Shown: one piece after another, positions 1 through 64,000 of the stretch
Layout: each line of letters begins with the position of its first letter
How positions within the stretch are numbered: the first letter of the stretch is position 1
From: Alphaproteobacteria bacterium
Lineage (GTDB): Bacteria; Pseudomonadota; Alphaproteobacteria; RF32; CAG-239
DNA: 64,000 bases
NCBI GenBank assembly: GCA_900767645.1
Contig: CAAFZY010000035.1
Location: 1,130-65,129 of the forward strand
Direction: 5' to 3'
Notes under the pieces: generated by a model
Seen by the model: the letters and a program-made list of their open reading frames with translations, nothing else
What the model was told of the DNA's origin: nothing
Database searches by the model: none
Program-made: the position numbers and the translations under genes

Positions 1-1202
1 GCGGTAATAATTTTATCAAAGGCTTCCAATGCCCGACCTGAAGTTAAAATCTCTTTGGCTGCTTCATATCCTTGTCCGCCTCTCATGGCCGGATCAAACT
101 CAAGCACACGCCCCGCCAAAAACAAGGCTTTTTCAAGTAACCCTTTCGGCGCGTTATCTTTATTGCGCAAAATACGTCTGATGTCACGAGCCTCAAGCAG
201 TGCCCCTACTCCGGCACCGACCGGTTCGCGCCCGTCGGTTATCACCACGTCGGTTTTAAGACCTAAAACATCGCCGGCATATTCTATCAATTTGCGGGCA
301 TGAATGGCTTGCTGCGAAGTTTTAATTAATGTTTTCGGTCCAACTGGAATATCCACCACCAAGTGTGTAATTCCGGCCGCTGCTTTCAGCGCCAACAAAC
401 GCACAATGGTATAAGCCTCGTCTTTGATATTCAAATAAGCCGCCACCGACTGCAAAGCAGAAAGCGCCTTATAGACCGATAACGTTTTATAGCTGACCAC
501 CGCTCCGCGATTTTCTTTAATTAAACGCGCCAATTCCACCGGATTTTTATCAATATCGGCAAAAACACACATGGTGTGCGCTGACCCAAAACATGAAGAA
601 ACTTCCGGCACCACCACTTTCGGCATCGGCATACCATAAGCCGCGGCAATTGCCGTTACCAATAAATCGGTATTATTCCCCGGAATATCGCCTAAAGTAT
701 AACAGTCGGCAACAATATCTTCTTCATCCCAAAATAAATTTTTATCAAATAACAAAGCCTGTACAAATGAAACTATTTCCGGCGCAGTTGAAAATGCGCT
801 GAACGCGCTTAAAAACGCCGCAATATCTATATTAGAATACTTGCGTTGCAAAATATCTCCGACAATAGATTTATATTCTCCGGCAGTTAAAATGTTGCCC
901 TGTATTTTGCGCTTTACCGCTTTTATGCTTTGCGGCGCATCAGCAAGCACCATTGTAACTCTCGCTCCTTCCGGAAGACCCAGCATATCAAACGCCTCAG
1001 CATTTAATCCCAACTCATCAGGCTGCACTAGCGAGATGTCATCGGTCACTTGCAAAAAGGCATTAAGCGTAACCGCCCCGCCATGAATTTCAACCCGCGT
1101 CATCGTTCGTATATCATCGGTTTTATAAGCCTCGCAATCGGTGTGCACATAGGCAATGTTTTCATTAAACGAACGAATGGGAACATATTTTAAGTTAAGC
1201 AT
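1..1202 (-). CDS. Putative thymidine/AMP phosphorylase family protein (glycosyl transferase family 3), partial: 5' end at 1202, runs off window start
   Basis: Minus-strand ORF starting ATG 1200-1202 (MLNLKYVPIRSFNENIAYVHTDCEAYKTDDIRTMTRVEIHGGAVTLNAFLQ...). N-terminal pattern and later GxGD-rich segments resemble the 'putative thymidine phosphorylase'/AMP phosphorylase subgroup. Not in ORF track because no stop within window. Confidence 0.6.
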   Translation of the reverse strand, partial: MLNLKYVPIRSFNENIAYVHTDCEAYKTDDIRTMTRVEIHGGAVTLNAFLQVTDDISLVQPDELGLNAEAFDMLGLPEGARVTMVLADAPQSIKAVKRKIQGNILTAGEYKSIVGDILQRKYSNIDIAAFLSAFSAFSTAPEIVSFVQALLFDKNLFWDEEDIVADCYTLGDIPGNNTDLLVTAIAAAYGMPMPKVVVPEVSSCFGSAHTMCVFADIDKNPVELARLIKENRGAVVSYKTLSVYKALSALQSVAAYLNIKDEAYTIVRLLALKAAAGITHLVVDIPVGPKTLIKTSQQAIHARKLIEYAGDVLGLKTDVVITDGREPVGAGVGALLEARDIRRILRNKDNAPKGLLEKALFLAGRVLEFDPAMRGGQGYEAAKEILTSGRALEAFDKIIT

Positions 1203-1377
1203 AAAAGCCTCCTTTAAATGGCATAATATTGTGCAATTATAATAATCTTATCGTTTATTTTTGGTAAATAAAAACCATGAACATCAACCAAAGTTCAGAT
1301 TGTAAATAACGTTCGGCGCAATATATCTGTAAACGCTGTAACATACAAAGTTTAACCATTATTTTAGGAGAAAATAA

Positions 1378-1482
1378 ATGACATGCGGATGCAGCGGTGC
1401 AAAACCGTCTTCAAAAGAAACCCACTCTTCAACCGTAAAACCTGAAAAATCAGTTTCTGCGGAAAAAGAACACGATAAATAA
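1378..1482 (+). CDS. Small Cys-containing peptide (34 aa, MTCGCSGAKPSSKETHSSTVKPEKSVSAEKEHDK)
   Basis: ATG preceded by AGGAG 8 nt upstream. Short, lysine/serine-rich with N-terminal CGC motif. Below ORF-track size cutoff. Confidence 0.3.
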   Translation: MTCGCSGAKPSSKETHSSTVKPEKSVSAEKEHDK

Positions 1483-1761
1483 ACGGCTAATCCCTCGTTT
1501 TCCCCGCTATGTGCAATGAGCTGCCCGATTTCAGGAACAGCGCGTATGGCGGGGTTTTATTTTGCCGTCCAAATTGCTGAGTATACCCCTGCCAAAACAA
1601 CGACAATATTATAAACAACTTCTTTATCATACAATGTAACCGCATTATTTTAAATAAGCGGTTATTGTTTATGGCAAAAGCAAAAATTTTCTGCAAAGAT
1701 AACAAAAAAACTCTTGCATTTATATTTTTTTTATTTTACATATAACCCATCGCCAAGTTAT

Positions 1762-1836
1762 TGGGGTGTCGCCAAGTGGTAAGGCATCGGCTTTTGGTGC
1801 CGACATTCGTAGGTTCGAATCCTGCCACCCCAGCCA
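1762..1836 (+). tRNA. tRNA-Gln (anticodon UUG)
   Basis: 75-nt cloverleaf. Acceptor TGGGGTG/CACCCCA plus G discriminator and CCA. Anticodon loop TTTTGGT; strong similarity to bacterial tRNA-Gln(UUG). Confidence 0.85.
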
Positions 1837-1846
1837 CAATAAAGAT

Positions 1847-1875
1847 AAGTCCTTGATATTCAAGGACTTTTTTTG
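1847..1875 (+). terminator. Rho-independent terminator after tRNA-Gln
   Basis: Hairpin AAGTCCTTGA-TAT-TCAAGGACTT followed by a T-run. Confidence 0.5.
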
Positions 1876-2001
1876 CGTTATAAAACGCATTTTTACGGCT
1901 ATTTGAGGTGATACACCATCCTGATACACCAACGCCCTCACCTCGTTTTCCTCAAATTTGGTCAGCATAACAAAGTTATCCACAGTTTAGGGAACAAATA
2001 A

Positions 2002-2187
2002 ATGCTGATGAATCGCGTGCAACTTAGAAACAATACCTGGTATTTTAGAGCCAGAATACCGGCTCCGCTGCAATATCTCGCCCCAGTCAAATATTTCTTC
2101 CGCTCTCTGCACACCGGAAACAGCAAAGAAGCACTTGCCAAGAGCCTGTCGCACAGTTATAAATTTATTAAGGCAAATATGATTTAA
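2002..2187 (+). pseudogene. Truncated tyrosine-recombinase (P4-type integrase) N-terminal fragment
   Basis: 61-aa ORF (RVQLRNNTWYFRARIPAPL...FRSLHT) matches only the N-terminal arm-binding part of phage integrases. Lies about 170 bp downstream of tRNA-Gln, followed immediately by unrelated genes. Confidence 0.45.
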
Positions 2188-2199
2188 TTAATCCTAAAA

Positions 2200-3543
2200 T
2201 CATTCTATAAACAAAGAATAAACACAATCATTAAGTTTCTTTTCTAAACTTGAATAATCACTTTTTTCTCTTGCTTTTTGATGAATTTCTTTTGATAAAG
2301 AAGCTATATTGTTGTGTGATTCATTATTTTTGTCGTATTTAGGCATAGCTATATATTTCAAAACATCGACGCCTCTGTTTGTCTCAATGGCATATCCATC
2401 TATCACATCTATGACATTTTGTGAATTAATTATTCCACAGACATAATATGCTTCCATTTCATCGTATAATCCAAGCATTAAAACTTTTGAATCAACAACA
2501 ATTTCTTTATCACTTGAAAACAAAGAAGTGTCAGCATCAGGAATACTTTTATTATAAGAACTCACTACAACAGCAGACATACTGCTTGTTTGTTCTTTCC
2601 ATAAAACTTTATATGGTGCATATGTATATTCGCCAACATTGTCCAATCTATAAAATGGATGAAGTTTAGGGTTAAAAAATTTACCATTTTGTATTCTTGT
2701 CTTAAGAAGCTCGTTCTGATAGTATCTTAACCACAAAAATGTATCAGGAGCATTCTTTGCCAAGTCATTTTCAGGTATTCCATATTTGTTTTTTTTGTCA
2801 TGCGGAACTAGCATAAATTCGTTTGATTTAACTGTCCACCTGGAAATGTTTCGTCCTCCCAACATTGGGTAAACATACTTTTCTTCAATTGTTCCCGGAT
2901 GTGCACCTTTCTGAAGTATATCCTCTCTTCTCTGTCTTGATATATCATTTTCTATCCTCAGGTACCCTGATTTTGCTTTTTTAGGTTTATTTAAAATATA
3001 TACCCCTTTTGCACCAGCCGGCTCAATACCTTTACGACCTTTATAGTATCTACGCTTTGATGCATTTAAAACATTATTAGCAAAATTCATATCTTTTAAT
3101 GTTAACCATGCCGATTGTAAATCTTTTGGATCAACAGGCTGAGCTGTTAAAGATTCGCTTTCTAACATTTGAACAACATCATTCCATGAACAGTGTGAAT
3201 CTATTTTGCTTTTTTTCCCTTTCTGTCGATAAACGACATACTGTTCCATGGGATAAGACATTTCTTTGCCTTTTTCAAAATTTATTGCTACTGTAGGCAC
3301 TGTAAAAAGTTTGACATCTGAAAAGTCATGTACAGTATTAATTGCAAAAGGAACATCTTGACCTTTTCGAATAATTTTTAATTTTCTAAACCCTTCACCA
3401 CCTTTAGTGGATTTGAGAAATGATGCAGGTAAAAGAAACACCATTTGTCCATTATTCTTAAGATACTGATCTATTGCAACATACGTAACGGCCATTCCAA
3501 AATCATCGTGGGTAGTTTTTTTTATCATATGAATTTTTTTCAA
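2200..3543 (-). CDS. Type IIG restriction-modification enzyme, C-terminal part (post-NPPW methyltransferase motifs plus putative target-recognition domain), out of frame with upstream part
   Basis: 447-aa ORF whose N-terminus (…MVFLLPASFLKSTKGGEGFRKLKII…) looks like the MTase segment that normally follows motif IV. Overlaps the upstream ORF by 41 nt. First ATG (3528) sits directly on the A8 tract. Deleting one A fuses both ORFs into a ~1100-aa protein. Confidence 0.6.
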   Translation of the reverse strand: MKKIHMIKKTTHDDFGMAVTYVAIDQYLKNNGQMVFLLPASFLKSTKGGEGFRKLKIIRKGQDVPFAINTVHDFSDVKLFTVPTVAINFEKGKEMSYPMEQYVVYRQKGKKSKIDSHCSWNDVVQMLESESLTAQPVDPKDLQSAWLTLKDMNFANNVLNASKRRYYKGRKGIEPAGAKGVYILNKPKKAKSGYLRIENDISRQRREDILQKGAHPGTIEEKYVYPMLGGRNISRWTVKSNEFMLVPHDKKNKYGIPENDLAKNAPDTFLWLRYYQNELLKTRIQNGKFFNPKLHPFYRLDNVGEYTYAPYKVLWKEQTSSMSAVVVSSYNKSIPDADTSLFSSDKEIVVDSKVLMLGLYDEMEAYYVCGIINSQNVIDVIDGYAIETNRGVDVLKYIAMPKYDKNNESHNNIASLSKEIHQKAREKSDYSSLEKKLNDCVYSLFIE

Positions 3544-5488
3544 AAATACCGTAACTTTTCCAAATAGATAAAGTTCCTTCTCTATAGCTATGACTCATAG
3601 ATTTCCATGCAATCCATGGAGGATTTCCCACCACAAAATCAAACTTATTACCTATCATTGTCGGAGCAAAACTATTTCTCAAGATAATAGGCCAAAATGA
3701 ATCTTTACCACTTCTATGTAAAACATATAATCTATCAAAAAGTTTTTTGACAATACTGATGTCATCTTTCGAAATCAACTGTTTACCTAAAACACAATTT
3801 ATAAAGTTTTCATAATCTGCTTTTTCGTGAATAAACGAACTTAAAAGGGTTAAAAATTCATTTCCTTTAGCATAACTTTCAAACTTTGGTAACTCAAATA
3901 TTCCAACTGATGTTTTTAAATTCAAAACTCTACCGTTCTCTTCCGTATAAACAACTGGAGATAATATTGAATCTGCTACAAAAACAGGTATACTAATAGG
4001 TTCATCAAAATCATTTATATTATCAAAAAAGGCAGAAAACATTATTAAAATATAATTTGCTTTTGCAGCAACGACTGATATAGGATTTACATCAAATCCT
4101 ACAACATTATTTGTTATTTTTAATATATCTTCCTTTGTTAAATTACGTTGTTTTTGTTGAATAATCCTCTTAATCGTTTGTGTTAAAAATGGGCCTGAAC
4201 CTGCACAAGGATCAATTATTTTTTTATCAATATCTCCATCATATCCAACCATATCTAACACGTGCTCTACAATCCAATCTGGAGAGAAATATTCACCCAT
4301 CAAATGTCGCATTTTATCAGGAATTAATTCCATATACACTTCTTGCAATATATCTTGCACATTTTCAGGTTTTAAGACATAAGTACTTAAATCAAATTGA
4401 TCTATTATTGATAACGTCGTATTGACAATCTTTTCTTCGAATCCACTACAGGTATAAGTAAACCATTCCAAGAAATGAGCCTCAAAAAAATTACTCACAA
4501 TTCTTGTGCCAGTTTCGTTCGTTCCATCAAATAACTTATCAATCTCAGCCTTTGATAATTCTTGTTTACTAGTAAAACTAGGATCAATTAATTGAGATAA
4601 GAAACTATAAATCATAAGTTTCAAAAAGATATTAAAAAATGTTTGCATAGCAAATAAATATAATTTGCTATCAATATCCATACTAGCTTCAATCCCATAT
4701 AACTCTCTAATTTTAGAAGATACTTCGGTAAAATCCGTAGCTTTTGCATCTTCGCCATATAAAGTTCCAAAAACTTTATTCCATTCATTAAAAAGTGTAC
4801 GTACTCTATTACTACCCTCTGGCTCATTAAGATTATATATTATTTCGTCATATGTATCCATTATGCTACTACGCACAAAATCACTTTTAGCATTTATAAT
4901 TGATAATATATTATGTTTATTTAGTGCCATCTTATCTTGTTGTTTTAATAATAAAGCTAATCTCTTTATTCCTGACAACATGTCTTTTTTTTCATAATAA
5001 AACACTAAATTCAACGTCTGAGGTAATCTTATCTTAACTTTACTTGTATTAATCGGTTGCTTTGAGGTGGATGGTATAAACCTTGCAAATAAAAAAGATT
5101 TACCGTCAAATCCTACACCAATTCCTTTTTTCAATTTTGATAATATCTCTTTTTCATCATCACTTTCCTTAATACTTGAATCACTAATTATGTAATCATA
5201 TAGACCATGGTCTTTTGTGTTCTTTCTACCATACAAGGCTTCTTCAATACCTTTTTCTTTATCAAAATACCCAAATTCCTTGAACTCAAAAGAAATATTT
5301 TGAAATGTCGCATCTGTGCGACCTCCTGCATATAGAACATTTTCACTTTTGTACGAGGAATTTGCCATTAACGGATTGACCGCTTTTAAAATTGGCTTAA
5401 CAATTTCCGCATAAAAATGTATTTTTACATCGTCTTCGCTAAAAAGACTCTTTTGCTTAAAATTTTGTTCAATCAGCTTAAAATCCAT
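3503..5488 (-). CDS. Type IIG restriction-modification enzyme, N-terminal part (PD-ExK nuclease-like region plus N6-adenine methyltransferase motifs I and IV)
   Basis: 661-aa ORF. Candidate nuclease motif D-x8-EFK near N-terminus (RTDATFQNISFEFKEF) like MmeI D-x9-E-x-K. Motif I DPCAGSGPFL. Motif IV VVGNPPW 35 aa before the stop. Ends 4 codons after an A8 tract. Confidence 0.65.
   Translation of the reverse strand: MDFKLIEQNFKQKSLFSEDDVKIHFYAEIVKPILKAVNPLMANSSYKSENVLYAGGRTDATFQNISFEFKEFGYFDKEKGIEEALYGRKNTKDHGLYDYIISDSSIKESDDEKEILSKLKKGIGVGFDGKSFLFARFIPSTSKQPINTSKVKIRLPQTLNLVFYYEKKDMLSGIKRLALLLKQQDKMALNKHNILSIINAKSDFVRSSIMDTYDEIIYNLNEPEGSNRVRTLFNEWNKVFGTLYGEDAKATDFTEVSSKIRELYGIEASMDIDSKLYLFAMQTFFNIFLKLMIYSFLSQLIDPSFTSKQELSKAEIDKLFDGTNETGTRIVSNFFEAHFLEWFTYTCSGFEEKIVNTTLSIIDQFDLSTYVLKPENVQDILQEVYMELIPDKMRHLMGEYFSPDWIVEHVLDMVGYDGDIDKKIIDPCAGSGPFLTQTIKRIIQQKQRNLTKEDILKITNNVVGFDVNPISVVAAKANYILIMFSAFFDNINDFDEPISIPVFVADSILSPVVYTEENGRVLNLKTSVGIFELPKFESYAKGNEFLTLLSSFIHEKADYENFINCVLGKQLISKDDISIVKKLFDRLYVLHRSGKDSFWPIILRNSFAPTMIGNKFDFVVGNPPWIAWKSMSHSYREGTLSIWKSYGIFEKNSYDKKNYPR
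3516..3523 (-). repeat. Homopolymeric A8 (T8 on + strand) tract at the frameshift point of the type IIG R-M gene; second T7 tract at 3534-3540
   Basis: Direct reading of sequence: ggtagTTTTTTTTatcatatgaaTTTTTTTc. Confidence 0.9.
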
Positions 5489-5668
5489 TTTATAACCTTT
5501 GTTATTCTAATACGACATAAAACCTGTTCTATAATTATAATTTATTTATATTCTAAAATCAATCAGACAAATACAATATTAACATTTCTTATATTTCTTT
5601 GTGCAAAAGATAAATTTATTGTGGTAGAATGCTTCTTTTATTCATACCATAATGTGAGGAGGTACATT

Positions 5669-7291
5669 ATGGCAACGATACGTAAAGTTATAATTTGTAA
5701 TTACAAGCAATTCAGAGATTTCTCTATTGATTTAAATGAAGATGTAAATATTGTCGTAGCAGACAATGAAAATGGTAAATCGACATTATTTGAAGCAATT
5801 CATTTAGCATTAACTGGAAAGATAAATAATAAACCTTTGCAACAAGAATTAACCCCTTATCTTTTTAATATTGACTGTATTAAAGACTATATTCAACAAT
5901 TAAATAACAAATCTTCTTCAGACACTATATTACCTCCACCTTTATTCATTGAATTATACTTCAAAGATGAAGATAATGATGAACTAGCTCAATATAAGGG
6001 AACAAATAACAGCTTAAAGGAAAATGCAATTGGATTAAAAATTGGACTTATTTTTGATTCTGATTATATAGATGAATATAGGCAATACATTAGCAATCCT
6101 CATGAGGTAACAACTATTCCTATAGAGTATTACAAAACAGAGTGGTTTTCTTTTGCTTTTAGCCCAATAAAGTATGCCTTATTGCCTATAAAATCGCTAC
6201 TAATCGATAATATAACTACAAAATTCTCTAATGGTGTAGATAAATTTATCACTACGACTATTGAAGATATCTTAGACAAGAAAGATAATATTGCATTATC
6301 TCTCAAATATCGACAGTTGAAACAATCTTTTAGTAATGATGAAAATATTACCAAAATTAATCAGCAATTATCTAATTTAGATAAAAATATTACTGATAAA
6401 AATATGAATATTTCTGTAGATATATCTTCCAAAAGTAGTTGGGATATGGCTTTATCTTTGTATTTAGATGAGATTCCTTTTAATTTTATGGGTAAAGGGG
6501 AACAAAATAGTATAAAAGCTAAATTATCATTAAAGACCAAAACCGATAAGTATAAAGTTATTCTTATTGAAGAACCTGAAACTAATCAATCATATTCAAA
6601 TATGAGTAAATTAATTAATTTCATTACCCAAAATTGTTCAGATAAACAAATTTTCATAAGCACTCATAGTTCTTATGTGTTAAATAAATCAGGTATTGAT
6701 AAAGCTATATTTCTTAATCAAGGAAATGTATTAAAGCTAAACGAACTAACGAAGGATACTTATGAATATTTTAAGATTTTACCTGGATATGATACGTTAA
6801 GGCTAATTTTATCTAAAAAATCTTTTTTAGTTGAAGGTCCTTCTGATGAATTAATAATTCAAGCTGCATATAAACAGAAATATGGTAAATTGCCTATTGA
6901 AGATGGGATAGATGTTATTTGTGTTCGAGGATTATCATTCCTACGATTCCTTGAAATTGCTAACAAAATAAATAAAGATGTTACCGTTTTCACTGACAAC
7001 GATGGAGATTATGAAAACAATATCAAGAAAAAATATCAACAATATGAAAATCATCAACATATTAAGATAGCTTATTCAACCAATAATTCTTGGAATACAC
7101 TTGAGCCACAAATTGCTTACACGAACAATATAAGTACTTTATGCACAATACTATCTCTTGATGAGAAAAAATATGATAGTGTTGATAAAATTGCTGAATG
7201 GATGCAGAAAAACAAAACAGATAGTGCTTTGAAAATATACACTAATTCGTCACAGATAACCTTTCCTGAGTACATAAGTAATGATTTGTAA
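5669..7291 (+). CDS. gajA: OLD-family ATP-dependent endonuclease (ABC ATPase plus C-terminal TOPRIM), Gabija GajA-like
   Basis: GGAGG RBS then ATG at 5669 (the ORF-track start at 5417 is the longest ORF, not the likely start). Walker A NENGKSTLFEAI, Walker B ILIEEPE, H-loop ISTHSS. TOPRIM-like LVEGPSDE ... FTDNDGD at C-terminus. Confidence 0.7.
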   Translation: MATIRKVIICNYKQFRDFSIDLNEDVNIVVADNENGKSTLFEAIHLALTGKINNKPLQQELTPYLFNIDCIKDYIQQLNNKSSSDTILPPPLFIELYFKDEDNDELAQYKGTNNSLKENAIGLKIGLIFDSDYIDEYRQYISNPHEVTTIPIEYYKTEWFSFAFSPIKYALLPIKSLLIDNITTKFSNGVDKFITTTIEDILDKKDNIALSLKYRQLKQSFSNDENITKINQQLSNLDKNITDKNMNISVDISSKSSWDMALSLYLDEIPFNFMGKGEQNSIKAKLSLKTKTDKYKVILIEEPETNQSYSNMSKLINFITQNCSDKQIFISTHSSYVLNKSGIDKAIFLNQGNVLKLNELTKDTYEYFKILPGYDTLRLILSKKSFLVEGPSDELIIQAAYKQKYGKLPIEDGIDVICVRGLSFLRFLEIANKINKDVTVFTDNDGDYENNIKKKYQQYENHQHIKIAYSTNNSWNTLEPQIAYTNNISTLCTILSLDEKKYDSVDKIAEWMQKNKTDSALKIYTNSSQITFPEYISNDL

Positions 7292-8360
7292 TCGCTTTAT
7301 ACATTCTGCAGCAGGTACTGGGAAAACAACTAAAATAGTATCACTGGCAACAACATTAGCGGTCAGATACCATAAACGAGTTGTTATAACAACATATACT
7401 CGGGAAAATACCATAGAAATCTATGACAAAGTCATCGCAAAAATTGGCTATATTCCATCAAATCTATTTATATTGACATGGTACACATTTTTATTAAATG
7501 ATTTTGTTCGTCCTTATCAAAATTTATTCGGAATAAATCACAGAATAAATGATGTTATGTTTGTTAATCAAAAATCGGCACATTATACTAAAAAAACAGC
7601 GTTAACCCATTATATTAGCAATAATAAAATTTATAGTGATAAGATTTCTGAATTTGCTTATGAGTGCAATCAAGCCAATAATAACTGTATTATCGATAGA
7701 GTTGTACAATGTTATGATTACATTTTTATTGATGAAGCACAAGATTTATCTGGATATGATTTTGAATTAATATCAGCACTATTGGCTTCCAAATGTAATA
7801 TTGTTCTGGTTGGTGATGCTAGGCAAACTTCATATCAGACAACACCTTCATCTAAAAATAATCAGTATAATTGGAATCTATATAAATATTTTGAAGACCA
7901 ATCTAAAAAGAAATTAGGAAAATTAACTTATCTCAATAAATCATATCGATGTAACCAATCAATTTGCTCTTTTGCAGACAGAATATTCCCTGACTATCCT
8001 ACTACAAGTTCTGCTAATACTAGAACAACAGAACACGATGGGATTTTTATAGTACAAGAAAAAGATTTTCTACAGTATCTAGATACATTCAAACCTAAAA
8101 TTTTAATATGGGATAAAAAGTCTTTGAAAAGGACACAAGGATATCCAGCCCTTAATATTGGTTTATCAAAAGGCAAAACTTATGATAGAGTTTTAATTAT
8201 TCCAACAAAGCCAATGATTAAATTTTTAACGCAAGGAATTACTGATAAAAACTATAAATTCTATATAGCTGTAACAAGAGCCAGGTATAGTGTAGCTTTT
8301 TTACTAGACAAACCTTTAAATATTACTCATACAGATATTCATCTATGGCAACCATTATAA
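7281..8360 (+). CDS. gajB: Compact UvrD/PcrA-like superfamily-1 helicase, Gabija GajB-like
   Basis: Overlaps gajA stop by 11 nt (operon). Motifs AAGTGKT (I), FIDEAQD (II), LVGDARQ (III), SYRCNQSI (IV), GLSKGKTYDRVLII (V), YIAVTRAR (VI), all within 359 aa. Confidence 0.65.
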   Translation: MICNRFIHSAAGTGKTTKIVSLATTLAVRYHKRVVITTYTRENTIEIYDKVIAKIGYIPSNLFILTWYTFLLNDFVRPYQNLFGINHRINDVMFVNQKSAHYTKKTALTHYISNNKIYSDKISEFAYECNQANNNCIIDRVVQCYDYIFIDEAQDLSGYDFELISALLASKCNIVLVGDARQTSYQTTPSSKNNQYNWNLYKYFEDQSKKKLGKLTYLNKSYRCNQSICSFADRIFPDYPTTSSANTRTTEHDGIFIVQEKDFLQYLDTFKPKILIWDKKSLKRTQGYPALNIGLSKGKTYDRVLIIPTKPMIKFLTQGITDKNYKFYIAVTRARYSVAFLLDKPLNITHTDIHLWQPL

Positions 8361-8377
8361 TATAACTATAAAAATAA

Positions 8378-8802
8378 TTTGCTCGAGAACTGCGAATTCA
8401 CTCCAGCCAGATTGAACAGAGGTTAGATTTTTAGGTCTAATATCTTGTTTTTTAAGGATATTTTGCGGTTCGCAGAGGGTGTTTTTTGTTAGGCTTAAAT
8501 TTGGGCTGAAATTGCCCTCAAAGCCTTGTGTTTCCTCGGGTTCGCAAGATTTGGAATTTTGCCCGTTGTTTGAACGGTCGCTGGACACCGAACTTTCCAT
8601 GTAACAAAACGGCGGATTGAGTTCGTAACCGATGTTTCCTTCTTTTAATACAAGTTTTTTGAATATAAAATGTAAAAGAAGTTGTTTATTTTCGATTGAT
8701 TTTCCCATGCCACCCCAGACAATCTTTGAACTAGTTTCATCAAAAATATGACACAATCAAGGTGTTATGATATTTATGCCTATTTCTGGAGGCGCCATAT
8801 AT
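8378..8802 (+). repeat. Repeat family copy A (~190-bp element plus 235-bp internal insertion)
   Basis: About 85-90% identical to 18451-18647 over both flanks (ttgctcgagaac...gcggttcgcaga...tcatcaaaaatatgacacaatcaag...ggcgccatata). Copy A carries an extra 235 bp between the shared halves. Confidence 0.7.
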
Positions 8803-8818
8803 TTCATATCAAAATATA

Positions 8819-9055
8819 TTATCTATTTTCTTCAACATACTTTTTTAGAATTTCGCTATCCTTCGGCGCACCATTCCACGGGTCATATTCATCACCATTC
8901 GGATATTTTATTTTTTTCATTACTGCATACATTTTAGTGATAAATTCTTTAACGGAACAAGTCATATCTAAAGGCACTTGAGGATTATCATAAGAAACAT
9001 AATGTAACCCTCTTTGGTTTTTATAAAACTCCCACCATCCAAAGGAAACGGGCAA
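8819..9055 (-). CDS. Small hypothetical protein (78 aa; TTG start, possibly shorter from internal Met)
   Basis: ORF immediately downstream of rtcB on the same strand. No recognisable motif. Confidence 0.3.
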   Translation of the reverse strand: MPVSFGWWEFYKNQRGLHYVSYDNPQVPLDMTCSVKEFITKMYAVMKKIKYPNGDEYDPWNGAPKDSEILKKYVEENR

Positions 9056-9071
9056 TCACGATTTTGTATAT

Positions 9072-10301
9072 TCATACTTTCTTCCTTCTGAAATCTGTGA
9101 TTTCACCTGCCTTAAAGTTATAAATTGGCTTAATAATCTTTATAATTTCTGCAGTAGGCGTAATATTGTTTACAATATCATCCATATTTTTATAAGCCAT
9201 TGGACATTCATCAAGAGTATCCTCATTAATGGAAGTTGTATAAATTCCTTCCATAGAGCTTTTGAACTCTTCTACATTAAAATTTCTTTTTGCCTGCATA
9301 CGGCTATAAAGTCTTCCTGCGCCATGTGGAGCTGAATAGTTCCAATCAGGATTACCTTTACCTATGCAAATTAAACTACCATCACGCATATTAATTGGAA
9401 TAAGTATCTTTTCACCATCTTTTGCAGATACCGAGCCTTTGCGTAGAATCATTGCATCTGTATCAATGTAGTTATGAATAGTTGTGAAGGTTTCAACTAT
9501 ATGTAATCCTAGAGCTTCAATCATACTCTCTGCCATTGCTTTACGATTATACACGGCATACTTTTGCACGATTTTCATATCGTGAATATAATTTTCAAAC
9601 AATTTTCCTTCTAAATAAGCTAAAGACTTCGGAATATTAGTAATTACTTGAGATTTTAATTCTTTGATTGTCTTTTGTATCTCTGCTTGTCGCCCTTCTT
9701 TTTTCAATCTTGTAATTGTTTCTTCCAATTGCGAAGAAGAGTTATTGTTTAGGTGTTTGTATGCCTCTTCTTGATAGTATTCTGCAACTTGTTTGCCTAG
9801 ATAACGACTACCAGAGTGAACTACAAGGTAGATATTTCCATCGTCATCACGGTCAACCTCAATAAAGTGATTGCCTCCGCCGAGCGTTCCCATACTATGA
9901 ATAGCACGGTGTTTGTTGATTTGGCTTATGCATTGCAAATCCTCTATATCAATATTATTGATGTATTCGTGCGGAGTTTCACGAACAGTCATACCTGCAG
10001 GAATAGCAGCATATATAAACTCATCTAGTTTTTTAAGGTCTATATCCTTTTCTTTTAAGAGATAAGTAGCCATACCACAACCGATATCCACGCCTACAAG
10101 GTTTGGAACAATTTTATCTTTGATTGTCATAGTTGTTCCGATAGTGCATCCTGCACCTGCATGAACATCTGGCATAATACGAATTTGGCTTCCCTTTACA
10201 AATTCTTGGTCGCAAAGAGTTTTAATTTGTTCTTTGGATACATCATCCATAACATCCGTAAAAACCTTTGCTATATTATTATTTCCTTTTATTTCAATCA
10301 T
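9072..10301 (-). CDS. rtcB: RNA-splicing ligase RtcB (3'-phosphate/5'-hydroxyl RNA ligase)
   Basis: 409 aa with hallmark RtcB motifs: MPDVHAGAGCTIG, GGNHF, and the Cys/His-rich C-terminal metal/GTP site ...APHGAGR... Confidence 0.8.
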   Translation of the reverse strand: MIEIKGNNNIAKVFTDVMDDVSKEQIKTLCDQEFVKGSQIRIMPDVHAGAGCTIGTTMTIKDKIVPNLVGVDIGCGMATYLLKEKDIDLKKLDEFIYAAIPAGMTVRETPHEYINNIDIEDLQCISQINKHRAIHSMGTLGGGNHFIEVDRDDDGNIYLVVHSGSRYLGKQVAEYYQEEAYKHLNNNSSSQLEETITRLKKEGRQAEIQKTIKELKSQVITNIPKSLAYLEGKLFENYIHDMKIVQKYAVYNRKAMAESMIEALGLHIVETFTTIHNYIDTDAMILRKGSVSAKDGEKILIPINMRDGSLICIGKGNPDWNYSAPHGAGRLYSRMQAKRNFNVEEFKSSMEGIYTTSINEDTLDECPMAYKNMDDIVNNITPTAEIIKIIKPIYNFKAGEITDFRRKKV

Positions 10302-10486
10302 CTTTCTTCCTCTTTAATATCTTCAATTTGAAACATCTCTGTTGGTCCTTCATGATTATTGCACAATATCCTATTATCTTTGCAAAAACTGATTGATGAA
10401 TATTTTAATGGTAAAATAGTTTTACCGTTGCTAGTTATTAGTCCCTGTTTATCGTCCTTTTTGGCAACTAAAATACCATTTTTCAT
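10298..10486 (-). CDS. Small hypothetical protein (62 aa from ATG 10486; MKNGILVAKKDDKQGLITSNGKTILPLKY..., degenerate WG/KWG-repeat-like)
   Basis: ORF-track ORF 10298..10546 trimmed to first ATG. 4-nt overlap with rtcB start suggests translational coupling. Confidence 0.35.
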   Translation of the reverse strand: MKNGILVAKKDDKQGLITSNGKTILPLKYSSISFCKDNRILCNNHEGPTEMFQIEDIKEEER

Positions 10487-10610
10487 CACCTTTTGCGTTG
10501 TAATCATATTCTTCTTCGTGATAAAGTAAGTCTGCCTGATAATCATTATCCGTACGAAAAACTTTTATATCAGCCTGATAGTCGTAATCTGTTACAAAAA
10601 CTTTTACCAT
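10449..10610 (-). CDS. 53-aa acidic tandem-repeat peptide (MVKVFVTDYDYQADIKVFRTDNDYQADLLYHEEEYDYNAKGDEKWYFSCQKGR)
   Basis: ATG with AAGGAG 7 nt upstream. Two copies of a D-x-DYQAD(I/L) repeat. Overlaps the next small ORF in another frame. Below ORF-track size cutoff. Confidence 0.3.
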   Translation of the reverse strand: MVKVFVTDYDYQADIKVFRTDNDYQADLLYHEEEYDYNAKGDEKWYFSCQKGR

Positions 10611-10622
10611 GGTTAATCTCCT

Positions 10623-11225
10623 TTATTTATAGGTCAATGGATGTAATTTTTTATCATGCTCTTCTTTTTTTACCCATACAAGATTGGTAACGCTATTATT
10701 ATATGAGTTGTTGTCAATATGGTGGACACCCCATGCATTTTCTGGTTTTTCTAAAAATAATTCTGCAACAGCCTCATGAATTTTTACGCCTCTATTACTC
10801 CCTTCTTTATAGTTTACTTTTAGCATGACCTCCAGACGCTTGTCTCCTGGATAATTATTGTAAAAATTATGTAAATCAGCAATATGCTCTCTAAAATACT
10901 TTTTTTGCGTACTATTTAATTCTTCAAAAGCTATACCATACGCAAATTTATCAAATAAATGACCAAATACTTTTTTAGCTTCATCTATATTTTCAAAACG
11001 AGCTGCATATCCTAAATTGCTGATATAGAGACATTCTCGATAATACTTCCAAATTTCTCTAATTTGATAGCTCCCCATATATCCCATTTCTTGTTCATTA
11101 TTCTCAATCTTACCGACTGTCATCTTCTCATCACCATCATGCGACCACTTTCTACAATCAATCTGTCGAACGCTTTGACCATCATTTAAGAATATCGGTG
11201 TTTTAAATTTCTGTTCAATAATCAT
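10623..11225 (-). CDS. HNH homing-endonuclease-like protein
   Basis: C-terminal HNH_3 signature VKIHEAVAELFL...WGVHHIDNNSYNNSVTNLVWV. About 110-aa N-terminal region of unknown function. Confidence 0.7.
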   Translation of the reverse strand: MIIEQKFKTPIFLNDGQSVRQIDCRKWSHDGDEKMTVGKIENNEQEMGYMGSYQIREIWKYYRECLYISNLGYAARFENIDEAKKVFGHLFDKFAYGIAFEELNSTQKKYFREHIADLHNFYNNYPGDKRLEVMLKVNYKEGSNRGVKIHEAVAELFLEKPENAWGVHHIDNNSYNNSVTNLVWVKKEEHDKKLHPLTYK

Positions 11226-11252
11226 TTTTATTTTCCTTTATATCATCAAAAC

Positions 11253-11804
11253 CTATTTTATTATTTTCCGCTTGTCAATACGGTTAATCTGTTCTTTATA
11301 ATGCAATAATATCTTTCTTACTCTGTAGTTTTTATAAGTGTATTCTAATGCCGTTTTACCGCTATTATCACGTATATTCACATCTGCCCCATACTCGAGT
11401 AATGCTTTTATAACTTCAGGATTTTTATTTCCATACGCCGCCATAAACAGGGGTGTATCTCCATTGTTATCTCTGGTATTGATGTCTGCGCCGAGTTTAA
11501 GCAAAGCTTCAACAGTTTTAGCTGTTTTACTGTACCGAGCAACATAAAACAATGGCGTACGTCCATTATTATTGATTGCATTGATATCTACACCAGCATT
11601 TATCAAAATGTTGAACACATCTGATGTTGCACCATATTGTATAATCCTTGTAAAAGCCGTTTCACCTAAATTATTTTTGGCGTTTACGTCTGCCCCTGCA
11701 TCAATAAAAGCTTTTATAACATCAGCATCACACCAATGTGCCCAAAATAAAGGTGTTTCATTATCATTATCAGTTGCATTTACATCAGCACCTGATTGTA
11801 TCAA
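11253..11804 (-). CDS. Ankyrin-repeat protein, N-terminally truncated (open frame continues to ~11951 without a start codon, into a repeat element)
   Basis: At least 5 ankyrin repeats (…TPLFWA…GADVNAKNN.GETAF…). Translating upstream of the annotated TTG start gives a further in-frame ankyrin repeat (LDLNAKDERGFSVLFTSLAAVAKDNQEKIKLL) up to a TAG at 11952-11954, overlapping repeat copy B. Confidence 0.6.
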   Translation of the reverse strand: MIQSGADVNATDNDNETPLFWAHWCDADVIKAFIDAGADVNAKNNLGETAFTRIIQYGATSDVFNILINAGVDINAINNNGRTPLFYVARYSKTAKTVEALLKLGADINTRDNNGDTPLFMAAYGNKNPEVIKALLEYGADVNIRDNSGKTALEYTYKNYRVRKILLHYKEQINRIDKRKIIK

Positions 11805-11884
11805 AAGTTTTATTTTTTCTTGATTATCTTTGGCGACAGCAGCTAGTGATGTAAATAAAACCGAAAATCCTCGCTCATCTTTGG

Positions 11885-11930
11885 CATTGAGGTCTAGCCT
11901 CTTGTTTTTTAATAATATTTTGCGGTTCGT
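11885..11930 (+). repeat. Repeat family copy B (about 45-bp partial copy)
   Basis: cattgaggtctagcctcttgttttttaataatattttgcggttcg matches the cores of copies A (8433-8476) and C (18497-18540). Confidence 0.6.
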
Positions 11931-12187
11931 GTAAAGCCGTACTACAAAGCACTATTTTTGCAAGCTATACGAACCGGCTTTCACAACTTTTTTTATTTTT
12001 CAATACATTAAACCAGTTCGAATACAACCTGACCTTTGGGATATATGATAAGCATTTCAGATACCAATACCCGCCGCCAACTGCCTCCATGTAGCCGCCA
12101 TGGCAACCGGCATATCCATACTTTTTTAGATAATCACCAATTACACCTGCAATTTTCTATAAAGATTCAAGTATATATCTTACAACC

Positions 12188-13849
12188 TTATTTTATATTT
12201 ATCCTATCTTCCCAACTTAATTGCACTTTAAAATTTTTGCTCCGTAGATCATTTATTACATTATTCAATTGCATTTGGGCAAAAAAAGGAAGACGTTTTT
12301 CGACATTGCTACTAGTTAAAATTATATACTTTACAGTACTGCCTCGCCAATTTTCATTAATATGCTTAGTACAGTCCGGTATTTTTGAATTTACTGCTTC
12401 AACAAAACGCTCCGGTATTTGAGCATAAGTATCTGCAGAGACCAAACCCTGTGCAAATAAGTGGCTAAGAGAGTCTGGACCTCGTCTTATTTTTGAATGA
12501 ATAAAAACTTTTTGCTGAGGAATAAACACATCACAGACTTCTATTTGAGTATCATACACCACAATATGCTTATCCGCATTATCAAATAATTCTGCAGAAA
12601 GCTCAGAACTTACCTCTTTATTATAACAATATTCTCTCCTTACTTTTTTAGTTCCTAATGCTATATAATTTTGAATATTTTTATTAGCCCTATCAACACC
12701 AACTGAGCTCAACAAAACAGTTTTATCTTCAACCATCGCTATATTTGCTTTAATATCATTATATTTATCCCTATTTATATCAAATAACTCCCCATGAGAA
12801 ATAAAATAGACACTTCCATTTGCTTCAAATTCACCATATAAGCAATCAAGTAAATTCCATTTTTTTAGTTCACGTCCATCATCATCTAAAATAATCACAT
12901 TTTCACTTTCTAGCTTTTGATAGGTTAATTTTTGACCCTTTGCATACGTAGCGATATCAAAATCTGCACTTTCTACATCTCCAATTTTAAAATGATCTAT
13001 TTGAGCCAAATTAATATCGGTATCAGGTTCAAAGAAAAAGAAATCAGACAAATTATTTGATAATTTTTCTGAAATTATATCCTTCATATCATTCGTCATT
13101 TCGACAGGTGACAACCCTTTAAATAATTTCTTTTTGTCTTCTTCTGTTACAGAATCATAAATATCAATTAATTGACATAAACTTCCCTTCAGTTGTTCTA
13201 AAGAAATATTTTCATCCTCGTCATCAAGTATATAATTTAATGTTACATTAAGGGAACTATAGCTCCCCACCATTCCATGATAAAATTGTTTTTTATCTTT
13301 TGCGTAAGCCGTAACTTCTCTAATAACCTCATTATCTTTCAGCATAATATTAAAATTTTCATCATCAACCGATGCACCAAACATTCTATCTTTATTTATC
13401 GGGTTAGAGCTTATTTCTCTACTTTTTCCTCGTTTAATAGAAGCCCTCCCATCTACAAGCTCTTTATGTGCGATATATATACCAAAATATTTATTAATAA
13501 CTGATTTTTTTATAGAAAAATGTCCTGTTGCATAATTAAGTATAAACATATAATTTTTATTGTTTCTAGTAACAGGAATTAATACACTCGCTCCTTGCGA
13601 GAGTGTGTCTAATAATTTATTAGCAATATCTATTCCTGTAGTTTTTCTTAATTTCTCTGCCCAATCTGGTTTTTTATAATTTCCTTGTCTTCTATATATC
13701 ACACAAGAAGCATTGTCTAAATAAGTATTATAATTTTCAGGATAAATAATTTTTGACTCATCAAATTCTTCAATTACATCACTTAAATTCCGCAATGTAA
13801 CATCATTAGCCAACATTAAGGTTACATTTGTTTTAACAACTTTAGACAT
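12188..13849 (-). CDS. Hypothetical 553-aa protein, defence-island orphan (possible PD-(D/E)xK-type nuclease near C-terminus)
   Basis: Start placed at MSKVVKTN (AAGGA RBS 9 nt upstream) rather than the ORF-track start at 13906. No canonical NTP-binding motif. C-terminal VVYDTQIEVCDVFIPQQKVFIHSKIRRG resembles a D...E.K nuclease core. Confidence 0.55.
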   Translation of the reverse strand: MSKVVKTNVTLMLANDVTLRNLSDVIEEFDESKIIYPENYNTYLDNASCVIYRRQGNYKKPDWAEKLRKTTGIDIANKLLDTLSQGASVLIPVTRNNKNYMFILNYATGHFSIKKSVINKYFGIYIAHKELVDGRASIKRGKSREISSNPINKDRMFGASVDDENFNIMLKDNEVIREVTAYAKDKKQFYHGMVGSYSSLNVTLNYILDDEDENISLEQLKGSLCQLIDIYDSVTEEDKKKLFKGLSPVEMTNDMKDIISEKLSNNLSDFFFFEPDTDINLAQIDHFKIGDVESADFDIATYAKGQKLTYQKLESENVIILDDDGRELKKWNLLDCLYGEFEANGSVYFISHGELFDINRDKYNDIKANIAMVEDKTVLLSSVGVDRANKNIQNYIALGTKKVRREYCYNKEVSSELSAELFDNADKHIVVYDTQIEVCDVFIPQQKVFIHSKIRRGPDSLSHLFAQGLVSADTYAQIPERFVEAVNSKIPDCTKHINENWRGSTVKYIILTSSNVEKRLPFFAQMQLNNVINDLRSKNFKVQLSWEDRINIK

Positions 13850-14124
13850 TATATTTTCCTTTCTTAAAACCAGTAACAAAGATAGAAAACAGTTTTCTGT
13901 TATCACCTTAAATTTATAACATATAATTTTTATAATTTCAACAAAAAGTTTAAATATAAAAATAAGGCATTTAATTAGTATAGGCGCGGAGCACTTAGCA
14001 TTTCATAGCTATAAATCGACTCGCTGATGTTTGATGTTGTTTAATAGCTTATAAAGCCCAAAATATTTCTTGAAATCACAATCGTATTAATATAACAATA
14101 GATATTATTAAAAGGAGTTTCATT

Positions 14125-15039
14125 ATGATACCTAATTTCCAAGTATTTATGTTGCCTGTTCTTAAAGCTGCTGCACAAGGTTCTGTCAATATTTCTGATG
14201 TTGTTAAAAAAATTGCAGACGAAATGAACATTTCTGAAGAAGATAGAACTATAAAATTATCAAACGGAAACTCTCTGCTCTATGGGCGCATATCTTGGGC
14301 TAAAGCATATCTGTTACAAGCCGGATTACTAGAAAGTGTTGGTAGAGGGCAATTCACTACTACCGCAGAAGGATTAGCTCTTTTAGCAAAAAATCCTCAA
14401 ATAATAAATAACAAAACTCTAGAAAAATATCCGAGTTTCATAGCATTCCGAAAAAGAAGCAAAAAGTCAAAAGAAAAATCAGAAACTGATACTGAAAATT
14501 CTGATTTAGATGAGCTATCTCCAGAAGAAGCAATTCACCAATCTTTAGAAACTTTAAATTCTTCCTTAGCTAGTGAACTACTTAGTAGAATGTTAAAATC
14601 AACTCCGACATTTTTTGAAAATCTTATAATCAAACTGCTAATTGCAATGGGATACAGTAACAACACAGATGAGGGCTGGGAGCACACGGGAAAAACCGGT
14701 GATGATGGCATTGATGGAATTATCAACCAAGATGTTTTAGGTGTTGATAAGATTTATATTCAAGCAAAAAGATATGCAGACAACCACCCGATAACTTCCG
14801 CTGATTTAAGAAATTTTATCGGCGCACTGGATATGTGCCGTGCTGTCAAAGGTATTTTTGTCACCACTTCCGCCTTTACTAATGATGCCAAAAATACTGT
14901 AAAAAAATCATCAAAAAATATTGTTCTTATTGATGGCAACAAATTAACACAACTTATGATAAAATATAGCACAGGATGCAAAAACAAAGAGACTATTCAT
15001 ATTCAAAAAATTGATGAAGATTTCTTTGAAGAAATGTAA
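14125..15039 (+). CDS. mrr: Mrr-family restriction endonuclease (modified-DNA restriction)
   Basis: N-terminal Mrr_N winged-helix-like region. C-terminal Mrr_cat PD-(D/E)xK core GDDGIDGIINQD...IYIQAKRY...GIFVTTSAFT. Confidence 0.75.
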   Translation: MIPNFQVFMLPVLKAAAQGSVNISDVVKKIADEMNISEEDRTIKLSNGNSLLYGRISWAKAYLLQAGLLESVGRGQFTTTAEGLALLAKNPQIINNKTLEKYPSFIAFRKRSKKSKEKSETDTENSDLDELSPEEAIHQSLETLNSSLASELLSRMLKSTPTFFENLIIKLLIAMGYSNNTDEGWEHTGKTGDDGIDGIINQDVLGVDKIYIQAKRYADNHPITSADLRNFIGALDMCRAVKGIFVTTSAFTNDAKNTVKKSSKNIVLIDGNKLTQLMIKYSTGCKNKETIHIQKIDEDFFEEM

Positions 15040-15057
15040 TCATTTTAGTATACATTA

Positions 15058-16536
15058 TTAATACAGGCATAAACTATTTTCTATTATTTTATCATAATAA
15101 GACTGTTCATTTGCATCATCATCTGAAGAGCCATATTTATACTGGTACTGCATAGCATTAGACTTAGCCGTTTCTAGTAAATTAAAAAGCTCTAAAAACT
15201 TTTTTCTCCCATTATATCTTCTTATATCAGACTTTAATATATCATCTTTATATTTCAGGACATTATCTATATAAATGTAAAACTCTTTATATGTTGCAAA
15301 ATTGTCCTTCCCGACATTCCAGCTATTTACCTCCTGATGATAATTTTTTTCAAAACTATTATACTCAAGGTAACCATCAAGATTATATGCTCTCCGTGAA
15401 AGATCTTTAATGCTTAACATATTTTGCCTTGTATTCAAACCATATGATGAATCTGCAAACGGATGATTTGTATCTAAAGTAAGTTTATCATTGTATTTTG
15501 AACAAAGCTTATAGATAAGATATTCAGCCATTATTTTTTTGTTAATTTTGTTTGAAAGACATACAAACTCATTGCAAACATTTATTAACTCTCTATATGT
15601 AAGCTTTCCTTTATATGCATACTTTGTTATATTTTCAATAACCGTATTGTAACCATTAAAACCATCAGTATCTTCTATAACCTTCTTTTTAATTATATTT
15701 TTTAATTTAGTTTTAGATATATGAGTTTCTACTATTTTTTTATAATATTTTTCATCCGATGTGGGAAAAAGATAATTTTCTGTAATAAATTTTCTCATAT
15801 AATACTCAGAATTTTTAATATCGCCGTATGTTGACTGCACTGCCTGCACTAAAGCTTCGTTATTAACCGGCAATATTACATACAAATTATCTAAATCAAA
15901 AAAATGTTTTATAATTTCTAATGTTTTTAAAGCATAATCTGGACGACATCTATCTAGTTCATCAATGATAATTATTAACGGTTTAATACGGTTATTCACC
16001 AATATTTTAGCCAATTCTTTTTTAAATTCTTTCACTTCATCTTTTGTTTCTAAAAAGCTTTTACATAATTTTTCTAAATTATTTTCTATTCCTATTGAAA
16101 AAAATTTTAAATTAACTCCTACCTGTATACTAGATGATAACAATATCTTTTTGGCAACATTTGTAACCTTTTCTTTTAAAGTTGTTATGCTACTGTTTAC
16201 AGATGGCCTTAAATGCATTGTAAAATAATTCAAAATTTCTTTTGCAATAAAGCAAAACGGTGAAGGCTGATAATCGTTTTCCCACGCACTTATATATATA
16301 CAATGGTATCCATTCTTTTTAGCATGTTCACAAAATCTACTAAAAAAGTATGTTTTTCCCATTCCGTAAGAAGCCTCGACAGATAAAACATACGGATATT
16401 CATCATCTTCTATTTTTTTCAATAAATTATTGGCTAATTCAAGTGTCCCAGGAATAGCATCTTTCCATAAATTTTGTGTTTCAGCTTTAAAATCTTCTTC
16501 CGTTAAATTATATATATTAGCAAAGTCTTTTGGCAT
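15058..16536 (-). CDS. KAP-family P-loop NTPase
   Basis: Walker A SYGMGKTYFFSRF. Extended Walker B/KAP signature IIIIDELDRCRPDYALKTLEIIKHFFD. Start chosen at MPKDF (GGAGA RBS). Confidence 0.7.
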   Translation of the reverse strand: MPKDFANIYNLTEEDFKAETQNLWKDAIPGTLELANNLLKKIEDDEYPYVLSVEASYGMGKTYFFSRFCEHAKKNGYHCIYISAWENDYQPSPFCFIAKEILNYFTMHLRPSVNSSITTLKEKVTNVAKKILLSSSIQVGVNLKFFSIGIENNLEKLCKSFLETKDEVKEFKKELAKILVNNRIKPLIIIIDELDRCRPDYALKTLEIIKHFFDLDNLYVILPVNNEALVQAVQSTYGDIKNSEYYMRKFITENYLFPTSDEKYYKKIVETHISKTKLKNIIKKKVIEDTDGFNGYNTVIENITKYAYKGKLTYRELINVCNEFVCLSNKINKKIMAEYLIYKLCSKYNDKLTLDTNHPFADSSYGLNTRQNMLSIKDLSRRAYNLDGYLEYNSFEKNYHQEVNSWNVGKDNFATYKEFYIYIDNVLKYKDDILKSDIRRYNGRKKFLELFNLLETAKSNAMQYQYKYGSSDDDANEQSYYDKIIENSLCLY

Positions 16537-16737
16537 ATTCATTTCTCCGACTAATTTCTTTTTTAAGAGTATTATCACGTGTAATAATGAAAAACAAGTG
16601 TTTTAAAAAGCGTACGTCAGGATTCAACAGTAAGCATTACCCCCTAATCATAATTTTATTTGCTTGAAAATTGGTGGAATTTTACGTAGCATACATTTAA
16701 TCTGCTTATTTATCAACCAGATATAAGGTATCGCCGC

Positions 16738-16890
16738 ATGAAAAAAGCTTTAGTCGCGTTATTTTTACTACTATTTGCCATTCCGGCTTTAGCTTCAGAC
16801 AGCGCCACCGTTGTGATGAACATTAAAACATATATTTACCATAAACCAACCTGCACTATAGATTTGGTGCATTACAGACTTTGCCTCTAA
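16738..16890 (+). CDS. Small secreted peptide (50 aa; signal peptide MKKALVALFLLLFAIPALA plus a 31-aa mature part with 2 Cys)
   Basis: ATG with AAGG upstream and a classical Sec signal peptide. Below ORF-track cutoff. Confidence 0.35.
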   Translation: MKKALVALFLLLFAIPALASDSATVVMNIKTYIYHKPTCTIDLVHYRLCL

Positions 16891-17353
16891 ACCTATTGCA
16901 AATGCTTGAAGTAAACACAAAACAAAAAATATTTCTAGTATAACCATGCTTTAATCCTTTATTTGAATTTGAACATATGATGAGTTTATTACTACTATAA
17001 AAAAATATAAGGCGCAATTGTTTTTATTGCCCAATTTTGTTATAAAACACCCTACAATTACCGAATTGTCTTTTTCTAATAAAATATATATTAAATCTGA
17101 AATCGCTCACATAGGGTAAGAAAATAAGCTCTAAAAAATATTGAAAAGGCGGCATACCGCCCTTCCAATATTTTGTTTATATATAATACATTAAGAAAAT
17201 ATTTTTCCAGCAGTCTTAAAAAGTTTTCCAACATGATAAAACCAATTTTTTTGGTGAATAATACGTTCTTTATGATAATTTCCTGTCACCACTTCTTTTT
17301 TAGTCATTTTAGAATACGTTTCCAATTTTCATCAAAAACGTATGTCGCATTAT

Positions 17354-18112
17354 CTAGAGATGTACTTTCCAATATGGAAAGATGTTCTTCTTGATATGTA
17401 TAAACCGTGTAATTTCTAAAATACGAAGCTCCAACATAAACGGCTGAAGGATGTTGAGACATAAGATAATCGTGCCTTGTTGCAATAAATTGTTGCTCTC
17501 TTTTGTTTTTTTATAAAAATTCGGGCAGACATCTATAATTGATAAATTTTTTCCTTCAAATTTATGTCCTTGCGGAAAGATTATCCATGGTAATCTCTTT
17601 ACAATTTGAACGTTGTCAACACTATCTGTTACCACGCAGGAACCAAAAACTTCCAAAAACATATTAACAACATGCAAGAGCCTTTTGGCATCAGTTTTTT
17701 TAATTGGCTCAGAAATCACGCATTTCTTATTTTTTGAATATATCATTATCTCCAAAGGAGGCAGTTCTTCCGTAACAGGATAACATTTTCTGTAAATATC
17801 ACAAAATCTACCTTGTTCTTCACCATTCCATAATGTCCACGTCCAATATATTGTATTAACATATCGTTTTTCTTTAGGTCTGTCTTTATGCACTACATGT
17901 TTTCCATTCAGATTGTAATCTGTGAATCGTCCTAGCTCACATGGCACAACATTATCCCCATTCTCTATTGGAAGAGAAAAACCTACTTTTTTTAGCATAT
18001 CATCAGAAATATTTGGTTCAGATGTAACAATGACACTATTCGCTTTAATATTGGCAATTTCTTTAAGAAAAGAACTACTGCTTCGTTTATATTTTTTATT
18101 TATAAAAATCAT
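17354..18112 (-). CDS. Hypothetical protein (252 aa)
   Basis: Long ORF, no recognisable motifs. Isolated between the KAP NTPase gene and repeat copy C. Confidence 0.45.
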   Translation of the reverse strand: MIFINKKYKRSSSSFLKEIANIKANSVIVTSEPNISDDMLKKVGFSLPIENGDNVVPCELGRFTDYNLNGKHVVHKDRPKEKRYVNTIYWTWTLWNGEEQGRFCDIYRKCYPVTEELPPLEIMIYSKNKKCVISEPIKKTDAKRLLHVVNMFLEVFGSCVVTDSVDNVQIVKRLPWIIFPQGHKFEGKNLSIIDVCPNFYKKTKESNNLLQQGTIILCLNILQPFMLELRILEITRFIHIKKNIFPYWKVHL

Positions 18113-18450
18113 ATTTTTTACCTCTTTTTACTAAATTAATGTTGTTAAAAATATGAAACTTTATACTTGACTAAATTGCAAAATGCTATAATAGTATTTT
18201 TTGTAAAAGATTCAGAAGCATAAAGTTTCTACTTGCGGTTTTGGAGTCGTTATCTCCATTGCCGCATTTATTTTAATTTACAACAATATCTCGTCAAGTT
18301 TTAAAGACTATTTGTTCACAATTTGTTCGAATTTTACAAATAAAAAAATACTCAGAATTCCTTTACAAAAGGCCATTTTATTATTTTTAAGTATTGCTGT
18401 TAAAATCAACCTCTGGTTTTTGACACCCATAAGTTAAAAACAATCAAAAT

Positions 18451-18647
18451 TTTGGCTCGAGAACCGTGAATTCACCCCAGCCAGACTGGACAGAGGTTAG
18501 ATTTTGAGGCCTAGCCTCTTGTTTTTTAAGGATATTTTGCGGTTCGCAGAAGGCGTTTTTTGAAATCATCTTCGAACTGGTGTCATCAAAAATATGACAC
18601 AATCAAGATGTTATGATATTTATGCCTATTTCTGAAGGCGCCATATA
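18451..18647 (+). repeat. Repeat family copy C (197 bp)
   Basis: See copy A; matches across both halves. Confidence 0.7.
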
Positions 18648-18689
18648 GTTTCCTATTATTTACCCAAATTAAATGAAAATTTGAAACGT

Positions 18690-19526
18690 TTAGTGACAAG
18701 GAAAAATTTCTTGTGTTGCTTGAACAATTAGCGGCCCCACCTGTTCTTCAGTTGAATTTTGCGAAATATTATTTATTTCTCTTTCAAGATATTCATTTAT
18801 TTTTCCTATATCATTCATAAGTTTAGCCGTATCTTTCAAATGCTTCCAATGGTCAACATTGCAAACTTTTCCCTCTTCATACAATGAAACTATAACATGA
18901 TGAATGACTCCTATGTAGTTTCGATAATATTCCAATTCTTTATCAGACGGGTTAAATGGCCAAGACAAAATTACCTTTCCCCAACTACTACCTTTTGCAT
19001 GAGTTTTAGCATCTAATATAGAATCATGGCGATCTATTTTCTTGCAAATTGATATTGCATTATTCAAGCCATTTACAGATAATATGGGATACGTAGTATC
19101 GTAGTTGTTATAGAATTTATATCCGATAATTGCCAAAATAAAAACTAAAGAATAAATAAGAGCTTGAAAGCGCTCAAATTTAAGCCTTAAAATTGATTTT
19201 CTACAATCCTTATCCAACTTATTAATTAGTAAAGGTTTTAAGTAATCAGCACACACTGTTGCTTCAATTTCATTAAGAGCATCGCAGAAGTTGTTTATAA
19301 TATTAATCATCTCTTCTTTAGAAGTTTTGTCCTTAAGCCCTTTATATATAAAATCATTTACAAAATCTGTAACCCTCTCTTTGCTTTTTGAAATAACCTC
19401 ATTTAGCTTTTCTTTATCAAGCGTTTTATCCTTCAATAGTTCTTTTTCAGATAAAATTATATTCACTCTTTCTATTATCTCTTTTAATTCTTCATCCATG
19501 TTCTTTTCCTTACACTTATTAATCAA
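18690..19526 (-). CDS. Hypothetical protein with one central TM helix (278 aa)
   Basis: ORF. Hydrophobic segment LIYSLVFILAIIGYKFY. 12-bp gap to the upstream gene on the same strand. Confidence 0.5.
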   Translation of the reverse strand: MINKCKEKNMDEELKEIIERVNIILSEKELLKDKTLDKEKLNEVISKSKERVTDFVNDFIYKGLKDKTSKEEMINIINNFCDALNEIEATVCADYLKPLLINKLDKDCRKSILRLKFERFQALIYSLVFILAIIGYKFYNNYDTTYPILSVNGLNNAISICKKIDRHDSILDAKTHAKGSSWGKVILSWPFNPSDKELEYYRNYIGVIHHVIVSLYEEGKVCNVDHWKHLKDTAKLMNDIGKINEYLEREINNISQNSTEEQVGPLIVQATQEIFPCH

Positions 19527-19538
19527 TCTATTTCTTAA

Positions 19539-20846
19539 TTATAGTGCATTTGCTTTTAAAAAATACTTATTTTCACCTTCTTTAACCATTTCAATACCTG
19601 CTTCATCCAAAAATTCACAAATATCCTTAAAGGTAAGTATGTTATCCCATTTATTATCCCATTTTACATCTTCAACAGGAATTCCTTGTTCTTCTGCCAC
19701 TTGTGATATTATAAGAAGTTTTCCAATGCTTTCTAATTCAGAATATATAGTAGTCAGTATATATATTTTACTATTTGCGTTGCTAGATATTATATTTTCA
19801 ACATCTTCTATAGTATAATTATGCTTTGATAAATTATTCTTTAATTGTTTTATTTCACTTGAAAAATATTGTGTAAAATCATTGGGATATTTATTCATCA
19901 TATATCCTTCTTTTTGACATACTTCTTTGTAACCTTTTGTATGTCTATATATAAAACCAACTGATGCCCCTATTTTTTCTTGTTGCTCCTCTGTATATTC
20001 TTCAAGAAACGAATATGTTGTTTTATTATTTTCAGCATTAGGCAAAATACCAATTAATACAAAACCAATTATTACAATTGCAATTTCTCTTAAATTAATT
20101 GTAAATTTAACTGTTTCATTATTATGAGATATATTGTACTCATTGATTTTTTTCTGTACAATTACTAAAAACCATACTGATACAGCAAATAAAACGAGCG
20201 ATAACAGAAGTAAAATAACCAAATAAGTAGTATTGTCTATTTTATCCATAGATATAAAAATAAAATTTGAACCGATTTGGGATATTAAATATCCTATACC
20301 AAGATATTGTAGTTTGATATTAGAATTTATTGATTTGTTAATCTTGGAAAATAAAGATGGAGCGGTTAAATGTATCAACCATCCTCTAACAAAAGGAGAG
20401 ACATCATCTTTTGTTGTTACTTGATATTTTTCCCAATGCTTATATCCCCAATAAAGAGCATAAAATCCAAGTGATAATACTATGCAAAGAATAAATTTTG
20501 TTATTGATATAGAATCATATGATACAACTTTATTTAAATCTGCATTCTTGTGATTTTCAATATAATTATGTAAATATTTCTTATAATGAGTATTCGCCAC
20601 AAAACCTGCAATTAGGTGTGAAATTAACAAAGAAATCAGATATGCATTATCAGTTCCCAACAATGGCGTGAATACATAAGTTAATATTAGTGATGCATAA
20701 AGGAAAATAAAAAAATGTACGTACAATCTTTTATAAAAGAAATATAGAGATGAAAATAAAAATGCCCAAATATTAAAAATTGAATTATATTTTTTACTAT
20801 CTTTTAATTCTTCTTGATATTTTTTCACATAACCAAGTGTATCCAT
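19539..20846 (-). CDS. Multi-pass membrane protein with ~180-aa C-terminal soluble domain (435 aa)
   Basis: 6-7 predicted hydrophobic helices in the first ~270 aa, then a hydrophilic C-terminal domain. Confidence 0.55.
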   Translation of the reverse strand: MDTLGYVKKYQEELKDSKKYNSIFNIWAFLFSSLYFFYKRLYVHFFIFLYASLILTYVFTPLLGTDNAYLISLLISHLIAGFVANTHYKKYLHNYIENHKNADLNKVVSYDSISITKFILCIVLSLGFYALYWGYKHWEKYQVTTKDDVSPFVRGWLIHLTAPSLFSKINKSINSNIKLQYLGIGYLISQIGSNFIFISMDKIDNTTYLVILLLLSLVLFAVSVWFLVIVQKKINEYNISHNNETVKFTINLREIAIVIIGFVLIGILPNAENNKTTYSFLEEYTEEQQEKIGASVGFIYRHTKGYKEVCQKEGYMMNKYPNDFTQYFSSEIKQLKNNLSKHNYTIEDVENIISSNANSKIYILTTIYSELESIGKLLIISQVAEEQGIPVEDVKWDNKWDNILTFKDICEFLDEAGIEMVKEGENKYFLKANAL

Positions 20847-21062
20847 AGTAAATTCTCCGTGTTTATTATATATCTACAATAAAGATTATAATAAAACATT
20901 TTAATTTAATATCAACTAAAAATTTCAAATCAGAAAACCAAAGCCAATTCAATCACTTTAACGCCTTTTCCTTTGGCGGCTTTACAGAACTCATAGGCTT
21001 TGCCATCGGCAGTTGTTTTGCAGCCTTTGCGACGGATAATACAAAAAAAACATCAAATTTGA

Positions 21063-21542
21063 TTATATAATAAAATCACACGTACTGAAAAGACATTGGT
21101 TATAGTTTGAGCCATCTTCATTTACGCATTCTGCCATACATGCATCTTCGCGCCTACGCAAATCAGAAAAATATAACGTGGCAATGGCAATTAATATCCA
21201 TGCCGCAACATTAATTGCTATACGATTATTACAGGTTTTATTTTTAACGCTGTCAAAGCACTGAAAAGCCACAACAAATGGCATAATCAGCAAATAAAGT
21301 TTTGAGCCGTATGCTAAAATTGCACTGATTACCCATAAAATGTATTTTATTATATATTCGCACACCCATTCCAAAAGCTCTGATTTGTTAAATACCACGA
21401 CGCATATAAACAATAAAACAAATACCACAACCAAGGCAATCAATGCATCAAAAACCACATGATTTAAGACCTTACTGATAAAATTACATTTATCAATTTT
21501 ATGAGGGTATTTAATTTGAATGTAATCATATATCTTTAGCAT
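21063..21542 (-). CDS. Small multi-TM membrane protein with Cys-rich C-terminus (159 aa)
   Basis: 3-4 hydrophobic helices. C-terminal ACMAECVNEDGSNYNQCLFSTCDFII. Start overlaps the stop of the upstream nucleotidyltransferase gene (21536-21542). Confidence 0.5.
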   Translation of the reverse strand: MLKIYDYIQIKYPHKIDKCNFISKVLNHVVFDALIALVVVFVLLFICVVVFNKSELLEWVCEYIIKYILWVISAILAYGSKLYLLIMPFVVAFQCFDSVKNKTCNNRIAINVAAWILIAIATLYFSDLRRREDACMAECVNEDGSNYNQCLFSTCDFII

Positions 21543-22336
21543 TTTTCATATCCCTTAACACCTAAACAGCTTTGCAAATACGCATCAAACGGCGCCATAT
21601 CCCTTTTGCGCTTATTAAATTCCGGATACGGTTTAGCGAGTTCCTGTTTGAAAAATTCATCAAAAAGCGGAATATGCAAAACTTTTTCTTTTTCAGCCCC
21701 CGCGGATTTAATGGCAATAACTTCATTGAGCTTGGTAATCACATCTTGCGGCAACAAAACGGACAAATCCGCAACCGTCTCAACCATTTTCAGCGGCGGA
21801 ATTTTATCAAACTCGCACACATATTTGGCATTAAGCAGTCCGCGCATGGAGTACAGATATTTTTTATAAGTAATTTCTTTTCCTTCTTTGATGTTAAGAT
21901 TATAATTATTTTTAAACAGCGAAAAATAATGATAAAAAAGCTTTTCTTGGCTAAAGTTTTTATTTACATAAGCTTTAAGCTCAATATCCGTACTGCCTAA
22001 ATAAACTATCGGCGAATTAAGCCACTCAATCGCCGTAGGGTTTGAAGTTGACAACAATTTAAGATATTTAAAAATATCAAACCCGCACATATCAAGCAAT
22101 GAGCCTTTAACCTCATGCGGCTGAAAATTTTCATCATAAGCAAGGGTGATAACTTCTTCAGGCTTATCAAGTTTTATATACTCAGCAAGCGGGCGGCAAA
22201 AAACAAAGCGCACATCATAATCGCTGTCTTTGCTGCTCATGCCCCACGCGCGGCTGCCGTTTTCAATCGCAAACAAAACAGTAACATTCTGTTCTTTCTC
22301 AACATTTTTCAACAGCTCAACAATCTTTTCCCGCAT
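21536..22336 (-). CDS. Pol-beta-superfamily nucleotidyltransferase (minimal, 266 aa)
   Basis: GS-x9-DhDh motif: ENGSRAWGMSSKDSDYDVRFVF. Helical C-terminal region. Translationally coupled to the downstream membrane protein. Confidence 0.6.
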   Translation of the reverse strand: MREKIVELLKNVEKEQNVTVLFAIENGSRAWGMSSKDSDYDVRFVFCRPLAEYIKLDKPEEVITLAYDENFQPHEVKGSLLDMCGFDIFKYLKLLSTSNPTAIEWLNSPIVYLGSTDIELKAYVNKNFSQEKLFYHYFSLFKNNYNLNIKEGKEITYKKYLYSMRGLLNAKYVCEFDKIPPLKMVETVADLSVLLPQDVITKLNEVIAIKSAGAEKEKVLHIPLFDEFFKQELAKPYPEFNKRKRDMAPFDAYLQSCLGVKGYEKC

Positions 22337-22515
22337 ATCTTCCTCTTATGTTTTAGTGTTAAGCAAATCTATCCAATACGGCATAACGTATCAAATACTA
22401 CTTGCTTTGCGCCTATATGGTTTATATGTAAAATTTAATTTATCATACCTAAAGCATAGCAAAATACAAGCAATAATTTAACTTATATACTTTTATTCAT
22501 TAAATGAAACAAAAG

Positions 22516-23112
22516 TTAATACCCGCGGTCGGGAGGAAGTTCAACACCTTCATAAAGGTGTTTTTCGGGGCTGTATGTAATGTGCACATAATCGCAATTA
22601 TCCATACGTTGCACTTTATAATTAAACAGATTTTCAATCAGAGCCGTAACGGCGTGTCCGTGCGAGGCAATCCCGATAACCCGATTTGAGCAATTTTCTG
22701 CAATATCTTCAAGTGCTGCCTTTAAGCGCATACTAACCTGCAACAGGCTCTCGCCTTGCGGAAACGGAATGGAAATATCTTCATACGAGCGACGGTAATC
22801 GGGGCATAACTCTTCCCGCTCAAGAGCATAAAGTCCGTTCAAAATACCATAATCAACCTCACGCAGGCGGGAGTCAAACTTAACCGGAACTTTTAATATT
22901 TGCGCCACAATTTCAGCGGTTTGTTTGGCGCGTAACAAATCAGAGCTTACTATCAGCTTAATTTTTTTATCGGCAAGCTTTTGAGCCAACACTCGCGCCT
23001 GCTCTTGTCCGTTTATGGTTAAAGGCACCGGATATTCGCTCTGCCCTTGCGGGCGACCTTCCGCGTTCCAAATAGTCTGTCCGTGACGAAATATGTAAAA
23101 ATGCTTTTTCAT
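22516..23112 (-). CDS. Histidine phosphatase family protein (phosphoglycerate mutase-like)
   Basis: N-terminal RHGQT.WN catalytic motif (FRHGQTIWN). Second His in SHGHAV. 198 aa. Confidence 0.7.
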   Translation of the reverse strand: MKKHFYIFRHGQTIWNAEGRPQGQSEYPVPLTINGQEQARVLAQKLADKKIKLIVSSDLLRAKQTAEIVAQILKVPVKFDSRLREVDYGILNGLYALEREELCPDYRRSYEDISIPFPQGESLLQVSMRLKAALEDIAENCSNRVIGIASHGHAVTALIENLFNYKVQRMDNCDYVHITYSPEKHLYEGVELPPDRGY

Positions 23113-23190
23113 GCCCTAACCCTTCGCATAAAAAACATTTACAAATAATCGCTTAAAATTTAATTAAAAACATCTGACTATTTATTAAAA

Positions 23191-24138
23191 CTAATAGTCA
23201 TGAAATGCCTGAATATGGAAATATTGCAAAGGTTTAGAAACCGGCTTATAGCGCTGCTCCTGCTCTATCAACCCAATTTCAGTTAAAAACATACCGCGGT
23301 ATTTTTCGGGGATATTCAGCTTGCGTAATTGCAACTCCCAAAAATGTTGCATATCAGACATATTGCCTTTAAGATAACCGTTAACATCGTTAAGGTTATT
23401 GCGCTTGGCAGAGGCAATACTTTTGGCAACAATTTCCGTACGCATTTTGATAAGCTCTTTATCTTTGCTGTGCTCTTGCGCGTAACAATAGGCTCCGGGC
23501 AAAAGCCCGCGGGTTAAATAGAGCGGAATATTAAAGCCTTTGGTTTGGGTCGGCGAAATTCCGGGTCGTTGTGCAAACGGTTGCACATCAATAATATATG
23601 CCTGCCTATCGCGACTTGAATACAGCAAATTTCCGGTATTGGTAAACAAGCCCAAAGAGCAAATATCAACCGAATGACGACGCGATGAAAGATAATGTAA
23701 ATCATCATACAAAATATCAAAAGACTCATCGGGCATATCCGCAATTTTTTCTGACCACGTGCGGGTTTTAATTAAAGCCTCTTCATTATCCAAAAACGGC
23801 AACCCAGGTTTATTAATTTCTATTGAAAAGCCGGGAGAATAGCGGTTAATAATCAAAATCGTATCGCCGCCACGTATATCCGGATGGTTCCAATAGGCAA
23901 TCGGTTGTGCAAAATTACGTCCGGCAAAAATATCTTCTTGCGGCTTAAACGGATAACGCTTTAAATAATCAACCAAAACCGAAACCGCCGGTGCATCTTG
24001 ACTGACCTGCACCGTAAAATCCGGATTAGTATCAATTTTATAAACTTTTACTTCTTCGCCCTCACCCAAACAGCGGTCGCATATAGCGGTGATTACCTCG
24101 CTGACAAGCGGCAAATTATAGTGATATGTATCTTCCAT
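23191..24138 (-). CDS. Hypothetical protein (315 aa), possible effector
   Basis: ORF only. No confident motif. Confidence 0.45.
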   Translation of the reverse strand: MEDTYHYNLPLVSEVITAICDRCLGEGEEVKVYKIDTNPDFTVQVSQDAPAVSVLVDYLKRYPFKPQEDIFAGRNFAQPIAYWNHPDIRGGDTILIINRYSPGFSIEINKPGLPFLDNEEALIKTRTWSEKIADMPDESFDILYDDLHYLSSRRHSVDICSLGLFTNTGNLLYSSRDRQAYIIDVQPFAQRPGISPTQTKGFNIPLYLTRGLLPGAYCYAQEHSKDKELIKMRTEIVAKSIASAKRNNLNDVNGYLKGNMSDMQHFWELQLRKLNIPEKYRGMFLTEIGLIEQEQRYKPVSKPLQYFHIQAFHDY

Positions 24139-24287
24139 AAATCCTCCAATTTGCCAAAAGAATATATTTTTTGAAAACTTTTGTCAAGCTGTTATTGTGA
24201 ATATTGGTATGACGCATATATAATGCTTGCAATTTTTGACAAAAGAGAGTATAAGTGGCTTTATACAAGTTTTATTTTTAAATTATC

Positions 24288-24914
24288 ATGAAACGGATTA
24301 AAAAAATTATCGTTAACGTTACCAGCGTTAATCTTGCTGCGATTGATGCTGACGCCATTGTGGTACCGGAGTTTCAGCATTGCGCGCTTCATAGCGGAAT
24401 TGGCAGAACTATCGCCAAAACCTACCCTGAGGGTATGCAGAAATATGACTATTACGCCAAAGCGGCAGGAAGTTCGCTCGGGAGCGTGGTGGTTACTGAA
24501 ACCGGCTCAGCAACTTGCAAACACCTGCTTCATGCGGTTATTCTTGGCTGTTGCCGCGAAGATTTATTCGCCTGTGTTAAAATCGCAGTGGAAAAAGCCT
24601 TGGTTTTAGCTGATGAAAACGGCGCCTTACTCGTGGCTATTCCTACGCTCGGCACCGGAGTAGCCGGATATTTATCGGTTGAACAATCCGCCAAAGCCGT
24701 GTTTGCCGCCGTTGCAGAATTTGCTCCGTTTGCCAAGAACATCCGCAGAATTGACTTTGCGGTTTCAGTCGGCTCGGTTAAAGTTGTGGAAGATATTCTG
24801 CAACAAGAAAGTTACCTTGACTGCGAGACGGAAATTGACGGCAAAAAATTCGGCGAATGGATTTACACGCTGTGCAATCAGCTCAACAGCGGTGTGCCGG
24901 AGGTTAGTTGTTAA
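24288..24914 (+). CDS. Macro-domain-like protein (ADP-ribose binding/processing)
   Basis: DADAIVVPE...GIGRTIAK and LLVAIPTLGTGVAGY resemble the macro-domain DAIVNAAN and SIAFPAISTGVYGYP segments. Confidence 0.45.
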   Translation: MKRIKKIIVNVTSVNLAAIDADAIVVPEFQHCALHSGIGRTIAKTYPEGMQKYDYYAKAAGSSLGSVVVTETGSATCKHLLHAVILGCCREDLFACVKIAVEKALVLADENGALLVAIPTLGTGVAGYLSVEQSAKAVFAAVAEFAPFAKNIRRIDFAVSVGSVKVVEDILQQESYLDCETEIDGKKFGEWIYTLCNQLNSGVPEVSC

Positions 24915-24958
24915 GTGTTTATGGCATGAAAAAGCTCCCTTAATCGGGAGCTTTTGCT

Positions 24959-27900
24959 TTATTCGCGGCCTTTGTTTTTGATTGCGGCCTGCACATATAT
25001 ATCCGTCTTTTGGATTTGCGGGGCTTCCTTAGTACGCAAAAATTGAGTTTCCGCCTTGGTCAACAGCGTGTTAATACCCATGCGGAGCTTGTGGAAGAAC
25101 CTACCCTTTTCTTTTTTAGACATATCTTTAACCGCCTCCGGCGCCTGCTTTACCGCAACTTGCGGCTGTACCTGAGGCTGAATGGTCTGAGCATCTGATT
25201 GAACGATATGACGTTTTACCATATCACGCCCGCTGAGGCTAGCCAAACGCTCTTTATCCTGTTGCACAATATCCACTTTAGGCTTTGCCTGTTTACTTGA
25301 ATTTTTAGTCGTTTTACTCGGCATAACTTTAGCAACTAACTTTTTAACCGGCGCCAAAATTCTCTCTTTGCGCAACTCTGATATTTCCTTTGTTGAAAGC
25401 CCCTTGGCTTTAAGACGTTTAAGAGGAACTTTTTTGCCATTTTCATCTTTAGCATCCACAATTTTAACATGGGGCGGAATATTAAATTTTCCAACGCCCC
25501 GAGAATCAATACAAGACGTTGTAATTTCTTTAACACATTGCGGCAACCGCACATTACCAGAATTATATGAAGTCAGCTTTTGAGGCAGCTTTAATTCAGC
25601 GCATTGTACTGACGGGTCTATGTTACCTTGTTCGCAACGCGACAAGTCTAATTTATAATCTGGCGCAAATTTAACATTCTCGCCAATATAAACTCTTCCC
25701 TGTTGCGGCGGAATAACCGTAGCGCCGGATAAATCAACATTTTGCAATCTAACGCTTTCATATTTTGATAAGTCAACCGCACCATTAACAACAACATTAG
25801 TCAAGTTCAAAGATTTCAATGACTGTGGAATTTGCTGTAAATTAGACATGTCAAACGATTGACTATTACAAACGCGTAAACTTTCTAAATTTTGCGGTAA
25901 AACAATAGAATGAGTACATCTTTCTATACCAAGTCCTTTGGTTGGATGCTTGGATAAATCTAAATTAATTCCATCTAAGGCAATAACACTATCTTCTAAA
26001 TTTTTTGTTTGTTCAATAATTTTAAGGTCTTCTATGGTTCTTGCAACATCACCTTGGTATATATTTCCTTTAAATTCAACAGCGCAAATATCTTTCGGGA
26101 AAGATGTGATATTCATCTGCGAATTACCTTGTGATCTGAAATCAAAATTATTATTAATAACCAAATGCCCATCAGGAGCTTTTGATGTGTTTTGAGCGAC
26201 CCACTCCTGCCCTTTGGTTTTGAGCAAAAAAGATTCCATAGTTATATTTTTCAAATCGCCTTCAAAATTCAAACCGCTAATTCCGCTTTTGGTAATCGGG
26301 AAATTATCTAACGAGGTTACTTTTTCTGTTGGATTTAAGATAATGGATTTAACCGTCATATTTTTCATTTCTGACGGCAACTTCACAATATTTGTATTAT
26401 ATAAATCCAATTCTATATTATCATGCAGTTCAGTGTGTTTAACGCCTTGGGCTAATAAGGCTATCGGGTCACCTATATCAGTACCAAGATTTCCTTTAAT
26501 TTTATATATAAAATCGGCGGCAGACATGTTTTCAATAGAGCTTTGATCTTTGATTGTAAGGCTATTCAAAGCTCTTATACCTTTTAATGTTTCAGGAACT
26601 TTATCTATCGTATCATACGGAATGTTTATACCTGGCGGCAATTCTACAAATTTAATTTTATCCCACCCGACAGGCATCCCATCGCACTGCATTGAAGATT
26701 GCAATGAATTGGTGTTAATGTACCCATTATACTCTTGTTTTGCTTCTGCGCCAATTATCTGTAAAAACCTTTCGGCTGAAACCGCAGAAACATTTTTAAC
26801 ATTTATATTGTCTAAAAGAATACCTTGAGTCGTTGTCGGTAACTTAGCCGCATCTATTTCCGGTATATTGCTATCTTTTATATGAAAAAAACCGACAACA
26901 TTTACAGAAGATAAATCAGGTATTCTGTTTAGAAGCAATCTATGTATATATAACAAATCTTCACTAGCCTGCAAACCGTTTTCTGTTTCTTTAATATCGC
27001 CATCATGCATAAAATTACGCAAAAACTCTTTGGCACTCATATTGTTAAGATACTCTTGATTATCGGCTTCTAATCCTTGTTTAAGTTCAAATGTATAGGC
27101 ATGATTGGGATTTAATTCTTGTTCTTTTTTTTGCATATTTTGACGATCTTTTACATACCCCAAAACCTTATCATCGGTCGGTTCATGCAAAGCCATAAAA
27201 TCACGCCATTCCGAGTCTGCAATTTTACCGTTTTCGTCAAGCGGAATAGAATATATTTTTGCTTCATCCATATGTGGAGCTGGATACCCCACATAAACAT
27301 ATATAGCTTCTAATTTATTATGGTGAGGTAAAATTGGTGTTTCGTATAGTTGTGCATTTATAGCTGCTTCAGGTAAATCAAGATCAAATACATCAATTTC
27401 TTTTTTTGCAAATGACTTTGATCCTAATTCAATTCCAAGGTTTTGGTAGAATTTTTGCTCATCACCCATACTTGCAAACTTATAGATAAAGCCATATTCA
27501 AGTCCGCTTTTAGTTTTTTCATGAACAGCGCCGCCCCTGGTGGAACTATTGTTTCCTTTTCCGCTGTATTCGGCGGAAACTGTTATATTTGGTGATGAAT
27601 GCGCAACCTTTCTGGAATTCCATTGAGAGACAGTTGCATAAGGGCTAGCCCCCAATGTGCCTCCGCGAAACAAATCCGACATTCCGTTTCCATATATATT
27701 ACTAATATACATGGCATGAAAATTAACATCCTCAGCATCGGCATAAGCCTCATTTATTTTTCGGTCAATAAAACTTTTATAATCACCGCCGTTACGTTGT
27801 TCAATTTCTTGAAACCGAAGAGGATCGGGATGTTGATCTTTGAGATCTATACCATGTTCTCGTGAATTCTTAACTTCATGATTAGCGGCATAAAGCAAAT

Positions 27901-28288
27901 TCTCCTGCATCTGTGGATTAGCGTGTCCAACTATTAAGAAACCATCATTTAATAGAACGTCTTCTATAAATGTTACCGCTTTTAATGAATCTTCCGGCTT
28001 CATGAATGGGCATAAAACGCCTGATGGCTCTACAACAAATTTATCAGTACGTGCAGCCTGAGGATCAATAAAAGAAACCGCATCAACACCATGTTTTCGT
28101 AAAAGATCCACCATTTTATCAATTGGTTCATTAATATTACCATTAAATGGTTTATTTGCTTGGACACCTATCGCGGCAGCCACCGGCTTGTCCAAACCTT
28201 CAAAATAGTTTGAAAGAGTATGTCTGATTGCATCTTGGTTTTCGGTTTGGGCAATTACCGCGTCTATGTCTTCTTTCGTCAGCGCCAT
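24959..28288 (-). CDS. Large leucine-rich-repeat protein (1109 aa), eukaryotic-like effector candidate
   Basis: Central LxxLxLxxN-type repeats (LKSLNLTNVVVNGAVDLSKYESVRLQNVDLSG..., LESLRVCNSQSFDMSNLQQIP...). Basic low-complexity C-terminus. Confidence 0.6.
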   Translation of the reverse strand: MALTKEDIDAVIAQTENQDAIRHTLSNYFEGLDKPVAAAIGVQANKPFNGNINEPIDKMVDLLRKHGVDAVSFIDPQAARTDKFVVEPSGVLCPFMKPEDSLKAVTFIEDVLLNDGFLIVGHANPQMQENLLYAANHEVKNSREHGIDLKDQHPDPLRFQEIEQRNGGDYKSFIDRKINEAYADAEDVNFHAMYISNIYGNGMSDLFRGGTLGASPYATVSQWNSRKVAHSSPNITVSAEYSGKGNNSSTRGGAVHEKTKSGLEYGFIYKFASMGDEQKFYQNLGIELGSKSFAKKEIDVFDLDLPEAAINAQLYETPILPHHNKLEAIYVYVGYPAPHMDEAKIYSIPLDENGKIADSEWRDFMALHEPTDDKVLGYVKDRQNMQKKEQELNPNHAYTFELKQGLEADNQEYLNNMSAKEFLRNFMHDGDIKETENGLQASEDLLYIHRLLLNRIPDLSSVNVVGFFHIKDSNIPEIDAAKLPTTTQGILLDNINVKNVSAVSAERFLQIIGAEAKQEYNGYINTNSLQSSMQCDGMPVGWDKIKFVELPPGINIPYDTIDKVPETLKGIRALNSLTIKDQSSIENMSAADFIYKIKGNLGTDIGDPIALLAQGVKHTELHDNIELDLYNTNIVKLPSEMKNMTVKSIILNPTEKVTSLDNFPITKSGISGLNFEGDLKNITMESFLLKTKGQEWVAQNTSKAPDGHLVINNNFDFRSQGNSQMNITSFPKDICAVEFKGNIYQGDVARTIEDLKIIEQTKNLEDSVIALDGINLDLSKHPTKGLGIERCTHSIVLPQNLESLRVCNSQSFDMSNLQQIPQSLKSLNLTNVVVNGAVDLSKYESVRLQNVDLSGATVIPPQQGRVYIGENVKFAPDYKLDLSRCEQGNIDPSVQCAELKLPQKLTSYNSGNVRLPQCVKEITTSCIDSRGVGKFNIPPHVKIVDAKDENGKKVPLKRLKAKGLSTKEISELRKERILAPVKKLVAKVMPSKTTKNSSKQAKPKVDIVQQDKERLASLSGRDMVKRHIVQSDAQTIQPQVQPQVAVKQAPEAVKDMSKKEKGRFFHKLRMGINTLLTKAETQFLRTKEAPQIQKTDIYVQAAIKNKGRE

Positions 28289-28333
28289 TGGTGTTATCCT
28301 TAAAACATGTTATAGAAATTGCAAGTGTAAAAA

Positions 28334-28633
28334 CTAATACTCACGCGAACTTGGCTTGAGTGGTATTTTACTAAATTGCGGCGTCATTTTGGCGTTAAAA
28401 ATCGCCACAAATTCCTCCGTGAGTTCTGCACGGCGTTTTTCTACCGCTTCCGCACTTTGCAATTCGGCATAAGTATTTTTCAAAAATGTTGTCATTCCGC
28501 TGTATGCAACCCTAAGAGAGCCGTCCTCATTAGTCGCGTCATAACCGATTTGCAGTCCGCTTTTGTGGGTGGCGGATTTTTCTTTAACATTAACTTGCCA
28601 GTCATCAATAAAATCTTTTAATTCTTTGCTCAT
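28334..28633 (-). CDS. Hypothetical protein (~99 aa)
   Basis: Start at MSKELKDF with AAGGAG RBS. Confidence 0.45.
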   Translation of the reverse strand: MSKELKDFIDDWQVNVKEKSATHKSGLQIGYDATNEDGSLRVAYSGMTTFLKNTYAELQSAEAVEKRRAELTEEFVAIFNAKMTPQFSKIPLKPSSREY

Positions 28634-28713
28634 TCTCAGCTCCTTTAACGCCAATTCGTTTACAATATCAGTATTTTACCATAAAATACCTTAACTTGCA
28701 AATGATTAAGATG

Positions 28714-29532
28714 TTATTTATTAAGCTTTTTGACTTTAACTTTCATCCCGATTTTGTGGGTGGTATACGGAGCTAACTTGATATGATAATCACCCACGTT
28801 TGAGGGCTCCACGCACACAAACGTTTTATGTTGGTTCACGCTCATTTCCGCCAAATCTTTATACGGGTTCCACACCACCGTGGTTTGCGAGCCGATCTTT
28901 TCAATTTCAATCACCCGATTAAAGCCGCGGTCTTCAATTTCAACCGCGCCGGTGTGCCCTAAAAATATGGAATCAAATTCCGCCGCGATGTTTATATCAT
29001 CAGTAAGCACGCCTTTTTTACCGGTCAAAGAATTTTTATAATTTTGCCCTTTAAGCCCTTTGATGGTAATATTTGCAAGCGAACTTACATTAAAATAAGC
29101 ATGCAAAGCCTCACTGAACTCAAAGATTTCATCACTGTTATTGGTCGTTTCAAGATAATATTCCAAAACCTCGCCGATTTTAAGCGTTAATTTTGCCGTA
29201 ACCGCCAAATTATATTGCGGTTGAGAATTTAAAATCAACTCCGTTTCCGCCTTGTTTTCATCGGCAGAAAGACCGACAACCCGCCATTCGGAAACACGCG
29301 CAAACCCGTGCCGCGGCAGATGATTATTCAGCTCTTCTTCGGCAAATCGCGGCCATGAAATCGGCACTCCGCCCCTTATGGCGTGCACGCCGTCAAACTT
29401 GTTGCGCGCGCCCACCCACAACACGTCATGCGCTTCAGTTTGCGGGCGGAATGAGAGCAAAGTCGCGCCCCATAAGGCTAATTTTGCCACTGCCGCTTGG
29501 TTACTGATATTTATTAATCCGTTATCGGTCAT
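28714..29532 (-). CDS. Aldose 1-epimerase family protein (glucose-6-phosphate 1-epimerase-like)
   Basis: 272 aa. N-terminal ...AKLALWGATLLSFRP...VLWVG...GGVPISWPRF typical of YeaD-type mutarotases. Confidence 0.65.
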   Translation of the reverse strand: MTDNGLINISNQAAVAKLALWGATLLSFRPQTEAHDVLWVGARNKFDGVHAIRGGVPISWPRFAEEELNNHLPRHGFARVSEWRVVGLSADENKAETELILNSQPQYNLAVTAKLTLKIGEVLEYYLETTNNSDEIFEFSEALHAYFNVSSLANITIKGLKGQNYKNSLTGKKGVLTDDINIAAEFDSIFLGHTGAVEIEDRGFNRVIEIEKIGSQTTVVWNPYKDLAEMSVNQHKTFVCVEPSNVGDYHIKLAPYTTHKIGMKVKVKKLNK

Positions 29533-29534
29533 AA

Positions 29535-30773
29535 TTATCTCCTTTTGCGTCCGGTGGCAGTCGGTTTGGTAATTTGTTTGCCGGTAAGCAAGCCAAGCAG
29601 CCAGAAAACGCCGTTAATAATCAATTTGCGGTCTTTTTGCCGTAATGAAAGCCAAAAATCCCATAAGCGGCGCCACCATGATTTTGTTTTTTTCACCTCC
29701 GGTTTTGCGCCCTCGTCTTCTGTTTTAGTCAGCGGCAAATCAAGCGGCTTTACGCTTGCGCGAAAAGGTTTTAGCATCGCGGCAATTTGCGCGTCGGAAA
29801 CATAAGCTCCGTGCACTCGCTTAAGCTCGCCGTTTGCCTGCAAAAACAACGCGTCTCCGCGCCCGATAAGCTTTTCTGCTCCGACCGCGTCCAAAATAGT
29901 GCGTGAATCGGTTGCGCTTGCGGTTTTGTAGGCAATGCGCGACGGAAAGTTGGCTTTCAGCACGCCGGTTACCACATCAACCGACGGGCGTTGAGTTGCC
30001 AAAATCAAATGAATGCCGCAGGCGCGCGCTTTTTGCGCCAACATCTGCACAGCCTTTTCAACTTTTTTATCCGCCGCCATTAAATCGGCAAATTCATCAA
30101 TCACACAAACCAAATACGGCAGCGGAGAATTATCGTTATTATAAGCCTCAATATTTTTAGACATTGTTTGTTCAAAAAGCGAATATCGGCGCTCCATTTC
30201 TTGCACTAAATATTCCAAAGTTGCGGTTGCCTGCATATTGCCGGTCACCACCGGACAGAACATATATTTTTGATTATTATAAAATGAAAATTCAATGCGT
30301 TTGGGGTCAATTAAAATAAATTTTACCTCGCTCGGCTTTTTATATTTTATCAGCGAAAGAATAAAGGTGTTAAGCCCCACCGATTTACCAGAACCGGTCG
30401 TTCCCGCCACCAACAAATGCGGCAGTTTGCTTAAATCTGTCCAAACCGGCGCACCGGCAACATCAACGCCCAAACAAATCGGCAGTTTGCCTTGCGGGGA
30501 CGGGCTATGCGCCAAAACGGCCTCAAAATCAACGATTTTCGGGGCTGATGACGGAATTTCGAAACCGATTAAATCAGTGTTTTCAATTACCTCAACTCTG
30601 AGTGATGAAACGCCCATTTCGCGGGCAATATCATCGGTTGCCGCCGCCACATTTTTAAGCTTGGTTCCGGCTGTCGGTAAAAATTCAACGGTTGTTACTA
30701 ACGGCCCTTCTTTAATGCCGGTAACCTTGCCCGTAATGTTATAATGAGCTAAAACCTCTTCCCAATTTTGCAT
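29535..30773 (-). CDS. FtsK/SpoIIIE-family ATPase (motor domain only) with C-terminal TM anchor
   Basis: Walker A GTTGSGKS, Walker B LVCVIDEFADL, arginine finger region. No N-terminal TM domain and no gamma domain. C-terminal hydrophobic INGVFWLLGLLTG. Start moved to MQNWEEV (AGGAGG RBS). Confidence 0.65.
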   Translation of the reverse strand: MQNWEEVLAHYNITGKVTGIKEGPLVTTVEFLPTAGTKLKNVAAATDDIAREMGVSSLRVEVIENTDLIGFEIPSSAPKIVDFEAVLAHSPSPQGKLPICLGVDVAGAPVWTDLSKLPHLLVAGTTGSGKSVGLNTFILSLIKYKKPSEVKFILIDPKRIEFSFYNNQKYMFCPVVTGNMQATATLEYLVQEMERRYSLFEQTMSKNIEAYNNDNSPLPYLVCVIDEFADLMAADKKVEKAVQMLAQKARACGIHLILATQRPSVDVVTGVLKANFPSRIAYKTASATDSRTILDAVGAEKLIGRGDALFLQANGELKRVHGAYVSDAQIAAMLKPFRASVKPLDLPLTKTEDEGAKPEVKKTKSWWRRLWDFWLSLRQKDRKLIINGVFWLLGLLTGKQITKPTATGRKRR

Positions 30774-30900
30774 ATTTCCTCCTGCAAAAAACATAATATA
30801 AAATTATGCCCGCAACAAATTAAAATAGCGTAAAAATATCGCGCGGCTTGATTTATTTATCACATTGTGTTAACATAGCTTGTAAGTTAGGACTAAAAAA

Positions 30901-31704
30901 ATGACACAACAATTCAGCTGTAACATAGTTGCCGATAATAACACCGATTTTATCATTGCCGACAATATTGCAAACGGCAAAATTCCGATTTTGTTGCAAG
31001 GTTCGCAAGGCTCTTTTGTCAGCGATTATAATTTTGATATTGATACCTTATGTCAACAAGATTACTCTTTTAAAGTTGGTTTAAGACAATTAATTAAAAA
31101 CATTTCAGCCAACAATAAAACAGGCAAGCCGCTTAATGAAAGCTTAGCTTTGTTGCAAAATTTTATGGAACAGAAGCTTCCGTTATGTCCGAAAGAAAAA
31201 ACCAATTTACGCAACGCTTGTATATTTGATGCTGATCCTTTTTCATATTTAGTTGCCAACAAAATGGCAATGTGTTCCGAGCGCGCCGCTCTCTCGCAAT
31301 ATGTGTTGCAAAACTGCGGCATCAAATCATATTATGTCAACAGCATGGCACAGATTCAAAACGTCACTACCCGGCCCGGACAACATTCGTATTTGATAAT
31401 TAACGACAATAACAAAATGTTGGTTTATGATCCGGCCAATCCCCGCCGCAACAATCAACCGCGGATTTTAAACTCTGAAATGGACAGTGTAATTTTTGCC
31501 GATTTTATTGCCGCCATTAATTACAATGCCGAAAGCAATAACAATCTGAGTAAAAAACGCGTGGGTTTCCTCTGCGTTGATGAGCATAGCGGCAAAAATT
31601 TTTTATATCACAGTCTATGCGGCAAAAAAGGCGAAAACGTTACTCCGAGCAAACTTAAAGCCGCCCGCATTACCAAAACAAACAACTGCTGTTATGAAGA
31701 ATAA
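30901..31704 (+). CDS. Hypothetical protein (267 aa), Cys-rich C-terminus
   Basis: ORF. Possible Cys-protease-like segment MCSERAALSQYVLQNCG (weak). Confidence 0.45.
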   Translation: MTQQFSCNIVADNNTDFIIADNIANGKIPILLQGSQGSFVSDYNFDIDTLCQQDYSFKVGLRQLIKNISANNKTGKPLNESLALLQNFMEQKLPLCPKEKTNLRNACIFDADPFSYLVANKMAMCSERAALSQYVLQNCGIKSYYVNSMAQIQNVTTRPGQHSYLIINDNNKMLVYDPANPRRNNQPRILNSEMDSVIFADFIAAINYNAESNNNLSKKRVGFLCVDEHSGKNFLYHSLCGKKGENVTPSKLKAARITKTNNCCYEE

Positions 31705-31714
31705 AGGGATTTAA

Positions 31715-31809
31715 ATACAACTTATACACAGCACGGACTCGTAAATATTGCAAAAAAAAAACGCGAGCTAAAATCTTTTCAGAATTAACTTTTTGAGAGG
31801 ATTTTTATT
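31715..31809 (+). promoter_or_regulatory. Conserved leader cassette copy 1 (promoter-like TTGCAA/TAAAAT plus SD-sequestering hairpin)
   Basis: >95% identical to 45125-45210 and 49361-49453. Hairpin AAAATCTTTTC (31770-31780) pairs with GAGAGGATTTT (31795-31805). Confidence 0.55.
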
Positions 31810-32448
31810 ATGAAATCAGAAAATGGCAGAAGTATGGTGGAAATGCTTGGCGTGTTGGCTATCATCGGTGTCCTGTCCGTCGGGGCGATTGCCGGTTATA
31901 ACAAGGCGATGATGAAGTATAGACTCAACAAACATGCCGAGCAAATCAACACCGTAATTAACGCAGTGGCACGCAACATTCACAGCTTTGATAATCTTCA
32001 AACCGCTAACAACACCACCACTCCTATTACCAAATATTTTATCAAAATGGGTGAAATTCCGGTTGAGATGTATACCCCGTATGAAAATTATCTCAATGAT
32101 ATTTTCAAAACCGAAATTTATATTGCCATTAATAAAACGGAAACCGGTAAAAAAAATATGGCAATCTTTTTTATGCTTGACCGGCTTAAAACTCAAAGCA
32201 ATGATAATTTAGAAATTTGCAAAAACATTGTGCTTACCGCCAAAGAAAATCGTTACAGTATAACATATGTTGAAGTGGTCGGTGATTATAACACAGACAA
32301 CTCCGGCGTTTATACCATTTGGGGCGACCAAAGATGCACCGCCTCGCGCGTATGCCTTAAAAATATGAGTATGGACAATATTTATACCATGTGCACTAAG
32401 CTTATCGGAAAACAAAGCACACATCTTAAAATCATTTGGGATATCTAG
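31810..32448 (+). CDS. Type IV pilin-like protein, paralog 1 (class III signal peptide, C-terminal Cys pair)
   Basis: N-terminus MKSENG|RSMVEMLGVLAIIGVLSVGAIAGY has Glu at +5 after the predicted prepilin cleavage Gly. Conserved ICKNIVLTAKEN. C-terminal C...C loop. Confidence 0.6.
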   Translation: MKSENGRSMVEMLGVLAIIGVLSVGAIAGYNKAMMKYRLNKHAEQINTVINAVARNIHSFDNLQTANNTTTPITKYFIKMGEIPVEMYTPYENYLNDIFKTEIYIAINKTETGKKNMAIFFMLDRLKTQSNDNLEICKNIVLTAKENRYSITYVEVVGDYNTDNSGVYTIWGDQRCTASRVCLKNMSMDNIYTMCTKLIGKQSTHLKIIWDI

Positions 32449-33224
32449 CCTAGTTTGCGGATATATTCATAATCTTTTGCCCACGGTGAAATATCCTGCG
32501 GGCAAGTCATTCCGGTTTCCATAGTGATATAGGCATCATCGGCGGTATATTTTTTAAGCCATAAGCCAAGCGGAAACTTGCCGTCGCCGTAATGAAAATG
32601 ATTATCTTCCTCATCATCGGTAAAGCCATCGCATAAATGATAAACAGTAGGGTTTAAGGCATAAAATCCGGCAAGTAAAGCCTCCGGTTTGCAACCCATG
32701 GCATAAGCGGCACAAACCGCATGCGAAAAGTCAAAACAAAAACCGCAACCGGTTTGCTCCATAATAGTTTTAATTTCAGCGGGCGTGGTGCCGTGTAAAA
32801 TGACGCCGTCGGAATGAAGCGGCAAGTTTTCAACCACAATCCGCTTGTCATTAAAAAGCTTAAACTGCCTGATGGTTTCTTTAAGATGCTCTTTAGCCTC
32901 TCCGCAACCGGCATGAACCACCATAGTTTTAGCGTGCATAATATCGGCGGCATACTGCACCGGTTCTAAAAGTTTGCGGTTAGAACTTTCAAGCGCGGGG
33001 TTACCGGCATCAAAGCCTAACAAATGGTGCGGAGCATGCAAACGCACTTCAATTCCGGCAAACATTTTTGCCAGCACATTTAACTCGGCAAAGCCGGAAT
33101 CTTTAATCATCAGCTCAATAAACATATCGGTTGAATGCTTTTTAACCAACTCAATCCCCTGCTCTAATAAAGCCGGATTGGTATTTAAGTTGGTACTAAA
33201 CAGTTTAAGCCCGAATTTACGCAT
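32445..33224 (-). CDS. Sugar-phosphate isomerase/epimerase-like TIM-barrel protein
   Basis: 259 aa with His/Asp/Glu-rich metal-site-like segments (HAPHH, HAGCGEAKEH, ENLP). Weak family call. Confidence 0.45.
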   Translation of the reverse strand: MRKFGLKLFSTNLNTNPALLEQGIELVKKHSTDMFIELMIKDSGFAELNVLAKMFAGIEVRLHAPHHLLGFDAGNPALESSNRKLLEPVQYAADIMHAKTMVVHAGCGEAKEHLKETIRQFKLFNDKRIVVENLPLHSDGVILHGTTPAEIKTIMEQTGCGFCFDFSHAVCAAYAMGCKPEALLAGFYALNPTVYHLCDGFTDDEEDNHFHYGDGKFPLGLWLKKYTADDAYITMETGMTCPQDISPWAKDYEYIRKLG

Positions 33225-33345
33225 TTTGCTTTCTCCTTTAATTTGAGGGTATAAAACAGTTTTAGCGCAATCGCAAGCATTAGTTTTTAAAAAAGCAAAA
33301 GGCGCAGATTGCTCTGCACCTTCAAAAAAAACGATTAAGCCGAAA

Positions 33346-33831
33346 CTACCGGTAAGCTATAACTCCGGTATAGGAGTTCGGTGTAATTTTTTTGGCATTG
33401 TTCCGCGGGTCTCCATAGAATATGAACTCGTGGAACTTGCCTTGTTTGGTCTGACCCTGCATCCATACCGTACTGCCGTCATTCAGAACGCGCCATTTGC
33501 CGACTTCATTCTTCCATATTCCGAACTCTTGCGGCACCGTGTAAGTAAAGGTATCGCCGTTGGTGTAGGAGAACTTGATAACAATCGGCTGATAGACCTT
33601 TTTGTTATCAAAGCTCACGGTAACCGATTTAGCGGCAGAACTCATCGGAGCAGCAAAGTAATGGTACGTTTTAGCTCCTTTGAGGTCAACAACGGCAGTT
33701 TTGTGCTGCGGCTGATAAACCTCTTGCTTTGGAGTTTCAGGAAGCGGGGCTTCAGATTTCTTTTGTTTGCAAGCTGACACCATCAGAGCAAACATCGCGA
33801 TAATTGCGACAACTTTCATCAACTGTTTCAT
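33346..33831 (-). CDS. Lipoprotein (161 aa)
   Basis: Signal peptide plus lipobox MVSAC. Confidence 0.5.
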   Translation of the reverse strand: MKQLMKVVAIIAMFALMVSACKQKKSEAPLPETPKQEVYQPQHKTAVVDLKGAKTYHYFAAPMSSAAKSVTVSFDNKKVYQPIVIKFSYTNGDTFTYTVPQEFGIWKNEVGKWRVLNDGSTVWMQGQTKQGKFHEFIFYGDPRNNAKKITPNSYTGVIAYR

Positions 33832-33989
33832 AATGAAATGGTTTTAGAGTGTTATTAACAAAAATAAACATAAAAGATTTAAGCATTTTTATTAATAGCA
33901 AAAACATTCTTTTTTGTCAATATTTTTTATTACTATGCCTTAACTAATGCTTTTTATTCAAAATTGGGGACAGATTTAATTTTTAAGTA

Positions 33990-34030
33990 AAATAAAAGGG
34001 CTTGCAATTCTTTGCAAACCCTTGATTTTC
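33990..34030 (-). terminator. Rho-independent terminator downstream of tRNA-Ala
   Basis: Minus-strand hairpin AAGGGTTTGCAAAGAATTGCAAGCCCTT followed by a T-rich run. Confidence 0.45.
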
Positions 34031-34033
34031 AAC

Positions 34034-34109
34034 TGGTGGAGCTGAGGGGGATCGAACCCCTGACCTACAGATTGCGAACCTGTCGCTCTCCCAACTGAGC
34101 TACAACCCC
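34034..34109 (-). tRNA. tRNA-Ala (anticodon CGC)
   Basis: 76-nt cloverleaf on minus strand. G3:U70 Ala identity pair. Anticodon loop TTCGCAA. CCA encoded. Confidence 0.8.
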
Positions 34110-34263
34110 AATTGTTGTTGATTTTACTTAGCCGTCCCAACTGAGCTACAACCCCAATCAAAACGTAAGGCATTTTATAAAACATAAAAATTCAAAATTC
34201 AAGCTAAAAATTAAGCACCCGAATTTTTAAGGCAAAACTCAGGTGCTTAAACTATTTGCCGAC

Positions 34264-36768
34264 TTATCCGATGATTAATCCGTTTTTATCAGCGGAAATA
34301 TCAACGACCGAATCATCTTTAATCTCACCGTTTAAGAGCTTAATTGCAAGCGGGTTTTCAACATCTTGCTGAATTAAACGCTTCAGCGGACGAGCGCCGA
34401 ACTCTTCGTCATATCCGTTATCGGCAAGCCAATCTTTGGCTTTATCATCAAGTTTCAGCTCGATATGCCTATCTGCCAAGCGGTCTTGCAGATGTTTGAG
34501 CTGAATTTCAACAATCTGACGAATATTGTCTTTGCTTAACGGATGAAAAACAATAATTTCATCAAGACGGTTAATAAATTCCGGACGGAAGAAGCCTTTC
34601 AACATCTCGCGCGCATCTTTGCTTTTTTCAGCGCTTCCAAGGTTAGAAGTCATAATCAAAAACGTGTTCTTAAAATCAACCGTACGGCCTTGTCCGTCAG
34701 TCAAACGCCCGTCATCAAGCACTTGCAGCAAAATGTTAAACACATCGGGGTGAGCCTTTTCAACCTCATCAAACAAAATTACCTGATAAGGTCTGCGGCG
34801 AACCGCTTCGGTTAAAACACCGCCCTCGTCATAGCCGACATATCCCGGAGGCGCGCCGATTAAACGAGCAACGGCATGCTTTTCCATATATTCCGACATA
34901 TCAATACGCAAATAAGCGCTTTCTTCGTCAAACAAAAACTCTGCCAAAGCTTTGGCAAGCTCGGTTTTACCAACGCCGGTCGGCCCCAAAAACATAAATG
35001 AACCAATCGGGCGGTTAGGATCGTTTAAGCCTGAACGCGAACGACGCACTGCATTGGCAACAGCGGTAATAGCCTCATCTTGACCAACCACTCTGCGAGC
35101 AATTACTTTTTCCATATCTAAAAGTTTTTCTTTTTCATTGCTCATCAGTTTGTCAACCGGAATACCTGTCCATTTTGAAACAACCTCGGCGATAACGTCA
35201 GGCGTAACCGTTTCGACTGCGGTATGAGCTTGAGCATGCGCATTAATTTCGTTAAGACGTTTTTCCAGTTCCGGAATTTCTTTATATTGCAATTCGCCGG
35301 CTTTTTCATACTGTCCGTCACGCAAAGCTTTATCAACCTCAATCCGCGCCTTATCCAAAGACTCGCGCAATTTGCCGGCCTCCTGTACGCTGCTTTTACT
35401 GGCGTTCCATTTAGCATTTTCATCGGCAGATTCTTTTTCAAGCGCCGTAATTTCGGTTTCAATTTTAGCCAAACGCTCTTTTGAGGCAACATCGGTTTCT
35501 TTACGCAAGGCCTCGCGTTCAATTTTAAGCTGAATCAAATGACGATCAATTTCATCAAGATGTTCAGGTTTTGAATCAATAGCCATACGCAAACGGCTGG
35601 CGGCTTCATCAACCAAATCAATAGCTTTATCCGGCAAAAATCTGTCGGTAATATAGCGGTTAGACATTACTGCCGCGGCAACCAATGCGGCATCGGAAAT
35701 ACGAACTCCGTGATGCAATTCATATTTTTCTTTAATGCCACGCAAAATAGAAATAGTGTCTTCCACTTGCGGCTCATTAACAAATACCGGTTGAAAACGA
35801 CGGGCAAACGCCTGATCTTTTTCAATATATTTTTGATACTCTTTTAATGTTGTTGCACCGATGCAGTGCAATTCGCCGCGCGCCAACGCCGGTTTTAACA
35901 GGTTTGAAGCGTCCATTGAGCCTGAAGTTGCGCCGGCGCCCACAACGGTGTGCATTTCATCAATAAACAAAATGACCTGCCCGTTGGCAGCGCTTACCTC
36001 TTGCAGAACCGCTTTCAAACGCTCTTCAAATTCGCCGCGATATTTGGCACCCGCAATTAACGCGCCCATATCCAAAGCCATTAAGCGCTTGTGTTTCAAG
36101 CTTTCCGGCACATCACCGTTGACAATACGCAACGCCAATCCTTCAACAATGGCGGTTTTACCGACCCCCGGCTCACCGATTAACACCGGATTGTTTTTAG
36201 TACGCCTTGACAGCACCTGAATGGTGTGACGAATTTCTTCATCACGACCGATAACCGGATCTAACTTACCTTGCAAAGCGCGCTCGGTATAATCGGTGGC
36301 ATATTTTTTAAGCGCGTCCATCGTATCTTCCGCGCTGGCGCTTTGCGCAGTACGCCCCTGACGCATATTATTAATTACCTGATTCAGCTTTTGCAAATCA
36401 ACCCCGTACGATTTTGCCGCGAGTAAAGCTTGCAAAATACGCTCAACCGTAACATACGAATCACCTGCCTTTTGAGCATTCTGTTCTGCCAAATCCAAAA
36501 TTTTGAAAAAGCTTTGCGATCCTGAAATTTGTACAGCATTACCCTCAACTTGCGGCAATTTATCAACATCGGCATTTACAGCCTCGCGCACACATTCGGC
36601 ATCAGCACCGGTTTGCGCAATAAGAGATGAAGCCAAACCTTCTTTGTCGTCAAGCATAACTTTAAGTAAATGCTCAGGCATCAAAAACTGGTTTGATTTA
36701 CGGGCAGCCAGCGATTGCGCCGCCTCAATAAATCCGCGACTTCTGTCGGTTAATTTTTCCATATTCAT
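34264..36768 (-). CDS. clpB: ATP-dependent chaperone/disaggregase ClpB
   Basis: 834 aa. Two AAA+ modules ([16 protein letters not shown]), middle coiled-coil domain, Clp N-domain. Alphaproteobacterial-like N-terminus [18 protein letters not shown]. Confidence 0.9.
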
Positions 36769-36911
36769 ATATTTATCTTCCTTTCTGTTTTTTTATATAG
36801 GTTTATATAGGAAACCGCTGTTTTATTCGCAAGATTAAGCTTAAAAAAATGTTTACTTTTACATAAAATGATTGAACTCGCATTCATAACTTTATAAACT
36901 CAGAATACGGA

Positions 36912-37775
36912 GTGATGATGACAAAGAGCAAACATATTTTAGTGCATTTGCACCTGTACTACATAAATCAGTTGGATGAAATTTTAGCCCGTTTGCAAAA
37001 TTTGCAAGAGCTGAAGTTTGATTTGTATGTGACCATGATAGAAAAATCACCCGCCGCCGAACAAAAAATTAAACAATTTAAGCCTGACGCTCATATTTTA
37101 CAGCTTGAAAACAAGGGGTATGACATCGGGCCATTTATGGAAGTTTTACACTCGCTTGATTTAGATAAATATAACTATTTGCTTAAAATTCACACCAAAG
37201 GAACAACTGCTCAAAATTACACTCGCATAAACGGAAAACGCTTCAGCAATAAGCTGTGGAGCCGACTGCTGTATGAAGCGTTGCTTGCCGACCGCCAGCG
37301 CGTACTCAGCAATTTGCAATTGCTTGAAACCAACAATATCGGCATGCTTTCATCAACTTATTTAATCACCGACGACAAAAAGCTTTACCGGCAATTTTTG
37401 CCGCAAATTAATGAAATATTGCAAGCAGAAAGTTTACCGAAAGTTGATACTTTTTCGTTTGTTGCCGGAACCATGTTTTGGGCTAAAGCAAGCCTGTTCA
37501 AACCATTGCAAAAGTACCGCCTTGCCGATTTTCCCGTCACCGACGGCAAAATTAAAGAAGGAACTCCGGCGCATTGCTTTGAGCGCTTGTTCGGGGCAGT
37601 AGTGCAAGCGCAAGGATATAAACTGCATGGCGTAAAATCGTTTGATGAAATATGGCATTTTACCTTAAACGAATTTAAACGTTTTGTATTTTATAAAAAA
37701 CATACTAAAAGCGGTAAATTGCTGGTTAAAATCTGCAAAATTCCGATTTGGACGCAAAAAATTAACAAGGACTGA
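36912..37775 (+). CDS. Rhamnan-synthesis-F (RgpF)-like glycosyltransferase
   Basis: HILVHLHLYYINQLDEIL... pattern typical of the RgpF family. 287 aa. Confidence 0.5.
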   Translation: MMMTKSKHILVHLHLYYINQLDEILARLQNLQELKFDLYVTMIEKSPAAEQKIKQFKPDAHILQLENKGYDIGPFMEVLHSLDLDKYNYLLKIHTKGTTAQNYTRINGKRFSNKLWSRLLYEALLADRQRVLSNLQLLETNNIGMLSSTYLITDDKKLYRQFLPQINEILQAESLPKVDTFSFVAGTMFWAKASLFKPLQKYRLADFPVTDGKIKEGTPAHCFERLFGAVVQAQGYKLHGVKSFDEIWHFTLNEFKRFVFYKKHTKSGKLLVKICKIPIWTQKINKD

Positions 37776-37779
37776 AATT

Positions 37780-38853
37780 ATGGATAGTTACAGCACAATA
37801 AAAGGCAGCCTGAAAAAATTAAAGAATGAGGCATATGAGCAAATCAGCGAGCAGGAAAAACCTTCAATGCTTGAATCGATGGGCGGATTTTGGAAACAGT
37901 CCGCAAATTCGCTGTACTTTATTTTAACGGAAAAAGAGAATATTATGTTTGCGGTTTTACAACTCGTCTGCATAATGCTCGGTTATTATATATGGGTGCA
38001 AGTGCTCTCTTGGATTCCCGATACGGTATGGCAAGCCGCGGAACATGATAAAGAAGGTGTTTTTGTTAATATTTTGCTATGGGTATGGTCATTTGCCTGC
38101 GTCGGATTGGTTTCGTTGCCGCTCGGCATACTCACAGCCTGCATGAGCGCCTCATACATTTTGCGTTCCGAAGGCAAAAAATCAACAATTGCCGAATGTT
38201 TTAAAGTGGCATTGCCGAAAGCATGGCCGATATGGGTATTTAGCTGGATTGACGGCTGGTGGACCATATTGCGCATTATGGAACGTTTGCCCAAAAAGAA
38301 CGACAGAACTCCGCTTTCAACCAAATTACGCAATGAAGTAATTTACAATGCGTGGAAAGCCGCCTCTTTAGGCTTTATTCCGGCCTTACTGTTCGGCCGC
38401 GGGGCAGTTGAAGCCGGTCGGGATTCTTTGCGTTTGTTGGTTAATCGCTTTGTTCCGCTCTTAAAATTACGCACCGCCTACGCCGCAATTTGCTGGATTG
38501 TCGGCATCGGCAGTTACATCGGTACGTTTTTCTTTATTCAATATATTGTAAAAGCCATGAACAGCCGATATGACATTTACACATTTTACATTTATTGCGG
38601 ATTACCGATAATCATTGCGCTGTTGATAATTATGCTCATTTTCAGACCAATCTATATAATATCGGCATGCCGCATTTACAGCGGTTATGCACACAGCCAA
38701 AACATTAAAGCCGAATTGCCTAAAACCGCACCTGAATTTGTAAGCATAGCTGTTGCCTTTGCCACATTGGCAGTGGTTATCGGAGTGATGTTGCTTTATC
38801 ATACCGAGCTTGGAATAGACGAGCGAATTATCGCCCCGCTTAACCAAGGGTAA
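37780..38853 (+). CDS. Integral membrane protein (about 357 aa, 8+ TM)
   Basis: Start at MDSYSTIKG with AAGGA RBS (ORF-track start 37684 overlaps the previous gene). Multiple hydrophobic helices. Confidence 0.5.
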   Translation: MDSYSTIKGSLKKLKNEAYEQISEQEKPSMLESMGGFWKQSANSLYFILTEKENIMFAVLQLVCIMLGYYIWVQVLSWIPDTVWQAAEHDKEGVFVNILLWVWSFACVGLVSLPLGILTACMSASYILRSEGKKSTIAECFKVALPKAWPIWVFSWIDGWWTILRIMERLPKKNDRTPLSTKLRNEVIYNAWKAASLGFIPALLFGRGAVEAGRDSLRLLVNRFVPLLKLRTAYAAICWIVGIGSYIGTFFFIQYIVKAMNSRYDIYTFYIYCGLPIIIALLIIMLIFRPIYIISACRIYSGYAHSQNIKAELPKTAPEFVSIAVAFATLAVVIGVMLLYHTELGIDERIIAPLNQG

Positions 38854-38940
38854 AAGCGTATTCATATTGACAAACTGACAAAATTTGTTATTATAAGCAC
38901 TGTTAAATTTATTATTGTAAAACCTTAAAATGTTATAATT

Positions 38941-39378
38941 ATGTCACAAGGATTCAGAAGATTTTTAGCCGTTTTAATGGTTATCGGCTTTACTTCGGCT
39001 TGCACGCCCGAAGATTCGCCGCGTCGGCAAAACAAAGAAGATTTGAACTTTGAAGGCAAAAATTTAAGTGATGTGCTTTTCACCTATTTCGGTGACCACT
39101 ATACCGACACTTACACCATTGCCGATGGTACTGTTCAAATTGAAGCCGAGTATGAATTTTTCAGCTCATGGGGGTGTATCACCTATTACCTTGCGGTTGA
39201 AAAAGCAATCAGAGCCAATGTGTCCGCTCTTACAACGGAACAGCTTGTTGCCAACAAAGCACAAGTCGCCAAACAAACCGAAAAATGGTTTATGGAGCGC
39301 TACTCTAAATTGGCTATCAAAATTCGTAATTTGAAATTCAAGCAAATTACACCTGTAACTGAAAACAGCTCTGAATAA
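38941..39378 (+). CDS. Lipoprotein (145 aa)
   Basis: Signal peptide plus lipobox FTSAC. Terminator-like palindrome after the stop. Confidence 0.5.
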   Translation: MSQGFRRFLAVLMVIGFTSACTPEDSPRRQNKEDLNFEGKNLSDVLFTYFGDHYTDTYTIADGTVQIEAEYEFFSSWGCITYYLAVEKAIRANVSALTTEQLVANKAQVAKQTEKWFMERYSKLAIKIRNLKFKQITPVTENSSE

Positions 39379-39432
39379 TCAGAGCTGTTTTTTGCGTTTA
39401 GAAACCCCCGCGATTATCGCGATAATTTTGCT

Positions 39433-40509
39433 TTAATCGGTCATAACATATTCGCCGTTTTTATATTGATAAAAATCATAATGCAAGCGGTTGCCGGTTG
39501 AACCGTTACTGACCAAATTTTCGCCCCATGGCGTTTTCAGCCCGTTTTTTTTAACGGTTGCCGCCAATTTGTTATAATCAAAGCTCTTGTTTTCTTTTAC
39601 CAACTCCGCCCATGTTTTTACCGAAGCATAAGCATATCCGCCCAATCCGGTAAGTTCAACCCCGCGCAAACGAAGTTTAACCATCATCTCGGCAAAATCA
39701 GGATTATTCTGAAAACTCGGCAATGCCATAAAATAAACATCGTCAAGCCAATCGGCAGCATATTCGAACAATGAATCTCCTACCGCATATTTACCGGTAA
39801 CAATCACCATATCCGGCTTTTTTTGCTTAATATTGCGTATCATTTTTGCAATTTTTTTCGGCTCACCGGAAATAAAAACCACTTCTTCACCCGCCGCCAC
39901 AATATTTTTTGCCAAATCATCTAAACCGGAATTACCGAAAACATAAGAAGTTAAAAGCGATGATTTACCATATTTACGAAACTCATCATACATTGAATTA
40001 AACGCTTTGACCTGATAATCGGCGTTTGACAAAAATGCCACTCGTTTACCCGCATAACGCGCATTGTAAAATTCAAAAAAATCTTTTCCGATTTGCGAAT
40101 TAAACTCAACTTCTCTTGTAATGTTAAAGCGGTTGTTTATCGGTATAATTTGAAAAATTTTTGCGGTTGAATAGGTTTTAGCCACCTTTTCAACATTATT
40201 GGAACAATACGGACCTATTACCAACGCAGGCTTGTTTTCCATACCGACAGCCAACATTTGCGCGGTTGAAACCGCCAAATTATCGCTACAAGCATCATCA
40301 ATGCTCATCAGCTCAAGCTTTTTACCTTTTATACCGCCGTTATTGTTAATTTCATCAATTGCCGTTTTAGCTCCAAAATTAAGCTCATCGCCCCACATTT
40401 TATATTCACCGGTTTTAGGAGCAATCAGCGCAACTTTAACTGTTGCCGACAAAACAGACGGCGTAAAGCAGCATAAAAAAGCAACAATGTTTACAATTTG
40501 TTTAAGCAT
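39433..40509 (-). CDS. ABC transporter periplasmic substrate-binding protein (LivJ/branched-chain amino acid family)
   Basis: Signal peptide, then VKVALIAPKTGEYKMWGDELNFGAKTAIDEINNNGGIKGKKLEL typical of type-I PBPs of the Liv family. Confidence 0.7.
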   Translation of the reverse strand: MLKQIVNIVAFLCCFTPSVLSATVKVALIAPKTGEYKMWGDELNFGAKTAIDEINNNGGIKGKKLELMSIDDACSDNLAVSTAQMLAVGMENKPALVIGPYCSNNVEKVAKTYSTAKIFQIIPINNRFNITREVEFNSQIGKDFFEFYNARYAGKRVAFLSNADYQVKAFNSMYDEFRKYGKSSLLTSYVFGNSGLDDLAKNIVAAGEEVVFISGEPKKIAKMIRNIKQKKPDMVIVTGKYAVGDSLFEYAADWLDDVYFMALPSFQNNPDFAEMMVKLRLRGVELTGLGGYAYASVKTWAELVKENKSFDYNKLAATVKKNGLKTPWGENLVSNGSTGNRLHYDFYQYKNGEYVMTD

Positions 40510-40649
40510 TTCCGATAGACTGTTGTTATTGATGTTTGAGAATGTATATCACTGATATAAAAAAATCAACCATTAAAAAAATTATTGCAAATTTTAGACA
40601 AATATGTTATATATCGGGTATAAACTTAAAAACACAACAAAGGAGCAAG

Positions 40650-41090
40650 ATGATGAAATATGTGCAAAACAAGGACGGAACTTTAAGTACCGAAACTGAT
40701 TATAAACAAAACCTCAACTGGGAAGGTAATGATCATAAAGACCAAAAGATTGAAAGAACCGCATATCAGGAATTAGGCGTTTCCGAAAAGACTCGCGTCA
40801 GCCGCTTTATGAAAAAGCACCCTGAATTAGCAACCACGCCGGAAAGAGCCGAATATTTCAGAAATCTTGCCGCCAAAGAGCTGATTGAAGTTCGCAACGA
40901 AAATAATGCTCTCGTTGCTGCCGGCAAGGCACCGTTAGTCAGCGCCGATTATGACTTATTGTTGCCCAAAGAAGGTGTTATCAAAAGCGCATGGCGCGCC
41001 AAACAAGAACATCAAATGAAAAAAGAAGCTATCAAAAGCCGCGTTTCAATGTATAATGATGCTTTAGGCAACGGAGCTCGTGAATTTTAA
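40650..41090 (+). CDS. Hypothetical protein (146 aa)
   Basis: AGGAG RBS then ATGATG. Followed by hairpin terminator 41113-41145. Confidence 0.45.
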   Translation: MMKYVQNKDGTLSTETDYKQNLNWEGNDHKDQKIERTAYQELGVSEKTRVSRFMKKHPELATTPERAEYFRNLAAKELIEVRNENNALVAAGKAPLVSADYDLLLPKEGVIKSAWRAKQEHQMKKEAIKSRVSMYNDALGNGAREF

Positions 41091-41112
41091 TTGCACCCGC
41101 ATAATCAATAAA

Positions 41113-41145
41113 AAAAGCTTGCAGAATTGCAGGCTTTTTTTATTG
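41113..41145 (+). terminator. Rho-independent terminator
   Basis: AAGCTTGCAGAATTGCAGGCTT hairpin plus T7. Confidence 0.5.
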
Positions 41146-41195
41146 CCTTTTGTTACTATTTTGATTATATTATCGCCTGTTTCAGGAGATAATAC

Positions 41196-44006
41196 ATGGC
41201 AGATAAATTTATTGAAATTAAGGGCGCCCGCGAGCATAATCTTAAAAACATAGACATCAACATTCCCAAAGACAAACTCACGGTTATCACCGGCTTATCC
41301 GGTTCCGGCAAATCTTCGCTTGCCTTTGACACTGTTTATGCCGAAGGTCAGCGTCGCTATGTTGAAAGTTTATCCTCTTATGCCCGCCAGTTTTTAGACT
41401 TGATGAAAAAGCCCGATGTCGATTCTATTGAAGGCTTATCGCCTGCCATTTCCATTGAGCAAAAAACCACCTCGCATAATCCGCGTTCCACTGTCGGCAC
41501 CGTTACCGAAATTTATGACTACATGCGTTTATTATGGGCGCGCGCCGGCACTCCTTATTCACCGACAACCGGCCTGCCGATTGAATCGCAAACCGTATCG
41601 CAAATGGTTGATAAAATAACCGCCTATCCTGAAGGAACCAAAATTATTTTATCCGCCCCGATTGCCCGCGGCAAAAAAGGCGAGTTCAAAAAAGAGTTTG
41701 AAACCTTACAAAAGCAAGGATACCAACGCGTAAACATTGACGGAACCATATATGGCATTGAAGAAGTTCCGTCCTTAAACAAAAATCAAAAACATGATAT
41801 TGAAGTGGTGGTTGACCGTTTAGTCGTTAAATCAGGCATTGCCGACCGATTAAGCCAATCAATTGAAACCGCCCTCAAATTAAGCGACGGGCTCTTGTTT
41901 GTAAATTTTACCGACGGTAGTGAACGCAAAATATTTTCATCTAAATTTGCCTGTCCCGTATCCGGTTTTACCATTGAAGAAATTGAGCCGCGCCTGTTTT
42001 CATTTAACAACCCGTACGGTGCCTGCCCGCATTGCGACGGCATCGGCGCCAAACTTTACATGGACCCGCGGTTAATTGTTCCCAATGAAAATTTAAGCAT
42101 CGAAAAAGGAGCGATTGCCCCATGGTACGGATTCAGAACTTCATTTTACAGCCAAACAATTAACTCGTTGTGCGACTTTTTACGCATTTCGCCCAAAACT
42201 CCGTGGAAAGATTTACCTGAAAAAGCCAAACAAATAATTTTATACGGCTCCGGCAATGTCAGCGTTCCGATGTATTATTCGCGCTTTGTAACCGAAAAAC
42301 CGTTTGAAGGCGTTATTCCCAATATGGAACGCCGTTTTCTTGAAACCGATTCCATGGCATCACGCGAGGAACTTTCGCATTATCAATCGGCCGCCCCGTG
42401 CGAGGCCTGCGGAGGCAAACGCTTAAAACCTGAAGCTTTAGCGGTTAAAATTTGCGGCTTTGATATTATGCAGGCTTCCGATATGTCAATTAAAAATGCT
42501 TTGCAATGGTTTGGTAAAGTTGAAGAGCAGCTCTCGCCGCAAAAACGTGAAATTGCGCACAAAATTTTAAAAGAAATTATCACCCGCCTGCAATTTTTGA
42601 ACAATGTCGGACTTGAGTATTTAACTTTATCGCGGCAATCAGGCAGCCTGTCAGGCGGTGAATCTCAGCGTATCCGCCTTGCCTCGCAAATCGGTTCCGG
42701 CTTAACCGGAGTTATGTATGTGCTTGACGAACCGTCAATCGGGTTGCATCAACGCGATAACGACCGCTTGCTTGAAACCTTAACCCGCCTGCGCGACATC
42801 GGCAATACCGTTATTGTGGTTGAGCATGATGAAGACGCCATTCGGGCGGCTGACTTTTTGGTTGATATGGGACCGCGCGCCGGTGATGAAGGCGGCAAAG
42901 TTACCGCTTCCGGCACGGTTGCCGAAGTTCTTAAAAGTAAAAACAGCCTTACCGCGCAATATTTGAACGGCGAAAAATTTATTGCCGTTCCCGCCAAACG
43001 CCGCAAAGGCAACGGTAAGTTTCTTGAAATCAGCGGTGTGCGCACCAACAACTTAAAAAATATTGACTTAAAGCTTCCGCTCGGAACTTTAACCTGTGTC
43101 ACCGGTGTGTCCGGCAGCGGCAAGTCATCGCTTATACTTGAAACATTATATAAAGCCCTAGACAAAGAAATTAACGGCTCACGCGAACCGGCCGGATTTT
43201 ACAACTCGGTTAAAGGGGCTGAAAATATTGATAAAATTATTGATATTGACCAATCGCCTATCGGGCGCACTCCGCGCTCCAATCCGGCAACTTACACCGG
43301 CTTGTTTACCTATATCCGCGATTGGTTTGCCGGTCTGCCGGAAGCCAAAGCCCGCGGTTATTCCGCCGGCAGATTTTCGTTTAACGTGGCAGGCGGACGC
43401 TGCGAAGCCTGTAAAGGCGACGGCGTTACCAAAATTGAAATGCATTTTTTGCCTGATGTTTATGTTGAGTGCGAAGTATGCAAAGGCAAGCGCTTTAACC
43501 GTGAAACCTTGGAAGTTAAATATAAAGACAAATCCATTGCCGATGTTTTAGATATGACTATTGATGAAGCTTACAAATTTTTTGACGCTATTCCGGCTAT
43601 TAAAAACCGGCTTGACCTGTTGCGGCAGGTCGGCTTAGGCTATGTAAAACTCGGACAGCCCGCCACCACTCTTTCGGGCGGCGAAGCTCAGCGTATTAAG
43701 CTTTCTAAAGAGCTTTCCAAAAAAGCAACCGGAAAAACGCTGTACATTTTAGACGAGCCGACAACCGGATTGCATTTTGACGACATCAACAAACTTTTGA
43801 AAGTGTTGCATCAATTGGTTGAAAACGGCAACAGCATGATTGTGATTGAACATAACTTAGACGTGATTAAAACCGCCGATTATATTGTCGATATCGGCCC
43901 CGAAGGCGGCGACGGCGGCGGTAAGATTATTGCTCAAGGCACTCCGGAACAAGTTGCCAAAGCGGGTGTCGGCTACACGGCTAAATATTTGAAAGACAAA
44001 TTATGA
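41196..44006 (+). CDS. uvrA: Excinuclease ABC subunit A
   Basis: 936 aa. Two ABC modules ([16 protein letters not shown]), zinc-finger CxxC pairs, LSGGE signature motifs. Confidence 0.9.
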
Positions 44007-45106
44007 TAAAGCACTTATATATATTCAGGCACGGTGAAACCGACTATAATGCCGCCGGAAAACTTCAGGGACAAACCTTAAATGTCGGCTTAAATGCCAA
44101 CGGACGCCGGCAGGCGGAAACATTGGCGACGGATTTACAAGATAAAGGCTTGGAATATATAATTTCAAGTCCGTTAAAACGCGCCGCCGAAACCGCGCAA
44201 ATTGTGGCAGATAAATTACATCTTCCGGTTAAAGAAGATAATCATTTTATTGAGGGAAATTTCGGCGAAGTTGAAGGCAAAACCAAAACTGAACTTTCCA
44301 TAGAACAATGGCAAACTATTGATGACTGGATTAAACTTGATAAGCAATTTTTAGACGTGCATTTTAAGGGTGGCGAAAGCAAACGCCAAATTATGAACCG
44401 TGCCGTTGCCGGACTGCAAGCCGCAGTAAAATTGCCGTATAATCACATCGGCATTTCAACCCATAGCGCGGTTTTACGTATGGTATTGCTCTATTTAGGC
44501 AAAAAGCAAAATCATATTGATAACGCAAAAGCTTTTCATATTATTTATAAAGACGGCAAATTTAAGTTAGCCGACCATGAAAAAATTTTGCTGCTCTCAT
44601 GTTGCGCGCCGTGTTCTTGCGCCGTAATTAAAACCATGGCGGAACAAGGAGCCGATTTTGCGGTTGCCTTTTATAACCCTAACATTCGCCCCTACTCTGA
44701 ATATGAAAAACGCCGCGATGAAAACCTGCGGGTTTGCCAAATTTACGGCGTGCCGTTTATTGAGCTTGAATACGATAATGACCGCTGGTGCCAAGAGATT
44801 AAAGGACTTGAAAATGAGCCGGAACGCGGCAAGCGCTGCAGTTTGTGCTTTAAAATGCGCATTGTCCGCACTATGGAATACGCGCGGCAAAACGGCTTTA
44901 CCGCCGTGGCTTCAGTGCTTGGCGTTTCACGCTATAAAAACCTCAATCAGGTAAATGCGGCGGCTGATTTAGCGGTGCGTGAAGCCCACTGCCCTTATGT
45001 TGAAATTGAAGGTCGCAAAAACGGCATGCAGGAATTGCGCGCCGAATTAATAAAAGAGCTGAACTTGTATAATCAAGATTATTGCGGTTGCACCCCGCGT
45101 AAATAG
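44003..45106 (+). CDS. Fusion protein: histidine phosphatase (PGM-like) domain plus QueH-like epoxyqueuosine reductase (DUF208) domain
   Basis: N-terminal FRHGETDYN...SSPLKRA...STHSAV (His phosphatase). C-terminal half with [10 protein letters not shown] and further CxxC/Cys motifs typical of QueH. Start overlaps uvrA stop. Confidence 0.6.
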
Positions 45107-45124
45107 TAGTTTTCATACAACTTA

Positions 45125-45210
45125 TACACAGCACGGACTCGTAAATATTGCAAAAAAAAAACGCGAGCTAAAATCTTTTCAAAACTAACTTTTTGAGAGG
45201 ATTTTAGCTC
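45125..45210 (+). promoter_or_regulatory. Conserved leader cassette copy 2
   Basis: Near-identical to 31715-31809. Confidence 0.55.
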
Positions 45211-45846
45211 ATGAATATACAATCGGGAAGAAGTATGGTAGAAATGCTTGGCGTTCTGGCGATAATAGGAGTATTGAGCGTCGGGGCGATTGCCGGTTAC
45301 TCAAAGGCAATGATGAAGTATAAGCTTAATAAATACGCCGAACAGATGAACACCGTAATTAATGCCGTGGCGCGCAATACGCATAGCTTTGGCGATCTCG
45401 GCGCCGGCACTCATTTGACCCCTATCTTTATCAAAATGGGTGAAATTCCCGTTGAAATGATAAAAGCCGGCGATACAAATAACATTTATGATATTTTCGG
45501 ACAAACATGGATAATTTTTATTAACAGCTCAAATAATACAATATTTCTGCAAACCGGCTCTTCAGCTCCATCTTTACGAACCTCATCAGCCGATAATTTG
45601 GCAATATGTCAAAACATTTTTACAACCGCCAAAGAAAATGCAGCTAATATTGCTTATATAAACACCATAAGCAATTACGGAACTGAAAACGCAATCGTGA
45701 AAATGTGGTATGGAGATATCTATTGCGGCCGAGAGGGTAATACATGTTTACGAAATATGACACTAGATGACATTTACAATACATGTACTGCGCATAAAGG
45801 AGTCAGTCAGCCGATTATGTATCAAATGACATGGGTGAAAAATTGA
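45211..45846 (+). CDS. Type IV pilin-like protein, paralog 2
   Basis: MNIQSG|RSMVEMLGVLAIIGVLSVGAIAGY. Conserved ICQNIFTTAKEN. C-terminal YCGREGNTCLRNM...C. Confidence 0.6.
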   Translation: MNIQSGRSMVEMLGVLAIIGVLSVGAIAGYSKAMMKYKLNKYAEQMNTVINAVARNTHSFGDLGAGTHLTPIFIKMGEIPVEMIKAGDTNNIYDIFGQTWIIFINSSNNTIFLQTGSSAPSLRTSSADNLAICQNIFTTAKENAANIAYINTISNYGTENAIVKMWYGDIYCGREGNTCLRNMTLDDIYNTCTAHKGVSQPIMYQMTWVKN

Positions 45847-45989
45847 TAAATTGTAATTTTTCTGCCGTGTACAAATAGTTACATCAAACGCCAAAAAAAT
45901 CCTGCGGATAGTGTGGCTAATGCGCCGCAAGTTTTTTCTGCGGTGTACAAAACCGCTACATAAAGAAAAAACTTGCAAGCAGGAGCCCG

Positions 45990-47300
45990 CTAGACGCAGG
46001 ATTTCACAACAGGTTTAAAAAATTCAACCATATAACTTGCCGCGTCAAATATGTGCCCGAGATAAAGCTTGTTGTCATCGTCGGCAATTTGCGCGGGGGT
46101 CGGGGCGTCAATCAGGCTGGTGCCGTCCTTAAACTTCAGGTTCTTCATATTGTAAATAAGCCACTTGCACTGCGGGTGTACCAACACATTGCGCGAGCCG
46201 TCATCGGTCAAAACCTGCTTGTTAAACGCGTTCACCCGCGCCAAAATCGGCGGATTAAACGAGCGCAAATTAAGCCGATAATGATAGCCCGCTTTGGCAA
46301 GCGTGTTGACAATAATCGCATAGTCGGAATATCGGCTCTGCGTTTTGCGATACTTGCCGGAAGCGTCGCCGCAAATCTGCACCACGCCCTTAAAGGTTTC
46401 GGGCGGATAACGCCGGATAAACTCGTCAACCACGTCTTGCGTAATCACGTTGTTTAACACCAGCTCGTCAAAAATAAAAAACTTGGTGCCGTCATAGTGC
46501 GCAAGCGTAGACATCGCCGGATTAACGTTAAAATCCAAGCTCCAGTATATGTCCAAATCGGGGCAGTAGCGAATACGCTCGTCAATGTTGGCGGGCGACC
46601 AGTATTTAACCACGCGGGCAACATTGGCGCCTTTGGGCTTGTTTAAGTAGTCACGCTCATATTCGTCGGGCTTGTTCTTTTTAACAAGTTCGGCATAGTT
46701 TAAGAACTTTTCTGAAAGCACGCCCAAATGCTGCACTTCCGGATAGTTCACCTCCACAAAATAAGTTTTTTCCGGCGCGGTCATATTGTCATAATCCAAA
46801 AACAGCGCGCCCTCTAACGGCAACTCGTCGGATATGCGATTGTAAACGGCAATTAAAACCGCGCCCTCTTTACGAATTGTCTTGAGCAAAACGTCCCAAA
46901 CCGGAGCCGTCACCGCCTGCGCCTCGTCTACAAGCCAAATATCCACCTGCGCCAAGCCTTTAATCGCCTCGCGGGCATTGGCGTTGCTGTCGCGCAAGCC
47001 CAAAAAGGTTATGGAAGAACCGGTGCGCTCGTATTTTATCATTTCAGAGTTATACTTAAAGCCGCGATTCTTAAACTCGCCGTCAATTAATGCCTGAAAC
47101 TCGCTGATAAGGCTGTCTTTCTGGCTGGTTTTGGTCTCCCTAAAGCACACCACGCGCTTTTGGCTCTTCATCATCGCCACCAACACCGCGCGGCAGGCGT
47201 GACCGGTTTTAAGACTCCCTCGGCCGCCGGTCAAAACAAACGTGTCATACCGCCCCGAATCAAGCTTTAATAACGGCTCATATTTTTTATAAAACTGCAT
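45990..47300 (-). CDS. Phage terminase large subunit
   Basis: 436 aa. Walker A LTGGRGSLKTGHACRA, Walker B DIWLVDEAQ. C-terminal RNaseH-like nuclease region with acidic residues (PBSX/GTA-type terminase). Confidence 0.75.
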   Translation of the reverse strand: MQFYKKYEPLLKLDSGRYDTFVLTGGRGSLKTGHACRAVLVAMMKSQKRVVCFRETKTSQKDSLISEFQALIDGEFKNRGFKYNSEMIKYERTGSSITFLGLRDSNANAREAIKGLAQVDIWLVDEAQAVTAPVWDVLLKTIRKEGAVLIAVYNRISDELPLEGALFLDYDNMTAPEKTYFVEVNYPEVQHLGVLSEKFLNYAELVKKNKPDEYERDYLNKPKGANVARVVKYWSPANIDERIRYCPDLDIYWSLDFNVNPAMSTLAHYDGTKFFIFDELVLNNVITQDVVDEFIRRYPPETFKGVVQICGDASGKYRKTQSRYSDYAIIVNTLAKAGYHYRLNLRSFNPPILARVNAFNKQVLTDDGSRNVLVHPQCKWLIYNMKNLKFKDGTSLIDAPTPAQIADDDNKLYLGHIFDAASYMVEFFKPVVKSCV

Positions 47301-47312
47301 ATATCGCCCCTT

Positions 47313-47720
47313 TTACATAAAAGTCAGCGGAATATTATCATGTTGCCTTACATGCAACAAAATTTTCGACAATGCTTTTTTATAACGCGAATACAAACTG
47401 TTACGACTTAGCCCGAAGCTATGAGCCAGTGTTTTCCAACGCCAACCGGAGTTTTTATAAAACACTAAATTACGAGTATTATAATCAAGCACCTTAAACC
47501 AGTTTTCAAAAACCATATTCATATCGTCAATTTCTTCTTTATACGGAGTAATTCGCTTAGAATCTGGAATTTGAATATCAATACTCAAATCAGGCTTAAA
47601 CTCCGGCCATGAAGAAGAAACTTTTTTAGGTCCTTCTTTTGGTAGGCTTTTTAATACCAAAACCGCTTTACGTATTTCTGCTTCGACATCGTATATTGTT
47701 TTTACCGTTTCCATATCCAT
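47313..47720 (-). CDS. Phage terminase small subunit-like protein (HTH)
   Basis: 135 aa immediately upstream of the large terminase. HTH-like WRWKTLAHSFGLSRNSLYSRYKKAL. Confidence 0.5.
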   Translation of the reverse strand: MDMETVKTIYDVEAEIRKAVLVLKSLPKEGPKKVSSSWPEFKPDLSIDIQIPDSKRITPYKEEIDDMNMVFENWFKVLDYNTRNLVFYKNSGWRWKTLAHSFGLSRNSLYSRYKKALSKILLHVRQHDNIPLTFM

Positions 47721-47854
47721 TCCTATATTAATATTAATAACAATAATAATATAATAGATATTTAATAAAGAATGTCAATATTAAAAATAATATTTGCAAA
47801 AATATTGTTTTTAATATATAAATGCCACTTGTAAGAAATAAAAGGAGATACGCT

Positions 47855-48556
47855 ATGGCTGACATAGAAGAGATAAGAAAAAAAGTTGATAAACTGATTA
47901 CATCAAAAGGCTTTAACTATCGCGACCTATCACTCAAAATAGGGCGTAAAGATTCGTATATTCAACAATATGTTAAATACGGTTATCCGCGCCGCTTAAA
48001 AGAAATCGATCGTTCACGATTGGCCAGACTTCTTGATGTTGACGATACCGAACTGATGGATGATGAAATTATCGCTTCAAAAGCTTCAGGGTTACCTGAC
48101 GGCAAGCTTGAAATGATTTCAGATATTATCAAAAATTCAAATTCAGACGAAAACGGATTGGAAGCAATTGATATCCTCACTCCGCAAATCACTGAAAATG
48201 ATTTTTCACATAGTGTAATCGGAAAGCAATATATTAGTCGTCACATTTTGGAAGACATCACCGCATCCGATTCCAAAGACATTAAAATCATAAAAATCAC
48301 CAGCGATTCAATGAAGCCTTCAATCAACCCCGGCGATTATGTTTGGCTTGACACCTCGTACACCCTGCCGGAAACCGACGGATTGTATTTGTTTCCTTCA
48401 GGCAGAGATATTAACGTCAAACGGATTCAGATTTCCCCGCTCGATTCTTCAGTTGAAATAAGCAGCGATAACCCCAAATACAAAACCTATAAAGCGCAAA
48501 ACTATAAAGAGCTTCATACTTTAGGTAAAATCATCGCTTTGATACAAAAAATTTAA
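47855..48556 (+). CDS. Phage repressor-like protein (N-terminal HTH plus C-terminal S24 LexA/cI peptidase domain)
   Basis: AAGGAG RBS then ATG 47855. C-terminal SDSMKPSINPGDYVWLD...K (Ser/Lys dyad context). Confidence 0.6.
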   Translation: MADIEEIRKKVDKLITSKGFNYRDLSLKIGRKDSYIQQYVKYGYPRRLKEIDRSRLARLLDVDDTELMDDEIIASKASGLPDGKLEMISDIIKNSNSDENGLEAIDILTPQITENDFSHSVIGKQYISRHILEDITASDSKDIKIIKITSDSMKPSINPGDYVWLDTSYTLPETDGLYLFPSGRDINVKRIQISPLDSSVEISSDNPKYKTYKAQNYKELHTLGKIIALIQKI

Positions 48557-48660
48557 TCACAATTAATTTTTCGGCCGTCGAAATTGACGGCTTTTTTATT
48601 GCACACTAAATATTATTATTGATATATTAAAATAAATATGTTATAACTGTTTTTATAAAC

Positions 48661-49002
48661 ATGGAGAAAAAAATGAAAACACTTGATAACATTAACAACG
48701 ATATCAAAAACTTAAAAGAAGAAATGTTTTGTCAGGAAGTAGGCAATGATTTTTACTACACATCGCCTTTATATCACAAACACCTGATACGCTTGCACGC
48801 CCTTGAGCATGAGCGCGACATTTTACTTGGCAAAGAACCGCCCTTAAAAATGAATTTTGACACATATGACAACAACAAACAAATTATGTTAAAAAACATT
48901 GCCAAACAGGAAGGCGAATATTTTGCCAATGAATGCCGCGACTTAAAAGCTGAAGACATTTGCATATTAAGCGGCAACGCCTTTGATAAAACCGTTAATT
49001 AA
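48661..49002 (+). CDS. Hypothetical protein (113 aa)
   Basis: ORF only. Confidence 0.4.
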   Translation: MEKKMKTLDNINNDIKNLKEEMFCQEVGNDFYYTSPLYHKHLIRLHALEHERDILLGKEPPLKMNFDTYDNNKQIMLKNIAKQEGEYFANECRDLKAEDICILSGNAFDKTVN

Positions 49003-49110
49003 ACAACAATATTCTCTATTTATGCAATTTTCACAAAAAAAATACACAAAATGCAAAAAATAGACTGGACAATTAAAAAAATATCTATTATAAGACAATT
49101 CGTCAATGAC

Positions 49111-49186
<76 letters not shown>

Positions 49187-49188
49187 TT

Positions 49189-49216
49189 AAAAACTCTCCG
49201 CAAGGAGAGTTTTTTG
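49189..49216 (+). terminator. Rho-independent terminator after tRNA-Phe
   Basis: AAAACTCTCCGCAAGGAGAGTTTTTTG hairpin plus T-run. Confidence 0.55.
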
Positions 49217-49360
49217 TTTTTAAACCCTCACGGGATTGAACCGCCGTAAAAAAACGATTCGTTAGTATAATTTACGCACTGTTATAAAATTATCCTCTTT
49301 GAAGTGGTGCTCTATAAAATTCTATCCTGTGGAGAGGTGCCGAAGGCGTGGTGGTCTAAA

Positions 49361-49453
49361 ATACAACTTATGCACAGCACGGACTCGTAAATATTGCAAA
49401 AAAAAAACGCGAGCTAAAATCTTCTCAAATTAATCTTTTTGAGGATATTTTTG
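49361..49453 (+). promoter_or_regulatory. Conserved leader cassette copy 3
   Basis: Near-identical to 31715-31809, with a few substitutions in the hairpin (cttctcaaattaatctttttgaggatattttt). Confidence 0.5.
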
Positions 49454-50218
49454 ATGATGATAAAAAAATTTACTAATTTGTTTGACCTGGATTATCGGGT
49501 CAAGCCCGATAATGACAGAAAGAGGAAGGACGCATTGCTCAAGTTTGAGAATGACCGTGTTTGTGCAGGGCGGTCTATGGTCGAAATGCTTGGCGTGCTC
49601 GCTATCATCGGGGTTTTATCCGTCGGGGCAATTGCCGGTTATAGCAAAGCTATGTTCAAATACAAGCTCAACAAGCAGGTAGAAAGCTTTAACATGCTCT
49701 TAAACACCGCAATCCAGCTGCAACCCGATTTGCTCCGCACGGTCAATCAGGGCTCTCGTATTTCCAGTGAATTTTTCTATAAAGCCAATCTGCTCCCTGA
49801 TGGTATGACTTTTAAAAACAACCGTATTTACGACATTTTTAACAGCGAATTGAGTTTTATGTTTTACCATTCGCCTAAAAACGATCAAATTTCCGAATAT
49901 ACAGAATACTTTCTTGAATATAAAATGGAGCGTTCCGGCACATCTGCCACCTCACGAAGTATTGAAATTTGCCGCAATATGCTGAACGCCGCCAAAGAAA
50001 ACGCCGGAGATTTACCTTTTATCCAACTTCGCTCCGGCAAAGATGAAACCAGCGCAAATTTTGACACAAAATTTCTTTACGGCGACAAAGAATGCACCGG
50101 CAAACGCACTTGCCTGCGCAACATGGGCGTAAAAACCATGGACGATTTTTGCTCTTCCTGCAACTCTGAAAATTGGTGCACCATACTTTATTATATATAC
50201 TTTGATAACCCGTATTAA
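49454..50218 (+). CDS. Type IV pilin-like protein, paralog 3 (long leader peptide)
   Basis: ATG 49454 after the GAGGA SD of the conserved leader. ~38-aa leader then G|RSMVEMLGVLAIIGVLSVGAIAGY. Conserved ICRNMLNAAKEN. Cys-rich C-terminus. Confidence 0.55.
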   Translation: MMIKKFTNLFDLDYRVKPDNDRKRKDALLKFENDRVCAGRSMVEMLGVLAIIGVLSVGAIAGYSKAMFKYKLNKQVESFNMLLNTAIQLQPDLLRTVNQGSRISSEFFYKANLLPDGMTFKNNRIYDIFNSELSFMFYHSPKNDQISEYTEYFLEYKMERSGTSATSRSIEICRNMLNAAKENAGDLPFIQLRSGKDETSANFDTKFLYGDKECTGKRTCLRNMGVKTMDDFCSSCNSENWCTILYYIYFDNPY

Positions 50219-50427
50219 AAGCAAAGCCTTTACTAACTTTTTTTGTTGACGCTGAATAAAACTTGTTGTAGCTTATGTGCAGTTTGTTATTTTTGAGAAA
50301 GATGCAAAAATGAGGTTTATATACATACATTCCGGTAGTATCATTATCCCCTAAGGGGATACTTTTTTGCACACATTCACATTTTTTATTTTAATCAATT
50401 TCAAAAACATAATCATAGGTAAAAACA

Positions 50428-53400
50428 ATGAAACATTATGCTGAAGTAAAGGCAAAGCCTGACTTTGTTGAGCTTGAAAAAGAAGTTCTCAAATTTTGGG
50501 AAGAAGATAAAACTTTTGAAAAATCGGTACATAACCGCGACGGCGCCGCCGAATTTGTATTTTATGACGGACCTCCGTTTGCCAACGGCACTCCGCACTA
50601 CGGGCACATTATGGTATCGTATGTTAAAGACGTGGTTGCCCGTTTTCAAACCATGAACGGCAAAAAAGTTGAGCGCCGCCTCGGGTGGGACTGCCACGGC
50701 CTGCCGGCTGAAATGTCGGCTGAAAAGCAATTAGGCGTTTCCGGACGCAAACAAATTGAAGAATACGGCATTGAAAAATTTAACGACTTCTGCCGCTCCG
50801 ACGTGCTTAAATATTCCGGCATTTGGGTTGATATGTTCAAACGCATCGGTCGTTGGGTTGACTTTGCCCATGACTATAAAACCATGGACTTGCCGTTTAT
50901 GGAAAGCGTTATCAACAACTTTAAACAACTTTATGACAAAGGTTTGGTTTATGAAGATTACCGCGTTTTGCCATACTCTTGGGCGGCGGAAACTCCGCTT
51001 TCAAACTTTGAAGTAAATCAAGGTTATCAAGACAAAACCGACAATGCCATCACTGTTATGTTCACGCTTGAAAACGGCATGAAAATGCTGGTTTGGACCA
51101 CCACTCCGTGGACCCTGCCCTCAAACTTAATGCTTGCGGTCGGCAAAGAAATTGATTACGCCGTTATGGAAGAAAACGGTCAAAAATATATTTTGGCGCA
51201 AGCCCTGCTCGGCCGTTACAAAAAGCAGCTGGAGAACGCCGTTCAGGTTGGCACCCTTAAAGGTTCCGAATTGGTCGGCTTAGGCTATGAGCCGATGTTC
51301 CCATACTTTAAGCACCTTAAAGCCAAAGGCGCGTTTAAGGTATTAAGCGGCGAATTTGTTTCAACCGAAGATGGTACCGGCATTGTTCACATCGCCCCCG
51401 GATTTGGTCAGGACGACTTTGACGCCTGCCGCGCCTACGCTGAAGATTTTCCGGTTGTTTGTCCGGTGGACGAGGCCGGTAAATTTACCGCTGAAGTTCC
51501 CGACTATCAGGGCAAGCAAGTGTTTGAAACCAACGAGCCGATTATGCAGCTCTTAAAAGAAAAAGGCTTGCTCGTTAAAAAAGAACAATATACTCACTCT
51601 TACCCGTTCTGTTGGCGCACCGACACTCCGTTAATTTATAAAGCAATGTCGTCATGGTTTGTTAAAGTTACGGATTTCCGCGACGATATGGTTAAAAACA
51701 ATCAGCAAATCAACTGGGTTCCGGAACACATTAAAGACGGACGCTTCGGCAAGTGGCTTGAAGGCGCGCGCGACTGGTCAATTTCACGCAACCGCTTTTG
51801 GGGCACCCCGATTCCGGTTTGGAAATCTGACAATCCGGCCTTTCCGCGCACCGATGTTTTCGGTTCCATTGCCGAAATTAAAGCCAAAACCGGATTTGAT
51901 GTTACCAACTTGCATAAGCCGTATATTGATGAAGTTGTTTACCCCAACCCTGATGATCCATCCGGCAAAACCATGATGCGCCGCGTCGGCGATGTGTTTG
52001 ACTGCTGGTTTGAATCCGGCTCCATGCCTTATGCACAGGTTCATTACCCGTTTGAAAATAAAGAATGGTTTGAAAATCATTTTCCGGCCGACTTTATTGT
52101 TGAAGCCATGGACCAAACCCGCGGTTGGTTTTATACTTTAACCGTGCTTTCAACCGCGCTTCACAATAAACCGGCATTCAAAAACTGCATCTGCACCGGT
52201 CTGTTAATGGCAGAAGGCGGACAAAAGCTGTCCAAACGCTTAAAGAACTATCCTGACCCGAATGAAGTTTTAAACAACATCGGCTCAGAAGCTCTGCGTT
52301 GGTTTTTGGTATCATCACCGGTGTTAAAAGGCGGCAATTTAGCCGTTGACAAAGAAGGGAAAGAAATTGCAAAAGCTTCACGCGCAGCTTTAATTCCGCT
52401 CTGGAACGCTTTCTATTTCTTTACTTTATACGCCAATGCCGAAGAATATAAAGCCAAAGAAATTTTCACCTCAACCGAAGCTATTGACAATTACATTTTA
52501 TCAAAGCTTAAACACTTGCGCAACACTGTTATGCAGGGCATGGAAACTTATAATATTTCTATGGCAACCGATGAAGCAACCTTGTTCATGGAAGTTTTGA
52601 ACAACTGGTATATTCGCCGCACCCGCAATCGTTTTTGGGAAGGTGATGCTTTAGCGTTTGACACCTTATACACGGTTTTGTTAAACTTAAGCAAAATTTT
52701 GGCGCCGCTTATGCCGTTTGTTGCCGAATACATCTTTAAAAACTTAACCGGCGAAGAATCTGTTCATTTAACTGATTTTCCGACCCTTGACAGCATTAAA
52801 TCCGATGAATCCCTGATGGCGGAAATGGACTTTTTGCAAGATTTATGTTCAGCCGGCAAGTTTATCCGTGAAGAAAAGAACTTGCGCAACCGCTTGCCGC
52901 TTGCCTCATTAACTTTGGTCGGCGCAACCTTAAAGCCCGAGTATCAAGAAATTGTTAAAGACGAGCTTAACGTAAAAGAAGTTAAGTTTGACAACAACCT
53001 CGCCGCTTATGCCGATAAAAAGCTTTATCTGTACACTCCGCTGTTGGGTAAAACTTTAGGCAAAGATATGGGCGCGGTTATGGCTGCATATAAGCAAGGC
53101 AATTGGAGCTTAAACAACAACGGAACATTAAGCATTGCCGGTCAAACCCTGAACTCTGATTTATTTGAGGTTCGTCTTGACATGAAGCAGGGAGTCGCCG
53201 GCCGCGCGTTTGCCGATAACAAGGCGGTTGTTACCCTTGACACCAATGTTACCGACCTCTTAAAGCGCGAGGGTATGGCGCGTGACTTTGTCCGCATGGT
53301 GCAAACTTTGCGCAAAGATAAAGATTTCAACATCTCTGACCGCATTGCGCTCTGTTGGAACACAGCCGACCGCGAGTTGGCACAAGCCTTAAACGAAAAC

Positions 53401-53514
53401 AAGGCTTATATTGCCGAACAGGTTTTAGCGGTTAAAATTGATGAAACCTGCCCATCAGGCACCACCGATAACATTGAAGGAAAATCAATTACCTTTGATG
53501 CTAAAGTGGCATAA
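50428..53514 (+). CDS. ileS: Isoleucyl-tRNA synthetase, type 2 (eukaryote-like)
   Basis: 1028 aa. HIGH-type motif PHYGHIM, KMSKS-type KLSKRLKN, CP1 editing domain. No C-terminal Zn-finger extension. Confidence 0.9.
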   Translation: MKHYAEVKAKPDFVELEKEVLKFWEEDKTFEKSVHNRDGAAEFVFYDGPPFANGTPHYGHIMVSYVKDVVARFQTMNGKKVERRLGWDCHGLPAEMSAEKQLGVSGRKQIEEYGIEKFNDFCRSDVLKYSGIWVDMFKRIGRWVDFAHDYKTMDLPFMESVINNFKQLYDKGLVYEDYRVLPYSWAAETPLSNFEVNQGYQDKTDNAITVMFTLENGMKMLVWTTTPWTLPSNLMLAVGKEIDYAVMEENGQKYILAQALLGRYKKQLENAVQVGTLKGSELVGLGYEPMFPYFKHLKAKGAFKVLSGEFVSTEDGTGIVHIAPGFGQDDFDACRAYAEDFPVVCPVDEAGKFTAEVPDYQGKQVFETNEPIMQLLKEKGLLVKKEQYTHSYPFCWRTDTPLIYKAMSSWFVKVTDFRDDMVKNNQQINWVPEHIKDGRFGKWLEGARDWSISRNRFWGTPIPVWKSDNPAFPRTDVFGSIAEIKAKTGFDVTNLHKPYIDEVVYPNPDDPSGKTMMRRVGDVFDCWFESGSMPYAQVHYPFENKEWFENHFPADFIVEAMDQTRGWFYTLTVLSTALHNKPAFKNCICTGLLMAEGGQKLSKRLKNYPDPNEVLNNIGSEALRWFLVSSPVLKGGNLAVDKEGKEIAKASRAALIPLWNAFYFFTLYANAEEYKAKEIFTSTEAIDNYILSKLKHLRNTVMQGMETYNISMATDEATLFMEVLNNWYIRRTRNRFWEGDALAFDTLYTVLLNLSKILAPLMPFVAEYIFKNLTGEESVHLTDFPTLDSIKSDESLMAEMDFLQDLCSAGKFIREEKNLRNRLPLASLTLVGATLKPEYQEIVKDELNVKEVKFDNNLAAYADKKLYLYTPLLGKTLGKDMGAVMAAYKQGNWSLNNNGTLSIAGQTLNSDLFEVRLDMKQGVAGRAFADNKAVVTLDTNVTDLLKREGMARDFVRMVQTLRKDKDFNISDRIALCWNTADRELAQALNENKAYIAEQVLAVKIDETCPSGTTDNIEGKSITFDAKVA

Positions 53515-53534
53515 CGCTTAACAAAAGCTCTGAA

Positions 53535-53566
53535 ATCCGCCTTAAAAAATAAGGCGGATTTTTTGT
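53535..53566 (+). terminator. Rho-independent terminator after ileS
   Basis: AAATCCGCCTTAAAAAATAAGGCGGATTTTTT. Confidence 0.6.
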
Positions 53567-53608
53567 GTAACCCGTTGATTATATTCATCTAAAGTCGCTT
53601 CAAAACGG

Positions 53609-53634
53609 TTGATTTAAACGTACGTTTAAATCAA
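53609..53634. promoter_or_regulatory. Perfect 26-bp palindrome TTGATTTAAACGTACGTTTAAATCAA (operator-like)
   Basis: Exact dyad symmetry. Core AAACGTACGTTT recurs at 53733-53745, ~45 bp upstream of the 53791 start codon. Confidence 0.5.
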
Positions 53635-53732
53635 TTATTTTTTTACCTTTGTGTAAAAATAAACTATAAAGCAAAAACAAATAGTTAAAAAATCCGATTA
53701 TCTATGTTTCCTAATATGTAAAGCGTGAGCAA

Positions 53733-53745
53733 AAACGTACGTTTA
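53733..53745. promoter_or_regulatory. Second AAACGTACGTTT(A) palindromic site
   Basis: Same 12-bp palindromic core as 53615-53628. Confidence 0.45.
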
Positions 53746-53790
53746 TGTACAATAAGTTTGTTTATTTAAACATCGTTTAGGAGAAACATT

Positions 53791-54066
53791 ATGAAAATAT
53801 GGACTATCGCACTTTTAGCTTCCTTAGCTTATTCAACTTCAGCCATGGCATTTTCATTGCCGAAGCTTGATTCCAATCAGGCAAAATTAAACGCCTGCAT
53901 TACGCAAGAAGCTCAGCAAGCTTTAGCTAAAGGCAGTTTGACCAAGGCTAATATTGATAAACAGGCTGAAAAAATTGCCACAACTTGCGCAACCAAATTA
54001 GCTCTTAAAAATGATCCGGCAACCACACAATTGGCGATTACTGTTATTAACGGGCTAATAAAATAA
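53791..54066 (+). CDS. Small secreted protein (91 aa)
   Basis: Signal peptide MKIWTIALLASLAYSTSAMA. AGGAG RBS. Confidence 0.45.
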   Translation: MKIWTIALLASLAYSTSAMAFSLPKLDSNQAKLNACITQEAQQALAKGSLTKANIDKQAEKIATTCATKLALKNDPATTQLAITVINGLIK

Positions 54067-54077
54067 GGATAGATGCC

Positions 54078-55478
54078 ATGAGAAATTTTCCCTGCAAAAC
54101 AGCGTTTGCTTTAGCTGTTTCTATGCTCGTTTGCGGCTGCGGAACAACCAATAAGCTAAAATTTGAGCATTTCACGGAAGAATATAAACAAGGTGAATTT
54201 TGTAAAGCAACCGATACCGTGCTTGATGAAAAGAATGTGTGCAATACTGACATTGAAAAATTTAAACCTGCCGACTTTAATATTGATGAGCAATTAAACG
54301 CCGGAACATCATTGTTTTTAGCGCAAAAACACGAATTATCCGAAAGTCTTTTTGAAAAAGCATCATCTTCAATTCAAGAAGATTTATCCTCTACCGGAAT
54401 AGCCCGTGGCACCGTTGAAGTCGTTGCCAATGCAAGTATGCTTGACTACAATCCGATGATTATGGACGGCATTTATTTGCACTCATACACATTTTTAAAC
54501 GCCTTATCGGCTGAAAATAAAGACGATGCAAAAATTCAAATTAACCGTGCTTATAATTTTCAGCAAAACGCCGTAAACGCGTTCAGTAAAGAAATTGAAA
54601 AAGAAAAAGCCGATGCTGCCAAAGAAGCTTCTCAAATGGAAAAAGATGCCAAAGCGGCTAACGATAAAAACATTTCCGATGTTATGGCCAACTACAAGCA
54701 ATTTGCCAGATGGAAAGGTTATTCCAACTTTGTAAACCCATATGTAACCTACATCAGCGGACTTTACTTTATGACCAACGGAACCGGCAACAGCGACTAT
54801 GAAAACGCCTCTAATTATATGAAACGCGTTCACGGTATGGTAAGTTCCAACACCTTTGTAAAAGACGATTTGGCTATTGCCGAAAAGTTGGCGCAAGGCA
54901 ATCGCAGCGCGCTTAAACCAACCGCATGGGTTGTTTTTGAAAACGGTTTGGTTGCCCGCTTTAAAGAATTCCGACTTGATTTGCCGATTTTTATCGCCAC
55001 CGATAATGTTAAAACCGCATCGTTGGCACTGCCCTATCCTGAGCAGCGTGATGAAGCATTCAAAAACATTGCGGTTTCAAACGGCAAAAAGAAAGTAACG
55101 ACCGAAACTCTTGCTGATATAGATAATATTTTCATTGCCGAATTTCACAAAAAGCTTCCGACCATTGTAGCCAAAGCCGTAACCAAATTAGCCTTGCAAA
55201 CTGCCGCACAAGCGGTTGCGCAAGACCAGTTCGGCGATTTAGGCGGAATTGCCGCCGCGGCATATTCGGTTATGACAGCCGGCGCCGACACTCGCAGTTG
55301 GTACAGTTTGCCTAAAAACGTGCAATTAGCTAAAGTTGCGAAAAACGGCGATAAAATCACCTTATACATCGGCGATAAAAATATTGATGTAAACGTGCCT
55401 GAAAACGGCAACTCTATTGTTTATGTCAGAACGCCGAGCGCGGCAAGCAATCCGGTTGTTGAAGTATTTAATCTGTAA
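54078..55478 (+). CDS. Lipoprotein (466 aa)
   Basis: Signal peptide plus lipobox LVCGC. First gene of a 4-gene lipoprotein operon. Confidence 0.5.
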   Translation: MRNFPCKTAFALAVSMLVCGCGTTNKLKFEHFTEEYKQGEFCKATDTVLDEKNVCNTDIEKFKPADFNIDEQLNAGTSLFLAQKHELSESLFEKASSSIQEDLSSTGIARGTVEVVANASMLDYNPMIMDGIYLHSYTFLNALSAENKDDAKIQINRAYNFQQNAVNAFSKEIEKEKADAAKEASQMEKDAKAANDKNISDVMANYKQFARWKGYSNFVNPYVTYISGLYFMTNGTGNSDYENASNYMKRVHGMVSSNTFVKDDLAIAEKLAQGNRSALKPTAWVVFENGLVARFKEFRLDLPIFIATDNVKTASLALPYPEQRDEAFKNIAVSNGKKKVTTETLADIDNIFIAEFHKKLPTIVAKAVTKLALQTAAQAVAQDQFGDLGGIAAAAYSVMTAGADTRSWYSLPKNVQLAKVAKNGDKITLYIGDKNIDVNVPENGNSIVYVRTPSAASNPVVEVFNL

Positions 55479-55494
55479 CTGAAAGGTCTTAATC

Positions 55495-55872
55495 ATGAAC
55501 AAAATAATTGCTTTTTGCGCAGTATTACTGCTCTTTGCATGTGCTGCTCCGCTTGAATACGACCGCGCTAAATTTTCCATTAATCCCGATGTAAAATTCA
55601 GCGCCATCAATTCAAATTCTAATATCAGAGAACGCGATGGGCAAGTTGTAGCTCAAGTTATGGGCATCAGCGCCAAAAATCAAGCCGTATACTATAAAGT
55701 TGAATGGTTTGACGCTAACGGCATGAATATCAGCAGCTCGTTATCCGCATGGAAAAAAGTAAATTTATTTAAAAACTCTGAATTTATATGGAAAGCTGTT
55801 GCTCCTTCAAAACGAGCCTCTGCTTACCGCATTTACATAACCGATGACATCGGCAATGGCATAATTGAATAA
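55495..55872 (+). CDS. YcfL-like small lipoprotein (DUF1425-like, 125 aa)
   Basis: Lipobox LFACAAP. Size and position upstream of an LpoB-like gene mirror E. coli ycfL-lpoB. Confidence 0.45.
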   Translation: MNKIIAFCAVLLLFACAAPLEYDRAKFSINPDVKFSAINSNSNIRERDGQVVAQVMGISAKNQAVYYKVEWFDANGMNISSSLSAWKKVNLFKNSEFIWKAVAPSKRASAYRIYITDDIGNGIIE

Positions 55873-55883
55873 GGAAAATTAAA

Positions 55884-56477
55884 ATGAAAAACATTGTAAA
55901 ATTTTTTATGATTGCATTTGCAGCATTAACATTAAACGGTTGCGCCTCCGAAACCGTATTAATTGATAACGACAACGACTCAACCTCCCGAGCTGCCGCT
56001 TTGGAAAGCCGTGATTTTGAAAGCGTTTCAAACAAAATGATTGCCGATATGCTTGAAATGGGCACCTTAAACAAACCGAACGGCGGCGTTTATGTGTTGG
56101 TTATTTCCCGCATTGAAAACGACACCATGCAGCGCATTGATGTTGACGAACTTTCTAAATCTATCCGCATTGCCTTAATGAAAAGCGGAAAAGTCCGTGT
56201 TACCACCTTCAATGAAGATTCAATGGTAATGGCCTCAAGCCAACTCCGTAAATCAAAAGAATTTAACCAAGCAAACGTTAGAAAAGCCGGTTCTTTAGCA
56301 GCCCCTGAATTAAGTATGTCGGGCAAAATCACTCAAAAAGAATTAAAAGTTTCCGGCAAAAAACGCATTGAATACCGCTTTTCATTATCAATCACCGATC
56401 TTTCCAACGGTTTAACCTTATGGGAAGGCGAAGAACGCATTACCAAACTTGCCGACAAAAACGCCGCAAGCTGGTAA
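55884..56477 (+). CDS. LpoB-like lipoprotein (penicillin-binding-protein activator family / COG3417-like)
   Basis: Lipobox LNGCAS. Pattern ...VLVISRIENDT...IDVDEL...IR.ALMKSGK..V... Confidence 0.5.
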   Translation: MKNIVKFFMIAFAALTLNGCASETVLIDNDNDSTSRAAALESRDFESVSNKMIADMLEMGTLNKPNGGVYVLVISRIENDTMQRIDVDELSKSIRIALMKSGKVRVTTFNEDSMVMASSQLRKSKEFNQANVRKAGSLAAPELSMSGKITQKELKVSGKKRIEYRFSLSITDLSNGLTLWEGEERITKLADKNAASW

Positions 56478-56495
56478 GCATTAAGGAGTAATAAT

Positions 56496-57647
56496 ATGAA
56501 AAAAATAATTTTAGCATTGTTTTTATTTACGGCAATTAGCGCACAAGCCAAAGAAATTACCGTAACCGCCTACGGCGAAGGCGATGATTATGATTGGGCG
56601 GTACTGAACGCGGTTGAAAACGCCGTGCGGCAAACCTCTGATATTACCGTGGAAGGCAAAGGCTTGCACAAACTTGACGTTGCCGCCACCGCATCAGTCG
56701 ACGCCAACCATTCCGCCGGATATAACAGCAACGATTCACTGAATACTGAAGAAAAAAAGCTCCAAGGCGTTTTGCCGCAAAACAACAGCTTTAACGGCAG
56801 CAAGCAAAACTCGCAACAATTTAATGAAAGCGCCTCGCTTAATGCCATGGTCGGCGTTCGCGACAACTCCAAAAATATTCTTGCCAAATACAAAGGTTCG
56901 GTTTCATCCTATGAGGTATTGGAACAAACCCAAGAAAACGGCAAATACCGAGTTAAAATTAAAGCGACTGTTATCAAAGAAGATGTTTACGATTCGCATG
57001 ATTACAAATCAAAAAATTTAGTTAAAAAATCGGAATATTCTTTGGCGATTATGCCGTTTAAAATTGCGCGCAATGCAAGTTGTTTAGGCAAAAATCTAAG
57101 CAACAGCGACACTAATGCCGTCATAAGCAACTTGTTTATTGAAAAACTGGCGCCAAGCCGCAAATTTAATTTGGTCGACCGTAACAATTTAGACGACTAT
57201 GCCTCTGAAATGGCATTGATTGAAAGCGACATGACTTTACCCGAAAATAAAGTTAAGTTCAAAAATGTGGCCGCCGCTGATTATATTTTGGTCGGATCAG
57301 TTGATAATTTCAGCGCATCCACCCATAAAGAATATATTCCTTTAACCGGTGAAACCAGCTATGAGAGCTATTCTAAAGCAAAAATTTCGTATCGTATTTT
57401 GGAAACTGCCACCATGGAAATTGTTTCTGCCGGTTCATCTGAACAAAAATTCAGCAAAGACGGAGCTTTTTCATCATGCGAAAATGTCAAAGAACTATTG
57501 TTGAAGCGCGCAATTGCCGATGCTGCGGAAAAAATTCTGACCGACGTTTTCCCTGATTATAAACCGGCACACACTTCCTCCTCTAAAAAAGCGGTAAAAC
57601 AATCGGCTCCGGCACAAAATCCCGATTATTCACTGCAATTGTATTAA
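56496..57647 (+). CDS. CsgG-family lipoprotein-like protein (383 aa)
   Basis: Signal peptide. C-terminal half (LAIMPFKIARNAS...NLVDRNNLDDYASEMALIESDMT...DYILVGSVDNFSAS) resembles the CsgG/HfaB fold. Confidence 0.5.
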   Translation: MKKIILALFLFTAISAQAKEITVTAYGEGDDYDWAVLNAVENAVRQTSDITVEGKGLHKLDVAATASVDANHSAGYNSNDSLNTEEKKLQGVLPQNNSFNGSKQNSQQFNESASLNAMVGVRDNSKNILAKYKGSVSSYEVLEQTQENGKYRVKIKATVIKEDVYDSHDYKSKNLVKKSEYSLAIMPFKIARNASCLGKNLSNSDTNAVISNLFIEKLAPSRKFNLVDRNNLDDYASEMALIESDMTLPENKVKFKNVAAADYILVGSVDNFSASTHKEYIPLTGETSYESYSKAKISYRILETATMEIVSAGSSEQKFSKDGAFSSCENVKELLLKRAIADAAEKILTDVFPDYKPAHTSSSKKAVKQSAPAQNPDYSLQLY

Positions 57648-57810
57648 AACGGTCAGATAAAATACTTATCCTCTACCCCCTGAAAAAAACATTTTCAGGG
57701 GTGTTTTTTATTGCAATATTTCTCAACAAAAATACTGGACAAAAAAATAAATACGTGCTAGTATAAGCTCATATATTAAAGATAATCCGTTACAGTTAAG
57801 GAGTTTTATC

Positions 57811-58899
57811 ATGACAGAGAATACCGAATGGACAGATGAATTGAAAAAACAGCTCGATTCCTTAGAAGCTGCCGGCGTTGATATTTCTGATTACAAAGGT
57901 ATCAAAACCAAAGAGGAATATGAGGCCAAAAAAAATGAGCTTACTCGCAAACTTGAAGAAGTTAAAGCTCCTGAAGTTAAAGCTGATGAAGCTAAAAATG
58001 CCGAAAAAACCCCGACCGATAACGATAAACCCCAAAGCTTAGTCGTTGATAATGAAGGCGGCGATAAAACTGATGATTTGCAGTGGATTGAAGAAAAACG
58101 CAAATTCTGGAAAGAATACGCCGAATCAGTTGAAAATACTTTTGAAAATGACGCTAAAAAAGATATTGAAAGCAAAAGTTTTCATTGCTCGCTCACCAAA
58201 GATGAAGATCATGGCGAAGCCACTTACATTTCGCCGACCAACGTGCAAGTCAGCAAAGATTCGCACCTTGTTACGTATCAGGGGTTTGTAAAAGACGCCT
58301 TAAAAAACAATTTAACCATTACATTCGGGCCAAAGCTTGATGGTAAGCAAAAAGCCATGTTGCTCGCCGCTTGTTTAATGGAACAAGGTACTTACGGCAA
58401 CGGCAATAAAGTGGCAATGGTAAACCCGCCCAAAATTGATATGGACGCCGAATATATGAAAGATATACCGGAAGATGCCAAAAAAGTTTTGGAAGGTTAC
58501 GCCAAGGCTAAGCAGCAAGAAGCGCAACAAAAAATTTCCGAACTTAAAAAGCGCTTAAAAGAAAATGACACGACGGAAGGCAAAACTCCCGAAGAGCAAA
58601 AAAACATTATGAAAGAGCGCCGCGAAATTCGTAAAGAGCAGCTTGCCGGCGTCAAAGATTTATTAACGTCTAAGCAAATTGCCACTCACGAACAAAAAGA
58701 AATCGACCGCGAAAAAATTATGGCTGCGCGCTTAGGCATTACCGGCGCTTACACCACCAAAAACGCCAAAGGTGAAGAAAGAGTGGCTAAGGAAGAAGAA
58801 GGTTTGGACAAAGCCAAAGGTTCTGACGGCAAACTACGTATTCCACAATACGTACAAAAGGCTTTGGCCGAAAAATACGGTAAAAATCAAGGCAAATAA
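57811..58899 (+). CDS. Hypothetical coiled-coil, Lys/Glu-rich protein (362 aa)
   Basis: ORF with AGGAG RBS. No signal peptide. Confidence 0.45.
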   Translation: MTENTEWTDELKKQLDSLEAAGVDISDYKGIKTKEEYEAKKNELTRKLEEVKAPEVKADEAKNAEKTPTDNDKPQSLVVDNEGGDKTDDLQWIEEKRKFWKEYAESVENTFENDAKKDIESKSFHCSLTKDEDHGEATYISPTNVQVSKDSHLVTYQGFVKDALKNNLTITFGPKLDGKQKAMLLAACLMEQGTYGNGNKVAMVNPPKIDMDAEYMKDIPEDAKKVLEGYAKAKQQEAQQKISELKKRLKENDTTEGKTPEEQKNIMKERREIRKEQLAGVKDLLTSKQIATHEQKEIDREKIMAARLGITGAYTTKNAKGEERVAKEEEGLDKAKGSDGKLRIPQYVQKALAEKYGKNQGK

Positions 58900-58967
58900 T
58901 TGCTAAATACAAAAGCAAAATCCGCCGATAAATTCGGCGGATTTTTCATATCTTAAACAGTCGGATT

Positions 58968-60122
58968 TTAATCATCGCCGAACGAACTGCGACCTAAGTT
59001 AATATTACGGTTAATATCCATACATAAAATAATGCCGAAACTTGCCATTACCGAAAGCATTACCGTTCCGCCGTATGAAATCAGCGGCAGCGGAATCCCT
59101 ACTACCGGAAGCAACCCCAATACCATGGCAATATTAATAAACACATACATAAAATAGTTGGTATTAAGCCCGATAACCACCAATTTTCCGTAATAACTGG
59201 TAATTCGGAACGCAAACAAATAGCCGTACGCAATAATCACCAAATTAAGCAACACCACCAACACCGCGCCAATCATACCAAATTCTTCCGAAAGCATCGT
59301 AAAAATAAAGTCCGTATGCTTTTCTGGCAAAAAATTTAAGTGACTTTGCGTACCGTTCAAAAATCCTTTGCCGAAAACTCCGCCTGACCCCAGCGCAATT
59401 TTAGATTGGATAATATGATACCCCGCCCCGAGCGGATCACGCTCTGGATTCAAAAAAGTTAAAACGCGGTCTTTTTGATAATCATGCAAAAACTGCCATG
59501 CAATCGGCGCCATTGCAATAGCCGAACCACCGACCAACGCAAATTTCCACCATTGAACGCCCACTACAAAAAAGATAACCATGGTGGTAAACAAAAGCAT
59601 TAAAGCCGTACCCAAATCCGGTTGCAATATGATAAGCGCCGCCGGAAATAAGGCCATTAAAATCGGCGCGACAATGCCTCGCAAACTCTGAATTTTATTT
59701 AATGTGCAACTATGAAAATATTTCGCGAGCACCAACACCATAGTTATCTTCATCAACTCCGATGGTTGCAACTTAAACAGTTTTAAATCAATCCAGCGTT
59801 GCGCTCCCATACCGATATGTCCGCCTATTTCAACTCCGATAAGCAAAAGCAAAACCAAAAAATACGCAACATATGAATATTTCAAATAAATTTTAACGTC
59901 AAGCAAGGCCAAAAACAGCATTAACCCCAACGAAACGCCAAAACGCACCAGCTGTTTTGCCGCCCATGGATTCCAACTGCCGTTAGCTGCCGAATAAAGC
60001 ACCACAATGCCTATAAAGGCAAGCATGGTTATGCACAAAACATATCCCCAGTTAATGCAGTAAAACCGGTCTTTCAGTGATAACTGTTGGCTTTTAAAAC
60101 CCGCCTCATAATATTTATACAT
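58968..60122 (-). CDS. rodA: Peptidoglycan glycosyltransferase RodA (SEDS family)
   Basis: 384 aa, about 10 TM. SEDS motifs. Downstream of PBP2 in the mre operon. Confidence 0.85.
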   Translation of the reverse strand: MYKYYEAGFKSQQLSLKDRFYCINWGYVLCITMLAFIGIVVLYSAANGSWNPWAAKQLVRFGVSLGLMLFLALLDVKIYLKYSYVAYFLVLLLLIGVEIGGHIGMGAQRWIDLKLFKLQPSELMKITMVLVLAKYFHSCTLNKIQSLRGIVAPILMALFPAALIILQPDLGTALMLLFTTMVIFFVVGVQWWKFALVGGSAIAMAPIAWQFLHDYQKDRVLTFLNPERDPLGAGYHIIQSKIALGSGGVFGKGFLNGTQSHLNFLPEKHTDFIFTMLSEEFGMIGAVLVVLLNLVIIAYGYLFAFRITSYYGKLVVIGLNTNYFMYVFINIAMVLGLLPVVGIPLPLISYGGTVMLSVMASFGIILCMDINRNINLGRSSFGDD

Positions 60123-60131
60123 CAGATTGCC

Positions 60132-61940
60132 CTACTCTATATTAAGTTCTATCGCTTTTTGCAAAATTTTGGAAGCAATCGGCGCCGCCACTCCTGAACC
60201 GGAAGAGCCGTGCTCAACCACCACCGCCACTGCGTATTGTGGTTTGTCGTGCGGGGCATATCCGATAAATAACGCATGATTACGCAGTCGCCACGGCAGA
60301 TTTTCATCTTTGACAATACCGTTTTGGCGCTCTTGCATACTGATGCGACGCACTTGCGTAGTGCCGGTTTTGCCGCCCATTTTTATGCCATTGATATCAA
60401 ACCGCGCGCCTCCGGCAGTTCCTCGCTCACCGTTTACCACCTCAAACATTCCGCGCTTAACAATCTCAATATTTTTGCGTGACACCGCAATTTTTTTAAT
60501 TTTTCCCTTGTCTTGCAAGCTAAGCGGCACAAAAGTCGGGCTAACCTCATACCCGCCGTTTACCACACGCGCGAGCATAGTTGCCAACTGTATCGGCGTT
60601 GCCAAAACATACCCTTGCCCGATACCGGCAATCACACTTTCGCCTTGTTGCCATTTTTCACCGAAACGAGCCATTTTCCACGCCGCATCAGGAATTAAGC
60701 CGCCACGCTCATTATCAAGCGTAACACCGGTCGGCGAACCCATACCAAGCTTGCGCGCCATTGCGGCAATTTTTTCCATACCGAGTTGCATCGCCACTTC
60801 ATAAAAGAAAATATCGCATGAATTTTTAAGCGCCCCAACCACATTAAGCCTGCCATGCCCGTAATGCTTCCAACAATGAAACATATGATTTCCGAGTTTC
60901 ATGGCGCCGGTGCAGTCAAAAGTGGTATTTTCATCAATCACGCCGGCTTCAAGCGCCGCCAATGCCACCACCACCTTAAAGGTCGACCCCGGAGAATATT
61001 GTCCGGCAACCGCTTTGTTAGTCAGCGGATTGCGCTCATTATTAAGCAAAGCAAGCCAATCTTTATGCGATATTCCGGTTGTAAACAAATTCGGATCAAA
61101 CGACGGCACCGAAACAAACGCCAAAATCTCGCCGCTGTGCACATCAAGCACCACCGCCGCGCCGCTGTTGTCGCCAAACGCATCTTGCGCAAATTTTTGC
61201 AACCTGCTGTCAATGGTTAAGCGCAAACTTTCGCCCTCAATACCGTTCTGACGCTCAATTTCTTTCATAATCCGCCCATAGGCATTAACCTCAAGCTTAA
61301 TATTGCCGCCTTTACCCCGCAATTTGCTTTCAAAAATTTTTTCCAAACCGGCTTTGCCGATTTTGAACCCCGGAACCATTAACAGCGGATCGTTTTTAAC
61401 ATCATTTTCCGAAACCGCGCCGACATAGCCCAAAAAATGCGCGGTATATTTTCCCAGCGGATAGGTACGGTTAAGCCCTTCGCTGATAAAAATGCCAGAA
61501 AGCTCCGGCGCATTAAGTTGCAGAGCCGCAACCTCATTCCATGTTAAGTTATCTTTCAGTTTTATCGGCACAAATTTGCGGCTGTAATAAATTTTATTGC
61601 GGATTTTGGCTTCTTCCTCTTCCGACAAAGGAATAATTTTTTTAAATCCGTTTAAGGTTTTATCCAAATCGGGGGTTTGTTCGGCAATAATCAGCGCCTG
61701 AAAGTTTTGTTCATTAGTTGCCAAAACAACGCCGTTGCGGTCATAAACCGAACCGCGCGGCGGTACCAAAACTCGAGTTGAAATACGGTTTTCATCGGCA
61801 AGCATTTTATATTTTTCGCCTTGATAAACCTGCAAATAATAAAGACGTCCGATAAGCGCCATCAGCAACACAAAAAACACTGCCGCCACCAACATGGTGC
61901 GTTGCAACAACACTTTGCCTTTGTCATTATCCCTGTTCAT
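60132..61940 (-). CDS. mrdA: Penicillin-binding protein 2 (elongasome transpeptidase)
   Basis: 602 aa. N-terminal TM, then SxxK (STFK), SxN, KTG (KTGT) transpeptidase motifs. Confidence 0.85.
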   Translation of the reverse strand: MNRDNDKGKVLLQRTMLVAAVFFVLLMALIGRLYYLQVYQGEKYKMLADENRISTRVLVPPRGSVYDRNGVVLATNEQNFQALIIAEQTPDLDKTLNGFKKIIPLSEEEEAKIRNKIYYSRKFVPIKLKDNLTWNEVAALQLNAPELSGIFISEGLNRTYPLGKYTAHFLGYVGAVSENDVKNDPLLMVPGFKIGKAGLEKIFESKLRGKGGNIKLEVNAYGRIMKEIERQNGIEGESLRLTIDSRLQKFAQDAFGDNSGAAVVLDVHSGEILAFVSVPSFDPNLFTTGISHKDWLALLNNERNPLTNKAVAGQYSPGSTFKVVVALAALEAGVIDENTTFDCTGAMKLGNHMFHCWKHYGHGRLNVVGALKNSCDIFFYEVAMQLGMEKIAAMARKLGMGSPTGVTLDNERGGLIPDAAWKMARFGEKWQQGESVIAGIGQGYVLATPIQLATMLARVVNGGYEVSPTFVPLSLQDKGKIKKIAVSRKNIEIVKRGMFEVVNGERGTAGGARFDINGIKMGGKTGTTQVRRISMQERQNGIVKDENLPWRLRNHALFIGYAPHDKPQYAVAVVVEHGSSGSGVAAPIASKILQKAIELNIE

Positions 61941-62463
61941 AAATCACCTCTTCATTAGCCAAAAAGCGATTTTGAATCCATATATTTAATCGTGCAATCA
62001 GCGGATATAAAAACACCGTTGCCAAATAAGCGGTAAACACTCCGCCGAAAGCCAAAAATTTGCTGTAATATACCGAAATCAACAGCCATTTTGCCACAAA
62101 CGCCAACAATGAAATTATGGCAAATCCGCCCCAACTCAAGGCAAACGGCTTGCTGTTGACATAACTGCCAAACGTGCTTGACAAAGCAAACACCAACATA
62201 AATGAAAAAACATTAAGCCCTATCGGAACCGCGCTTAAACTATCGGCAATAAACCCCAAAACAAAAGCCGAAAGCGCGCCAAACAAATCTTGCCGATACA
62301 GAGCCCAAAAATAAACGCATATCATACCAACATCAGGGCGCAAATATTGCGAAAGCGGAAGATGTATCGGCACATACGCAACCAGCACCAACAATACAGA
62401 ACATAAAAACGGTAAAATTTTTTTAAGCCGACCTTCTAAAATTTCAGTCAAAGAATCTTCCAT
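61927..62463 (-). CDS. mreD: Rod shape-determining protein MreD
   Basis: 178-aa polytopic membrane protein between mreC and mrdA. Confidence 0.6.
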   Translation of the reverse strand: MEDSLTEILEGRLKKILPFLCSVLLVLVAYVPIHLPLSQYLRPDVGMICVYFWALYRQDLFGALSAFVLGFIADSLSAVPIGLNVFSFMLVFALSSTFGSYVNSKPFALSWGGFAIISLLAFVAKWLLISVYYSKFLAFGGVFTAYLATVFLYPLIARLNIWIQNRFLANEEVIYEQG

Positions 62464-62464
62464 A

Positions 62465-63328
62465 TCATTCTCCGCCCTGATTAAGTTTCAGCATTCCGTC
62501 ATACACGCCGTAATCAACAATTTTAATATATTCCAAACGCTCAATATCGCTGATAGTTTCAACCGCGATGGCCCCTTTGGTAATTTTACTTACCACTCCA
62601 ATCGGCAATCCGGTCGGAAAAACTCCGGCCACACCTGAAGTAACCACCATATCACCTTCTTTAATATCCGCTCCGGCGGCGGTAAACATAAGCTTAGGTA
62701 CCGTAGTGTTATCACCTGACAAAATACCGCGGATTCGGTTGCGCTCCAAAATTACCGGAACTTTAGAGTTAATGTCGGTAAACAGCAAAACTCTGACATA
62801 GCTGCCGCTCACGCTTTCAACTCTGCCGACCACGCTTTCCGCGCCCAAAACAACTTGTCCTTTTCTAACCTGCTCGGCATTATCGGTATAAGCGATTAAC
62901 GAATGAGAAAAGCCGTCGCCTTCTTCCGCCACAATCTTTGCCGTCACAAAAGACGCTTCCGGAGGCGGAGTATAATTAAGCATCTGCCCCAAAAGCTTGT
63001 TTTCGGCTTTTAGAGTACGAACCTGATTTTTCAACATCAACAAATCAAGATTTTCAGCTTTAAGACGCTTATTTTCCGAATAAACCAAAGTTATATCTCT
63101 GACTTTATCATAAACCGCATATACCACTTCAGCCGGAAACTGCATTACTTGAATAACCGGACTGAAGGCCTGCGACACCGAATTGGTAATTTTATTTAAA
63201 ATAAGAGTATCCGCTTTGCTCAACATCATAAACATCAAAGCGGATACAAACAACGCCGCAACCAGCAATTTTCTAATGAAAACGCGGAATTGGCTAAGCC
63301 GTATAAATAACACACGACGACGTTTCAT
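62465..63328 (-). CDS. mreC: Rod shape-determining protein MreC
   Basis: N-terminal TM, coiled-coil (LKAENLDLLMLKNQVRTLKAENKLL), C-terminal beta domains. Confidence 0.75.
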   Translation of the reverse strand: MKRRRVLFIRLSQFRVFIRKLLVAALFVSALMFMMLSKADTLILNKITNSVSQAFSPVIQVMQFPAEVVYAVYDKVRDITLVYSENKRLKAENLDLLMLKNQVRTLKAENKLLGQMLNYTPPPEASFVTAKIVAEEGDGFSHSLIAYTDNAEQVRKGQVVLGAESVVGRVESVSGSYVRVLLFTDINSKVPVILERNRIRGILSGDNTTVPKLMFTAAGADIKEGDMVVTSGVAGVFPTGLPIGVVSKITKGAIAVETISDIERLEYIKIVDYGVYDGMLKLNQGGE

Positions 63329-63355
63329 ATTTTAAAAACCTTACGTCATGGCGTA

Positions 63356-64000
<645 letters not shown>

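Follow-up and report, generated by a model that had tools for sequence, protein, structure and literature searches.

Introduction

The closest described systems are two type IIG restriction-modification (RM) genes, from Campylobacter jejuni and Helicobacter pylori, in which homopolymer tracts of variable length interrupt the reading frame. In C. jejuni NCTC11168 the gene cj0031/cj0032 codes for Cj0031, a single chain of more than 1000 aa in which a nuclease, an Eco57I-type methylase and a target-recognition domain (TRD) are combined (Anjum et al. 2016, PMC4889913). Its switching is fast, as a single colony gave rise to 75 G10 and 13 G9 isolates, and an interrupted tract in cj0031 was taken to prevent phase variation (PMC4889913). 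The H. pylori gene JHP1272 / HP1353-HP1354 contains two homopolymeric repeats, and frameshifts are found at either of them depending on the strain (Krebes et al. 2014, PMC3936762); the authors expected switching or reactivation mainly at repeats longer than 8 bp (PMC3936762). A survey of the Campylobacter phasome used cut-offs of at least 10 nt for poly-A/T and at least 7 nt for poly-G/C tracts (PMC6321876).

Here we describe a locus that bears a general resemblance to these systems. It is found in a 64-kb stretch of DNA (the whole of the analysed sequence, called the window below) from an uncultured gut alphaproteobacterium lineage. An original prediction, made from the letters alone, held that an A8 tract splits one MmeI-like type IIG gene of about 1100 aa and may act as a phase-variation switch, and named inactivation of the gene or a sequencing indel as alternatives.

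A single gene interrupted at an A8 run

The T8 at positions 3516-3523 of the + strand corresponds to A8 on the coding (-) strand, and this run as well as the two open reading frames (ORFs) on its sides lie where they had been predicted. The upstream, N-terminal ORF (5488..3503, - strand) codes for 661 aa and its C-terminal end reads ...GIFEKNSYDKKNYPR, the final residues being also given as ...SIWKSYGIFEKNSYDKKNYPR, i.e. it ends with DKKNYPR and a stop. The stop is the fourth codon past the AAC codon that closes the A8 run, in agreement with the prediction. The downstream, C-terminal ORF extends to position 2200 on the same strand and contains 447 aa if counted from a TTG at 3543, or 442 aa if counted from an ATG at 3528 (2200..3528); its N-terminal start is LKKIHMIKKTTHDDFGMAV..., and from the TTG it reads (L)KKIHMIKKTTHDDFGMAVTYV... 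The frame of this ORF had been given as -1, but relative to the upstream ORF it is +1 (one base forward). The fusion that was predicted to follow from the loss of one A still holds: with one A removed from the run, 1095 codons are uninterrupted and a continuous 1095-aa ORF results. The frameshift is at residue ~657 of the fused protein, and since the N fragment ends with ...YDKK and the C fragment begins with MIKKTTH..., zero residues are lost between them. The whole gene thus occupies 2200..5488 (- strand) and is a frameshifted pseudogene in this assembly.

The run itself is unremarkable, as the window contains 76 A/T runs of at least 7 and 14 of at least 8. It is beyond chance, however, that the frame breaks exactly on the run and that near-identical intact genes have A7 at the same place. 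Two other readings of the junction were rejected. The neighbouring A7 run (GAA AAA AAT, 3534..3540, - strand, 11 nt upstream of the lesion) is of equal length in every allele examined, and a deletion there would give ...EKIHMIKKTTH in place of the ...EKNSYDKKTTH that all intact homologues have. By the logic of the sequence, -1 ribosomal frameshifting on A_AAA_AAC would not restore the downstream frame either, as this frame is +1.

The fused protein matches the PADLOC profile PDLC03625 (REase_MTase_IIG) with 1114.8 bits, and the match covers residues 6-1092 of 1095 and profile positions 9-1106 of 1109. In Pfam, N6_Mtase and Eco57I (residues 460-727) both pass the cut-offs on the fused protein, and the Eco57I match spans the junction, while the C-terminal ORF alone has zero Pfam or NCBIfam matches. 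The NCBIfam search returned just sub-threshold MAD2 and PglX methylase-core matches, and a characterised member of this exact family was not found, the enzyme being left without a name by every source in the protein database.

The motifs that had been named are all present, and their conservation was followed in an alignment of 38 homologues that are 68-92% identical to P0001, an intact relative described below. In the N-terminal ORF, the putative PD-ExK nuclease motif D59-x8-E68-F-K70 (5279..5314, - strand; D59, E68 and K70 invariant) is followed by a helical region and by methyltransferase motifs I-IV. Motif I, DPCAGSG (residues 426-432; 4193..4213, - strand), is supported by the Pfam N6_Mtase match and has D426, P427, G430 and G432 invariant, and all four residues of motif IV, NPPW (residues 622-625; 3614..3625, - strand), are invariant as well. 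The remaining methyltransferase domain and the target-recognition region are in the C-terminal ORF. The segment at the junction, DKKTTHDDFGM (D655-K656-K657-T658-T659-H660-D661-D662-F663-G664-M665), is also invariant.

When 1.84 billion representatives were searched exhaustively with HMMER, 1044 relatives reached E<=1e-30. Most relatives among the matches listed are single chains of ~1050-1130 aa, so the two parts are not normally separate genes; the opposite finding would have spoken against the original prediction. The AlphaFold model of the protein has a mean pLDDT of 72 and a pTM of 0.60; the N-terminal residues 1-190, which carry the nuclease motif D59-x8-E68-x-K70, are modelled with pLDDT mostly above 80. 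Foldseek matches of the model include CamA (E=6e-15, TM to target 0.62-0.66), M.BseCI, BrxX/PglX, MmeI, DrdV and LlaGI/LlaBIII, and the predicted order of the domains, methylase and then target-recognition domain, is as in these solved relatives. Comparison at the sequence level, namely the end-to-end profile match, the Eco57I domain across the junction and the intact 1095-aa proteins, confirms the two ORFs as predicted halves of a single type IIG RM gene.

Relation to MmeI

The name MmeI-like is justified in one respect only. MmeI (type IIL, PDB 5HR4) and DrdV (PDB 7LO5) share with this protein the order of an N-terminal D-x(n)-E-x-K nuclease, which is putative here, a gamma-class N6-adenine methylase and a C-terminal TRD, but a sequence similarity to them is undetectable by phmmer or by the family profile. 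A phmmer search with P0001 against all PDB chains had 0 matches at E<=0.01, and the family profile retrieved from the PDB chains weak HsdM matches only (E=0.03 and 0.33), 5HR4 not being among them. Nor is MmeI the closest neighbour by fold: in the Foldseek search 5HR4 was at rank 43 (E=7e-11, TM 0.32/0.44), behind CamA, M.BseCI and BrxX, and with DrdV (E=1e-9) included the TM-scores were 0.32-0.44. The present protein is also ~175 aa longer than MmeI. It is therefore a type IIG enzyme whose domains follow one another as in MmeI and DrdV, but for which membership in the MmeI family is not demonstrable. Between 55 and 16578, no separate methylase gene turned up among the neighbouring ORFs that were scanned with Pfam/PADLOC.

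Genomic setting

The gene, which itself has 30.6% GC, is part of a low-GC defence island with 27-31% GC, as opposed to 39% elsewhere in the window. Next to it PADLOC identifies a Gabija system that consists of GajA (5669-7291) and GajB (7281-8360), and Pfam/PADLOC scans locate an Mrr-type nuclease at 14125-15039. Further members of the island are RtcB, an HNH protein, an ankyrin protein, DUF6119 and a KAP NTPase. GajA and GajB contain one run of at least 7 between them and are a poor control for the indel rate.

A scan for overlapping ORF pairs on the same strand detected no other homopolymer-split genes in the 64-kb window, despite 64 runs of at least 7 outside the island. Only one other pair of ORFs overlaps on one strand and contains runs (36876-37775 / 37669-38853); it was considered as a split gene and rejected, as nothing pointed to a single gene.

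Alleles of the gene in other metagenomes

P0001 is an intact protein of 1095 aa with 2 residue differences from the fused translation (~99.8% identity). P0002, also of 1095 aa, is 99% identical to the fused translation, and the relatives P0003 (92%) and P0004 (83%) in the protein database are likewise full length. Nine loci that encode P0001 or P0002 (L001-L009) read GATAAAAAAACT, i.e. A7 at the site where the window has A8, and in comparison to them this is the sole indel within the coding sequence. Intact alleles of the clade of at least 99% identity are found on ~15 contigs (P0001, P0352, P0002 and P0353), the DNA having been checked at the nine loci. These intact proteins come from other gut metagenomes.

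The exact 661-aa product is on record as P0121, and the 442-aa gene was called in L020. The records of the exact products belong to the ENA/NCBI contig BRIT16-1_SAMN02333946_METAG-scaffold_113 (121,837 bp), a human metagenome assembly. Pattern scans of genome, metagenome and viral contig collections for tract lengths of 5-12 between the exact flanks found none; these collections do not hold the window allele, so no extra census of tract lengths was gained. The related loci retrieved from genome contigs were all 65-70% homologues, contributed by MAGs of Lachnospiraceae, Bacteroidota and Bacillota, and they were of use for judging the conservation of the tract.

Further broken copies were found among the relatives. 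L031 (SRR13928126) has A8 at the tract and, in addition, a second coding poly-A run (2789..2796, - strand) that is A8 and in frame in the window but shortened to a frameshifted A7 in L031; the gene is thereby divided into three ORFs, and one slip cannot repair it. This second frameshift suggests decay. In L032 (SRR29133786) a third coding poly-A run (3210..3216, - strand; A7 and in frame in the window) is shortened to A6, which is again a frameshift. In L033, which belongs to the P0003 lineage, just a 465-aa 3' remnant is left after a deletion. The window, L001-L009, L031 and L032 are all at least 99% identical across the gene.

The point disruptions seen are all 1-nt changes in poly-A runs, and the number of nonsense mutations is 0. 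In bacteria, mutation at runs of 7-8 is far more frequent per site than base substitution, so homopolymer frameshifts should dominate the inactivation of any AT-rich gene of 3.3 kb without special selection. Poly-A length differences are present also in the non-coding flanks (window 1868-1874 in comparison to L001/L002; L032 positions 55 and 3629), so the change of run length is general and not specific to the tract. In L032 there are three poly-A length differences in 7.1 kb and only 13 substitutions.

Probable inactivation by slippage

We think it rather probable that the RM gene, acquired horizontally and located in a defence island beside Gabija, has been inactivated by a frameshift of the ordinary slippage type. 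A +1 replication slip would have turned A7 into A8 in an ordinary coding run, which exists since the invariant Asp-Lys-Lys-Thr is spelled GAT AAA AAA ACT in an AT-rich gene. Translation would then terminate four codons past the slip, the break falling between methyltransferase motif IV and the remaining methyltransferase and target-recognition part. The 661-aa N product would keep the nuclease and SAM-binding motifs and lose the rest of the methylase fold together with the DNA-recognition module, and the C-terminal part would be without catalytic motifs. From the domain logic of type IIG enzymes, restriction and methylation would be lost together, and such a joint loss should be non-lethal. 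A -1 slip could in principle revert A8 to A7, and both tract states probably co-exist in large gut populations.

The substitutions that are private to the window (n=3) are in line with an inactive gene: upstream of the frameshift there is a single synonymous change, and downstream of it there are two non-synonymous ones (P840S and I1048M), with I1048 being at least 90% conserved. This hints, weakly for so small a number, at relaxed constraint after inactivation.

Is the tract a switch?

The main alternative is the one favoured by the original prediction, namely that A7<->A8 slippage is a true phase-variation (contingency) switch, by which the type IIG enzyme would alternate reversibly between ON and OFF often enough to be of consequence. 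We consider this unlikely, even though the ON and OFF lengths are both found among alleles that are at least 99% identical (A7 in L001-L009 and L032, A8 in the window and L031). A single slip separates the OFF allele from a fully conserved ORF, and the joint loss of restriction and modification would be harmless. There are also precedents, as single-chain RM enzymes are a kind of gene known to phase-vary (PMC4889913, PMC3936762), at G9/G10 in C. jejuni cj0031 (PMC4889913) and at homopolymers in the type IIG genes of H. pylori (PMC3936762). A switch of this kind, doubtful as we find it, would balance protection from phages against autoimmunity or DNA uptake, and the methylome would change with it.

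The properties of the run itself speak against a specially evolved hypermutable tract. The ON state is just 7 nt long and a longer run is found in no intact allele; both A7 and A8 fall under the poly-A/T cut-off of at least 10 (PMC6321876) and the limit of more than 8 bp (PMC3936762). The triplets GAT AAA AAA ACN are one synonymous spelling of the invariant residues D655-K656-K657-T658, and, these residues being invariant, 7 is the longest run that the coding sequence allows. The run is interrupted by AAG codons in three lineages: the spelling is AAGAAAA in the P0003 lineage (92%; 10 loci and the L033 remnant) and in the P0354 lineage (83%; 4 loci), and AAGAAGA in 3 of the 9 distant homologues, while A7 is kept in the P0122 lineage and in 6 distant homologues. 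The gene as a whole is not enriched in runs either, with 7 homopolymer runs of at least 7 nt where the shuffling of synonymous codons predicts a mean of 6.65 (P=0.53), and with codon counts of AAA 83 vs AAG 24. The tract is thus neither kept nor enriched beyond what the two Lys codons and the following Thr codon need, and on these sequence grounds the switch would seem weakly supported.

The occurrence of A8 in two samples, the window and L031, deserves a separate comment. The two haplotypes differ at ~30 positions, and A8 on two backgrounds could be the result of recurrent slippage, as a switch would give. However, all the differences but two are within gene positions 12-817, and the two exceptions, at 2519 and 3145, occur in the window only. 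From position 818 on the haplotypes are identical save for these two private changes, and the tract, at gene position 1966, is within the shared part; the A8 segment may therefore have been shared by recombination instead of having arisen twice. The double frameshift of L031 makes an easy reversion unlikely in that lineage. Taken together, the observations fit a dispensable defence gene that is inactivated sporadically at homopolymers and then decays better than they fit a programmed switch, and of the possibilities originally named it is the inactivated gene that agrees with the short tract, its interruptions and the extra lesions in other copies.

One can also speculate that both states are always present in very large gut populations and that phage pressure, or a conflict with the methyl-dependent nuclease of Mrr type in the same genome, flips the majority from one to the other; we hold this to be quite unlikely.

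Possible artefact or residual expression

A still smaller probability is assigned to the extra A being a sequencing or assembly artefact, or a mixed-population consensus, the real gene being intact with A7. The window is from a metagenome-assembled contig, homopolymers are classic sites of indel errors, and the exact A8-allele protein is recorded only from deposits of BRIT16-1_SAMN02333946 scaffold_113; the poly-A length differences of L032 could be platform error in that sequence. However, the same A8 is present in L031, an independent assembly from another run, and the pair of private non-synonymous substitutions behind the frameshift agrees with a gene that is really inactive. No other gene of the window is split at a run of at least 7, which speaks against an assembly prone to errors throughout.

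In endosymbionts and IS elements, RNA polymerase is known to slip on long stretches of A/T, and for slippage to be efficient a run generally has to be 9 or longer. It is very unlikely that the gene is still expressed by transcriptional slippage, by a +1 ribosomal slip on A8 or by reassembly of the fragments: even though the break is in a predicted low-confidence loop (residues 650-659) and the two fragments hold every intact residue, the A8 run is shorter than slippage usually needs, a Shine-Dalgarno-like sequence is absent before the ATG at 3528, A7 alleles are the norm with A8 rare and fixed in no lineage, and the second frameshift of L031 implies that there is no selection for an open downstream frame.

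Implications

Returning to inactivation by slippage, the practical consequence is that the two ORFs should be annotated as one frameshifted type IIG RM pseudogene and not as two genes. The locus also illustrates how defence genes of an island such as this one (type IIG RM, Gabija, Mrr, KAP NTPase) can be lost via their own slippage-prone coding sites. If, on the other hand, switching were true, the methylome and the phage/plasmid barrier of the strain would vary within the host, and loci of this sort in AT-rich commensals would escape the tract-length cut-offs by which phase-variable genes are catalogued. SSR-type phase variation of RM genes would then extend from pathogens that lack mismatch repair to gut commensals, and to shorter tracts.

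Comparison with known systems

It is instructive to set the gene beside the systems mentioned at the outset. Like Cj0031, the intact protein is one chain of more than 1000 aa with an Eco57I-type methylase domain. As in Cj0031, a change of the homopolymer length by one splits the ORF into two annotated ORFs, the nuclease and methylase activities would be lost together, and the tract is interrupted in some alleles. The tracts are different in as much as that of Cj0031 is poly-G, with G9 as the ON and G10 as the OFF state, while here it is poly-A, 7 nt long in the ON state and set by Lys-Lys-Thr codons. The H. pylori gene provides a parallel to L031, as there are type IIG copies in that species with two frameshifts at once. 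Its tracts are poly-C/G, however, and at the second of them a switch adds a domain and thereby changes the specificity, whereas the other poly-A runs of the present gene truncate the protein.

The overall picture is closer to ordinary homopolymer RM pseudogenes, with which the gene shares the 1-nt slip, the intact orthologues in sister strains, the extra lesions and the deletion remnants. Its sole distinction from them is the A8 state in two samples. The lesion and the gene are both of well-known kinds, of which the locus is one more example.

Genomic setting of the restriction-modification gene

The type IIG restriction-modification gene and a complete Gabija defence system, detected by PADLOC at 5669-8360 on the plus strand, are divergently transcribed neighbours. 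GajA (540 aa, 649 bits with the PADLOC GajA model) contains AAA_15 and OLD-like TOPRIM domains, and GajB (359 aa, 354 bits with PADLOC) is a UvrD-like helicase. The pairing is kept in the intact-allele loci L002-L006 as well as in the frameshifted copies L031 and L032. The GC content of the stretch covering the two systems (2200-8360) is 27-31%, as opposed to 39% from position 9000 onward.

In the P0354 protein lineage (L034-L037, 83% identical) the orthologue is found in a different, mobile-element-like setting, its neighbours being Bro-N, DUF2513, DUF3768 and KAP NTPase genes, whereas in the P0003 and P0122 lineages it is flanked by an autotransporter gene on one side and by one for a class II aminoacyl-tRNA synthetase on the other. 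Thus this gene moves from site to site.

Beyond the restriction-modification gene and Gabija, the remainder of the window's island spans 9072-16578 and encodes, on the minus strand, an RtcB RNA ligase (9072-10301), an HNH_3 protein (10623-11225), an ankyrin-repeat protein (11253-11804), a DUF6119 protein (12188-13906) and a KAP-family NTPase (15058-16578). An Mrr-type restriction endonuclease (type IV, methylation-dependent; 14125-15039, plus strand) with Mrr_N and Mrr_cat domains shares the island with the frameshifted adenine methylase. At the corresponding place the intact-allele loci L002 and L004 hold different genes. We speculate that conflict of an active methylase with Mrr could favour the frameshift.

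Other genes of the window

The ORF at 45990-47300 (minus strand) matches the large-subunit domain of phage terminases (Terminase_3, E=7e-15) and may be a prophage remnant. It sits amid chromosomal genes, namely those for UvrA (41196-44006), a QueH fusion (44003-45106) and IleRS (50428-53514). A 1109-aa ORF (24959-28288, minus strand), for which no Pfam match was found at E<=1e-5, falls in a cluster whose 81 members are unnamed proteins 1108-1125 aa long.

Poly-A length variation

Compared with the near-identical intact locus L005, the frameshifted copy L032 (from SRR29133786) has three poly-A length differences (L032 positions 55, 3629 and 6051) and just 13 substitutions over the same 7.1 kb, and these length differences point either to a homopolymer-error-prone sequencing platform or to more frequent slippage in this lineage. 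In the window, a non-coding A7 run (gene-strand orientation; 1868-1874), adjoining a terminator-like hairpin (1847-1869), is A6 in the intact-allele loci L001 and L002, i.e. poly-A length is variable outside the restriction-modification gene too.

Follow-up and report, generated by a model that had tools for sequence, protein, structure and literature searches.

The 266-aa nucleotidyltransferase of the window (the whole stretch of 64,000 nucleotides that was analysed) is, by its sequence, an RlaP-family (PF10127) Pol-beta enzyme with intact catalytic residues. RlaP is a known RNA-repair nucleotidyltransferase, and the new element of the locus is its membrane partner, a 159-aa protein here referred to as p159. 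Our preferred reading, to which we give a probability of about 0.6, is that RlaP serves RNA repair with p159 as an accessory at the inner membrane, while the 435-aa and 278-aa genes beyond them form a separate island cassette. The features concerned are as follows.

22516..23112, minus strand: His_Phos_1 phosphatase (PF00300, 1.4e-43), core gene upstream of RlaP
22366..22394, minus strand: promoter-like site TTGATA-17-TAGATT from a consensus scan, within the 179 nt that precede RlaP
22336..21536, minus strand: RlaP-family Pol-beta nucleotidyltransferase, 266 aa, matching PF10127 over its full length; catalytic G27-S28, D39, D41 and D82
21536..21542, minus strand: overlap ATGCTAA, shared by the RlaP stop and the p159 start and preceded by AAGGGA; the two genes may be translationally coupled
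21542..21063, minus strand: p159, small membrane protein of 159 aa, from a rare conserved family; AF2 model
21053..21062, no strand: breakpoint between species-conserved and strain-variable DNA (blastn of L001-L003 against the window)
20846..19539, minus strand: 435-aa four-TM protein with DUF2628-like N-terminus (PF10947, 5.7e-8) and soluble C-terminal domain (285-415)
19526..18690, minus strand: single-TM protein of 278 aa in the cassette of the 435-aa gene, from which 12 nt separate it
18452..18650, plus strand: repeat copy C, made up of a degenerate sequence resembling the 3' half of tRNA-Gln and, after it, two terminator-like hairpins; cassette boundary
9072..10301, minus strand: RtcB RNA ligase inside the island (PF01139, 3.4e-65)

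Identity of the 266-aa enzyme

The initial annotation described the locus accurately in most respects. All four ORFs are present, every one on the minus strand, and direct reading of the sequence gave the 7-nt overlap ATGCTAA between the first two as well as the 216-bp gap ahead of the 435-aa ORF. Hydropathy scans likewise returned three to four TM segments in the 159-aa protein, four in the 435-aa protein (described as multi-pass) and one in the 278-aa protein, and the Cys-rich tail of p159 is real (CMAECVNEDGSNYNQCLFSTCDFII). The active-site motif GS...DYDV is also there, but its spacing is x10 and not x9 (G27-S28-x10-D39-Y-D41-V). None of the four ORFs is a chance frame, because the nucleotidyltransferase has a strong Pfam match, p159 is a member of a conserved family, a DUF2628 match and a homologue back the 435-aa protein, and an open frame of 278 codons at about 30% GC is very improbable by chance (about 1e-10 by our estimate). 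This last ORF starts with TTG and has an ATG 9 codons in. The promoter-like site upstream of RlaP is weakly backed, as counts of promoter and terminator sites did not rise above those of shuffled sequences, and an Rfam scan of 18100-22600 gave nothing credible.

The PF10127 profile matched the enzyme with 187.1 bits (cut-off 23, E=6e-55) over positions 1-244 of 249, and phrog_14344, named "nucleotidyltransferase", matched it at 1.9e-59. At least 606 homologues were found, and all of them among the matches listed are PF10127 proteins. Across an alignment of 33 sequences G27, S28, D39 and D41 never vary and D82 hardly does; these residues line up with those of Pseudomonas fluorescens RlaP, and three Asp are strictly conserved in RlaP (PMC12776372). 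The AF2 model (pLDDT 91.9) places strands and helices in residues 1-115 followed by helices in 119-258, and the helical domain resembles HEPN-like bundles in the fold search. A PDB sequence search returned no deposited RlaP structure. The window enzyme thus shares with the RlaPs of P. fluorescens and P. aeruginosa (PMC12776372) the full-length PF10127 match, GS...DxD with a third Asp, and the nucleotidyltransferase-plus-helical-domain architecture, and its relatives also lie in RtcB operons. It differs from these Pseudomonas proteins, which are encoded between RtcB and RtcA, in sequence (33–34% identity, E~1e-43) and in its neighbours, a His_Phos_1 phosphatase gene on one side and the gene of a small membrane protein on the other. 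Members of the family extend the 3'-OH ends of RNA by one or two NMPs (PMC12776372, PMC7824862), and addition at damaged ends would allow those trimmed by ribotoxins to be religated; the biochemistry comes from PfRlaP and PaRlaP only (PMC12776372).

The suggestion that the enzyme may belong to a Pol-beta clade other than the CD-NTases is therefore borne out by the PF10127 match, and searches of Pfam, NCBIfam and PADLOC gave no CD-NTase, PADLOC or resistance-nucleotidyltransferase signal. Its fold matches (DrrA, GlnE, ANT and Hailong HalB) hold at the superfamily level only. That the gene confers aminoglycoside or lincosamide resistance is hardly credible: ANT(4'), ANT(3'')(9), AAD(9) and LinB do appear among the fold matches, but at 8–16% identity and superfamily level, there is no NCBIfam or Pfam resistance-family match, and the sequence family is unambiguously RlaP. 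The KNTase/ANT- and GlnE/DrrA-type enzymes, which also carry a HEPN-like helical domain, belong to other sequence families at 8–15% identity, and they act on small molecules or proteins, not RNA.

Nucleotidyltransferase toxins of the MenT/AbiEii type add nucleotides to RNA 3' ends. RlaP chemistry, with its one or two nucleotides on RNA 3' ends (PMC12776372), is of the same type, and the gene borders a defence island, so one could picture a toxin that extends RNA 3' ends, blocks tRNA charging and arrests growth, with p159 as modulator. We consider this very improbable, since Pfam and PADLOC searches gave no AbiEii/DUF1814 or MenT model match, the homologues accompany ligases and cyclases and not antitoxins, and the gene is stable in the species, where it occurs in 80 variants.

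p159, a rare family of small membrane proteins

p159 is a genuine small membrane protein, and the conserved family to which it belongs is rare and undescribed. A word-index search, which found only a 99% cluster, had made it look like an ORFan, and this was overturned by phmmer, pairwise BLASTP and exhaustive HMMER. The exhaustive HMMER search recovered 14 clusters among 1.84 billion representatives, 10 of them at E<1e-10. The family is marked by an N-terminal KYPxxIxKCNxISxxL, a FQCxDxxKNK loop and a C-terminal C135-x3-C139...C150-x4-C155-DF, in which the four tail Cys are invariant; a profile of the Cys tail by itself retrieved the L010 lineage only, and the family alignment has no conserved stretch of 7-10 columns. 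Within the species, the length is 159 aa in 15 of the 15 variants listed (of 40 in the cluster), and substitutions fall on 1 of 53 positions in the N-terminus and tail versus 14 of 106 elsewhere (Fisher p=0.021). Substitutions between strains are too few for dN/dS.

The AF2 model of p159 (pLDDT 84) has three long TM helices. Loop charges of +5/-2, +1/-3 and +3/-1 and a tail of +3/-7, together with the model, suggest that the four-Cys hairpin is probably periplasmic. No Pfam, PADLOC, PHROG or PDB match was obtained for p159, and its fold search against PDB gave nothing below E=4.

These properties bear on the likeness to type I CBASS proposed in the initial annotation, a cGAS/DncV-like enzyme activating a TM effector. 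The resemblance is superficial: close to defence genes, a TM gene follows that of a nucleotidyltransferase. The proposal is not supported for either partner: neither the sequence nor the fold of the enzyme shows SMODS/CD-NTase homology, p159 matches no known TM effector family in PADLOC, and neither gene has a PADLOC CBASS match. Hailong (the TM ion channel HalA plus the nucleotidyltransferase HalB) has a comparable layout, being likewise two genes for a small Pol-beta nucleotidyltransferase and a membrane protein, and HalB ranks among the top fold matches of the window enzyme, at the superfamily level only. HalA, however, is a TM channel whose cytoplasmic domain binds oligo-dA (PMC13434031), whereas p159 has no PDB sequence or fold match, and its model leaves only about 28 residues at the N-terminus in the cytosol, plus a short loop. 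It is distinctly unlikely that p159 follows a Hailong or type I CBASS logic, in which a nucleotide or oligonucleotide signal from the enzyme would gate it and depolarise the membrane on infection.

Association of p159 with RlaP and RtcB

Together, RlaP and p159 are a two-gene unit bordering a tRNA-Gln-linked defence island. The unit is conserved within the species, where the pair occurs on more than 150 contigs and all of the DNA downstream varies. Members of the p159 family occur repeatedly beside RlaP or RtcB in related gut-metagenome bacteria. A family gene adjoins RlaP in five lineages (the window species, L096/97, L103, L010/88 and L107) and RtcB in two (L113 and L104). Gaps to RlaP range from -7 to 83 nt (12 nt in L010/L088), and in L107 a Shine-Dalgarno-like GAGGA stands between the two genes. 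The pairing noted at first thus recurs in other genomes, but it is not obligate and its order varies: the family gene is upstream in four lineages and downstream in the window, members without RlaP nearby occur in L112 (13.8 kb) and L110, and close RlaPs without a family member occur in L089, L092/L098 and L009/L100. A hand-made degenerate DNA pattern for the family gave 11 matches in metagenomes and 0 in viral sequences. In this RlaP-independent sample of 11 motif-bearing contigs, many of them too short to judge, RlaP was present in one and RtcB in two.

The rival reading, without any functional link, has a minor but appreciable chance of being right. In that case p159 would be a fast-evolving membrane gene that shares variable, mobile neighbourhoods with RlaP and RtcB, and the overlap a by-product of a recombination junction. 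Homology breaks at both ends of p159 (21555 and 21058), the RlaP C-terminus is polymorphic (about five last codons are unlike the 85% relative, with homology there stopping at 21555, and some strains have a 263-aa RlaP with a different C-terminus), and integrase-like and recombinase genes lie in the neighbourhoods; the inconsistent gene order and the members without RlaP fit as well. Against this, five RlaP and two RtcB adjacencies in a family of about 14 clusters are far above chance, the spacing to RlaP is tight, and the pair persists in the species despite the variable downstream DNA.

RlaP genes usually adjoin RtcB or RtcA. Around the homologues, RtcB accounts for 14 of 49 upstream genes and RtcA for 14 of 38 downstream genes, and CCA/poly(A)-type nucleotidyltransferases were found three times among the neighbours. 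The nearest relatives of the window RlaP lie in RtcB-...-RlaP-PolyA_pol operons (L007, L095, L103 and L088), and the synteny of phosphatase and RlaP is seen in L001-L008 only (85% relative). The window RtcB is 11 kb from RlaP, in the same island and orientation and not adjacent, and is 84% identical to the RtcB of the RtcB-RlaP operon in L007. Being on only two contigs of the collection, it is strain-specific and possibly a candidate repair partner of RlaP.

In the RNA-repair reading that we prefer, RlaP would heal RNA ends after nuclease attack and work with an RNA ligase encoded elsewhere, which in this strain may be the island RtcB. p159 would assist this response to RNA damage; its N-terminus would lie in the cytosol, and its disulfide-stapled four-Cys hairpin is predicted to be periplasmic. 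Most plausibly, though as a conjecture, it would anchor the response to the inner membrane or control it there, this membrane being the entry site of imported nucleases or phage. There is a small chance that the two proteins form a dedicated module, in which the Cys hairpin senses or withstands an inner-membrane or periplasmic event (a nuclease toxin, phage entry) and nucleotide addition at RNA ends follows, either as membrane-triggered repair or as a Hailong-like guard whose nucleotidyltransferase controls a membrane effector. Descriptions of RlaP so far include no membrane partner.

The downstream cassette and the meaning of the locus

The 435-aa and 278-aa genes form a separate, strain-variable, low-GC cassette outside the RlaP unit. 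Same-species contigs (L001-L003) are about 97% identical to the window from 25169 to 21058 and then unrelated; the two genes are assigned to another cassette because this identity ends 5 nt past p159. The 435-aa gene has a GC content of 25.5% (GC3 15.6%), occurs on only about 17 contigs and has a promoter-like site of its own (20915..20888, from a consensus scan without enrichment over shuffles). The C-terminal domain of its product shares 28% identity (E=2e-14) with a 342-aa TM protein encoded downstream of RlaP in L005. Neither protein matched PADLOC, PHROGs or, by tblastn, plasmids; the 278-aa protein had no relatives in these or in Pfam, and its exact sequence is absent from the collection. 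As a separate observation, other small Cys-rich membrane proteins occur in RlaP operons, namely modC, a pair in L102 and the 435/342-aa C-terminal domain.

The cassette is the last one of the defence island, whose cassettes include type IIG R-M, Gabija, RtcB, Mrr and a KAP NTPase. Repeat copy C is 88–93% identical to 8378-8804 and is also present in L001; a search for att-like copies of the tRNA-Gln 3' end found no exact one of 14 nt or more, and alignment gave a degenerate resemblance only. A CBASS-like system of four genes is not supported, since the enzyme is RlaP and two of the genes belong to a different cassette. The description as accessory or defence cargo fits the 435/278-aa cassette, which is strain-variable island cargo; RlaP and p159 are conserved within the species.

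A nucleotidyltransferase with an adjoining TM gene at a defence island is therefore insufficient for a CBASS call; here two of the four genes came from another cassette. RlaP has only recently been characterised, and it is proposed to counter ribotoxins that remove nucleotides. A rare membrane family that recurs beside RlaP and RtcB hints at an undescribed, envelope-linked component of RNA-repair modules. If the dedicated module were true, recurrent small Cys-rich membrane proteins would point to a membrane arm that bacterial RNA-repair or conflict systems have in general and that has yet to be described.

The nucleotidyltransferase and its family

Four ORFs, all on the minus strand, were confirmed at the positions given in the initial annotation, which read them as a candidate CBASS-like system of a nucleotidyltransferase (NTase), a small transmembrane (TM) protein and two further membrane proteins:

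22336..21536, minus strand: NTase (RlaP), 266 aa
21542..21063, minus strand: membrane protein p159, 159 aa
20846..19539, minus strand: 435-aa protein
19526..18690, minus strand: 278-aa protein

The described arrangement also stands. The NTase and p159 ORFs share 7 nt at stop and start (ATGCTAA), and AAGGGA stands a few bases before this overlap. The gap between the p159 and 435-aa genes is 216 bp, and that between the 435-aa and 278-aa genes is 12 nt. Hydropathy gives 3–4 TM segments for p159, four for the multi-pass 435-aa protein and one for the 278-aa protein, as described. The active-site motif GS...DYDV is present, but its spacing is x10 rather than x9.

The NTase has a single full-length Pfam match, PF10127, "RlaP, RNA repair pathway DNA polymerase beta family" (187 bits, cut-off 23; E=6e-55). 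Its Pfam matches at E<=10 add only the generic Polbeta model, with no SMODS/CD-NTase among them. NCBIfam and PADLOC gave no match, and PHROGs gave a nucleotidyltransferase family (1.9e-59). A large protein database holds 606 homologues at E<=1e-5; all 120 matches listed are annotated PF10127, and most of these are about 260 aa long. G27, S28, D39 and D41 occur in all sequences of a 33-member alignment, D82 in nearly all, and the catalytic residues align with RlaP of a Pseudomonas fluorescens genome, encoded between RtcB and RtcA. Judged by sequence, the NTase is RlaP: a new member of a family already known and characterised not long ago. The P. fluorescens and P. aeruginosa enzymes extend RNA 3'-OH ends by 1–2 NMPs, with a preference for damaged RNA, and RlaP is proposed to restore nucleotides lost to "smart" ribotoxins ahead of ligation (PMC12776372); restoration before ligation was likewise predicted in PMC7824862. 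A toxin-type NTase is a very improbable reading.

The AF2 model (pLDDT 91.9) was compared with the PDB by Foldseek. The top matches are Hailong HalB, the NTase-like protein 3c18 and ANT(4'), with TM-scores of 0.3–0.56 and identities of 8–14%, and neither fold-match list contains cGAS, DncV or a CD-NTase. These matches are at superfamily level, describing a "minimal NTase plus HEPN-like helical domain"; by them the NTase is not a CD-NTase, and they assign it to no resistance or Hailong family. A Hailong- or CBASS-like signalling pair of RlaP and p159 is improbable. A resistance NTase, rejected for the lack of an NCBIfam match and a likeness to ANT(4') at superfamily level only, is scarcely credible.

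p159 and its pairing with RlaP

A first, word-indexed search with p159 returned its own 99% cluster only, but its apparent ORFan status was overturned by local phmmer and exhaustive HMMER searches. The latter covered 1.84 billion representatives and yielded 14 proteins at E<=1e-3, of which 10 lie below 1e-10; most have 150–160 aa. In their alignment four Cys are invariant, the proteins end in the tail ECMxxCVxxDxSNYxECxxSTCDFxI, and motifs at the N-terminus and in the loop are conserved. Within the species the cluster comprises 40 variants; the 15 listed lie on more than 150 contigs, are all 159 aa long, and show no substitutions in the N-terminal 28 residues, 1/25 in the tail and 14/106 elsewhere (Fisher p=0.021). 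p159 is thus a real protein under constraint, and its family is a rare one. Neither this family nor its link to RlaP/RtcB operons appears to have been described: no Pfam, PADLOC or PHROG model covers it and the RlaP paper (PMC12776372) does not mention membranes.

No PDB relative of p159 was found by sequence or fold. The AF2 model (pLDDT 84) has long helices at 15–53, 55–101 and 106–139 and a short one at 147–154, with C135/C139 sharing one helix and C150/C155 the following one. The loop charges (N-terminus +5/-2, first loop +1/-3, second loop +3/-1, tail +3/-7) fit a predicted N-in/C-out topology. From model and charges together, we infer that the four Cys may form a disulfide-stapled periplasmic hairpin.

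Members of the p159 family adjoin RlaP in five lineages, distributed over the following contigs:

Window species: p159 downstream of RlaP, -7 nt
L096/L097 and L103: member upstream of RlaP, 83 nt; 119 aa; in L096/L097 29% identical to p159 over 121 residues (E=7e-12), beside a 70%-identical RlaP, with a second upstream paralogue of full architecture in L097; in L103 beside a 73%-identical RlaP, PolyA_pol downstream
L010/L088: member upstream of a 67%-identical RlaP, 12 nt; 83–90 aa, single TM, sharing the C-terminal tail (local phmmer)
L107: member upstream of a 72%-identical RlaP, 12 nt, GAGGA between

A degenerate DNA pattern for the p159 tail, independent of RlaP, was found in 11 metagenome contigs and in 0 viral contigs. 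L107 carries RlaP, and several others are too short to judge. L113 reads RtcB-271aa-short form; in L104 an RtcB remnant, joined to a modC-type protein (see below), comes after the short form; L112 (13.8 kb) and L110 carry no RlaP or RtcB, yet share other RlaP-operon genes. Close RlaPs of L089, L092/L098 and L009/L100 have no member beside them, and in the 85% relative, L005, p159's position is taken by another TM protein. The pairing is thus only partly conserved: for a family this rare the association clearly exceeds chance, yet it is loose, with gene order unfixed. That RlaP and p159 have no functional link is unlikely.

Some strains of the species have a 263-aa RlaP with another C-terminus (...CLGIKKN vs ...CLGVKGYEKC; cluster members P0139/P0140; window 21536-21555), so the RlaP/p159 junction is polymorphic.

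Unit boundaries and the defence island

By blastn, DNA identity with the same-species contigs L001–L003 (~97%) runs from 25169 down to 21058, ending 5 nt past the p159 stop, beyond which they carry unrelated cargo (273aa, CTD9, MC5, 670aa, AbiJ); homology to L005 ends at 21555, within the last RlaP codons. GC steps down from 42–48% in core genes to 38% in RlaP and 32% in p159, and is 25.5% (GC3 15.6%) in the 435-aa gene and 29.7% in the 278-aa gene. The 435-aa protein occurs on ~17 contigs vs >150 for p159, its gene has its own predicted promoter-like site, and its N-terminus is DUF2628-like in Pfam. The 278-aa protein had no detectable relative among searches including Pfam, PADLOC and PHROGs. 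The 435-aa and 278-aa genes are a different unit from RlaP and p159. The four genes do not make up the CBASS-like system proposed, but a modest and genuine puzzle remains.

The C-terminal soluble domain of the 435-aa protein (residues 285–415) is homologous (28% identity, E=2e-14) to that of the four-TM protein of 342 aa that comes straight after RlaP in L005 (8807-9835). This is an apparent second link of RlaP with a membrane protein.

Other strains carry different genes beside p159 (L001 10989-16432): CTD9- and MC5-domain proteins, one of 670 aa and an AbiJ_NTD3/Abi_C protein; such differing cargo makes the site just past p159 a defence-gene hot spot. In the window, a low-GC (25–35%) island at 1837-21058 adjoins tRNA-Gln (1762-1836), with no integrase gene seen in it:

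2200-3543 and 3503-5488, minus strand: type IIG R-M, split in two overlapping ORFs
5417-7291 and 7281-8360: GajA and GajB, complete Gabija
9072-11804, minus strand: one cassette between repeats A and B, of RtcB (409 aa), HNH_3 protein (200 aa) and ankyrin-repeat protein (183 aa, PDC-M72A)
12188-13906: DUF6119
14125-15039: Mrr type IV REase
15058-16578: KAP NTPase/PDC-S20
17354-18112: unassigned 252-aa protein
8378-8804, 11887-11929, 18452-18650: repeated element (A, B, C); also L001 14925-15123

The type IIG halves match positions 662–1107 (C-terminal) and 9–666 (N-terminal), respectively, of PADLOC model PDLC03625, and the split of the restriction-methyltransferase probably reflects either a frameshift, leaving a pseudogene, or faulty assembly. 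The repeats stand between cassettes, recur in other strains, and start with a degenerate tRNA-Gln 3' half (...GAATTC-ACCCCAGCCA) followed by two terminator-like hairpins; the element is probably a relic att site of serial integrations. The 278/435 pair is the island's last cassette, and RlaP and p159 are its conserved flank. The island RtcB, which the public collection has on 2 contigs only, is 84% identical to that of the L007 RtcB-RlaP operon and could be RlaP's ligase in this strain.

Three further genes flank RlaP, only in this lineage and the 85% relative:

22516-23112: His_Phos_1 phosphatase
23191-24138: uncharacterised 315-aa protein
24288-24914, plus strand: Macro-domain protein

Macro domains process by-products of tRNA splicing. 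To link this one to RlaP's RNA role, or to see the phosphatase as a source of the 3'-OH ends that RlaP needs, is pure speculation. Farther out, same-species contigs carry an 864-aa protein instead of the 1109-aa one (24959-28288, minus strand), with DNA identity broken from 25169 to 28551; a second strain-variable locus thus lies within the core region.

RlaP operons in relatives and the proposed role

We counted co-directional neighbours in 80 GTDB loci recovered with the RlaP profile. RtcB accounts for 14/49 upstream genes and RtcA for 14/38 downstream genes; three neighbours are CCA/poly(A)-type NTases and several more are tRNA-related, while a closely linked multi-TM gene 3' of RlaP is rare. 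The closest relatives (65–74% identity) have variable operons:

L007: RtcB-215aa-193aa-RlaP-PolyA_pol-133aa, divergent WYL regulator
L095: RtcB-151aa-RlaP-NUDIX
L092, L098, L102: WYL-regulated strings of uncharacterised proteins, RlaP last
L009, L100: RlaP-PolyA_pol

No accessory protein falls in a Pfam family. WYL-regulated operons of this kind, with RlaP last or RtcB adjacent, were seen in L092, L098, L102, L113, L103 and L112; their products include a 140–270-aa "DTxDFxI...IINGK" family, a 70-aa double zinc-ribbon and 135–215-aa proteins, again outside Pfam.

Positions equivalent to that of p159 are held by modC, a second small, undescribed single-TM Cys-rich family (49% identity between L095 and L007), and in L102 by two single-TM proteins, so small membrane proteins recur, heterogeneously, in this RlaP clade. 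The modC sites (L095 5565-6020, L007 10260-10661, L104 669-1091, L106 2990-3229) lie in RtcB/RlaP operons and encode a Cys-rich extracytoplasmic domain; in L104 modC is fused in frame to a 73-aa N-terminal RtcB remnant.

We favour RNA-end healing by RlaP with p159 as an envelope accessory, at a probability of about 0.6 for the whole, nearly all of the uncertainty lying in p159's role. By the chemistry reported for its family, RlaP would heal RNA ends trimmed by nucleases, for religation. p159, with its putative periplasmic Cys hairpin and short conserved, predicted cytosolic N-terminus, would be a membrane accessory that may tether or regulate the RlaP response at the envelope.
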